A DNA stretch of 33,436 nt from the sequence record SRR20825019_863, one strand, 5' to 3'. The notes beneath the pieces are model-generated. The model did no database searches and had not been told where the DNA came from. It saw only the letters and a program-made list of their open reading frames with translations. Numbering within the stretch: the stretch's first letter is position 1; the number at the start of each line of letters is the position of its first letter. Both the position numbers and the translations under genes were made by a program. Of the stretch, positions 1 to 33,436 are shown piece after piece.

Positions 1-254
1 CCTTGCATAATCTAAGATAAGAATGATTATACATCGATTTAGTTGTGAATTTCGGAGTTTATTCACATTTTAGTTGTGCAACAGGCAGAAAGTCTAAACT
101 GCAGTTTAGCGACACGTTATGATCAATGAAATTTAACACCTGTTAACCTTCACCTATTGCATTATCTGATAACATTGTTCTCAAAATGCTAATCATGAAA
201 AAAACGGTTCTTAAATTGCAATGCGAATAGCTTAGAACCGTTATCCACACTATT

Positions 255-1148
255 ATGAAAATATTTCTATCGATATCAATTTTGATTATAAGTCAAACTG
301 GATTTAGCCAATTAAAATCAACCATCATCGATGCTGTATCAAAAGAGAAAATCCCGTATGTGAATGTTTGGATTAAAGATAAAAACATTGGCACAACTTC
401 TAATTTTGATGGGGAATTTCAATTAGCATGCAGTGTTTCAGATACCATCGTGTTTTCTGCGATTGGTTATGAAACAAAGAGAATTTGTTCTGATTCAATT
501 CCGAACCTTGTTGCCTTGACTCCAATTTTCTTAGAATTGAATGAGGTAGTTGTTTCAGGGCACAGAGAAAATCGTTCTCTAACAATAGGCGAGTTTAAAA
601 AATTAACCATCAACAACTTCTTCTCTTGTGGAATAAATCCTTGGATCTCGGCGCGGTACTTTCCGAGTGATACAGCCTACAATAAAACGAAATACTTAAA
701 TAAACTGAGATTGCTAACCAAAAGTCATCTGGACAATTCAAAATTTTACGTTCGGTTATACAAAGCTACTGAAGATGGAAAGCCTGGAGATTACTTGTTC
801 AATGATCCCATAATGGGAGTTGCGAAGAAAGGAAAGAAGATAACGGAAATAGATTTAACCGATTTGAATCTAAAATTCCCTGAACACGGTTTGTTTGTGG
901 CGATCGAATGGTTGATCATCGAAGAGAACAAATATGAATATCAATACACAGAAAATGAATCTAATAAAAAGCTTGTTCGAGTTTCCTACGAACCAAAAAT
1001 AGGTGTCATTGCCGCTGAAAATACTGAAAATAGTTGGATCTATATTCAGGGAAAGTGGGTTGAGATCATGCAAAATGATGATAACATGATGAAAAATTAT
1101 GCGAATAAGTACAATTTATTGGCATTAGAGCTCGAACTAAGGAATTAA
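255..1148 (+). CDS. Secreted carboxypeptidase-regulatory-like (CarbopepD_reg_2) domain protein
   Basis: Signal peptide followed by the typical Bacteroidota pattern IIDAVSKEKIPYVNV...GTTSNFDGEF...FSAIGYE...LNEVVV. Confidence 0.8.
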   Translation: MKIFLSISILIISQTGFSQLKSTIIDAVSKEKIPYVNVWIKDKNIGTTSNFDGEFQLACSVSDTIVFSAIGYETKRICSDSIPNLVALTPIFLELNEVVVSGHRENRSLTIGEFKKLTINNFFSCGINPWISARYFPSDTAYNKTKYLNKLRLLTKSHLDNSKFYVRLYKATEDGKPGDYLFNDPIMGVAKKGKKITEIDLTDLNLKFPEHGLFVAIEWLIIEENKYEYQYTENESNKKLVRVSYEPKIGVIAAENTENSWIYIQGKWVEIMQNDDNMMKNYANKYNLLALELELRN

Positions 1149-1162
1149 AAATGTGGGTAATA

Positions 1163-1762
1163 TCAGTGATTATTCTTTTTTAGAATTCCTTTCTCAACAC
1201 TTTCATTAAGAAGTTGTACCGCGAAATTCCAAATACTATTTGATCCTTCTTTTATGACGCTCTTTTTTTGATAAACTTTCTCAAAGCTCACGTCAAATTC
1301 TTTCCAGGTTCCACCATTATTCGAAGTGTTTTGAAGTAAAGGTTCTAATCTGTCCATTGCCTTGGCAAATTGAGCTTCGCTTGTTTCACCAGCTTCGAAT
1401 TCTTCCCAGATTTCAATCAACTCTTCTGCCTGTTCTTTTGGAAGTAACCCGAAAATTCGGTTTGCTGCCAATCTTTCCTCATTCGTGTTAGAGTGATTCT
1501 TTTGGGTGTCGTAAATAAATGTATCGCCAGCATCAATCTCAACGATGTCATGAATCAGAACCATTTTAATCACTTTCAACAAATCAATAGATGCGTTGGA
1601 ATGTTCCATCAATACAATCGCCATCAAAGCTAAATGCCAACTATGTTCAGCATCATTTTCATTTCTGTCACTATTGAATAGCTTCGTTTTTCGCTGAATG
1701 TATTTGATTTTGTCAATTTCCTTAATAAAGTTGATTTGCTTCAATAAGTTTTCTGAGACCAT
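1163..1762 (-). CDS. HD-domain phosphohydrolase (YfbR/HDDC2-like 5'-deoxynucleotidase family)
   Basis: Motifs ENDAEHSWH, LIHDIVEIDAGD, WEEFE and DRLEP. Start moved from 1831 to the ATG at 1762 (MVSENLLKQ) because a TATCTTTG -7 box lies at 1781-1788 on the minus strand. Confidence 0.85.
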   Translation of the reverse strand: MVSENLLKQINFIKEIDKIKYIQRKTKLFNSDRNENDAEHSWHLALMAIVLMEHSNASIDLLKVIKMVLIHDIVEIDAGDTFIYDTQKNHSNTNEERLAANRIFGLLPKEQAEELIEIWEEFEAGETSEAQFAKAMDRLEPLLQNTSNNGGTWKEFDVSFEKVYQKKSVIKEGSNSIWNFAVQLLNESVEKGILKKNNH

Positions 1763-2010
1763 TTGTTCACGGATTTTTTGCAAAGATAATTCAATTGAAG
1801 AAATCATCAGGAGAGCACACTTCTTTGACAAGATGATTGAATGCCTGTTTTTGTATTAGAGATCTCGCTAGAGAAACGAGATTCGATTGACTTTTCTTTA
1901 TGCCAGTTTCGAGACAATAATGAAACAGTGAAAAAAAAATGCTCCCAAATGTGACCAACTCCATGATTCCCCGTCAAAAGAATAAACAATAACAAATAGA
2001 TTAAATAAAC

Positions 2011-2226
2011 ATGAAAGCAATCCTCACCATTTTAGCACTTCTTATTATCGGATTTATCGTGTTATTCGTACTTGAAAACTCTGAAATAGTTGAACTCGGT
2101 TTACTTGGAAACAAAATGAGTTTGCCAATTTCTTTCGTCGGAATCGGGTTTTATATTATCGGAGCATTGTCAGGAGCTTCGATCGTTAGAATTCTCAAGA
2201 AAGGTCTCAAAAAAGAAGAAGAATAA
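2011..2226 (+). CDS. Small two-TM membrane protein, LapA/DUF1049-like
   Basis: Two hydrophobic segments flank ENSEIVELGLLG...LP; charged C-terminal tail; A-rich leader before the ATG. Confidence 0.6.
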   Translation: MKAILTILALLIIGFIVLFVLENSEIVELGLLGNKMSLPISFVGIGFYIIGALSGASIVRILKKGLKKEEE

Positions 2227-2338
2227 CCAACTCAACCTTGAAAATACGACGAAAATAATTTCACTCATTTCTCAACAAAAATTACTCTAGAAAACATTTT
2301 TTTAGGATTCGTAGAGACATCTATTAACAGAACCAAGT

Positions 2339-2998
2339 ATGAAACAAAGCGTAAAAATTAACAAAATAGAAACAGTAAATGAACTCAACTTCTATTGGTA
2401 TGATGATGATTATTTACAACTTTTAGAAGTGTTCGGTTTTCCAAATGCAGCTGAATTAAAGCCATCAGAGCGTTTAGAATATTTGCTGATGGCGATAGCG
2501 GACGTTGAGCCTTCGGAAGCTGCTCAAATCTTGTTAGAATATAAGTTGAAAGATCACTTGAATGAAGGACAAATTCAAAACCTGTCGCATCAAATGTTGG
2601 AAGACAAAGTTGCTGAAGAATATCCCGATCCTGCGCTTCATTTTGATCTCTTCAATATCAATCAATTACTCTTCAAAGCGTTCAATGGTACTTTTCTCAA
2701 TACCGAAGCTTCTATAATGACATTAACGTACGGAAATGAACTGCCGCTAGAATTGAACAGTGAATACCTCATGAAAACGCTAGCTGCAGGTTTGAAAGAG
2801 AACAGTTTGATTCTAAGACTTTTTGAAGATCAACTAAACGGTATTGAACCATTTGGCGACGCACACAAGGTCATTTGGAATTTCAAAAAAATCACTGAAA
2901 CAACCGTGGAAATTATCACCTCGAAATACTGGGTCGAGGATAACGATTTTGCCCAACTGGAATTTGAATCTGAGATCATTTATCACGAAGAAGGATAG
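2339..2998 (+). CDS. Hypothetical acidic cytoplasmic protein
   Basis: 219-aa ORF with normal protein composition; no family recognised. Confidence 0.7.
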   Translation: MKQSVKINKIETVNELNFYWYDDDYLQLLEVFGFPNAAELKPSERLEYLLMAIADVEPSEAAQILLEYKLKDHLNEGQIQNLSHQMLEDKVAEEYPDPALHFDLFNINQLLFKAFNGTFLNTEASIMTLTYGNELPLELNSEYLMKTLAAGLKENSLILRLFEDQLNGIEPFGDAHKVIWNFKKITETTVEIITSKYWVEDNDFAQLEFESEIIYHEEG

Positions 2999-3195
2999 GA
3001 AAATTACAGAATTAAGTTGGCGTTTATATTAATCATTCTGGGAATCACTTTTGTGTTAACAAATCAACTATTAACCTCCGAGACCACGATGTACTGAATT
3101 GACGATAGGTTTCTTTGGCAAATAGAAGGATTTAATGACGTGTCAACAATATTCGTTGTACCTTACAGAAGACAAGTTCTTTAAATCTGAAAAAT

Positions 3196-3756
3196 ATGAA
3201 ACTGTACGTTCAGAACATGGTGAGTTTACGGTGTAAAATGAAAGTAGAGGAAGAGCTGAGGCTTCTGAATATGGACTACATAAGTGTCGATCTCGGCAGT
3301 ATTGAATTCATGAAAGAAATCACGAAAGAACAGCGATTGTCTTTAGATAAAAATCTATCAATTTCAGGTTTACAGCTTATTGACGACAAGAACAGCGTGC
3401 TCATCGAGAGAATAAAAACGGCGATCATTGAGCTAATTCATCATTCAGAAAACGTACCAAGAGTCAATTATTCTGATTATCTAGCAGAAAAATTGGGATA
3501 CAATTATACCTATTTGTCGAACGCCTTCTGTAAGAAAAAGGGAATCACAATTCAACAGTTCATTATCAATCACAAGATCGAAAAGGTGAAGCAGCTTTTG
3601 CTCAATAAAGGAAACACGCTAACGGAAATTGCACATCGGTTAGATTATAGTAGTGTTTCACATCTTTCGAATCAATTTAAAAAAATTACAGGACTCACAC
3701 CTTCGGTATACAGAAGCAGAAAGGGAGTAATATCAGAAAACCTTGAAAAGCTGTGA
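3196..3756 (+). CDS. AraC-family transcriptional regulator (Bacteroidota type with N-terminal NMVSxRC segment)
   Basis: C-terminal AraC HTH LTEIAHRLDYSSVSHLSNQFKKITGLTPS. Confidence 0.9.
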   Translation: MKLYVQNMVSLRCKMKVEEELRLLNMDYISVDLGSIEFMKEITKEQRLSLDKNLSISGLQLIDDKNSVLIERIKTAIIELIHHSENVPRVNYSDYLAEKLGYNYTYLSNAFCKKKGITIQQFIINHKIEKVKQLLLNKGNTLTEIAHRLDYSSVSHLSNQFKKITGLTPSVYRSRKGVISENLEKL

Positions 3757-3760
3757 TTTA

Positions 3761-3786
3761 TGTAACATTTGATCAGTCAAGTGTAA
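3761..3786 (+). promoter_or_regulatory. TGTAA direct repeat with 21-bp period, candidate AraC site
   Basis: TGTAA at 3761-3765 and 3782-3786, just after the AraC stop and upstream of a -7-like TACCTTGT at about 3809-3816. Confidence 0.35.
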
Positions 3787-3856
3787 TACTTCATCCTCGA
3801 TAAGGAATTACCTTGTAGAAATGTGCGGTGCGTTGTACCGACAAAAATTAGAATTG

Positions 3857-3985
3857 ATGGCCAAAGAAAAAGAAGGTAAAGCCAAGAACACCAAAACGGC
3901 TCCTACCATGAACCTAAAAGAAAAACGAGCAGCAAAGGCTGCAAAAAAGAATAAGAAATCATCATCTTCAGGAAGTATAGACTAA
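3857..3985 (+). CDS. Small Lys/Ala-rich basic protein, 42 aa, absent from the ORF track
   Basis: MAKEKEGKAKNTKTAPTMNLKEKRAAKAAKKNKKSSSSGSID*; its TAA overlaps the next ATG (TAATG at 3983-3987). Confidence 0.7.
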   Translation: MAKEKEGKAKNTKTAPTMNLKEKRAAKAAKKNKKSSSSGSID

Positions 3986-4176
3986 TGGCAAATTCAGGAA
4001 AATATCAAGTAGGTACAATTGTATTTGCTAAATCTATTCCCGACGAGGAATTAATCATTAAGCGCTTTTCTACCGAAATGTATTACTGTAAGTTGGCAGA
4101 CAATTCCGATCCCGCAGATTTGGTGTACTTCGAAAGCGAATTAATGACCCTCGCCGAAAAAAGAGAATTGATTTAA
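3985..4176 (+). CDS. Small hypothetical protein, 63 aa (KYQVGTIV, possible SH3/KOW-like beta barrel)
   Basis: Start overlaps the upstream small ORF stop; followed by a terminator. Confidence 0.7.
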   Translation: MANSGKYQVGTIVFAKSIPDEELIIKRFSTEMYYCKLADNSDPADLVYFESELMTLAEKRELI

Positions 4177-4183
4177 AGAATAG

Positions 4184-4220
4184 AATATGAGCAGAGAGTT
4201 CATGCTCTGCTCATATTTTT
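4184..4220 (+). terminator. Rho-independent terminator
   Basis: AATATGAGCAGAG-agttcatg-CTCTGCTCATATT followed by TTT. Confidence 0.85.
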
Positions 4221-4313
4221 ATGAATTCTATGTACTTCCTTGAAATGAGCAGTAATAATGGAGTTCGATTACTCTCTTAAAACAGTGATACTGAACTTTA
4301 CACAACAAAAAAA

Positions 4314-4369
4314 TTAAGTAAACTTTAAGGTTCAAATCGAGCATTTCTCCCAAATAAAGTGAACTTTTG
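4314..4369 (+). promoter_or_regulatory. OmpR-type direct repeat TTAAG-N6-TTAAG plus -7 box
   Basis: TTAAG at 4314 and 4325; AACTTTTG at 4362, 37 nt after the start of the second half-site. Confidence 0.7.
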
Positions 4370-4373
4370 CACT

Positions 4374-5042
4374 ATGCGCGTGTTAATCGTTGAGGATGAA
4401 GTAGGGATTGCGAACTTTTTAAAACAAGGTTTGGAGGAAGAGTCGTTCGCTGTAGATGTTGCTCTCGCAGGAAATGAGGGACTTAACCTAGCGCTTTCTG
4501 GAGAGTATGATCTCCTGATCCTCGATTGGATGCTTCCTGAAAAAAGCGGAATTGAAATCTGTACAGAGTTTAGAAAGGAATTTAAAGATACTCCTGTTCT
4601 TTTTCTAACGGCAAAAGATACTGTGGATGAGGTGGTCTTTGGATTAAAAGTGGGCGCTAATGATTACATAAAAAAACCATTTCATTTTGAGGAATTACTT
4701 CAACGAATCAGGGTTCAATTAAGAACTAAATCCGAGGAAACTGACCTGATATCTTTGGGGACGATCCAAATGGATTTGTCGGCGCATCGGGTGACGAAAA
4801 ATTCAGAAGAGATAACGCTCACACAAAAGGAGTTCGCGTTGTTGGAAATGCTCATTCGCAACAAGGGAAAAGTATGCACTAGAACTCGGATCATTGAGAG
4901 TGTTTGGGACATTCATTTTGAGTACAATACAGGAGTAATCGACGTGTACATTAACGCGTTGAGAAAGAAATTGAAGCTTTCAGAAGAAGAAAACTATATT
5001 CAAACCCTTCGAGGAATTGGATACATCGCGAAAGAGCTATGA
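4374..5042 (+). CDS. OmpR/PhoB-family response regulator (CusR/CzcR-like)
   Basis: MRVLIVEDE, DLLILDWMLP, FLTAKD, GANDYIKKPF; winged helix VIDVYINALRKK...IQTLRGIGY. ATG 4374 preferred over GTG 4359. Confidence 0.93.
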   Translation: MRVLIVEDEVGIANFLKQGLEEESFAVDVALAGNEGLNLALSGEYDLLILDWMLPEKSGIEICTEFRKEFKDTPVLFLTAKDTVDEVVFGLKVGANDYIKKPFHFEELLQRIRVQLRTKSEETDLISLGTIQMDLSAHRVTKNSEEITLTQKEFALLEMLIRNKGKVCTRTRIIESVWDIHFEYNTGVIDVYINALRKKLKLSEEENYIQTLRGIGYIAKEL

Positions 5043-6424
5043 ATTTTAGTTTCAAACAACGTATAGCGACTCATTTTATGCTGGCTACAGCAATCATTAT
5101 TGCAGTAGTTTTTGGGATTGTGTATTTCATTGTTCAACAAACAGTTTACAACAATATCGACGAGGACCTCAATTTCGAGGCAAACAAGCACACCTTCGAA
5201 ATTGAAATGGAGGAATCCAATATTAGATTTAGAGATAAAGACGAATGGGAGGAACATGAACATAAGGAAGTTCAAGTAAATCCAGTATTTATCCAATTAA
5301 TGAATACGGCCGGTGAACTCATGGATAAATCACCGAACTTAAAAGAAAACCGACTGACGTTTAAAGATCAAACTCAATTTGGGGATCACTTTAATTCTAA
5401 GCTCAATAAACGATCTATTCGGCAGGTCCAAATACCGATTCTCAAAAATGGAGCGGTGAAAGGATACATCGTTGCGGCAATGTCCTTGGATGCCTCACTC
5501 ATGGTTTTGGCAAATCTTCGAAATACACTGTTCATTTTATATCCAATTGTGTTAGTTGGATTGTTTTTTATCTCTTCATTCCTTGCTGGACGAAGCATTA
5601 TCCCAGTGGTTTCGATTATCAATACAACTAATCGAATTACAAAAAACAACCTCAATGAACGCGTCGATTTGCCTAAGAATTATGACGAACTCTATGACTT
5701 ATCAAGTTCGATCAATGCTCTCTTGGAACGAATAGAAAGTGCGATAGAAAGAGAAAAGCAGTTCACTTCTGATGCTTCACATGAGCTAAGAACACCGCTT
5801 TCTGTACTTCGCGGAACTTTGGAAGTATTGGTGCGCAAAGAACGAACAACGCGCGAATACGAAGAGAAAATTAACTACAGTCTAACAGAAATTGATCGGA
5901 TGGCGACCATTATTGATCAGTTACTCGAGCTCGCACGTTTTGATACTCGATCAGACAAAAATAATGATGAGCATGTTCCATTAATTTCGGTGGTTGATCA
6001 GGTAATCAATCAATTGAGTGAACAAATCCTCAAGAATGATCTTTCGGTACAGTTCAATTTTGATGATTTCAATGATGATTTTTTAGTGAATGAGTTCAGA
6101 ACCCGCTTAATTCTAGAGAATCTGTTGACGAATGCCATAAAATACTCTCATCCAAATGGAAGTATTGAGATTCAACTTCAGAAGAATAGCGAAGGAGTTG
6201 AGTGTATCATTCAAGATCATGGAATTGGAATCAAAAGCGAGGACTTGAGTAAGATTTTTACACCATTCTTTCGTTCAGATGCATTGGAGCATAAATCGAT
6301 CAAGGGAGTCGGATTGGGACTGTCTATTGTTCAGAAAGCAGCCTCTTCCATTGGAGCTGCGATCGATATCTCAAGTGATTTGGGGGTGGGGACAAGAGTA
6401 TCTATCCAATTTAAAGGATTTTAA
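5039..6424 (+). CDS. Sensor histidine kinase (two TM, HAMP, HisKA, HATPase)
   Basis: FTSDASHELRTPL H-box, NLLTNAIKYS, DHGIGI, GVGLGLSIV; ATGA overlap with the regulator. Confidence 0.95.
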   Translation: MNFSFKQRIATHFMLATAIIIAVVFGIVYFIVQQTVYNNIDEDLNFEANKHTFEIEMEESNIRFRDKDEWEEHEHKEVQVNPVFIQLMNTAGELMDKSPNLKENRLTFKDQTQFGDHFNSKLNKRSIRQVQIPILKNGAVKGYIVAAMSLDASLMVLANLRNTLFILYPIVLVGLFFISSFLAGRSIIPVVSIINTTNRITKNNLNERVDLPKNYDELYDLSSSINALLERIESAIEREKQFTSDASHELRTPLSVLRGTLEVLVRKERTTREYEEKINYSLTEIDRMATIIDQLLELARFDTRSDKNNDEHVPLISVVDQVINQLSEQILKNDLSVQFNFDDFNDDFLVNEFRTRLILENLLTNAIKYSHPNGSIEIQLQKNSEGVECIIQDHGIGIKSEDLSKIFTPFFRSDALEHKSIKGVGLGLSIVQKAASSIGAAIDISSDLGVGTRVSIQFKGF

Positions 6425-6476
6425 GATGATCTTAAGATTTCTAGGTTGATGAAGGAATTAGGTTTAAGTACTTTTG
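6421..6476 (+). promoter_or_regulatory. OmpR-type direct repeat TTAAG-N6-TTAAG plus -7 box
   Basis: TTAAG at 6421 and 6432; TACTTTTG at 6469 (37-nt offset). Confidence 0.7.
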
Positions 6477-6496
6477 TTTCAAAATTATAATTTATT

Positions 6497-6943
6497 ATGA
6501 AACAGAGAGTTATAGGGTTTTCGTTGGCCTTTTTCGGTGTGATTTGTTCAAGTTTTCTTTTCATCTCATGTAAAAAAGTAAAAACGAAATCAGTAGAAAA
6601 AACTGTTATTGAAGGAACATGGAAGATTGCGAATCTGACAGATGACGGAGAGGATGAAACTTATTATTTTACAGGATATTCGTTTGATTTCAATTCAGAT
6701 GGAAATGTGATTGCAACAAATGGTTCATCAACAGTTTCTGGAACTTGGTCTGTTTCTAAGGATAATAGTAACGACGATAGTTCGAGTGATGTTGATTTTA
6801 ACTTATCTTTTCCTGAAACCAACAATTTCGATGAGCTAAATGACGATTGGGATATCGTTTTGCAAAATGATAACACGCTTGAATTAAAAGATGTAAGCGG
6901 AGGAAACGGTGGAACGGACTTGTTGACGTTTTCTAAAAATTAA
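6497..6943 (+). CDS. Lipoprotein with lipocalin-like beta-barrel domain
   Basis: Lipobox FISC followed by KK; GTWKI and GTWSV motifs; acidic mature part. Confidence 0.75.
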   Translation: MKQRVIGFSLAFFGVICSSFLFISCKKVKTKSVEKTVIEGTWKIANLTDDGEDETYYFTGYSFDFNSDGNVIATNGSSTVSGTWSVSKDNSNDDSSSDVDFNLSFPETNNFDELNDDWDIVLQNDNTLELKDVSGGNGGTDLLTFSKN

Positions 6944-6958
6944 TCAAAAACAAAATTT

Positions 6959-9520
6959 ATGAATAAAGGACTTATAGTTCTAATGTACCTGGTATGCCAA
7001 ATTTTCTCAGCTCATGTTTACAGTCAGAGCTGGACAGGAAATGTTAGCTCGGATTGGAATAATCAAGCAAACTGGAGTTCTCCACCGTCCAATGGATCTG
7101 ATCTCACAATTAGTTCTGGAGGAGCATTTCAACCTTCAATTTCAGCTAATTCAACATTTTCCCCAGCGACAATTACTGTCCAAAATGGAGGTGTTTTAAC
7201 TATTGGAGCAAACTTAACAACAAGTGATGATGTTGAATGCCTTGGCGTTAATTCGCAAATCATCATGAATGCAGGAAATGTTTCAATAAACCCTGGCGGT
7301 GGAGGAAGATTGATTATCGATTTGGGAAGTTCAATGACGATCACAGGTGGAAATTTATCCGTTGATGAACGATTTATCGCTGGACCAGATGCTTTAATTA
7401 CGATCACAAATGGAAATGTGACATCTGGAGAACGTTTGTTGATGGATGCAGGTGGAAGATTTATACAAGATGGTGGAACAGTGAGTGTTGCGCAAACTTT
7501 TGCCGCAGCTGATGGATCACTTATAAATAATTCGGGGTACACGCTAAATAGCGGAAGTTTGACCGTAACGGGTGAAATGGCTTTTGAAAATGAGGCTGGA
7601 AATTTTGAGCCCTATTTTATTCAGAATGGAGGGAGCTTAACCTTGAATGGAGATTTAATATGGTTCGGAGAAATCCCTGGATCTGGAACTCCACGATTTA
7701 TTGCGAATGCCGGACAAACAACCATTAATGGAATCGTTCATAACCTGGCAGGAAGTACAGTGAATTTATACCTTAACATTGGCGGAACTTCTACGTTTAC
7801 GATGAACGGTCCACTTATGGAGACAATCAATCTAACGGATAGTATCTTGCAAACTGGCGGATCGTTTAGTTGGAATGGAACGAATCAAATAATCAATTCA
7901 GGTGTATTCTTTGTCTCTGATTCTACAACAATATTTAATGGTACAACTTCGCTTACGGGTACTGGTTCGTATCAGTTTCATCATGTAAACATTCCAACGG
8001 GAGGAACATTAACGCAAGTGAGTCCTACACAGATTGGCATTAGCGGAAATGTAATTCACAATGGAAGCTTTGTACCTAATCAAAATTTGGTGATTCTAAA
8101 TGGAACGTTAGCTCAGACAATTTCTGGAGCGAATGAGGTTCTATTGAATGATTTGACAATTCAAAATGGATCGTTAACTGGAGTGAGTTTGGGTGTTCCT
8201 ATTTCAGTTTCAGGATACTTGAATTTAATGAATGGAAAGGTCAACTCATCTTCGGGAGCATTGGTGAAATTATTAGACAAAGCGCTTTCAAGTTCGGGAA
8301 ATCAAAACAGTTTTGTGAACGGACCTTGCTTGAAAATTGGAAATGATGCATTTGTATTTCCCATCGGAAAGAATGATCGATGGAGAAGATTGAGTGTTTC
8401 TGCTCCAACTGGAGTCACAGATAATTTCATTGCAGAATATTTTGACAATTCATTTAGTAGTATTTCTCCAGTTAATTCTCCCTTGTCTGGAGTATCAAAC
8501 ATAGAGTACTGGAACTTAGAGCAAACAATTGGAACTTCCGATGTGAGTGTGAATCTGTTTTGGGAAGATGCCAGTCAAAGTGCCATTGCGGATTGCAACG
8601 ACATATCCATCGCTCATTGGGACGGTGTTAGTTGGGAAAATATATTTTCTACTGCTCAAGGTAGTTGTACTGGAAATGGAAGTGGAGATCTCGTATCGAC
8701 GAATGTACTGTCAAATTTGGGAGTTTTTACCTTTGGATTCTTTTCCGGAGTAACGACTCAAAATATTACAATTTGTCAGGGAGATACTTTGCAGGTGGGA
8801 ACGAACAGTTATTTTACCAACGGAACGTATATCGACTACTTGCAGGATCAAAATATGAATGACAGCACCGTAATTACGAACTTAAATGTTCTCGCTCCGC
8901 AATTTACAGCAAATGCACATTCGATTTGTGAAGGAGATCAAGTTGTTGTTGGAACAAACATTTATACCGCTGAAGGAACTTACCTCGATACGCTTCAGAA
9001 TGTATCAGGATGTGATAGCATTGTTGAATCAACGATTGTGATGATTCTTCCAGACACTTCTGTCACTCTCAGTGGAATTATTCTTTCGAGCAACAATAGT
9101 TCGGCGACATCCTTTTTATGGCTGGATTGCTCCAACAATTTCACTCCGATTATTGGAGAAAGTCAAAACTCATTTACACCTACGATAAATGGAAGTTACG
9201 CATTGGTTGTTACAGAGAATGGCTGCGTTGATACTAGTTCCTGTTACACGATTAATAGTGTTGGGCTAGAAGAAATAGAACCGAATGATTTTTCTGTATT
9301 TCCAAATCCAACAAGTGGAGTTATATATTTGAAAAGCAATAAGGCAAAGGCAGTCCAGATTAGACTACTTAATTTAATGGGAGAAATTCTATTGGAGCAA
9401 AACGAAGAAAGTTTCACGAAATTGGAGTTGGAAATCGAGCAGCAACCTGGAATATACTTTATACAAATCATCGATTTAAGTACGAATCATGTAACCACTT
9501 TTCCAATTGTAAAGGAATAA
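6959..9520 (+). CDS. T9SS type-A sorting domain protein with Gly/Asn/Thr-rich beta-helix-like passenger
   Basis: Signal peptide; WTGNVSSDWNNQANWS start; C-terminal FSVFPNPTSG...GIYFIQI...IVKE sorting domain. Confidence 0.88.
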   Translation: MNKGLIVLMYLVCQIFSAHVYSQSWTGNVSSDWNNQANWSSPPSNGSDLTISSGGAFQPSISANSTFSPATITVQNGGVLTIGANLTTSDDVECLGVNSQIIMNAGNVSINPGGGGRLIIDLGSSMTITGGNLSVDERFIAGPDALITITNGNVTSGERLLMDAGGRFIQDGGTVSVAQTFAAADGSLINNSGYTLNSGSLTVTGEMAFENEAGNFEPYFIQNGGSLTLNGDLIWFGEIPGSGTPRFIANAGQTTINGIVHNLAGSTVNLYLNIGGTSTFTMNGPLMETINLTDSILQTGGSFSWNGTNQIINSGVFFVSDSTTIFNGTTSLTGTGSYQFHHVNIPTGGTLTQVSPTQIGISGNVIHNGSFVPNQNLVILNGTLAQTISGANEVLLNDLTIQNGSLTGVSLGVPISVSGYLNLMNGKVNSSSGALVKLLDKALSSSGNQNSFVNGPCLKIGNDAFVFPIGKNDRWRRLSVSAPTGVTDNFIAEYFDNSFSSISPVNSPLSGVSNIEYWNLEQTIGTSDVSVNLFWEDASQSAIADCNDISIAHWDGVSWENIFSTAQGSCTGNGSGDLVSTNVLSNLGVFTFGFFSGVTTQNITICQGDTLQVGTNSYFTNGTYIDYLQDQNMNDSTVITNLNVLAPQFTANAHSICEGDQVVVGTNIYTAEGTYLDTLQNVSGCDSIVESTIVMILPDTSVTLSGIILSSNNSSATSFLWLDCSNNFTPIIGESQNSFTPTINGSYALVVTENGCVDTSSCYTINSVGLEEIEPNDFSVFPNPTSGVIYLKSNKAKAVQIRLLNLMGEILLEQNEESFTKLELEIEQQPGIYFIQIIDLSTNHVTTFPIVKE
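8771..9040 (+). repeat. Two tandem ~51-aa repeats inside the T9SS protein
   Basis: ICQGDTLQVGTNSYFTNGTYIDYLQ...DS and ICEGDQVVVGTNIYTAEGTYLDTLQ...CDS start at 8771 and 8924 (153-nt period). Confidence 0.75.
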
Positions 9521-9540
9521 TTTAAACTAGATACGAAATG

Positions 9541-9570
9541 AACCCCAATTGTTTTTCAGTTGGGGTTTTA
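9541..9570 (+). terminator. Rho-independent terminator
   Basis: AACCCCAA-ttgtttttcag-TTGGGGTT followed by TTATGTTT. Confidence 0.75.
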
Positions 9571-9592
9571 TGTTTAGTAGTCTAGCAAAGTC

Positions 9593-9648
9593 TTAAGGAG
9601 ATTTTAAGAAACGACTAAGGTCTTCTTTAGTTTACACCTCTACATTTG
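9593..9648 (+). promoter_or_regulatory. Four 11-bp-phased half-sites plus -7 box upstream of the efflux operon
   Basis: TTAAG 9593, TTAAG 9604, CTAAG 9615, TTTAG 9626; TACATTTG at 9641, 37 nt from 9604. Confidence 0.75.
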
Positions 9649-9670
9649 AGTTCAAATTAATTGTGCTCAG

Positions 9671-12600
9671 ATGATAGAGAAGATTATCAAATTCAGTTTA
9701 GCGAATAAGCTCGTTGTACTATTATTCACCGCGGTTTTGATCGGTGCGGGGATGTATTCTCTCTTGAATCTGCCAATTGGTGCGGTTCCGGATATTACAA
9801 ATAATCAAGTTCAGGTAATCACTACCTCAAGAAACCTTTCCACACAAGACGTTGAGAAGTTTTTAACCTATCCAGTGGAATTGGAAATGGCGAATTTGCC
9901 GAACGTGAAGGAGATTAGATCGATCTCGAAATTTGGTTTGTCGGTGGTAACGATTGTTTTTGATGATGAAATTGGAACGTACCTGCCGAGGCAATTAATC
10001 GCTGAGAAAATAAAGAGTGCAGAGGAAAGAATTCCAGCAGGATTTGGAAAACCTTTCATGGGACCAGTAACGACGGGTTTGGGGGAGATTTATCAATACA
10101 TTCTTGATGTTGATCCTGCATTTAAAGATAATTATTCCATCACCGATTTACGCACTATTCAGGATTGGACGGTAAAACGACAACTTTCTGGAATCCCAGG
10201 AGTGGTGGAAGTCAACACGTGGGGAGGAAGCTTAAAACAGTATGAAGTTGCGATTAATCCAGAACAACTGCGCGCAAGTGGAATTTCGATCACCCAAGTA
10301 TATGCAGCGCTTGAAGCAAATAATAGTATCGCTGGTGGAGGCTATATCGAAAAAGGAGAGGAAAGTTATTTTATCCGAGGAGAGGGATTAGCGGCGTCGA
10401 TTGAAGACATTGAGAATAGTGTAGTTATCACGAGAGAAGGTGTGCCGGTACTGATCAAGGATGTGGCGAAAGTTGGATTTGGAGCTGCAAATCGTTTTGG
10501 TGCAGTTACAGGAAACGGGGAAGGAGAAAAGGTCCTCGGGCAAGTGATGATGCTCAAAGATGCGGATTCAAAAAAGGTAATTGATGCAGTGAAAAAGCGT
10601 GTGGAGGAAATCTCACATACCTTGCCCGAAGGGATTAAAATAAATGCATTTTTAGAACGAAGCGAGTTAATCGCTAAAACGACGTTCACTGTGAGTGAAA
10701 ATCTCATTTTGGGATGCTTAATTGTCATTTTCGTAGTGGTACTCCTCCTCGGAAATCTGCGCTCTGGATTGGTGGTGGCCTCGGTGATCCCGCTGTGTTT
10801 GTTCTTCGCTTTAACGTTCATGTATATTTTTGGTGTCGACGCAAATTTAATGAGTCTGGGAGCCATCGATTTTGGAATTATTATCGACGGAGCGGTGATC
10901 ATCGCAGAGTTTATTGCGTTTAAAATTACTTCGGAACGATTAGCCATAAACAGCTTACCAAAAACCGAACGGTCAGCGTTTATCGATCAAGTGACATTTC
11001 AAGGAACATCGAAAATGATGCGATCCGCAATTTTTGGACAAATCATTATCATCATAGTCTTTATACCGATTTTGTCACTCATCAACGTGGAAGGTAAAAT
11101 GTTCCGTCCAATGGCGCTTGTTTTCTGTTTCGCGTTGGTCGGTGCAATGATTTTATGCTTCACCTACGTTCCTGTGATGTCGTCGCTCTTTTTAAAGCCT
11201 TCGAATCCTAAAAAAAGGAATCTTTCTACACGGTTGGTCGAGTTTTTAGGACGAATTTACAAGCCTGTGATTCTTTGGGCTTTGCGAAAAAAAGCAATCG
11301 TTTTAGGGGGGGCGGTAACACTGCTGGTCCTCGTATTTATTCTTTTTAGTCGAATGGGAGGTGAATTTGTTCCTACATTGGATGAAGGGGATATTGTCAT
11401 TCAACCGGTGTTGAAAACAGGGACTTCGCTGTCTAAAACAATCGAAACTACCACAGCAATCGAGCAAATTTTAATGAAATTTCCTGAAGTAGAGCAAGTG
11501 GTAACGAGAATTGGTGCTGCGGAGGTTCCAACCGATCCAATGTCGATGGAGGAAAGTGATGTAATCGTGAAACTTCGCCCGAAAAGTGAATGGAAAACGG
11601 CTTCTACAAAGGATGAATTAATGGATGCGTTTAAAAAGAAATTACTCGACCTCGCTGGAATTGATTACGAATTCACACAGCCGATTGAGATGCGTTTCAA
11701 TGAGCTAATTACAGGCGTTCGAGCGGATCTGGCAATCAAAGTGTTTGGAGAGGATTTGGAGGTGCTCGCGGCTAAAGCAGCTGAAATTGAAAAAGCCATC
11801 AGTAAGGTAGAGGGAGCATCTGATATTTCGGTGGAGAAGGTGGCTGGACTACCTCAAATGACGGTAAAATATAACCGCCGTAAAATGGCGAAATATGGTC
11901 TCTCAATTGCTGAATTGAATAAGACGCTCACGATGGCGTTTGGTGGAATGACTGCTGGAATGATTTTCGAAGGTGAAAAACAATTCGATCTTGTAGTGCG
12001 CTTTGATGCCGAACATCGCAAGGATATTTCAAACCTTGAAAGGGCTTCTGTTCTGCTCCCCGATGGAAACTCGCTCCCGTTTGTTGAGTTTGCAGAAATT
12101 AGTTACACGAAAGGCCCTGCAAAAATTTCTCGCGATAATACTAAACGACGGATTGTAGTTGGAATTAATGTCCGAAACCGGGACCTTGAATCGGTTGTGA
12201 ATGACGTCCAGAAAATCATCGAAAGCAAAATCGAAATTCCGAAAGGGTACACTGTTGAGTATGGCGGGCAATTTGAGAATCTCCGTTCAGCGCGAAGTAG
12301 GTTGAGTGTTGCAGTTCCAATTGCATTAGTACTCATTTTCTTTTTACTGTACTTCGCTTTTAAGTCGGTGAAGGAAGCGCTCATGATTTACAGCGCGATT
12401 CCATTATCTGCCGTTGGCGGGGTGTTGTTTCTGTGGATGCGAGATTTACCTTTCAGTATTTCTGCAGGAGTTGGATTTATTGCCCTTTTTGGAATTGCAG
12501 TGCTCAATGGAATCGTTCTTATTGAACAGTTTAAAGAATTGAAAGAACACGGAATCAAAAACATAAACAAACGCATTATCATGGGAACACAAGCGCGACT

Positions 12601-13999
12601 TCGACCTGTATTGTTGACTGCGGCAGCAGCGGCTCTCGGCTTTTTACCAATGGCAATTTCTACGAATGCTGGAGCAGAAATTCAGCGACCACTTGCAACT
12701 GTAGTGATTGGTGGATTGATCACAGCCACACTATTGACGTTAATTGTGCTGCCAGTATTGTACGCGTTGTTTGATTCGTCAGCGAGAAAACAAAGCGGTC
12801 TCAAGAGACAAGCGAAGTTGATGATTATGGTTGGGGTTTGCGCTCTTCCTTCGCTTTCATGGTCTCAGTCTACGGAGATTTCTTTGCAAGATGCTCTCGA
12901 ACGGGCAGTGGCAAATAATGGACAGTTGAAAGCATTAAAAAAGGATGTGGAGATGAATCAAGCGTTGGAGAAAACGGCTTTTTCAATCGATAAAACAGAC
13001 ATCTATTACAGCTTTGATCAGAATAATATCGCTCCGAATAATGCCGCGTTGAATGTCTGGGGACTGAATCAATCGTTCCAATTACCGTCTTTTTATGTAG
13101 CTCAAAAAAAAATGCTCACGAGTGCTACATCCATGTCGGAATCGGAATACGTATTGGATGAACAATTGATAAAAAAGGAAGTGTCCAAGGCGTATTTCAC
13201 GGCACTTTATTGGCGAGAAATGACTGAAAACATGAAGTATTTGGACGGTATTTACCGCCGTTTTTCTGCGGGAGCTGAATGTAAATTCCAACTCGGAGAA
13301 TCGAATAACCTCGAAAAATTAACTGCACAATCCAAGCAAAAGGAAATAGAATTGCTGTTGAATCAAAGTCGATTGAATTTTGAGAAGGCTATCGTTCATC
13401 TAAATTCATGGATTCAAGACTCCGAAACAATTACTGTAATGAGTGGAAACGAACAAGTGTCCCTAGTTCCGTTGGATACTGCAAACCATCCTGGATATAC
13501 TCTTCATCAACAAGCCATTGCGTATTCAGAATATCAACTGAGTGCCAATAAACAAGCGTATCTGCCTACATTGAAGGTAGGAGCATTTCAGGGATCGAAC
13601 GGCGCTGTTGCTCCAAATCGTTACTATGGTGTACAAGCCGGAGTAGCGGTTCCACTTTTTTTCGGTGCGGATCGCGCGAGGGTGAATGCATCGAAAATTG
13701 AGGTGATGAAAAAGGAAGCCGAATTAGACAATTATGCAGCGCTTCTTAAAGCAAACTATCAATCCTTTGTGCTTGAAATAGAAGGGTATCAGCAAGGACT
13801 AGACTATTTCGAATCCATTGGTCGATCTTTGTCTGAAGAAACCATTTTGAGCGCGCAGAAATCCTATACGTCTGGGGAAATTGACTTTTTGCAATATGCA
13901 ACGCTTCTAGACAATGCTGCTGCGATGAAATTGAACTATCTGCAGCAGAAACTTTTGTACAATTTAACGGTAATCGAAGCGAACTACATCCTAAACTAA
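9671..13999 (+). CDS. czcA: CusA/CzcA-family heavy-metal RND permease fused to a C-terminal TolC-like outer-membrane factor
   Basis: AVPDITNNQVQV, GAIDFGIIIDGAVIIAE, RLRPVLLTA, QRPLATVVIGG; about 400 extra C-terminal aa with OMF features (ISLQDALERA, SYTSGEIDFLQY). Confidence 0.92.
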   Translation: MIEKIIKFSLANKLVVLLFTAVLIGAGMYSLLNLPIGAVPDITNNQVQVITTSRNLSTQDVEKFLTYPVELEMANLPNVKEIRSISKFGLSVVTIVFDDEIGTYLPRQLIAEKIKSAEERIPAGFGKPFMGPVTTGLGEIYQYILDVDPAFKDNYSITDLRTIQDWTVKRQLSGIPGVVEVNTWGGSLKQYEVAINPEQLRASGISITQVYAALEANNSIAGGGYIEKGEESYFIRGEGLAASIEDIENSVVITREGVPVLIKDVAKVGFGAANRFGAVTGNGEGEKVLGQVMMLKDADSKKVIDAVKKRVEEISHTLPEGIKINAFLERSELIAKTTFTVSENLILGCLIVIFVVVLLLGNLRSGLVVASVIPLCLFFALTFMYIFGVDANLMSLGAIDFGIIIDGAVIIAEFIAFKITSERLAINSLPKTERSAFIDQVTFQGTSKMMRSAIFGQIIIIIVFIPILSLINVEGKMFRPMALVFCFALVGAMILCFTYVPVMSSLFLKPSNPKKRNLSTRLVEFLGRIYKPVILWALRKKAIVLGGAVTLLVLVFILFSRMGGEFVPTLDEGDIVIQPVLKTGTSLSKTIETTTAIEQILMKFPEVEQVVTRIGAAEVPTDPMSMEESDVIVKLRPKSEWKTASTKDELMDAFKKKLLDLAGIDYEFTQPIEMRFNELITGVRADLAIKVFGEDLEVLAAKAAEIEKAISKVEGASDISVEKVAGLPQMTVKYNRRKMAKYGLSIAELNKTLTMAFGGMTAGMIFEGEKQFDLVVRFDAEHRKDISNLERASVLLPDGNSLPFVEFAEISYTKGPAKISRDNTKRRIVVGINVRNRDLESVVNDVQKIIESKIEIPKGYTVEYGGQFENLRSARSRLSVAVPIALVLIFFLLYFAFKSVKEALMIYSAIPLSAVGGVLFLWMRDLPFSISAGVGFIALFGIAVLNGIVLIEQFKELKEHGIKNINKRIIMGTQARLRPVLLTAAAAALGFLPMAISTNAGAEIQRPLATVVIGGLITATLLTLIVLPVLYALFDSSARKQSGLKRQAKLMIMVGVCALPSLSWSQSTEISLQDALERAVANNGQLKALKKDVEMNQALEKTAFSIDKTDIYYSFDQNNIAPNNAALNVWGLNQSFQLPSFYVAQKKMLTSATSMSESEYVLDEQLIKKEVSKAYFTALYWREMTENMKYLDGIYRRFSAGAECKFQLGESNNLEKLTAQSKQKEIELLLNQSRLNFEKAIVHLNSWIQDSETITVMSGNEQVSLVPLDTANHPGYTLHQQAIAYSEYQLSANKQAYLPTLKVGAFQGSNGAVAPNRYYGVQAGVAVPLFFGADRARVNASKIEVMKKEAELDNYAALLKANYQSFVLEIEGYQQGLDYFESIGRSLSEETILSAQKSYTSGEIDFLQYATLLDNAAAMKLNYLQQKLLYNLTVIEANYILN

Positions 14000-14026
14000 C
14001 TGAACGAACGATTTAATATTGAACCC

Positions 14027-15166
14027 ATGAAAATAAAAAATGCAGCTTGGATTTTTAGTACTGTTTTGGTATTGATGTCTTGTGGATCCGAAGAGAATAC
14101 TACGTTAACGGATGTTGGAAATGAAGCTTCGTCGAGTGAAGTTGTTTTGACGAAAAAGCAGTTTGACCTTGGGAAAATGAAAATGGAATCTTTCTCTGAA
14201 CAGTCGTTTGATGGCATGATTCACGTAACTGGGATGATTGATGTTCCTGCGGAAAGTAAATCTGTGGTAAGTGCCTATTTCGGCGGGTATGTAAAGGAAA
14301 TTAGCCTGAAACAAGGTCAAATGGTAAAAAAAGGTCAGACTTTATTTGTGCTTGAAAATCCTGAATATCTTCAAATTCAACAAGATTTTCTAGAGGCGAA
14401 AAGTCAACTGAGTTATTTGAAATCAGACTATGAGCGACAAAAGGAACTTTCTAAGGATAATATTACTTCGCAAAAATCTTACTTGAAAGCAGAATCAGAT
14501 TACAAAGTGACGTTGGCGCGCTACGAATCTCTCAAGAAAAAATTAGGATTGATGAATCTAAATGCGGAAAGTGTGGATGAAACAAAATTACGCTCAACGA
14601 TAGTGGTTACTTCACCAATCACGGGATACATCACAGAAATTAGTGCAACGAAGGGAATGTTCTTAAATCCTTCGGATGTTGCACTTACGATTTTAAATAC
14701 CGCAGATATGCACGTAGAATTGAATGTTTTCGAAAAACAGCTCGGGAAAATTGCAGTTGGACAACCTGTTACGTTTCGTTTACAAGACAATTCTCAGCAA
14801 TTTTCAGCGAGTATAGAGATCATTAATAAGTCGATAGATCTTCAGAAACGAACGGTGATGGTGCATTGTCCTGTGAAGACCAGTGAAGCAACTCAACAAT
14901 TAATTCCAGGAATGTTTGTGGAAGCAGAAATTGTCACTTCGGAAGGGAAAGTATTGGCCTTGCCCGAAAGTGCTGTAATTTCAATTCGAGATAAGTTTTT
15001 TGTGCTCTTGAAGAAGAATGTATCTAACGAAACACTGAGTTTCGAGCAAAAAGAAGTACTCGTGGGACAGACCAAGAATGGATTTGTCGAAATTCTGAAT
15101 ACCGATGCTTTCGGAAAACAAAGTGTATTTTTAACGAAAGGAGCATTTAATTTAATTCAGGAATAA
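14027..15166 (+). CDS. czcB: RND efflux periplasmic adaptor (CzcB-like lipoprotein)
   Basis: Lipobox LMSC; lipoyl-like GQMVKKGQTL, coiled coil, SPITGYI, LIPGMFVEAEI, LPESAV. Confidence 0.9.
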   Translation: MKIKNAAWIFSTVLVLMSCGSEENTTLTDVGNEASSSEVVLTKKQFDLGKMKMESFSEQSFDGMIHVTGMIDVPAESKSVVSAYFGGYVKEISLKQGQMVKKGQTLFVLENPEYLQIQQDFLEAKSQLSYLKSDYERQKELSKDNITSQKSYLKAESDYKVTLARYESLKKKLGLMNLNAESVDETKLRSTIVVTSPITGYITEISATKGMFLNPSDVALTILNTADMHVELNVFEKQLGKIAVGQPVTFRLQDNSQQFSASIEIINKSIDLQKRTVMVHCPVKTSEATQQLIPGMFVEAEIVTSEGKVLALPESAVISIRDKFFVLLKKNVSNETLSFEQKEVLVGQTKNGFVEILNTDAFGKQSVFLTKGAFNLIQE

Positions 15167-15168
15167 GC

Positions 15169-15885
15169 GTGGAGAAGACAAGTGAAGAGCTGCAAGAAGA
15201 ATACCTAGCAAAGCATTACATACATCGAAGTAATTGGTTAAGGGCAGCTGTACTTGGAGCAAACGATGGAATTTTATCAATATCGAGTTTGGCGATAGGC
15301 GTTGCGGCTGCGAGTAACTTTAAAGAACCTATTATTCTGGCAAGCGTAGCGGGATTGGTTGGTGGAGCATTGTCTATGGCGGCGGGTGAATACGTGTCGG
15401 TGAGTTCGCAAACAGATGTCGAAAATGCCGATATTGAAAGAGAAAGAGCGGAGCTGAAAGATATGCCTGAAATTGAATTACAACGTTTGGCTGATATCTA
15501 CGAAAATCGTGGATTGAAAAAGGAAACAGCACTGATCGTTGCAAAAGAACTCACAGAACATGACGCCTTAGGAGCTCATATTCGCGATGAATTGGGGATT
15601 ACAGACATTAGTCAAGCGAAACCTTTGCAAGCTGCATTGGCTTCGGGATTGGCATTCATCGTTGGGGGCTTATTACCTATGCTCACTGTATTTTTACTTC
15701 CGTTGAATAGACTGGAGTACTATTTGTACGGCTTTGCCATTCTCTTTCTTGTTGTTTTGGGAATATTGGCGGCAAAAATTGGCGGATCTAACATTTTCAA
15801 GGCAATTGTACGCATTACGCTCTGGGGAACAATTGCTATGGGGTTAAGTTCTCTAGTCGGACACTTATTTGGGGTGAATGTGTAA
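15169..15885 (+). CDS. VIT1/CCC1-family Fe/Mn transporter
   Basis: WLRAAVLGANDGILS, SMAAGEYVSVSSQ, HIRDELG; GTG start. Confidence 0.93.
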   Translation: MEKTSEELQEEYLAKHYIHRSNWLRAAVLGANDGILSISSLAIGVAAASNFKEPIILASVAGLVGGALSMAAGEYVSVSSQTDVENADIERERAELKDMPEIELQRLADIYENRGLKKETALIVAKELTEHDALGAHIRDELGITDISQAKPLQAALASGLAFIVGGLLPMLTVFLLPLNRLEYYLYGFAILFLVVLGILAAKIGGSNIFKAIVRITLWGTIAMGLSSLVGHLFGVNV

Positions 15886-15934
15886 TCCTATCGAAGGAAT
15901 ATTGACTAATTTCAGGTAGTCGAAACGAAAAAAA

Positions 15935-16549
15935 ATGACGGAATCAGAAAGAAAACAACATTGGGAAACAGTGTACGAAAATAAAAGTCCTAACGAAGTC
16001 AGTTGGACGCAAGAAATACCCGAAACTTCTTTAGCATTTATTCGTGATTCTGGCATTCCAAAAGATGCTCAAATCATCGATATTGGTGGGGGAGATAGCA
16101 AACTGGTGGATTTTTTGCTCGATGAAGGATTTGAGAATGTATCAGTCTTGGATATTTCTGCGAAGTCATTGGAAAAAGCGAAAGAACGTTTGGGCAAAGA
16201 TGCCGATCGCGTAACATGGATTGTAAGTGATGTAACGGAATTTAAACCAACTCAATCATACGATCTTTGGCACGATAGGGCAGCATTTCATTTTTTGACG
16301 ACACCCGAACAAAAAACGAACTATGTCAAAATTGTTTCTGAATTCGTGAAAGATTATTTGGTAATTGGAACATTCTCGGAAAATGGACCATTGAAATGCA
16401 GCGGATTGGAGATTTCGCAGTATTCAACAGAAACCCTGACGGATCAGTTTAAAACGAATTTCGATTTGGTGAAGTCAGTTGTTGAAGATCACACAACACC
16501 TTTTGATACAACGCAAAACTTCGTGTTCGGAGGATTTAAAAAACGCTAA
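15935..16549 (+). CDS. Class I SAM-dependent methyltransferase
   Basis: IIDIGGGDS motif I, VLDIS, YDLWHDRAAFHFL. Confidence 0.9.
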   Translation: MTESERKQHWETVYENKSPNEVSWTQEIPETSLAFIRDSGIPKDAQIIDIGGGDSKLVDFLLDEGFENVSVLDISAKSLEKAKERLGKDADRVTWIVSDVTEFKPTQSYDLWHDRAAFHFLTTPEQKTNYVKIVSEFVKDYLVIGTFSENGPLKCSGLEISQYSTETLTDQFKTNFDLVKSVVEDHTTPFDTTQNFVFGGFKKR

Positions 16550-17143
16550 ATGAAGAATGTATTTTATCTCGTTTTTGTTACATTGTTTTCAATGTCCTGC
16601 CAGGAGTCCGAGAATGCATCGACTCAACAAAAACTGTCAGAAGAATCGAACGATTCGCTCATGGAATCAGTTATAGATGAGCAATCATCTGTTTCAACGG
16701 ATCAAAAAGCGGAACTCTCAGAATTAGAGATTGCGTTAGCCAAAAAATGGTTAAAAAAAGCGATAGAACATTTTTTCGAGGAAGACGTCATCAATACACT
16801 TAAATCAATTACCACTGAGTCGTATGCCGAGTATAAAATAGATGCAATGAACCTCTCTTACGATCACGGCTTGAGTCAAGCTGAATTTGAACGAAAGTGG
16901 AAGGGAAAGTTTGATGTTTCTCACGAGGCTTATGATAAAGGTTTTTTGATCGATGCACAGGATAACGGAAAAATCACTGTGAAAAAATGCGATTACCTTC
17001 GAAATATCGGAACGGATGGTTGCGTATTTCAAGTCGTTTTGTATGATGAATTGTTCAAGTCCAGTTATAAATCTGACGTTACAGTTGTGCTTTACGAAGG
17101 CTCGTGGGCGATTGGAAACGTGAAGGATCATTTTCCGAGATGA
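16550..17143 (+). CDS. Hypothetical lipoprotein
   Basis: MKN-hydrophobic-SMSC lipobox; abuts the upstream stop codon. Confidence 0.7.
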   Translation: MKNVFYLVFVTLFSMSCQESENASTQQKLSEESNDSLMESVIDEQSSVSTDQKAELSELEIALAKKWLKKAIEHFFEEDVINTLKSITTESYAEYKIDAMNLSYDHGLSQAEFERKWKGKFDVSHEAYDKGFLIDAQDNGKITVKKCDYLRNIGTDGCVFQVVLYDELFKSSYKSDVTVVLYEGSWAIGNVKDHFPR

Positions 17144-17613
17144 TTTTAATTAAAAAGTCTGTTATGAAATGGTTATTTGCTTCATTCATCCTGATGTGTC
17201 TCGGCTGCTCTTCGCGAATTCATACGCTTGCCGAGTACACAACATTCAAGCTTGATTATCATAAGTATCTCGTTAATGATTCACTTCAACTCCATTTTAA
17301 GACGCCTGCAGATATTGATTATCCTGAAACCAAAAAAGGATTGAAAAAGGCACTTCGCAAGAGTGAGATCAAATCAGAAAAAGATGTTATTGTGTATGGT
17401 AAAACGAAATATCCACCATACGAATATGTCGTTACGGTTTCAGATTCAAAACAGGAAAGAGATTCAGGAAACTACGTCGTTTTTGATACAATCATCAATA
17501 ATCGGACGATTTGTTTTATTGGAAATCCGTTGGTAGAAGATGCCAGAAGATCACTCACTATTGACTTGAAGAATATGCTGTTGAGCATTAATAAATTAGA
17601 AACAGAGAAGTAA
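17140..17613 (+). CDS. Hypothetical lipoprotein
   Basis: ATGA overlap at 17140 (alternative ATG 17164); CLGC lipobox. Confidence 0.65.
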   Translation: MILIKKSVMKWLFASFILMCLGCSSRIHTLAEYTTFKLDYHKYLVNDSLQLHFKTPADIDYPETKKGLKKALRKSEIKSEKDVIVYGKTKYPPYEYVVTVSDSKQERDSGNYVVFDTIINNRTICFIGNPLVEDARRSLTIDLKNMLLSINKLETEK

Positions 17614-17620
17614 GCAACGG

Positions 17621-18031
17621 CTAATTCTGACTCAAGTATTCCTTGATTTCCCTTAATTGTTCGTCTGTAAGCTTATTAAACGCATGATTACCCGCAACGG
17701 GCGACCATTTTTGAATTTCTAAGGTATATGAATCACGTGCTTTTGTAAGCGAATCCTCGTTTCTCACAAATTGATCAAACCATTTTTCGTTAGGAACTCT
17801 TTTCAAGACATTTAGCAACGCAGGACCTGTTGTGTTTTTAGTAAGCATGTGGCAGGTCGCGCAATTGGCAGAAAAAACCTGTGGCACTGGAATCGTCGAA
17901 GCATTTCCAGAAATTGGCTCGGAATCTTTAACGCCGCAGAACGCTTCAGGTTCTTTTTTTGTCTGATTAAAACAGGAGGAAAGCGAAACAACGCTCATTG
18001 TGATGACTACAAAAACGTTCAGTGATTTCAT
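17621..18031 (-). CDS. Monoheme c-type cytochrome lipoprotein
   Basis: Lipobox LSSC; CATCH heme motif, TGPAL, C-terminal LTDEQLREIKEYL helix. Confidence 0.85.
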   Translation of the reverse strand: MKSLNVFVVITMSVVSLSSCFNQTKKEPEAFCGVKDSEPISGNASTIPVPQVFSANCATCHMLTKNTTGPALLNVLKRVPNEKWFDQFVRNEDSLTKARDSYTLEIQKWSPVAGNHAFNKLTDEQLREIKEYLSQN

Positions 18032-18876
18032 TCTCTAAAAGTGTAGATGTATTTCATTAATTCTCTAGAATCCGGTCGTTTATTTTGAGTGTCAATTGAT
18101 TCTATGAGTCCATTTTCGCTATAGTTCACAATGGTAACACTATACGTTAGAGAATCAAGTGTTTTTGACCTATAAGATCTCGTTTTTGACATTAATTTAT
18201 TATCTGCGGTGTACTGAAAAGTGGTTGTTAGAAAATCTGGTTCAGTTCCTCTTTTCCCATAACTTTTACTGTGGAAAATAGTGGAGTCAATCCTATTCGA
18301 TGAATTGAAATAAATGTCTTCGAACATGGTGGAATCAGAAGTTACATAAGAGCGTTTGTGAAGTTTACCCACAGTGAGGGTGTCTCCAAAAAATAATTTC
18401 CTGTCTTTGAATTCTTCTTCACGAAAAACAAAAAGTGTCTCGCCCCAGTTATCAGGATCATTACTTGTCTCCATTGCAACGGTTTGGATAGTGTCTTTCG
18501 ATGAATTATAGGATGTTAAATGAATCTTCCGAAAGGGTTCCTCGGAATCCACGTACATCTGAATGAATCCAATTTTATTTCCCGCATCATTATAGAAGTA
18601 GTAGTTTTTGTATTCATCCCAAATCGACTCTGCCTTTGGTCCAAAAGATTGACTGTAATTATTCGATGCAATCATCCTTCCATCCTCATTGAAAATAGAG
18701 TAGTAGCCATTTGGATAATCGGTCATGAATTGCACCGAATCAGTCACGCTGTATTGAAAAATGGTGTGAACACGATTTTTTATGAGGGTTTCTTGGGTTA
18801 GAAGACCACCGTGTTCTTGTCCCAAAGTGAAAAAAGCGACGAAAATGAGTGATAGAGAAAGAATTGCTTTTATCAT
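18028..18876 (-). CDS. Hypothetical secreted protein, beta-rich with YD-like Y-x-Y-N-x-x-G segments
   Basis: Signal peptide; YYFYNDAGN, FQYTADNK, NYSENG; ATGA overlap with the cytochrome gene. Confidence 0.7.
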   Translation of the reverse strand: MIKAILSLSLIFVAFFTLGQEHGGLLTQETLIKNRVHTIFQYSVTDSVQFMTDYPNGYYSIFNEDGRMIASNNYSQSFGPKAESIWDEYKNYYFYNDAGNKIGFIQMYVDSEEPFRKIHLTSYNSSKDTIQTVAMETSNDPDNWGETLFVFREEEFKDRKLFFGDTLTVGKLHKRSYVTSDSTMFEDIYFNSSNRIDSTIFHSKSYGKRGTEPDFLTTTFQYTADNKLMSKTRSYRSKTLDSLTYSVTIVNYSENGLIESIDTQNKRPDSRELMKYIYTFRE

Positions 18877-18877
18877 A

Positions 18878-19066
18878 TTAATCTTCTTCTTTGATAAAGT
18901 AATGTTGCTTTTCGGTGAATAAAATCACATCAACTCCGTTTTTGGGAGTCATCCAAACATCACCGCCACTGCTTGGAACACCGAAAATAGCAGGATTCTG
19001 GAAGAGAGAATCATTTTCATCTACTTTTAGGTAGAAATTGGACTCCGAATATGGATGATGCAGCAT
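18878..19066 (-). CDS. Short ORF, possibly the 3' remnant of a disrupted gene
   Basis: Stop lies 1 nt before the next ATG and the sequence is protein-like, but an in-frame stop sits two codons upstream of its ATG. Confidence 0.35.
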   Translation of the reverse strand: MLHHPYSESNFYLKVDENDSLFQNPAIFGVPSSGGDVWMTPKNGVDVILFTEKQHYFIKEED

Positions 19067-19275
19067 TTCTTAATGGAATTGTGATAGACAACGTAGAAAT
19101 TGTTAGTGAAGAATCGGCATGGCTTCTCAGAGCGTATTGAGTACAAATGGAAGCAAGCAATTGAAATGTGTATTTTTAGAGAAACATTGAAATTATGAAA
19201 TGGAAATAACTTTTTAGGATTGTTGTGAAGGAAGATATAACGGGACGTATTGATCCATTTTAAATCGAAGGAATC

Positions 19276-20742
19276 TCACCGTGTTTCTTTGAAATGAACT
19301 TCGTAGATGGTGTGTGAAAACATATCTTTTTCTTTCCACTTTACAATATTCTCATCCTTGGATTTTATTCTCCGAGCATTTTTTCGAATTCGACGCGGCG
19401 TCCGAGAAGGTAATTTGTATGCTTTGTATTTTCTTCGTCTTTGAAAATCTCGGTGGGGTACTTCTTTGAAGTCAAACATAACTCCATTGGCTCCAATTAG
19501 ATTGATTTTCCCAAGAGGTTCTATGTCGATGTTGGGATAAAGTGATACCAAATCAAACTGCCGTCCTTCCAACTGTCCGTTTACCTTAACGTAGATCTTT
19601 TGAGGATTCTGAACCTCTCTCAAAGCGATTCCATGTTGTCGTTTAATCCAAAGGTATTTTGATGAATAGACAGTGGTTGCCAACGTACATTTTAGTATTT
19701 CTCCACTAGAACTAGTTCCTTCTGCGTTTCCTGAGACAATGTACCCAGTTGAATCTCTGACAATGTGAATTTTTCTCGACTGAAGTGAATCTAACTTAAA
19801 ATAGGGAGTCGGTCGATACGGGCCATGTCGCTGAAGAAAAGATTCAATTGGATGATTTCCAGTGATTTCATAGTCGGAGATAAACTTACCATTCTCTAAA
19901 TAGGTCTGAATTTTTATGTCAAATACTGTATCGATTCCTTGAAGAGTTGTCAAACGTTGAATAGTACGTTGAAGAATTGTGTCATATTCAATGAATTCAA
20001 TGATTCTCTCGCTCGCTTGGATTCTTTCCGTGTACTTTTCAGTTATTTCTTTTGATTTCCTTTCAACGTTTTTCGTTTGCAACGTACATATACTGTCTCT
20101 TTTGGGGTAAGCGCCAGAAAATATAGAGTCTATATAATACTGTGTTTTAATTATTGTATCGCCTCGCTCGGCACTGTCATACTTCCTCCAGCGGGTTTTT
20201 TCCTGTTCAAGTAAACTAATGGTGTATGGTTGTGGAGAACTAAGCGAATTTATTGCGTTGAGATCAGTTATCATCCAGTTTTTGTAGTACTGAGTGAGCT
20301 GATTATCTAAAGCAAAATAATGTATTTTATTTTCTTGGTGTTCTTCCATTGCAACTTCAGAATTCCAAACGACTCCCGAATCCATTTCAAATATGATTTG
20401 ATAACTCAGTTGATTGATTGTATCGTACCATTTGTGATAAATGGAAAGATCTTCACTATTGCTCCAATAGGCATATAAGTCATTTACCTCAGTCACTACT
20501 GAAATGAGGTAGGATTTTTTTTCATTAATTGGATCGAAATAAATCACTTTACTCACAGAAAGTGAGCCAGAATCTTTTGTTAGCTCAATTGAAGCAAGAT
20601 GCGACTCTCCAGTTTCTGAAAGAGAGTACTGCCTGTCGTAGTTTATCGTTTTTACAAAATCGATGTATTTCTTTTGTCCAAAAGATGGAATGGACACTAA
20701 TGTGACAAAGAGAAGGAAGAAAATTTTAAAAAGTCGTTTCAT
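19276..20742 (-). CDS. Hypothetical secreted protein
   Basis: Likely start MKRLFKIFFLL at 20742 (signal peptide; TAATG overlap with the upstream gene). Confidence 0.7.
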   Translation of the reverse strand: MKRLFKIFFLLFVTLVSIPSFGQKKYIDFVKTINYDRQYSLSETGESHLASIELTKDSGSLSVSKVIYFDPINEKKSYLISVVTEVNDLYAYWSNSEDLSIYHKWYDTINQLSYQIIFEMDSGVVWNSEVAMEEHQENKIHYFALDNQLTQYYKNWMITDLNAINSLSSPQPYTISLLEQEKTRWRKYDSAERGDTIIKTQYYIDSIFSGAYPKRDSICTLQTKNVERKSKEITEKYTERIQASERIIEFIEYDTILQRTIQRLTTLQGIDTVFDIKIQTYLENGKFISDYEITGNHPIESFLQRHGPYRPTPYFKLDSLQSRKIHIVRDSTGYIVSGNAEGTSSSGEILKCTLATTVYSSKYLWIKRQHGIALREVQNPQKIYVKVNGQLEGRQFDLVSLYPNIDIEPLGKINLIGANGVMFDFKEVPHRDFQRRRKYKAYKLPSRTPRRIRKNARRIKSKDENIVKWKEKDMFSHTIYEVHFKETR

Positions 20743-21266
20743 TACAAGTTGATCATAGAACGTTTTTTTCTTTGTTTTATTAGAATGATACAGACGACAA
20801 CTGTCCCAATAATTCCGCTTATGTAGGAAGAAACATGCGACCATCCAACGGCTAAAAATAGGCTGTGCACTCTTTTGTCCATCAATGAAGCAAGTCTTGG
20901 CAAAAGATAGATCACCGAGAGTTCGCTCAGTGTATAACCAACAATTCCAGCGATAAGTGCAATTCCAAACATGGTCAACAAAAGTTTGATGATTAAGCGG
21001 AGCACTATCCTGAATTCAAGTGGCGAATTCTTGCCAAAATGATTGCATCCTGCGATCAAAATTCCCATCGGAAGTCCAACCCACCAGGTCGCAATAACAC
21101 CCCACGTCAAAGCAAGCAAAATAGGTGATTCACTCTCAATCACCTTTGGATGTCCAATTGTAAAATATTCAACACACAGATGGGCTGTAATGAAATCGTG
21201 CAGAATTCCGTAGCAGATAGATAACCCTAACGCACTCAGCACAATTTTCATGAAGTTTAGAATCAT
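20742..21266 (-). CDS. Hypothetical four-TM membrane protein
   Basis: Four hydrophobic helices; YGILHDFITAHLCVEYFTIGH and WGVIATWWVG motifs. Start could be the second Met. Confidence 0.75.
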   Translation of the reverse strand: MILNFMKIVLSALGLSICYGILHDFITAHLCVEYFTIGHPKVIESESPILLALTWGVIATWWVGLPMGILIAGCNHFGKNSPLEFRIVLRLIIKLLLTMFGIALIAGIVGYTLSELSVIYLLPRLASLMDKRVHSLFLAVGWSHVSSYISGIIGTVVVCIILIKQRKKRSMINL

Positions 21267-21380
21267 CGGTGAATTATTTGATCAGTTCTACTTTTTCAGA
21301 TGAAGTTTAAAGATACCAATTAGATTTACTTGCACATCTTCTCAAAGATCGCGTTTAAACGATTTTATCACACCATAAAA

Positions 21381-21426
21381 CAGGTGTTTTTACTGTTTGC
21401 TCTATTCTTTTCAAAAGATACTTTTA
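21381..21426 (+). promoter_or_regulatory. Putative promoter of the MNIO operon with an upstream operator-like box
   Basis: TTTG (21396-21399), N19, TACTTTTA (21419-21426) fits Bacteroidota -33/-7 spacing; CAGGTGTTTTTACTG lies immediately upstream. Confidence 0.4.
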
Positions 21427-21485
21427 GGTCATCTCAATTTTCGAGGTAAAACTGAATCTAAACGTAAACTCAAAAAGAACGATCA

Positions 21486-22946
21486 ATGCATGATTTAACT
21501 TCCATCAAAAAATTATTTACAATTCCCAAAGGTGGTGTCAATGACGCTAACTTTGCGGAAGCGATGCAGCAGGCGATTTCATTGGAATTAGCAACAATTC
21601 CAACGTATTTGTCCACGTACTATTCCATTCAACGAACTCCAGATCAGGCGGCAATTTATCAGAAAATACTTTCAAGTATTCCTGGAGATTTGAACCAAGA
21701 CGCGAGCAAAATTGCAGAAGAACTGACGATAGATGCAATGGTGTATGCGAATAAAACCGCCGCGTTAATTATGAGCGTCGTGATTGAAGAAATGTTGCAC
21801 CTTTCATTATCCAGTAATGTAAATCAAGCAATGATCGGTCCGCCAAACCTCATGAATATTGTGCCGAATTTGAATTTTCCAACACAATTGGATGGTCATC
21901 AACCAGAGTTCCCTATCAACCTTGGTAAACTTTCGATGCTACAATTGAAAACTTTCCTGCAAATTGAAAGTCCAAATGCGTTTACTGTTGGAACACCTGA
22001 GTTATTGAGAGCGGTAAAATACACAACAATAGGCGAGTTCTACGAAATGATTATTTCATACATTGAAAATGATTTTCAGGGAACGTTCGATATGAATCGT
22101 CCACAATTAACGCCCGATCAGCCTTTTTACTCGCAAAACTCGATTAATACTGTTTATTACGACCGCGACCATAAACCGCATTTCGTTAGTGAAGATGATA
22201 GTGGTGATCTAAAACTCGTGCTAAATGGAGAAACGGCGATTGATGCAATGAATGAAATTATCCATCAAGGAGAAGGACATCAAGGAGGAACTCAATTGAC
22301 ATTTGATGAAAATGGAATGCCAATTCCATTACCGGTTGTAGATGGAGAAGTACAATTTAGTCCAGAGGATTATGATGATCCCGAAAAGAAAGAGCTTTCT
22401 CATTTTGGTAAATTCCTCGAAGCGTACAGCCTCGGAGATCATTACATCACTAAATTTGATCAGTATGGAATCGATTTCTTCGATCTTTTTGTTTACAATC
22501 AACTAGATAATGCAAAGTTGGCAGATTTTGCTTCCAATGCAGAGGTTCAAATGGTCGCTGAATTAGGAAATGCAATTTATACATATATCATCTTGATGAT
22601 TGATACGTGCTATAACTCTGATAAATCAACACAGTTTGGCGTGTTTATGTACGGAATTCATAAATCGATGATTTGGTTATTGAGTGAATTGGGGAATGGA
22701 ATTAGAAAAAAGACCTTCACAAAAGGTGGAGTTGCGTACAACGGGGCATTGAGCTTTGAATATTTCGATTTCAGTAAGAAAACGGGAGTAAGTCCAAAAG
22801 AACAAATGACTGCGCTTGCGACTACTCTTGGGAACACTTATCCTAATTGGGCATGGCTTACTACGGACAAAGCGTATCTCGAGTCTTTGCCTGATGTTGG
22901 TTTAGACTACAGCGTAAAGGCGAATATGCCAGCAATTCCTAATTAA
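21486..22946 (+). CDS. Ferritin-like domain protein (PF12902-type, related to the VioB/RebD/StaD domain)
   Basis: QQAISLELATIPTYL...YSI, SVVIEEMLH, FLQIESP, YTTIGEFY, IIHQGEG, SHFGKF. Confidence 0.85.
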   Translation: MHDLTSIKKLFTIPKGGVNDANFAEAMQQAISLELATIPTYLSTYYSIQRTPDQAAIYQKILSSIPGDLNQDASKIAEELTIDAMVYANKTAALIMSVVIEEMLHLSLSSNVNQAMIGPPNLMNIVPNLNFPTQLDGHQPEFPINLGKLSMLQLKTFLQIESPNAFTVGTPELLRAVKYTTIGEFYEMIISYIENDFQGTFDMNRPQLTPDQPFYSQNSINTVYYDRDHKPHFVSEDDSGDLKLVLNGETAIDAMNEIIHQGEGHQGGTQLTFDENGMPIPLPVVDGEVQFSPEDYDDPEKKELSHFGKFLEAYSLGDHYITKFDQYGIDFFDLFVYNQLDNAKLADFASNAEVQMVAELGNAIYTYIILMIDTCYNSDKSTQFGVFMYGIHKSMIWLLSELGNGIRKKTFTKGGVAYNGALSFEYFDFSKKTGVSPKEQMTALATTLGNTYPNWAWLTTDKAYLESLPDVGLDYSVKANMPAIPN

Positions 22947-22978
22947 CAAGAACATTTTTTACTTTAAACGAAAGAACT

Positions 22979-23560
22979 ATGTCAGATTCGACACCAATAA
23001 AACAATTGCTCCCACCATTAGAACTTCACGCCTGTATGGGATTAAATTCGTGTAAAAATCACGGGTTTTCAGGAAACAATGATTGCGCAGGAAAGGGAGA
23101 TTGCGCAACAATTAATCATCCTTGTCACACCTTAAACGAGTGTAAAGGACAAGGTGGTTGCGGTTTATTCGGAACAACCGAAGAATTTTGTCACCCAGGA
23201 GAAAATGATTGTCGCTACCAAGGAAGCTGTGGAACTCCGATTATTTCTTCACGGTTCATTGTTCAAGGACCGAATAAAGGTCGCAGCGTTTGGCAGCTGG
23301 CACGTAAACTCTTTGAAGAAAAAATGACAGGAGCTGGAAAAACATTTGGTAATCCACCTGCTGGACAAGAATATGGACCAACGGAAGCTTTTGCAGCTGC
23401 ACGTGGAGCATACGAGTCATGCGGACAAAGTGGATCTCGATACTGTTCCTACGCATTTGATCCAACGAAAAAAGCCGAAGAGCAAGCAGCAAGACAAAAA
23501 GCTTTCCAAGAAAAGAGCGCAAATGAATTGCCAGATACCTTGGATAACTGTGGATGTTAG
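22979..23560 (+). CDS. Cys-rich repeat protein, putative MNIO substrate/RiPP precursor (BufA2-like repeats, no signal peptide)
   Basis: 14 Cys; HACMGLNSCK and HPCHTLNECK; NDCAGKGDC, NECKGQGGC and NDCRYQGSC; directly upstream of the DUF692 gene. Confidence 0.75.
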   Translation: MSDSTPIKQLLPPLELHACMGLNSCKNHGFSGNNDCAGKGDCATINHPCHTLNECKGQGGCGLFGTTEEFCHPGENDCRYQGSCGTPIISSRFIVQGPNKGRSVWQLARKLFEEKMTGAGKTFGNPPAGQEYGPTEAFAAARGAYESCGQSGSRYCSYAFDPTKKAEEQAARQKAFQEKSANELPDTLDNCGC

Positions 23561-23572
23561 TATTTTGTGCCC

Positions 23573-24511
23573 ATGATAAATTCGACGAATAATCAGTTGG
23601 GTCTTCCCAATCTTGGATTAGGTTTGGGATTAAGGACTCAACATTTTAATCATATTCTGGAAGAGAATCCCAGCGTTGATTGGTTCGAGATCATTTCCGA
23701 AAATTTCATGGACTCGTTTGGGCGTCCGCGCTACGTTTTAAATCAAATTAAAGAACGATACCCTGTGGTGATGCACGGGGTATCGCTTTCTATTGGGAGC
23801 ATGGACCCGTTGGATTTTGATTATTTGAAAAAGTTGAAATCACTCGCTGATGAAATCAATCCCGCGTGGATTAGTGATCATTTGTGTTGGACAGGCGTAC
23901 TTTCTGTAAATTCTCACGATTTGCTACCGTTGCCCTTAAATGAAGAGTCACTCAAGCATGTGTGTAGCAGAATCAATACCGTTCAAGATTATTTAGAGCG
24001 ACCGTTGATTTTGGAGAATCCAAGTACGTATGCATCCTTTAAAAATTCGAATATTCCCGAATGGGATTTTTTGCGTTTAATGGCAAAGGAAACACGGTGC
24101 GGACTGCTTTTAGACGTAAATAACGTGTTTGTCTCTGCTTTCAACAACGATTTCGATCCAGTGGAATACATCGAAGGAATTCCGTTTGAACAAGTGGTGC
24201 AAATGCATCTCGCAGGACATCAACATTGTGGAAATTATATTATTGATACACACGATAGAGAAGTTACAGACCAAGTGTGGGAATTGTTTCGCTTAGCTTG
24301 GCAAAAATCAGGTGGCGTTTCGACCTTACTTGAATGGGATGGAGACGTTCCAGAATTTGATACGTATTATCAAGAACTGCAAAAGGCAAAAGATTTCATG
24401 GGTGGAAAATTTAAAGGCATTAACCTAGAAGAACGAACGGGAGAATTTGAACGCGTTTCGAATCCTATTCATTTGATGAAACCAGAAATCATTCACACAG
24501 CAAATTCATAA
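23573..24511 (+). CDS. Multinuclear non-heme iron-dependent oxidative enzyme (MNIO, DUF692; MbnB/TglH/ChrH/BufB family)
   Basis: GLGLR, WFEIISENF, MHGVSLSIG, SDHLCW, LENPSTY, LLLDVNN, MHLAGH, IDTHD, LLEWD. ATG 23573 or GTG 23567. Confidence 0.95.
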   Translation: MINSTNNQLGLPNLGLGLGLRTQHFNHILEENPSVDWFEIISENFMDSFGRPRYVLNQIKERYPVVMHGVSLSIGSMDPLDFDYLKKLKSLADEINPAWISDHLCWTGVLSVNSHDLLPLPLNEESLKHVCSRINTVQDYLERPLILENPSTYASFKNSNIPEWDFLRLMAKETRCGLLLDVNNVFVSAFNNDFDPVEYIEGIPFEQVVQMHLAGHQHCGNYIIDTHDREVTDQVWELFRLAWQKSGGVSTLLEWDGDVPEFDTYYQELQKAKDFMGGKFKGINLEERTGEFERVSNPIHLMKPEIIHTANS

Positions 24512-25344
24512 TGAGTAATTTAAAGAATTTACCTGATTTTCAGTCGTGGATGCAACAACAATTACTCTATCCACACGGAGAAGTAGCAGCTGATGGATCA
24601 ATAAAACAAAGTGATGTTCCATTAGAGGAATTGGTTCAAGATTCAAAGCGTTTATCGGCACGTGACCATTTGGCGATTTACCAACGAAGTTACATTGCAC
24701 GCTTGCGAGATTGCATGTGTAAAGTGTTTAGTTCGTTAGAATATGCTTTAGGTGAAGAGTTGTTTGTGGCTTTTGCAGATACGTATTTGGAATCTCATCC
24801 TTCTTCGAACTATAATTTGAGCAATCTTGGAGCTAAGTTCGCCGATTTTCTACAATCCACGCGACCAGACGCTCACGAAGAAATAAAAGAAGACTGGCCT
24901 GATTTCATGATTGAATTGGCGCGATTCGAGTTTGCGATCAATACCTTATTCGATCAAGAAGATCCATCAACGAATAATCTTGCTACCACGAAAACGAAAG
25001 AAAGTGATTTACGACTTTGCAACGTGCTTGAGTTGTTTGAATTCAAATTTCCGATTCGACCATTTTACAGTGCATTCGTGAATGGAGATCAACCCGATTT
25101 ACCCGAAAAAAGGCAAACTTATTGTGCCGTAATCAGACAAAGACACAATTTCCGAATTGCACTTTACGACCTTCAACCAGCGCAATATTTCTTTTTGAAG
25201 CAACTGCAACAAAACGAAAGTGTTCAACAGACTTTTGACTATTTGACAACAGAAATGTCGATGGATGAAAAGCAGCTTCAAACTGTGTGGGAAATCTGGA
25301 AACAAACGTGGATTGCGGCTGGATTTCTAGCAGAAATTGGTTAA
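24511..25344 (+). CDS. DUF2063 protein, MNIO partner (BufC/HvfC-like)
   Basis: RLSARDHLAIYQRSYIARL...LGEELF...Y...HPS...LGAKFADFL...ELARFE; TAATG overlap with the MNIO gene. Confidence 0.88.
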   Translation: MSNLKNLPDFQSWMQQQLLYPHGEVAADGSIKQSDVPLEELVQDSKRLSARDHLAIYQRSYIARLRDCMCKVFSSLEYALGEELFVAFADTYLESHPSSNYNLSNLGAKFADFLQSTRPDAHEEIKEDWPDFMIELARFEFAINTLFDQEDPSTNNLATTKTKESDLRLCNVLELFEFKFPIRPFYSAFVNGDQPDLPEKRQTYCAVIRQRHNFRIALYDLQPAQYFFLKQLQQNESVQQTFDYLTTEMSMDEKQLQTVWEIWKQTWIAAGFLAEIG

Positions 25345-25360
25345 ACGAAATGCAATTCAT

Positions 25361-26251
25361 TTAGCACGGCGGACCCCAATAGGAAGAGAGATAAATTTGC
25401 GTGATAATTCCATTTGAAAAGTAGAAACGAATTCCAGCAGAATCACCTAGTGAAATAATAAACTCGTTATTTTCCTGCAATTCTCGAATCATTTCCTCCG
25501 TATAGAAGAGCTTCACTTGTGCTCCATATTCTTTTTTAAATTGCTCATAACTATCTCCAACGGTAAGTTGTCTTCCAGTTTTAAAAGAACTGTTTTTAGA
25601 ATCGATGTTAATGAGTTGAATTGTGCCATTTATGAAATGATCTGCGAAAAACGTCAACTTTAATTGCTTTTCATGATAGTGCCAAACAATATAGATTTCA
25701 TCATAAGCTCCATAATAAGTCGAAATTGAGTCTGGTATACCAATTCTACGTGTAATTTCTGGGGATGAATAGCCCAATTGAAGTCCATTAATTCTTTCTT
25801 TCTTCACAAGCTCTAACTCACTCTCTTCGCGGTTCAAACCGTGAAGTTGAATTTTTTCATCATCAAAACTAGCAGCTATTTTGCGTGAACCTGTGCAAAC
25901 ATCTCCTTCTTCAATTCCTGTGAGCCATTGATCAAAGTACTGAGTTCTTTCTTCTGTGAATTGGTTAAGTACGGATAAACGACAAAGTACGTAGCTGCCA
26001 TAAAACTCGGGTAACAATAGCTTTACTTCACTGTCGCGATACTCGATCCAATTTCGTTGTGCCGCTCTCAGGTTTTTGATAAAAAGCGTATCTGTTTTAT
26101 ATTCATCCAGAAGTTGTTTGTACACTTTGTTCAGTTTCAAATCAGCTTGAAGAAATTTTTGGTGCATTTCTTCTTCCATTTCACGCTGTGTTTGTCCATA
26201 ACAGAACGTAAATGAAAAAATAAGAAGAGGAATTAAAGTGAGTTTACGCAT
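25361..26251 (-). CDS. Secreted LprI/DUF1311 domain protein with an extra C-terminal domain
   Basis: Signal peptide from MRKLTL (ATG 26251); QTQREM...ADLKLNKVYKQL...LRAAQRNWIEYRD...C. Confidence 0.8.
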   Translation of the reverse strand: MRKLTLIPLLIFSFTFCYGQTQREMEEEMHQKFLQADLKLNKVYKQLLDEYKTDTLFIKNLRAAQRNWIEYRDSEVKLLLPEFYGSYVLCRLSVLNQFTEERTQYFDQWLTGIEEGDVCTGSRKIAASFDDEKIQLHGLNREESELELVKKERINGLQLGYSSPEITRRIGIPDSISTYYGAYDEIYIVWHYHEKQLKLTFFADHFINGTIQLINIDSKNSSFKTGRQLTVGDSYEQFKKEYGAQVKLFYTEEMIRELQENNEFIISLGDSAGIRFYFSNGIITQIYLSSYWGPPC

Positions 26252-26419
26252 GAGTGTAGATGAATGTTTGTACTTGATTACCAAACAAAGATAAGATTCA
26301 ATAAAAGAATTTTAGGTGATCTCGATTATTCGATACCGTTGTTCGATTATCCGTTAATAGTATTTAGCTACAGCGAGCGAGAGACTTTTGGTTGACTGAA
26401 GTGTTCAAAGTGATCTTTC

Positions 26420-26995
26420 TTAGTTGTAATCAAAATCTTTCACTTTGATTTTACACATTTCTCCCGTTTTCAGGTTGTGCCAAACGATTCCTTCGATTCC
26501 ACAATCATTGCCAAAAATACTTTTTTGATTCGGAAGCCATTTTTTCAATCCTTCAAAATCTGTGGGAGCATTTGGATAAACGACCTTGTTTTTCCAATCT
26601 TCTAATGAGAATATGAAAAGCGTGTGCCCCACAAGGTTCAAAGGATTCCCTTGAATTTTTTCTCCTAACGCTTCAGCACTCCATTCTCCATCAGGCACGT
26701 TTGAAAAATCAGTGTTTTTTACAGCATCAAAAATGTACGCATCCGCTTTGTCAGATTCATCTGCATCGATATACCAAGGATCTTGAATTCCGTGTTGCTT
26801 TTGAATTTTACTCGGATTTCTTCTTTTCTCCACTCTAACGACGGTCTGATTTCTTACGGTCAATCGAACATTTGTTCCATCTAGTTTTTCTGTAGCAATA
26901 GCAGATTCAAAATCAAATTCAGGAACGGCGAGTGTTGTATTTACTTTCCTGTTTCCTTCCCAATTTCGGCCAAATATTGTAGGTATTTTTTCCAT
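26420..26995 (-). CDS. ATP-dependent RNA ligase-like nucleotidyltransferase (DUF5565/RLIG1-like)
   Basis: KIPTIF, motif I ATEKLDGTN (K37), EALGEKIQGNP, motif IV IEGIVWH, motif V KIK. Confidence 0.8.
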   Translation of the reverse strand: MEKIPTIFGRNWEGNRKVNTTLAVPEFDFESAIATEKLDGTNVRLTVRNQTVVRVEKRRNPSKIQKQHGIQDPWYIDADESDKADAYIFDAVKNTDFSNVPDGEWSAEALGEKIQGNPLNLVGHTLFIFSLEDWKNKVVYPNAPTDFEGLKKWLPNQKSIFGNDCGIEGIVWHNLKTGEMCKIKVKDFDYN

Positions 26996-27003
26996 TTTTG
27001 TTC

Positions 27004-27993
27004 TTATTTATTGCTGGAGATTTTACTCTCTTGTACTTTATCAAAAGTAATTAAAACATTTCCTGTTTTTTGACCTTTCATGACGTATGCGTATGCCTCG
27101 GAAATTTCTTCCAATTGATATTCTCTGTCAATTACAGGTTTGAACTTCTCTGTTTCTAAAAGATTACTGATAAAAGGGATCGTTTTCTGCTTGCCATAAG
27201 GTACAGGAAAGATCACTTTTTTATTAGAGAATGAAGTTAATAAAGGGTAAAAAATATTTTGTGAATAAGGTCCCAACTCCGAAGAGATGTAAATTCCTTT
27301 TTCGGTTAGTAAGGGTTTGCATTTCCCAAAAGTACTTTTCCCAACGGCATCAAATATAAAGTCGTATTTCTCGCTGTCATTCGTAAAGTCTTCTTTACTG
27401 TAATCATATACTTTATCCGCACCCAATGAGTGAATTAGCTCGATGTTCTGAGTATTACAAGTTGCCGTTAATTTAACATCGTATTGTCTTACAAACTGCA
27501 ATAGGGCGGAGCCAATGCCTCCAGTAGCACCATTTATGAGGATTTTTTGTCCAGATTGGATCGTTACCTTGTGAATGAAAGTGTACGCGTACGAAGCTCC
27601 TTCCAAGCTCGCGGCTGCATTTCGATAATCTACATTTTCGGGGATGTGAAATAAATCGACTTCTTTTACCGCAGTGTATTCAGCTTGTGATTCAGCCCCT
27701 GTGTCATTAAAACCGAATACTCTATGCCCAACGCTAAATGACTTCACATTTTTGCCTGTAGACACGACTTCACCAGCGAAATCTGTTCCCAGAGTTATTT
27801 TTCGGGGTTTAAACAATCCCAGTACAAATCTCATAATAAACGGTTTGGCGGTTAGATTTGCGCAATCTGTTCTGTTGACTGTAGTTGCGTGGACCTTAAT
27901 GAGAACCTCATTGTCTTTCGGAACAGGTTGTTCAACGGTTTCAATTTTTATCTGACTTGGCGAACCGTATCTTCTACGTACTGAAGCTTTCAT
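27004..27993 (-). CDS. MDR-superfamily NAD(P)-dependent oxidoreductase (quinone oxidoreductase-like)
   Basis: LGTDFAGEV, ILINGATGGIGS, FDAVG, PVIDREY; no GHE zinc motif. Confidence 0.9.
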   Translation of the reverse strand: MKASVRRRYGSPSQIKIETVEQPVPKDNEVLIKVHATTVNRTDCANLTAKPFIMRFVLGLFKPRKITLGTDFAGEVVSTGKNVKSFSVGHRVFGFNDTGAESQAEYTAVKEVDLFHIPENVDYRNAAASLEGASYAYTFIHKVTIQSGQKILINGATGGIGSALLQFVRQYDVKLTATCNTQNIELIHSLGADKVYDYSKEDFTNDSEKYDFIFDAVGKSTFGKCKPLLTEKGIYISSELGPYSQNIFYPLLTSFSNKKVIFPVPYGKQKTIPFISNLLETEKFKPVIDREYQLEEISEAYAYVMKGQKTGNVLITFDKVQESKISSNK

Positions 27994-28075
27994 TTTTTTG
28001 TATTTACTTTAATTCCCCGATAGAGCACTCCGCGATGCATTAAAACGGCTTATCTTTTGATTTAAATAGTCTGTT

Positions 28076-28208
28076 TGGCAACGTTGGAATGCAAATAGTA
28101 GCGGATCTAGAAACACTAATTTTTCCTTTTAGTGTTGAGTGTAAATATAAAAAAGCGACTTCGATTAAACATCAAAGCCGCGATTATTTTCTAAATGATG
28201 TGCGTTGC
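28076..28208. repeat. Degenerate nested inverted-repeat element, attC-like
   Basis: AAATAGTAGCGG (28093-28104) pairs 10/12 with CCGCGATTATTT (28178-28189); inner AACACTAA/TTAGTGTT hairpin; TGGCAAC at the left end. Confidence 0.35.
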
Positions 28209-28235
28209 TTCTTAACACTTACCTGCTAAACAAGC

Positions 28236-28967
28236 TTATTCTCCGTGATACATATTATGAAACGTTTCTGCCAATGTCGAAGGTTCTTCCTTCCACGCAT
28301 TGAACATTCCAAGTCCCATTTCATCAGGAACAATATCCAGTTCTCCAGCTTCAACGTTATTCAATATTGTTTTTGCAACTCCGTCTGGTGCCGGCATATC
28401 CCAATCGCTCCCTTTATTCATGTCCGTGTCGATTGCACCAGGATTTACCGTGTGAACAGTGATTCCTTTTTTGGCCAATTCAATTCTTACGGAAAGCGTA
28501 GCCGAAAACAATGCTGCTTTTGATGCGGAGTAACCTGCAATTGACGGAAGCGGGGAGTAAGCAACAATTGAAACGATATTAACTATTTTGGAAGGCGTGT
28601 TTTTCTCTAAAATTGGAGCGAATGCGCGCATCATGTTTATAGTTCCGTAATAGTTGACTTTCATGTCGCTTTCTACCGCACTCAATTCTCCTTCCAAAAC
28701 GTTCCCTGGATTTAAAATTCCCGCGTTGTTAATAAGTACTTCAACGTCTGAGGTGATTTCTGCAATGTTCGAAATTTGTGCGCTGTCTGTAATGTCCAAT
28801 TCCAACGCTACAACTCTTTCATCTTCAAAATTTGGCATGTTGTTTAAATCTCTGGATGTAGCGTAAATTTTCCGTGCGCCTTTTTCCAAAGCTGCCTTAA
28901 CGAGTGATTTACCAATTCCTCTGTTTGCTCCGGTAATCAGAATTACCTTGTCTTTCAATGATTGCAT
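28236..28967 (-). CDS. Short-chain dehydrogenase/reductase
   Basis: TGANRGIG, NNAG, YSASK, PGAIDTDM. Confidence 0.95.
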   Translation of the reverse strand: MQSLKDKVILITGANRGIGKSLVKAALEKGARKIYATSRDLNNMPNFEDERVVALELDITDSAQISNIAEITSDVEVLINNAGILNPGNVLEGELSAVESDMKVNYYGTINMMRAFAPILEKNTPSKIVNIVSIVAYSPLPSIAGYSASKAALFSATLSVRIELAKKGITVHTVNPGAIDTDMNKGSDWDMPAPDGVAKTILNNVEAGELDIVPDEMGLGMFNAWKEEPSTLAETFHNMYHGE

Positions 28968-29000
28968 ATTTCTATTTATTGATTAATAATTAGTTCTATG

Positions 29001-29049
29001 CAAAGCTACATTGGCGATTAAGCTCCTAAAACCCGATACTTGCTGTATT
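29001..29049 (-). promoter_or_regulatory. SDR promoter: conserved 23-nt box, N18, TAGCTTTG -7 element
   Basis: Minus strand AATACAGCAAGTATCGGGTTTTA (29027-29049), 18 nt, TAGCTTTG (29001-29008). Confidence 0.75.
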
Positions 29050-29063
29050 GCGATTCTATGGTT

Positions 29064-29918
29064 CTAAATGTTATTTGAAGCGTCGGTTTTTGAAGCCTCC
29101 CAACCGATAATAGCCGTTTTCCGAGTCGTTCCCCACATATAACCGCCGAGTGCTCCTGTGGATTGAATAACTCTGTGACAAGGTATTAGAAATGCAATGG
29201 GATTATTTCCAATGGCCGTTCCAACCGCTCTCGAAGCCTTTGGTTTTTGAATGACTTTCGCAATAGTTCCATACGTTGTTAGATCGCCTGTTGGAATTTT
29301 TAATAGTGCTTCCCACACTTTAAGTTGAAAATCTGTTCCCTTTAGATGCAGTTTTATACAACTTATGCGACTCCAATCGTGGGAGTGAATTTTTAGAGCA
29401 TCTTGTTGAATTTGATCCGTTTGTTCAATAAATGTGGCTTTGGGGAAACGTGCTTCTAGTTCTGAAAAAGCTATTTTTTTGTCGTCCGAAAAACCCATAT
29501 AACAAATCCCTTTATAGGTGGAGGCAATGAGTATTTCGCCAAACATGCTTTTCTGGTAGCTATAATTTATTGTGAGATGTTCCCCCTTGTTTTTGTATTC
29601 TCCGGGCGTCATACCTTCGATTTTAACGAATAAGTCGTGTAACCTGCCAGTTCCTGAAAGTCCAGTTTTGTGCGCAGCTTCGAACAAGGTTGATTGGGAA
29701 TTGTTCAGAATTTGTTTGGCATGTTGAACGCTGATGTATTGCAAGAATTTTTTTGGACTAACACCTGCCCATTCAGTAAATAATCGTTGAAAGTGAAAAG
29801 GGCTTAAATGTACCTTCTCAGCAATTTCTTCAAGGGTCGGCTGTTCGGTGAAGTTTTGTTGTATGAATTCAATAGCTTCGGCTATTCGACCATAATTTAT
29901 ATATTCTTGCTCGTTCAT
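29064..29918 (-). CDS. ada: Ada-like AraC-HTH fused to methylated-DNA-protein-cysteine methyltransferase (no N-terminal Zn domain)
   Basis: LSPFHFQRLFTEWAGVSPKKF HTH; FQLKVWEAL, RAVGTA and the active-site IPCHRV. Confidence 0.9.
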   Translation of the reverse strand: MNEQEYINYGRIAEAIEFIQQNFTEQPTLEEIAEKVHLSPFHFQRLFTEWAGVSPKKFLQYISVQHAKQILNNSQSTLFEAAHKTGLSGTGRLHDLFVKIEGMTPGEYKNKGEHLTINYSYQKSMFGEILIASTYKGICYMGFSDDKKIAFSELEARFPKATFIEQTDQIQQDALKIHSHDWSRISCIKLHLKGTDFQLKVWEALLKIPTGDLTTYGTIAKVIQKPKASRAVGTAIGNNPIAFLIPCHRVIQSTGALGGYMWGTTRKTAIIGWEASKTDASNNI

Positions 29919-29938
29919 TAAATTCAGATTGTTGGCAA

Positions 29939-29987
29939 CAAAGATAGACTTGATTTTCCTCTCATAAAACCCGAAACTTGCTGAATT
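29939..29987 (-). promoter_or_regulatory. ada-like promoter: conserved 23-nt box, N18, TATCTTTG -7 element
   Basis: Minus strand AATTCAGCAAGTTTCGGGTTTTA (29965-29987), 18 nt, TATCTTTG (29939-29946). Confidence 0.75.
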
Positions 29988-30072
29988 CTGGAATACATCT
30001 TGGTTGAATGGTTTTATGGGACAGTAGTGACTTTTAATTCAAAAACGCGCTTCTGAAGGGAAATGATCTACA

Positions 30073-31185
30073 TCATTCTTCCATAAAAAGAATCTTTCCT
30101 TCGATATCAATATAGCCACGTTTTGAATAACCGTACCATTTACTTGGATCGCCAAAGTAAAATTCGATGAAATTCTTGTTGGGAAAACTGAACACTTTAA
30201 CAAACTCTATTTCGGAAACAATATTCATTGTTGTGTCCATGATGCCCCACGTGATTGGACTAGCAGATCGATTACAATAGAGTCCAAATCCGTTGACAAA
30301 GAAGCGCAATTCTATACTTTTTGACTCAAAAACAATTTGATGCTCCGAATTGATAACGGCATAGGAAGAATCCGTTTCTACTCCGCAAAACCCTTCGTGA
30401 AAATCCCATACATTTTTGAACGAATTTTTAGAAACTCTTTTTCCTTGAGTGTTAATGAAATAACCGTGTTCGTAATTGTCTTTTTTTACAAATGCAAATC
30501 CTTCGGAAAACTTTGAAACATTATAGTAATACTCCTCGAAAGTATTTTCTCCTGTTCTATTAATAAAACAATTACCACGCGAAGAATCGGAAACAGCTGC
30601 ATAGCCATGATTAAAACCTGAAAAAACTTGGGTTAGATTACACGGTATTTCGAGTTGTCCTACATTATTGATGAAGCCGTATTTGCCAGTCACTTTGTCT
30701 TGAATCATTGCCAAACCTTGACTGTAAGTACCAATCGATGAATAGATGATTTCTGTAATTGGTTTACCATTAATCATCGAGTAGAAACCCCATAAATTAT
30801 TCTTCTCAACTCCAATAATTCCTTCTCCTTGAAAGTAAAGTCGCTGGAATTCGGGTTGTATAATAAATGTTCCTTTAACGTCGATTAATCCATACAATGA
30901 GTCGAAAGCAACAATTGCGACTCCGTTTTTAAATGAGAAGGCATGATCAAAAACAGGATCAATTATTAAATGTCCTTCTTCGTTTATTACTCCGAATTTC
31001 CCATCTATAAAGACAAAAGCAAGTCCCTCAGAAAATTCTTTCGCACCGGAGTAAACGGGTTGGATTTTAATTTCACCTTGGGCGTTTATGTATCCGAACT
31101 TTCCTTTTTCTGAAAACTTCAGCAAAGATTGGCTGAATGAAATGGTAGTCAGAATAATAAACAATGAGGTAAAGATCAGTTTCAT
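30073..31185 (-). CDS. Secreted WG-repeat (KWG) protein
   Basis: Signal peptide; repeated [FYW]G[YFV]I[ND]xxG...I.P...FSEGLA units. Confidence 0.9.
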   Translation of the reverse strand: MKLIFTSLFIILTTISFSQSLLKFSEKGKFGYINAQGEIKIQPVYSGAKEFSEGLAFVFIDGKFGVINEEGHLIIDPVFDHAFSFKNGVAIVAFDSLYGLIDVKGTFIIQPEFQRLYFQGEGIIGVEKNNLWGFYSMINGKPITEIIYSSIGTYSQGLAMIQDKVTGKYGFINNVGQLEIPCNLTQVFSGFNHGYAAVSDSSRGNCFINRTGENTFEEYYYNVSKFSEGFAFVKKDNYEHGYFINTQGKRVSKNSFKNVWDFHEGFCGVETDSSYAVINSEHQIVFESKSIELRFFVNGFGLYCNRSASPITWGIMDTTMNIVSEIEFVKVFSFPNKNFIEFYFGDPSKWYGYSKRGYIDIEGKILFMEE

Positions 31186-31681
31186 TATTGATTAACGATT
31201 TACAGCTACTTTGTTACGCAGAGAGCGCAAACAGTCTCTATGGTTTTGATGCTATTTGATCTGAGAAAATTCACCCCGTTTTATCTAAGTGGATGTTTTT
31301 TCGTCTGTGATACAGATAAACATCTTCGAATTTAAGCCTTTTTATGTGCATTGAACTGCGGTACTGGAGAAGTTAGGTGTAATTCACCAAGGTGTACTAT
31401 TATCTTTTGTTAGTTCAATTGGACTGCATTCACATTGTGGCCTTATGAAATAAATGTATTGTGTATTATTTTAGGGTTAAGGGAAGGTTTCCTATAGTTA
31501 AAGATATAATTCCAATGAACCAGGTGTTTTCCCCTATGAAGATTAGTTTTTTTTAGATAAATGGAACTCTGTTCTGAAAAGAGGCTTTTTTTGAATTTTA
31601 AAAAAATGTAATTAACCGATTTTGCGCTTGGATTGGTTATAGTTTCATAACCCCAAGTTTGCGCTAGAATCCAGTGAAATT

Positions 31682-32491
31682 TTGAACCTTGTGTATGAAA
31701 ATTACACTATACTTTTGATGATTATAGCTGATGAGCAACATGAAGGCATGATAAGTGCCCAATATGTTCAAAATGGACTTCTTCCGAAACGACGTCATTT
31801 TGAACGAATCTTCAAAGATTCATTTGTTTTTTATCAACCGCAAAACATGCTTTCGGGTGACTTTTATTGGGTCGGACAGAAAAACGATAATCAGTACTTG
31901 GTGGTTGGTGATTGTACTGGACATGGAATTTCTGCTTCTCTGACTTCTGTGTTGGCTCTGAATTTATTGGAGTATGGGATTATGAATAAAGGAATCAAAC
32001 GCCCGAGTAAAATTCTTTACGAGGTCGATAAGCGTTATGTGGAGAGTTTTAAGGGGACGAAAGACGAGAAATTTGATAATCCATGGATTGACTTGGCCAT
32101 AGCATGCGTAAATACAGAGACAAAGACGATTTACTTTTCGGGAGCGAATAGAAAAATGCTTGTGGTGAAACCTAACGGCGAATTTAAAGTCTACAGAAGT
32201 AAGGGAACACCGATTGGGAGTTGGCAGATTTATGAGAAGCCCAACTTTGATACGATTGTTGTGCCATACGAATCTGGCGATTGTGTTTTTATTGGGTCTG
32301 ACGGTTTTCAAGATCAGTTCGGTGGACCAATGAACAAAAAATTCGGATCTCGAAGATTGCATGATACCCTCATTCAGAATGCTGGTTTGAAGTTGAAAGA
32401 GCAGCGTAAGGAATTAAAAAAGGTACTTGAAGATTGGAAACATAATGTTGTCCAAACAGACGATATTTGTATTGTAGGAGTGAGGTTGTAG
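31682..32491 (+). CDS. Stand-alone PP2C/SpoIIE-family Ser/Thr phosphatase
   Basis: SGDFYW, VGDCTGHG, SDGFQDQFGG, QTDDI. Start uncertain (TTG 31682, ATG 31718 or ATG 31748). Confidence 0.88.
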   Translation: MNLVYENYTILLMIIADEQHEGMISAQYVQNGLLPKRRHFERIFKDSFVFYQPQNMLSGDFYWVGQKNDNQYLVVGDCTGHGISASLTSVLALNLLEYGIMNKGIKRPSKILYEVDKRYVESFKGTKDEKFDNPWIDLAIACVNTETKTIYFSGANRKMLVVKPNGEFKVYRSKGTPIGSWQIYEKPNFDTIVVPYESGDCVFIGSDGFQDQFGGPMNKKFGSRRLHDTLIQNAGLKLKEQRKELKKVLEDWKHNVVQTDDICIVGVRL

Positions 32492-32524
32492 CGAGGTTAA
32501 ACTCCTTGTGTCATTTAATAAATT

Positions 32525-32547
32525 GCGGACAATACAACATTGTCCGC
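32525..32547 (+). terminator. Hairpin downstream of the phosphatase gene
   Basis: GCGGACAAT-acaac-ATTGTCCGC perfect 9-bp stem; weak T tail. Confidence 0.55.
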
Positions 32548-32571
32548 TTGTAAACAAATTGAGTCCTCTTC

Positions 32572-32603
32572 AAAAAAAAAGCCATCTCTTGCGAAATGGC
32601 TTT
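32572..32603 (-). terminator. Rho-independent terminator of the DHS-like gene
   Basis: AAAGCCAT...ATGGCTTT stem with an A9 run on the plus strand (U-tail on the minus strand). Confidence 0.75.
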
Positions 32604-32628
32604 CCTCTTTTTAGTTGACGATTTACGT

Positions 32629-33436
32629 CTATTGCCCTAATAAGTAGGCAAAAATGAGAGGAGCAACAATTGTTGCATCTGACTCTATAATGAACTTTGG
32701 AGTGTCAATATCTAATTTTCCCCACGTGATTTTCTCATTTGGAACCGCGCCTGAGTACGAACCATAACTCGTAGTTGAATCGGAAATTTGGCAGAAATAG
32801 CTCCAGAACGGTGTGTCTGTGCGCTCCATGTCTTGGTAAAGCATTGGTACAACACAAATAGGGAAGTCACCCGCAATTCCTCCACCAATTTGGAAGAAAC
32901 CGATTCCTTCTGTTCCCGCAGTTTCGGTGTAGTAATCTGCAAGCCACATCATGTATTCAATTCCCGATTTCATCGTCGAAGCTTTCAATTCTCCTTTAAT
33001 GCAATAGGAAGCGAAAATGTTTCCAAGTGTAGAATCTTCCCATCCTGGAACGATGATCGGCAAGTTTTTCTCTGCCGCAGCCAACATCCAAGAGTTTTTC
33101 GGATCAATTTCATAATATTGTTCCAACACACCTGAAAGCAACAATTTGTACATGAATTCATGCGGAAAATAACGCTCACCTTTCGCCTCTGCATCTTTCC
33201 AGATTTCAACAATGTGCTTTTGCAAACGACGAAATGCTTCCTCTTCAGGAATACATGTGTCCGTCACACGATTTAGACCTCGTTCAAGCAAATCCCACTC
33301 GTCCTTCGGAGTTAAATCACGGTAATTTGGAACACGCTCGTAGCTATTGTGTGCTACCATGTTCATTAAATCTTCTTCCAAGTTTGCACCAGTACACGAA
33401 ATCAAATGCACTTTATCCTGACGGATCATTTCTGCA
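32629..33436 (-). CDS. Deoxyhypusine synthase-like protein (probable homospermidine synthase), 5' end outside the window
   Basis: TGANLEED, DSTLG, IGGG, GSYSGAVPNEKITWGK, SDATIVAPL; the frame stays open to the window edge (..AEMIRQ). Confidence 0.9.
   Translation of the reverse strand, partial: AEMIRQDKVHLISCTGANLEEDLMNMVAHNSYERVPNYRDLTPKDEWDLLERGLNRVTDTCIPEEEAFRRLQKHIVEIWKDAEAKGERYFPHEFMYKLLLSGVLEQYYEIDPKNSWMLAAAEKNLPIIVPGWEDSTLGNIFASYCIKGELKASTMKSGIEYMMWLADYYTETAGTEGIGFFQIGGGIAGDFPICVVPMLYQDMERTDTPFWSYFCQISDSTTSYGSYSGAVPNEKITWGKLDIDTPKFIIESDATIVAPLIFAYLLGQ

Follow-up and report, generated by a model that had tools for sequence, protein, structure and literature searches.

We describe here a widespread, previously undescribed four-gene unit that encodes a PF12902 ferritin-like protein (FERR), a Cys-rich protein (CYS), an MNIO maturase of the DUF692 family and a DUF2063 partner. 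Our analyses suggest, with a probability that we put at roughly 0.58, that the four genes make up one self-contained module, scattered horizontally, with a cytoplasmic metalloprotein as its product, the MNIO-matured CYS being a subunit or domain of FERR. The unit was found in a 33,436-nt stretch of DNA (sequence record SRR20825019_863, hereafter the window), where the ORF list gives four tightly packed genes on the + strand between positions 21486 and 25344. The features are as follows.

21380..21393, + strand: upstream dyad-like motif ACAGGTGTTTTTAC, 106 nt 5' of the FERR start
21486..22946, + strand: FERR, PF12902 ferritin-like protein, 486 aa
22979..23560, + strand: CYS, 14-Cys protein without signal peptide, 193 aa
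23573..24511, + strand: MNIO (DUF692), BufB-type maturase, ATG start, 312 aa
23567..24511, + strand: the MNIO ORF with the alternative GTG start given in the ORF list
24511..25344, + strand: DUF2063 partner, PME-type 1 by Pfam signature, 277 aa

The gap between FERR and CYS is 32 nt and that between CYS and the MNIO is 12 nt from the ATG at 23573, or 6 nt from the GTG at 23567, and the stop of the MNIO overlaps the start of the DUF2063 gene in the sequence TAATG (24509-24513). The flanking ORFs, 20742-21266 and 25361-26284, both lie on the - strand. An earlier sequence-only reading of this DNA had described four co-oriented, packed genes with these spacings between opposite-strand flanks, and both the ORF list and the sequence agree with it. 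Heavy-metal efflux genes lie 5.6 kb upstream in the window; they are not conserved at other loci and therefore give no general support to a metal role of the cassette.

The dyad-like motif upstream of FERR may represent a promoter or operator element. The 300 nt upstream of FERR were scanned in 73 loci for the pattern ACAGGTA-N4-TAC, allowing at most two substitutions, and the pattern was present in 26 of them, against a background of 0.14 hits per 300 nt in the same loci. A simple scan also flags the motif site as a terminator-like hairpin (21370-21387).

The order FERR-CYS-MNIO-DUF2063 is held wherever the contig leaves room among 80 genome loci and 80 metagenome loci. At the genome loci, the MNIO is found in 80/80, FERR in 79/80, the single exception having no upstream room, and DUF2063 in 76/80, the four loci without it being cut off by a contig end. 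At the metagenome loci, the MNIO is present in 51/51 of those offering 900 nt of room or more, DUF2063 in 45/45 with 1800 nt or more, and FERR in all those with room. CYS never occurs without an MNIO where room exists at any of the 160 loci. Among 401 sampled Bacteroidota genomes, five contain CYS, and the same five contain strong FERR matches adjoining it; 13 other genomes of this sample hold BufB/HvfB-like MNIOs and neither CYS nor FERR. The four-gene arrangement is present in every related locus with room, far more often than chance would allow. FERR and the homologous MNIOs are thus syntenic, as the sequence-only reading presupposed. That reading proposed to look for an MNIO clade co-conserved with the ferritin-like gene; the synteny is borne out, whereas in our quick tree the cassette MNIOs are not resolved as one clade (three label changes are needed, two of them forced), and a group with CSGKDGC-type precursors is nested among them on a long branch. 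A tblastn search with three DoxX queries found no DoxX in the window or at the 160 cassette loci, and the neighbourhood survey found no sigma factor, protease or exporter conserved at cassette loci, nor any other broadly conserved gene. Both agree with the absence of these four functions noted earlier from the window.

The MNIO matches PF05114 in Pfam (3.2e-107, 358.1 bits, cut-off 25) and, in NCBIfam, exceeds the cut-off of 310 for the MNIO_BufB equivalog NF050167 with 360.7 bits; its score against the HvfB model is 251 bits (cut-off 360). With iron and O2, MNIOs of this type oxidise Cys residues in the precursor encoded next to them to 5-thiooxazole. Across 128 cassette MNIOs and 16 non-cassette MNIOs, 21 polar or aromatic positions are invariant, including H68, H103, E148, D181, H212, H216, D225, H227 and E254, and only four positions are cassette-specific. 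The DUF2063 partner matches PF09836 (3.4e-16, 59.7 bits, cut-off 27.2), as do 30/30 cassette partners, and scores 67.5 bits against the HvfC model (cut-off 142). With 277 aa, it has the length expected if two domains are present; its match to NGO1945_C (PF22106, an RRE-type domain) reaches 24.6 bits (cut-off 27), and this domain is matched at E <= 0.001 by 4/30 cassette partners. FERR also matches its Pfam family PF12902 (4.1e-32, 112.3 bits, cut-off 22.3), so that all three family assignments made from the letters alone were recovered above their cut-offs.

CYS belongs to no Pfam family and has no DUF2282 match in the Pfam search. Against the NCBIfam BufA2 model NF050166 it scores 30.2 bits, below the cut-off of 60, and 24/24 CYS homologues likewise match this model below the cut-off. 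The motifs C-x-G-x-N-x-C and N-x-C-K-G-Q-x-x-C are common to CYS and a canonical BufA2. Judged by these matches, CYS is a distant BufA2 relative that falls below the model cut-off. Its residues 1-86, with pLDDT <50 in the CYS model, form a BufA2-like Cys-rich region, the presumed MNIO substrate, and residues 87-193 form a conserved helical region with helices predicted at 104-118, 136-141 and 162-189. Of 142 domains compared, at least 141 retain each of eleven Cys residues (C19, C25, C36, C42, C49, C55, C61, C78, C84, C148 and C156), and CYS also has conserved His residues (H17, H47 and H50) and regularly spaced C-x5-C units. Such His and Cys residues could bind metal unmodified, and CYS might then be an ordinary Zn or Fe-S cluster protein serving as redox partner of FERR, with the MNIO pair acting on another substrate or on FERR itself. 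We consider this highly improbable, given the BufA2 motifs in CYS, its constant association with an MNIO where room exists, and its place directly upstream of the MNIO, the position published for precursors in the survey text consulted (PMC12452194).

The absence of a signal peptide was judged from the ORF start, the homologue alignment and Kyte-Doolittle hydropathy. An in-frame stop precedes the CYS ORF, which begins at the first start codon following it and has no in-frame start further upstream, and an N-terminal extension is absent from 24/24 aligned homologues. The maximum 10-residue hydropathy within the first 45 residues is 0.59-1.47 in 24 CYS proteins, compared with 1.99-2.51 in 12 canonical signal-peptide-bearing MNIO precursors. 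Both the alignment and the hydropathy values uphold the earlier claim that the Cys protein lacks a signal peptide. As no export signal, protease or exporter accompanies it, the CYS product is predicted from its sequence to stay in the cell as a protein. An alternative would be that this is a normal bufferin locus whose product is exported, the start having been mis-called or the export route being hidden, and that FERR is an unrelated neighbour. The MNIO score above the BufB equivalog cut-off is in line with this, and CYS-domain relatives with a Tat-like signal exist. However, such a locus is contradicted by the CYS start codon, by the homologue N-termini, which have neither an extension nor a hydrophobic segment, by the co-inheritance and occasional fusion of FERR with CYS, and by the absence of DoxX from the window and all 160 loci. 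Moreover, the same gammaproteobacterial genomes hold separate canonical loci, with signal-peptide precursors and with DoxX instead of FERR. We find this alternative scarcely conceivable.

The AlphaFold2 model of FERR (pLDDT 89.4, pTM 0.91) consists of a four-helix-bundle core and, spanning residues 347-486 approximately, a second helical bundle. The closest solved structure, and the only solved relative, is PDB 3hl1 (VIA-align: Z 23.0, rmsd 2.6, 252 aligned residues, 24% identity), which is also found by sequence (phmmer, 3.5e-8). This protein, CC_0557 of Caulobacter vibrioides, has the PF12902 family and the fold in common with FERR; it comprises 317 aa and its entry title gives no function, whereas FERR has long insertions in addition to the second bundle. 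Short PF12902 paralogues in Bacteroidota stand in other gene contexts, without an MNIO. The other ferritin-fold matches of FERR have Z values of about 8-11, inside the noise range for helical bundles, and its generic fold neighbours are Dps, bacterioferritin and rubrerythrin.

A putative dimetal ligand set in FERR comprises E34, E102-x-x-H105, E263 and E303-x-x-H306. The residues E101, E102, H105, E161, E263, E303 and H306 are identical in 151/151 relatives, and E34 in 147/151. In the model, E34 is located on helix 23-46, E102 and H105 on helix 67-116 and E263 on helix 248-263, and E303 and H306 are at the start of helix 306-325. This ligand pattern on the four core helices is that of the ferritin-like dimetal-carboxylate type, to which FERR is predicted to belong. 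Proteins of this type bind two metal ions (Fe and/or Mn). In rubrerythrin, a Cys-rich metal domain lies C-terminal to a diiron four-helix bundle. The resemblance is one of layout only, as neither rubrerythrin nor nigerythrin (1yux, among the FERR fold neighbours with Z 9.3) has a sequence relationship to FERR or CYS; in contrast to rubrerythrin, the Cys-rich part of the cassette is BufA2-like and has its own maturase pair.

In 19 of the 80 metagenome loci, FERR and CYS are encoded in one ORF, which is each time followed by an MNIO. The FERR::CYS fusion proteins (P0241-P0244) are 692-737 aa long and have no N-terminal hydrophobic signal. A second, shorter class of PF12902::CYS-like fusions, of 439-534 aa, has a CYS-like C-terminal end, with an N-terminal PF12902 domain in 5/5 members tested. 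The sequence-only reading had offered two alternatives, namely that two iron enzymes, the MNIO and FERR, may mature a Cys-rich protein, or that the Cys protein is a subunit of the ferritin-like enzyme. The natural FERR::CYS fusions favour the second, with CYS as a subunit or domain of FERR. Since enzymes, too, can be fused to their own substrates, a tailoring role of FERR is compatible with these fusions. FERR would then be a second oxidative enzyme that modifies CYS either ahead of the MNIO or following it, and the end product would be a free intracellular metal-buffering protein. The complete, invariant putative ligand set, as in oxidases of the fold, the strict co-inheritance of FERR as the first gene of the operon, and the 11 universal Cys residues, compared with 6 in the BufA2 unit, which leave room for a second chemistry, are all consistent with this role. 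We nevertheless regard it as rather unlikely: FERR-CYS fusions occur in two separate subfamilies, a pattern seen more often with subunits or domains than with an enzyme and its single-turnover substrate, and secondary modifications are described as rare in bufferin-type clusters in the survey text consulted (PMC12452194).

The CYS-like domain is also found in DoxX::CYS-like fusions (P0245 and P0353); in P0353, the DoxX part reaches 60.8 bits against the NCBIfam model 'HvfX family Cu-binding RiPP maturation protein', below its cut-off of 80. DoxX and FERR are both fused N-terminally to CYS-like domains, and FERR takes the place held by DoxX in exported bufferin systems. Another possibility would be that FERR is a maturation helper, a cytoplasmic stand-in for DoxX/HvfX that supplies or protects iron or removes reactive oxygen by-products of the MNIO. 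Its position, the lack of DoxX at every cassette locus, the parallel fusions with the HvfX-like score of P0353, and the generic fold neighbours of FERR agree with such a role. It is nonetheless distinctly improbable, since clusters without FERR contain canonical BufB/BufC pairs whose catalytic residues are nearly identical, there is no evident reason why only signal-less substrates should need such a helper, and DoxX itself has no established role according to the survey text consulted (PMC12452194).

With CYS as a subunit or domain of FERR, the cassette can be set against the known MNIO systems. It has the order precursor-MNIO-partner in common with the Buf2 system (BufA2, BufB, BufC, DoxX), and further resembles it in the MNIO above the BufB cut-off, the PF09836-positive partner and the two BufA2 Cys motifs. 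Bufferins (Buf1/Buf2) bind copper and protect against copper stress. Their precursors carry a Sec signal peptide and match DUF2282 or BufA2 above the cut-off, whereas CYS does neither; DoxX belongs to the core of their clusters and is missing from the cassette. The BufA2 unit has 6 Cys and the Cys-rich region of CYS about 9, and CYS has an extra conserved helical C-terminal region. Unlike in Buf2, a PF12902 gene always precedes CYS and is sometimes fused to it.

The oxazolin/fontiphorin systems (HvfA-like EGKCG precursors, HvfB, HvfC, HvfX), for which the published text consulted describes conversion of Cys to 5-thiooxazole (PMC13097082), follow the same MNIO and DUF2063 logic. However, EGKCG-type precursors have signal peptides and DoxX nearby, both of which are absent from the cassette, and the EGKCG-associated Bacteroidota MNIOs form a separate branch in the quick tree (SH-aLRT 100). 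The putative adjamnio-I precursors, as listed in Table 2 of Antoine et al. 2025 (PMC12452194), precede the MNIO, lack a signal peptide and a signature, and have 122-293 aa and 8-21 Cys. Compared by this published description, CYS, with 193 aa and 14 Cys before the MNIO, fits adjamnio-I, but the partner described there is PME-type 2, without a Pfam DUF2063 signature, whereas the cassette partners are uniformly PF09836-positive. The main text of this survey does not mention a ferritin-like gene.

The same text reports MNIO substrates as domains of larger proteins, combining MerC with Buf1 or Buf2, Buf1 with Cytochrom_C and FGE-sulfatase, and Buf_EGKCG with EF-hand_5 (PMC12452194), and its main part does not list PF12902::CYS-like fusions. 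These published bufferin-domain fusions are membrane or periplasmic proteins, whereas the PF12902::CYS-like fusions have no export signal and a putative dimetal partner. Our literature search found no paper in which a ferritin-like partner is linked to MNIO, DUF692, DUF2063 or thiooxazole; within that search, and with adjamnio-I compared by description, the architecture had not already been characterised, as the sequence-only reading had supposed.

In the mechanism that we propose, the BufB-type MNIO and its DUF2063 partner would, as their family membership suggests, oxidise conserved Cys residues of CYS to 5-thiooxazoles as in bufferins, and the target would be the disordered BufA2-like N-terminal region. 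Retained in the cell, the matured CYS would work with FERR as a subunit or domain and not as a free peptide, to which the obligate linkage and the natural fusions point. Its thiooxazole-, thiolate- and His-rich domain may bind a thiophilic or redox metal, and may feed electrons or metal to the dimetal site of FERR or sequester metal beside it. More tentatively, and with the odds against it, the thiooxazoles formed by the MNIO could serve an intracellular enzyme as a metal or redox cofactor derived from protein, in place of a role in a secreted or periplasmic chelator, and the BufA2-like domain, separate or fused, could be the module that delivers electrons or metal in a new class of PF12902 dimetal oxidase or peroxidase.

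To conclude, our work adds FERR and CYS in one polypeptide, a second PF12902::CYS-like class, DoxX::CYS-like fusions and variants carrying a Tat-like signal to what is described for this family, and the cassette runs counter to the published association of DUF2063-type partners with signal peptides. If the more tentative reading is true, FERR and the Cys-rich domain would make up a 'rubrerythrin-like' enzyme, and that domain would need maturation by a RiPP-type enzyme pair of its own.

The sequence-only reading had described four co-oriented, tightly packed genes between opposite-strand neighbours, encoding a PF12902 ferritin-like protein, a Cys-rich protein of 193 aa, an MNIO and a DUF2063 protein. 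The ORF listing of the window bears out this arrangement, and Pfam returned each of the three named families.

21486-22946, +: FERR, the ferritin-like protein, 486 aa; Pfam PF12902, 4.1e-32
22979-23560, +: CYS, the presumed MNIO substrate, 193 aa, 14 Cys counted; no Pfam family
23567/23573-24511, +: MNIO, the DUF692 enzyme; Pfam PF05114, 3.2e-107; NCBIfam BufB equivalog
24511-25344, +: DUF2063 partner, 277 aa; Pfam PF09836, 3.4e-16

Gaps of 32 nt and 12 nt (the latter counted from the ATG at 23573) are followed by a TAATG overlap, and the cassette is bracketed by − strand ORFs at 20742-21266 and 25361-26284. Every checkable point of the earlier description was correct. Among the surrounding genes, a 522-aa ORF (19276-20844, −) and the 174-aa membrane-like ORF (20742-21266, −) match no Pfam family and are listed with an overlap of 103 nt; the real start of the former probably lies further downstream. 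A 191-aa protein (26420-26995, −) shows partial matches to RNA ligases, with 27.6 bits to PF17720 (cut-off 25) and 23.6 bits to PF09414 (cut-off 27), covering only the N-terminal part of these models.

When one genome per species was scanned, 261 stretches with a CYS relative came up, of which the best 80 were compared with the window proteins by tblastn. FERR lies immediately upstream of CYS in 79 of the 80 loci, the exception being L070, where 110 nt of upstream sequence are available. MNIO is present in all 80 and the DUF2063 partner in 76, the four misses all falling at contig ends. This conservation shows the four genes to be a fixed unit. The genes that flank it in the window do not reappear in the 80 loci, and clustering of all the flanking ORFs brought up shadow ORFs and neighbours particular to one genus, but no other gene of broad distribution. 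The main carriers are Flavobacteriaceae, Roseivirga, Chitinophagales, Hymenobacter, Lewinella and Crocinitomicaceae, and the cassette is also carried by Gammaproteobacteria, such as Cognaticolwellia, Alteromonas and Marinomonas.

The synteny of the ferritin-like gene with MNIOs elsewhere, evident in these 79 loci, also extends to co-occurrence. Among 401 evenly drawn Bacteroidota genomes, the CYS query detected 5, and the FERR query (E <= 1e-60) detected the same 5, adjacent to CYS. The PF05114 query detected 25, comprising the 5 with the cassette, 13 with other MNIOs (318-349 bits) and a remainder with weaker, more distant matches. Most of the 13 non-cassette loci contain a DoxX gene, and the precursors that could be recognised there are EGKCG-type or CSGKDGC-type proteins with a signal peptide; some of these loci also have sigma or anti-sigma-like genes. 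In two gammaproteobacterial genomes, the cassette even resides alongside canonical Buf1 and Buf2 loci with signal-peptide precursors and DoxX. The absence of DoxX from the window, as first read from the sequence, was upheld by tblastn with three DoxX queries, which detected none in the window and none across 160 cassette loci.

A fifth gene (~320-360 aa), absent from the window, adjoins the cassette in 33 of the 160 loci across several lineages (L125:4887-5891, L025:9360-10322, L033:4371-5345 and 30 more loci). All three products tested match a THAP4-like haem-binding beta-barrel model, with scores under its cut-off. A homologue at L186:7906-8835 (31% identity, E = 5e-32) is clustered with a GMC oxidoreductase and with a PF12902 protein of a different, short kind, and the fifth gene could thus encode a general partner of PF12902 proteins. 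Short PF12902 paralogues (352-357 aa) also occur in two Bacteroidota genomes (L184:2598-7939 and L185:2288-7261) within a shared non-cassette context, consisting of a ~650-aa protein, the PF12902 protein, a ~290-aa protein and a TatD-like hydrolase; the ~650-aa and ~290-aa neighbours, scanned in their L184 copies, gave no Pfam family.

The MNIO of the window scores 360.7 bits against the BufB equivalog (cut-off 310), and 21 invariant polar or aromatic residues are common to 128 cassette MNIOs and 16 other MNIOs, with only four positions specific to the cassette enzymes. Its partner reaches 67.5 bits against HvfC (cut-off 142); among 30 cassette partners, PF09836 was found in all and NGO1945_C in 4. 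Judged by family models and conserved residues, this putative maturase pair is indistinguishable from the bufferin maturases. A quick maximum-likelihood tree placed the cassette MNIOs beside the Buf2-type and CSGKDGC-type enzymes and apart from the EGKCG-type (support 100). A single clade of cassette MNIOs was not resolved in this quick tree.

The protein collection search yielded 219 CYS relatives, nearly all of ~195 aa; among the matches listed, 120 share 54-86% identity, and all source names read 'hypothetical protein', mostly from Bacteroidota. The CYS ORF begins at the first start codon past an in-frame stop, and an alignment of 24 relatives displays 13 invariant Cys and no N-terminal extension. 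The peak 10-residue hydrophobicity within the first 45 residues, a hydropathy measure and not a dedicated predictor, is 0.59-1.47 for these relatives, whereas 12 canonical MNIO precursors whose signal peptides are evident reach 1.99-2.51. The earlier claim that CYS lacks a signal peptide thus stands, and these comparisons show CYS to be a substrate-like protein devoid of an export signal. An exported canonical bufferin was accordingly rejected, as CYS lacks the signal peptide and DoxX is missing from the window and the 160 loci.

Across 142 distinct CYS-like domains, C25, C36, C42, C49, C55, C61, C78, C84 and C148 are kept in all, and C19 and C156 in 141, while C71 (84/142) and C191 (86/142) are not universal. 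Also near-universal are H17, H47 and H50, the N-x-C and G-x-C spacings, and the segment P87-I88 ... R92 ... S-V-W105 ... A108-R109 ... F112. BLASTP connects CYS with a canonical 12-Cys BufA2 (E = 2e-4), aligning the E-L-x-H-C-x-G-x-N-x-C start and an N-x-C-K-G-Q-x-x-C unit. CYS itself scores 30.2 bits against the BufA2 model (cut-off 60), and the CYS-like domains all reach this model only below the cut-off, at 16-30 bits; CYS-like domains therefore constitute a separate family, kin to BufA2, whose signal-less, ferritin-linked branch is the one represented by the window. AlphaFold2 predicted helices at residues 104-118, 136-141 and 162-189, with a pLDDT below 50 for residues 1-86. The fold search with this low-confidence model (mean pLDDT 51) gave a best Z of 3.0, and the ESM Atlas returned unnamed clusters only, with recognition under the usual level.

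The longer CYS relatives are four PF12902-bearing proteins (692-737 aa) and one DoxX-bearing protein (373 aa). In sequence, the former consist of a complete FERR with a CYS-like domain behind it. A scan of metagenome contigs with an alignment of three fusions found 324 relatives, and 80 loci were kept: 19 encode FERR and CYS in a single ORF, 46 encode them in separate adjacent ORFs, and 15 are ended by the contig before CYS. MNIO comes next in 51/51 loci where at least 900 nt remain, and the DUF2063 gene in 45/45 where at least 1800 nt remain. The G+C content of these loci ranges from 34 to 71%, and the module therefore extends well outside Bacteroidota too. FERR and CYS are hence co-inherited, and covalently joined in many lineages.

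An exhaustive HMMER search (E <= 0.001) gave 275 clusters of CYS-like proteins at 50% identity, 150 of which were listed. Among the matches listed, at least 12 clusters of 610-799 aa hold the CYS-like stretch at the C-terminus, an assignment made by length and position and not by individual PF12902 scans. At least 10 further clusters among those listed measure 439-534 aa, with an N-terminal PF12902 in 5/5 scanned, and represent a second, shorter type of ferritin-like::CYS-like fusion. Four short forms of 156-172 aa (P0329, P0331, P0336 and P0345) all begin with RR-x-F-N-x-L and a hydrophobic stretch, which by eye looks like a Tat-type signal, and a Cys after this stretch in three of the four suggests a lipoprotein signal. 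CYS-like domains are also fused to DoxX (P0245, 373 aa; P0353, 410 aa). The occupation of the DoxX slot by FERR, together with the fusion of both to CYS-like domains, suggests that they have equivalent roles in cytoplasmic and exported versions, respectively. The role of DoxX is itself described as unsettled in PMC12452194.

NCBIfam has no family matching FERR. Its predicted structure (pLDDT 89.4, pTM 0.91) has one clear structural relative, 3hl1, a PF12902 protein from Caulobacter whose entry title states no function (Foldseek E = 3.3e-5; phmmer 3.5e-8; VIA-align Z 23.0, rmsd 2.6 over 252 residues), and Dps, bacterioferritin, rubrerythrin and related bundles score Z 8-11, which for helical bundles does not exceed the noise. 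E101, E102, H105, E161, E263, E303 and H306 are identical in 151/151 relatives, and E34 in 147/151. Spread over the four core helices, these residues give the pattern E / ExxH / E / ExxH, so that the putative dimetal ligand set is complete in FERR; a second helical bundle is predicted at residues ~347-486. Complex prediction for FERR with CYS, made without the supplied alignments and with an uncertain CYS fold, scored 0.01 (mark 0.34) and speaks neither for nor against a complex.

A search for a shared regulator site in the 300 nt before FERR yielded a modest dyad-like motif, present in some of the loci, and no recognisable operator of a known kind. This motif, ACAGGTA-N4-TAC, lies at 21380-21393 in the window, ~106-107 nt before the FERR start. 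With up to two substitutions it was found in 26/73 loci, against a background of 0.14 hits per 300 nt, at 58-130 nt upstream of FERR and at a fixed −63/−64 in the Kordia, Dokdonia and Crocinitomix loci. A sigma-70 promoter scan, which does not cover Bacteroidota promoters, gave 10 sites versus 12.9 expected. The cassette is preceded, at a distance of 5.6 kb, by a heavy-metal efflux island (4359-15885, +), which encodes an OmpR-type response regulator and a histidine kinase, whose best matches are heavy-metal sensor models below their cut-offs, a T9SS-tailed protein, a CzcB-like adaptor, a VIT-family protein and a CusA/CzcA-family RND pump (TIGR00914, 1136.8 bits; cut-off 701). This transporter (9671-13999, +, 1442 aa) carries an OEP PF02321 region at ~1272-1442 on an AcrB/CusA body, an apparent combination of pump and outer-membrane factor in one unusual polypeptide that may be a real fusion or reflect a missed stop codon. 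As a general functional clue the efflux genes were rejected, CusA-like genes being near only 2/160 loci.

To our knowledge, the products of bufferin-type MNIOs have so far been described as exported copper chelators. According to Antoine et al. 2025 (PMC12452194), bufferin clusters comprise precursor, MNIO, DUF2063 and DoxX genes, extra conserved genes are very rare, and precursors with a Sec signal pair with authentic DUF2063 proteins (PME-type 1), whereas signal-less ones pair with PME-type 2. For Buf1 and Buf2, a band at 305 nm is reported in that paper. Measured against its text, the cassette is signal-less yet of PME-type 1, and possesses a fourth obligatory gene, the ferritin-like one. 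The same text lists adjamnio-I, 100 signal-less sequences of 122-293 aa with 8-21 Cys and PME-type 2 partners; CYS fits this group by description and may overlap with it, but its partner is PME-type 1. The cassette is a variant of the bufferin-type MNIO systems that lies outside the published cluster types, because CYS has neither a Sec signal peptide nor a BufA2 match above the cut-off, and DoxX is absent.

The main text of PMC12452194 does not contain 'ferritin', 'PF12902' or 'Bacteroid', nor does the accessible part of the Fontimonas thiooxazole paper (PMC13097082) contain 'ferritin' or 'signal peptide'. Among the matches listed, the full-text literature links neither MNIO nor bufferin to a ferritin-like partner, does not mention PF12902, and pairs MNIO with ferritin only in unrelated biomedical papers. 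DUF2063 appears with ferritin only in an unrelated paper, thiooxazole with ferritin nowhere, and multinuclear MNIO with Flavobacterium gave no match. DUF692 and ferritin are co-mentioned in PMC8224329 and PMC9060507, which in their accessible parts are irrelevant and on MbnBC, respectively. The cassette is real and widespread, and no description of it was found in the searchable literature, the supplements of PMC12452194 aside.

The fusions argue that CYS would serve the ferritin-like protein as a functional domain or subunit, and would not be released as a product. They are compatible as well with a role of FERR as a modifier of CYS. The mechanism that we consider best supported, with a probability of roughly 0.58, is that the MNIO pair matures CYS into a metal-binding domain acting with FERR in the cytoplasm. 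The pair would turn some of the universal Cys of CYS into 5-thiooxazoles, the matured domain would bind metal, and it would then act together with FERR. The layout of FERR and CYS recalls rubrerythrin by analogy.

The cassette breaks two rules published for bufferin clusters, namely the correspondence of a signal peptide with an authentic DUF2063 protein and the near-absence of extra conserved genes. It also offers a first functional handle on the PF12902 family, in which the single solved structure comes with no stated function, and its presence in cultivable strains of Flavobacterium, Aquimarina, Roseivirga, Marinomonas and Cognaticolwellia makes it directly testable. The fusions suggest that an MNIO can be dedicated to the presumed maturation of one domain in a 700-residue cytoplasmic protein. 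An MNIO dedicated to a domain of a cytoplasmic protein would shift this chemistry from natural products to protein cofactor biogenesis.

Follow-up and report, generated by a model that had tools for sequence, protein, structure and literature searches.

All substrates of bufferin-type MNIO/DUF2063 pairs studied so far are, in the accounts given by the available portions of PMC11626156 and PMC12452194, exported proteins that buffer copper in the periplasm. In Buf2, four central cysteines are described as -4 Da thiooxazoles (5-thiooxazoles) and the two outer cysteines as a disulfide, and the signal peptide of Buf1 is dispensable for modification, which implies that it is the core of the precursor that is recognised (sections of PMC11626156). 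For FonA, 5-thiooxazoles were assigned by NMR; according to the same excerpts of PMC13097082, the residue following the cysteine governs selectivity, and FonBC leaves cysteines followed by a charged residue unprocessed.

Precursors that lack a signal have been catalogued as well. In Table 2 and accompanying parts of PMC12452194, Antoine et al. (2025) list as Adjamnio-I candidates 100 sequences of 122-293 aa with 8-21 cysteines and no signal, and state that the partners of precursors without a signal do not carry the DUF2063 signature. This rule leaves the cassette described below uncovered, because its partner protein carries the signature. The word ferritin has no occurrence in that paper (PMC12452194).

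Here we analyse a cysteine-rich open reading frame (ORF) in a stretch of DNA of 33,436 nucleotides (sequence record SRR20825019_863; the whole stretch is hereafter called the window). A first-pass annotation had proposed a function for this ORF; the analysis confirms what it had observed and partly supports how it had interpreted the observations. The ORF is best explained as a folded cytoplasmic member of the bufferin superfamily (BufA2-like, captophorin Cys-Lys group), and it belongs to a gene unit that also encodes a ferritin-like protein.

A conserved four-gene cassette

The ORF is part of a self-contained unit of four genes, namely a PF12902 ferritin-like protein, the Cys-rich protein, a BufB-type MNIO and a DUF2063 partner, whose ends abut or overlap (Table 1). 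Upstream, a gap of 219 nt separates the unit from a divergent gene; the gene downstream is convergent. The MNIO ORF opens with a GTG at 23567, the likelier start being the ATG at 23573, 13 nt past the stop of the Cys-rich gene. The MNIO reaches 250.9 bits with the HvfB model, under the cut-off of 360 of that model, and the partner likewise scores below threshold with NGO1945_C, its RRE part (24.6 bits; cut-off 27), and with the HvfC model (67.5 bits; cut-off 142). A scan of the cassette for sigma-70 promoters and terminators, with a model not designed for Bacteroidota promoters, yielded fewer promoter-like sites than shuffled sequences.

Table 1. Positions in the window of the cassette genes and of features within the Cys-rich protein
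Feature	Position	Strand	Remarks
Ferritin-like protein, 486 aa, PF12902	21486..22946	+	first cassette gene; PF12902 112.3 bits
Cys-rich protein (P0001)	22979..23560	+	193 aa, ends DNCGC and stop; second cassette gene
BufA2-like core domain, residues 13-128	23015..23362	+	common to exported relatives, ferritin-like fusions and DoxX fusions
Duplicated Cys modules, residues 17-85	23027..23233	+	HxCxGLNxCK...NDCAGxGDCAT and HxCHTLNxCKGQGGCG...ENDCxYQGSCG
Conserved helix, residues 104-118 (SVWQLARKLFEEKM)	23288..23332	+	helix in AlphaFold2 model; W105, A108 and R109 at least 90% in 116 sequences
C148-x7-C156 pair	23420..23446	+	C148 in 121/121, C156 in 119/121 family members
Family-specific C-terminal helix (162-189) and tail	23462..23557	+	AlphaFold2 helices 162-182 and 184-189, pLDDT 91-96
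BufB-type MNIO (DUF692)	23567..24511	+	PF05114 358.1 bits; NF050167 MNIO_BufB 360.7 bits, cut-off 310
DUF2063 partner, PME-type 1 by Pfam signature	24511..25344	+	PF09836 59.7 bits, cut-off 27.2; overlaps MNIO stop

Thirteen window proteins were compared by tblastn with 19 related loci, which represent one genome per species and all belong to Bacteroidota except for a record titled Janthinobacterium lividum MAG. Genes for the ferritin-like protein, the Cys-rich protein and the MNIO were found at 19 of the 19 loci and the DUF2063 gene at 18, in the same order throughout; contig ends account for the misses, since one contig start cuts the ferritin-like gene (L010) and another contig ends inside the MNIO, before the DUF2063 gene (L008). 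The nine other window proteins tested in this way were not conserved at these loci, bar weak matches of an SDR protein at two of them. In a clustering of 193 ORFs from the flanks, each family reached at most 4 of 20 loci, and an exporter, protease or regulator is accordingly not conserved near the cassette; nor does the cassette hold another conserved small Cys-rich ORF at the 20 loci.

The same four genes recur on a Kitasatospora replicon (NZ_CP108409.1) in the order Cys-rich protein, MNIO, DUF2063 partner, ferritin-like protein, and this locus was the one record retrieved when a plasmid collection was searched with P0001. The Kitasatospora homologue of the Cys-rich protein is also without a signal, and has the eight core cysteines only, with no equivalent of C148 and C156. 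The MNIO gene thereby adjoins the Cys-rich gene at all 20 stand-alone loci examined (the 19 loci plus Kitasatospora), the opposite of what the first-pass annotation had named as speaking against its reading, i.e. homologues that mostly occur without DUF692.

Within the window, a metal-efflux island lies 6-17 kb from the cassette and is not conserved at the other loci; it is the one local pointer to a copper role in this genome.

The N-terminus of the Cys-rich protein

Position 22979 is the first ATG, GTG or TTG downstream of an in-frame stop. A longer N-terminus was considered and dropped, 22979 being the earliest possible start. The window protein has 16 residues ahead of its first conserved histidine and the family a median of 10 (from the 118 of 121 members in which the motif could be located), and the best 12-residue Kyte-Doolittle mean within the first 45 residues is 0.92, against 1.66-2.34 in exported relatives. 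Judged by this heuristic of hydropathy and start position, there seems to be no room for a signal peptide, which agrees with the earlier statement that neither a Sec nor a Tat signal is present. A cytoplasmic product, as had been suggested from the letters, would then be the natural reading, because the Cys-rich protein appears to carry no signal. The ferritin-like protein has no signal-like stretch at its N-terminus either (hydropathy and inspection of the sequence), and with the N-termini of the MNIO and the DUF2063 partner inspected by eye, none of the four cassette proteins has a signal-like N-terminus.

The characterised relatives are all periplasmic, as far as the consulted sections of PMC11626156 and PMC12452194 extend, which would favour export of the Cys-rich protein by a non-classical route or by hitch-hiking, after which it would act as a periplasmic bufferin. 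We regard this as very improbable, as no signal-like segment occurs in the family or at the N-terminus of the ferritin-like protein, no transporter is conserved near the cassette, and in other bacteria the domain is fused to a large signal-less protein (see below). Export by a type IX secretion system was also considered for the Cys-rich protein and dropped, since no C-terminal sorting domain was matched in the Pfam scan; the same scan matched the protein to no Pfam family at all.

Conserved cysteines and internal duplication

Translation of the ORF places cysteines at 19, 25, 36, 42, 49, 55, 61, 71, 78, 84, 148, 156, 191 and 193, with five C-x5-C spacings (19/25, 36/42, 49/55, 55/61 and 78/84), a single C-x7-C (148/156) and the DNCGC end, exactly as had been annotated. 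The imperfect duplication noticed at the same time is real: residues 13-46 and 47-90 align with a local score of 62, whereas 2000 composition-preserving shuffles gave 24.7 +/- 5.4 with a maximum of 61, so that 0 of 2000 reach the observed score and the duplication is beyond chance.

A search of 5.8 billion proteins returned 219 relatives at E <= 0.001 from 263 candidates. The best 120 of these 219 are 182-227 aa long and 55-86% identical to the window protein; relatives typically have about 195 aa and come mostly from Bacteroidota. Few of the matches listed carry source names; those that do stem from Flavobacteriaceae, Aquimarina, Flavobacterium, Pseudotenacibaculum, Psychroserpens and other Bacteroidota, and all are annotated as hypothetical. 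The ORF is a genuine conserved gene.

Alignment of the homologues retains 13 of the 14 cysteines in 119-121 of 121 sequences of the family of about 195 aa, which is far beyond chance. The exception is C193, kept in 32 of 121, next to C191 in 119 of 121, the tails of other members reading CPPN, CQSK, CDCN etc. Of the terminal CGC, C191 alone is conserved, and not the motif as such. Across a set of 116 sequences that includes exported relatives, C19, C25, C42, C49, C55 and C78 are invariant, and C61, C84, H17, H47, W105, A108, R109 and P127 are present in at least 90%.

A domain shared with exported BufA2-like proteins

With phmmer, 275 relatives at E <= 1e-3 (122 at E <= 1e-10) were found among 1.84 billion representative sequences, and in most of the best 150 of these 275 matches the best-matching part is the stretch of about residues 13-128 of the query. 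Sorting these best 150 matches by a crude rule of our own (regular expressions plus hydropathy) gave 72 without a signal-like N-terminus, 34 with an N-terminus of the twin-arginine type (RRxF plus a hydrophobic stretch, often with a lipobox), 6 with a Sec-like N-terminus, 19 fused to a ferritin-like protein, 3 fused to DoxX, and 16 fragments or others. Relatives with a Tat or Sec signal share the pattern HxCxGLNxCK...CAGxGxCAT...HxCxGxNxCKGQGGCG...NxCxGxGxC...WxxAR, and the exported and cytoplasmic forms align across the whole core, the WxxAR helix included. By this alignment, residues 13-128 are homologous to the exported BufA2-like proteins.

That the protein is a candidate MNIO substrate of unusual length and a relative of BufA2, as proposed earlier, is thus borne out by these links and by a match to the BufA2 model NF050166 (30.2 bits, E 3.9e-7), which covers residues 32-59 only and remains under the cut-off of 60. 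Twenty of 26 tested relatives match this model too, all below 60 bits (maximum 44.5). The BufA2 gene order of precursor, BufB-type MNIO and DUF2063 partner is found at 19 of 19 loci, one of them (L008) being cut inside the MNIO; a Sec or other signal, as BufA2 members have, was not detected by the hydropathy heuristic. Being under the cut-off of NF050166 and without a signal, the Cys-rich protein is a relative of BufA2 and not a member.

A FastTree phylogeny built from 139 rows and 117 columns of the core-domain alignment is short and poorly resolved, with 62 of 136 forks open, and is weak evidence; its signal labels follow the crude rule of regular expressions and hydropathy. The window protein falls in a set of 43 rows (support 98) with 29 signal-less proteins and 14 ferritin fusions and 0 exported ones. 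A second group (26 rows, support 88) has 15 signal-less proteins and 11 ferritin fusions only, and a third (51 rows, support 87) holds all 34 exported and all 3 DoxX-fused proteins, together with 14 labelled signal-less.

Predicted fold and the C-terminal extension

On the basis of a 116-sequence alignment, AlphaFold2 confidently models the Cys-rich protein as a single compact domain (pLDDT 80, pTM 0.80). Helices are predicted at 104-118, 136-140, 162-182 and 184-189, so that both the middle segment and the Ala/Glu/Lys part earlier read as helical come out as such, and the Cys-rich first 100 residues have hardly any regular secondary structure in the model. A fold search of the model against the PDB gave nothing (best E 7.7), a profile search against PDB sequences gave 0 matches at E <= 1, and a search of the ESM Atlas returned unnamed clusters alone, with recognition under the useful range. 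A prediction of the complex of the ferritin-like and Cys-rich proteins, in which their own alignments were not used and the fold of the partner is uncertain, had a score of 0.01 and a mark of 0.34, values that speak neither for nor against binding.

The first-pass annotation had seen in the helical part a follower peptide for the DUF2063 partner, and in the terminal CGC a second modification site of the TglH type. There is essentially no N-terminal leader (the median of 10 residues ahead of the first conserved histidine), and recognition must therefore lie in the core or in the C-terminal part, which would suit this model, as would the conservation of C191. We nevertheless judge this arrangement quite improbable. 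The middle helix is not specific to the family: since W105, A108 and R109 are kept also in exported relatives, which carry signals, helix 104-118 belongs to the common domain. Helix 162-189 is modelled with high confidence within the one compact fold, which argues against a free tail, and the Kitasatospora homologue, like 5 of 6 fusions with sequences examined, lacks the entire C-terminal part, C191 and C193 both included. The idea of a second site at the C-terminus is weak because the CGC is not conserved and the MNIO is of the BufB type, not of the type that acts on C-terminal cysteines. Nor was a TglA/TglH-type system found by other means: the MNIO passes the BufB equivalog model, and no TglH-specific model was among its matches in the model library, which may lack one.

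The ferritin-like partner and its fusions

The single relative of the 486-aa protein among PDB sequences is 3hl1_A (E 3.5e-8), which is also its match by fold (E 1.2e-5); 3hl1, a protein of unknown function, is the sole solved relative. The AlphaFold2 model of the ferritin-like protein has a pLDDT of 88 and a pTM of 0.91. Invariant in 26 aligned sequences are E34, E101, E102, H105, E161, E263, E303, H306 and H392, which sit on or beside long predicted helices; E34, E102-x-x-H105, E161 or E263, and E303-x-x-H306 look like a putative di-metal carboxylate site.

In other bacteria, the ferritin-like protein itself carries the Cys-rich domain at its C-terminus, and the annotation had thus rightly flagged the neighbouring gene. 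Of 30 long relatives scanned with Pfam, 22 contain PF12902, three DoxX and one an MNIO, and four gave no match. Querying with the Cys-rich part of one fusion yielded at least 205 clusters from 412 candidates, PF12902 being present in 119 of the best 120; the fusion of the ferritin-like protein to the Cys-rich domain in these at least 205 clusters is new here. These fusions, which are known here from their protein sequences, include proteins from isolates of Collimonas arenae, Sphingomonas, Tahibacter aquaticus, Acidovorax, Paraburkholderia and Thalassospira and are annotated as ferritin-like only. They consist of a full-length homologue of the 486-aa protein, a Pro-rich linker and the Cys-rich domain. 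Most stop at the equivalent of C148/C156 (CGxSGxSGxxSC); eight aligned fusions end before the C-terminal helix, and helix and tail are missing in 5 of 6 fusions examined. In the metagenomic P0273 the ferritin-like part is fused to a full-length copy that includes the C-terminal helix. The fusion P0164, used as query against the plasmid collection, retrieved distant stand-alone ferritin-like genes only, none covering 80% of the query.

Data set S1 of PMC13097082, in the part available, has one MNIO-partner pair in Collimonas arenae, at 5.443 of 5.604 Mb, with the MNIO at 5,442,848-5,443,832 of NZ_CP009962.1; we estimate that the fusion LT85_4870 would be found near this pair.

DoxX is the usual accessory oxidoreductase in periplasmic bufferin clusters. 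Its fusion to the exported form of the domain suggests a pattern parallel to that of the ferritin-like fusions, and in both compartments the Cys-rich domain may be the direct target of an accessory redox protein.

The ferritin-like protein might alternatively be a second tailoring enzyme that oxidises the Cys-rich protein further, before the MNIO or after it, the fusions joining enzyme and substrate, and the product being a protein with both modifications or a peptide that is set free. The invariant Glu/His pattern, seemingly typical of di-iron oxidases, the strict co-occurrence and fusion of the two parts, and the mention of possible extra modifying enzymes in MNIO clusters by Antoine et al. 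(in the consulted parts of PMC12452194) are in line with such a role. We hold it to be unlikely all the same: a protease or exporter that could release the product is not conserved, an enzyme of 486 aa joined 1:1 with its substrate would have a single turnover, and no target residue is indicated.

A proposed role inside the cell

Taking chemistry and partner role by analogy, we consider it probable, though not strongly so, that the Cys-rich protein is a cytoplasmic, MNIO-modified, metal-binding protein that works with the di-metal ferritin-like protein. As the Cys-rich protein has no leader, the MNIO and the DUF2063 partner would recognise its core domain. The MNIO would oxidise several of the eight cysteines invariant across the superfamily (19, 25, 42, 49, 55, 61, 78 and 84) to 5-thiooxazoles, a conversion demonstrated by experiment for Buf1, Buf2 and FonA, presumably before the protein folds round its metal. 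The modified protein would stay in the cytoplasm, bind metal, most likely copper, and act on, or together with, the ferritin-like protein. This location and this partnership are suggested by the lack of an exit route and by the constant presence of a di-metal type protein as companion or fusion partner. The four cysteines specific to the family of about 195 aa (C71, C148, C156 and C191) would probably make up, together with the helix near the C-terminus, one more structural or metal site, by which the extension is held to the core. By analogy with the exported relatives we infer, as had first been proposed, that several sites are modified and several metals bound, and storage, redox maintenance, a cofactor function and further tailoring are among the candidates for the ferritin-linked role.

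A more specific version, which we find doubtful, is that thiooxazole ligands on the Cys-rich domain bind copper or another redox metal, and that this centre provides a di-iron ferritin-like oxidase with its electron-transfer site or a second catalytic site. If true, an MNIO would here be the maker of a protein-derived cofactor, and RiPP chemistry would build part of an enzyme and not a secreted metallophore; the two parts would be distinct subunits in Bacteroidota and Actinomycetota and a single chain in Pseudomonadota.

The domain could also be an ordinary, unmodified Zn, Fe or Cu metal-thiolate module of the ferritin-like protein, structural or for electron transfer, with the MNIO acting elsewhere or being of minor importance. 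The rubredoxin domain of rubrerythrin offers a comparison for such a role. Its being the C-terminal part of ferritin-like proteins in so many clusters, the conserved His-x-Cys pairs H17/C19 and H47/C49, and the predicted fold, compact and unlike a peptide, would all fit. In our view this is nonetheless unlikely, given the order of precursor, MNIO and partner with abutting genes at all 19 loci and the recurrence of the four genes in Kitasatospora, the homology of the domain to proteins whose cysteines are known MNIO targets, the lack of another conserved small Cys-rich ORF in the cassette, and the C-x5-C spacing, which is unlike the common Fe-S or rubredoxin motifs.

For the favoured reading, that of a modified cytoplasmic protein, the signal-less branch would show that thiooxazole chemistry has a use within the cell too, probably alongside a redox enzyme. 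The branch formed by the cassette is strictly tied to a ferritin-like protein of the di-metal type in two phyla or more, and a further phylum has the two as fusions. The almost leaderless precursor makes the question of how an MNIO and its partner recognise their substrate directly testable, and the cassette gives functional study of the ferritin-like proteins of PF12902, so far uncharacterised, a first point of entry.

Comparison with known systems

The locus has the composition by which captophorins are recognised, namely an MNIO, a DUF2063-containing PME1 and a Cys-rich ORF nearby. In the available parts of the captophorin supplement (PMC13097082), Data set S1 contains the MNIO-PME1 pairs of two of our loci (L005 and L006), and Data set S2 contains, as Cys-rich ORFs, 34 ORFs with the motif of the family. 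Four short stretches of ferritin-like fusions gave 0 matches in the consulted part of Data set S2, a set in which long cells are shortened, and ferritin is absent from the available text of PMC13097082 and from both data sets as available. In the literature searched, 'ferritin-like' and 'MNIO' were not found together, and 'PF12902' had no occurrence among the items listed; 'ferritin-like' and 'DUF692' occur together in a methanobactin paper (PMC9060507) and in an unrelated one, and 'ferritin' and 'DUF2063' in one paper. Experiments on modification or metals were not found for the family in this literature. The family is thus catalogued in the captophorin supplement and undescribed in the literature searched, a scope outside of which lie preprint supplements and one large supplement; its cytoplasmic nature and its partnership with a ferritin-like protein appear to be unreported there.

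By description, in the consulted parts of PMC12452194, the Cys-rich protein fits the Adjamnio-I candidates in length, number of cysteines, lack of a signal and position before the MNIO, and the family may overlap with this group. The partners of Adjamnio-I are, however, described there as without the DUF2063 signature, which the partner in the cassette has with 59.7 bits.

Rubrerythrin combines a ferritin-like di-iron domain with a C-terminal Cys-rich metal domain. The fusions are built likewise, with a small Cys-rich domain behind the ferritin-like one, but no similarity in sequence or fold was seen (nigerythrin, 1yux, has a Foldseek E of only 2.7), and the domain is here a BufA2-like one that goes with an MNIO.

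With the oxazolin HvfA and the fontiphorin FonA, the substrates of HvfB/FonB MNIOs, the system shares the principle that an MNIO and a DUF2063-RRE partner modify many cysteines of one precursor, which would apply here by analogy; it differs from them in having no EGKCG repeats, a Cys-Lys instead of a Lys-Cys context and no recognisable signal peptide.

The closest likeness is to BufA2/Buf2 of the Buf_6/12Cys bufferins and the Cys-Lys group of the captophorins, with which the protein shares the Cys-rich pattern with Cys-Lys dyads (C25-K26, C55-K56), and, for BufA2/Buf2, the order of precursor, MNIO and DUF2063 partner, an MNIO of the BufB type, and a small folded protein in place of a short peptide. 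Compared with Buf2 of Caulobacter vibrioides it seems to have no signal, and it is about three times as long as the 61-residue Buf2 core, and has two insertions and a C-terminal extension of 65 residues with three more conserved cysteines; and whereas bufferin clusters frequently include DoxX, the Cys-rich gene has a ferritin-like protein as its obligatory neighbour.

Genome context of the cassette

Upstream of the cassette, at a distance of 6-17 kb, lies a heavy-metal efflux island (see table), the pump of which belongs to the CusA/CzcA family of RND transporters (TIGR00914, 1136.8 bits vs a cut-off of 701). The island also encodes a CzcB-like adaptor, a VIT1-family protein, and a CopR/CzcR-like regulator with a CopS/CzcS-like kinase, the latter two both scoring under the NCBIfam cut-offs. 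Conservation of this island next to the cassette does not extend to the other 19 loci. In the pump ORF itself, residues ~1150-1442 form an outer-membrane-factor (OEP/TolC-like) domain that is in frame with the AcrB-like part; either pump and channel are fused here, which is unusual, or a stop was missed.

The genes divergent from the cassette are not conserved in the other loci either. Family searches yielded no match to any family for two of the encoded proteins (174 and 522 aa), a weak F5/8 type C match for a third (282 aa), and a SoxX-like assignment, with a score under the cut-off, for a small c-type cytochrome.

Features of the window and of a related locus
Feature	Coordinates	Strand	Remarks
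Heavy-metal efflux island	4359-15885	+	regulator, kinase, RND pump, adaptor, VIT1-family protein
Protein with T9SS sorting tail	6959-9520	+	853 aa
RND pump ORF	9671-13999	+	1442 aa; AcrB-like part and OEP/TolC-like domain
Genes divergent from cassette	17621-21266	-	four proteins
RNA-ligase-like protein	26420-26995	-	
AraC-type/methylguanine-DNA-methyltransferase fusion	29064-29918	-	Ada-like
WG-repeat protein	30073-31185	-	
Deoxyhypusine-synthase-like protein	32629-33429	-	incomplete at window end
Cassette of Kitasatospora sp. NBC_01300 (L020)	NZ_CP108409.1 6797-10455		order Cys-rich, MNIO, DUF2063, ferritin-like

The cassette in other genomes

All four genes are present in the Kitasatospora locus, in an order that differs from that of the window cassette, and they are followed by genes for LemA and DUF2207 proteins. 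Another related cassette (L016; 58% identity to that of the window) is of the Hymenobacter-locus type and resides on a contig that its record assigns to a betaproteobacterial MAG (Janthinobacterium lividum), possibly as the result of a binning error or of transfer.

Fusions and exported relatives of the Cys-rich protein

Two metagenomic representatives (P0132 and P0175) are odd MNIO/Cys-rich chimeras of two kinds: one of the pair joins the N-terminal half of an MNIO to two thirds of the Cys-rich protein, taken from its C-terminal side; in the other, the last part of an MNIO comes after a Cys-rich N-terminus. Artefacts of assembly or frameshift may account for them, or the genes may be rearranged.

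The exported relatives of this domain (among P0189-P0269, recovered by phmmer) mostly open with a motif of the twin-arginine type, i.e. RRxF and a hydrophobic stretch, frequently with a Cys lipobox; a crude regular expression counts 32-34 such rows. The literature consulted gives Sec-type signals for bufferins. In four relatives (P0215, P0227, P0229 and P0277) the exported-type domain is fused to a DoxX membrane domain, and these fusions have their parallel in the signal-less type, where the fusion partner is the ferritin-like protein.
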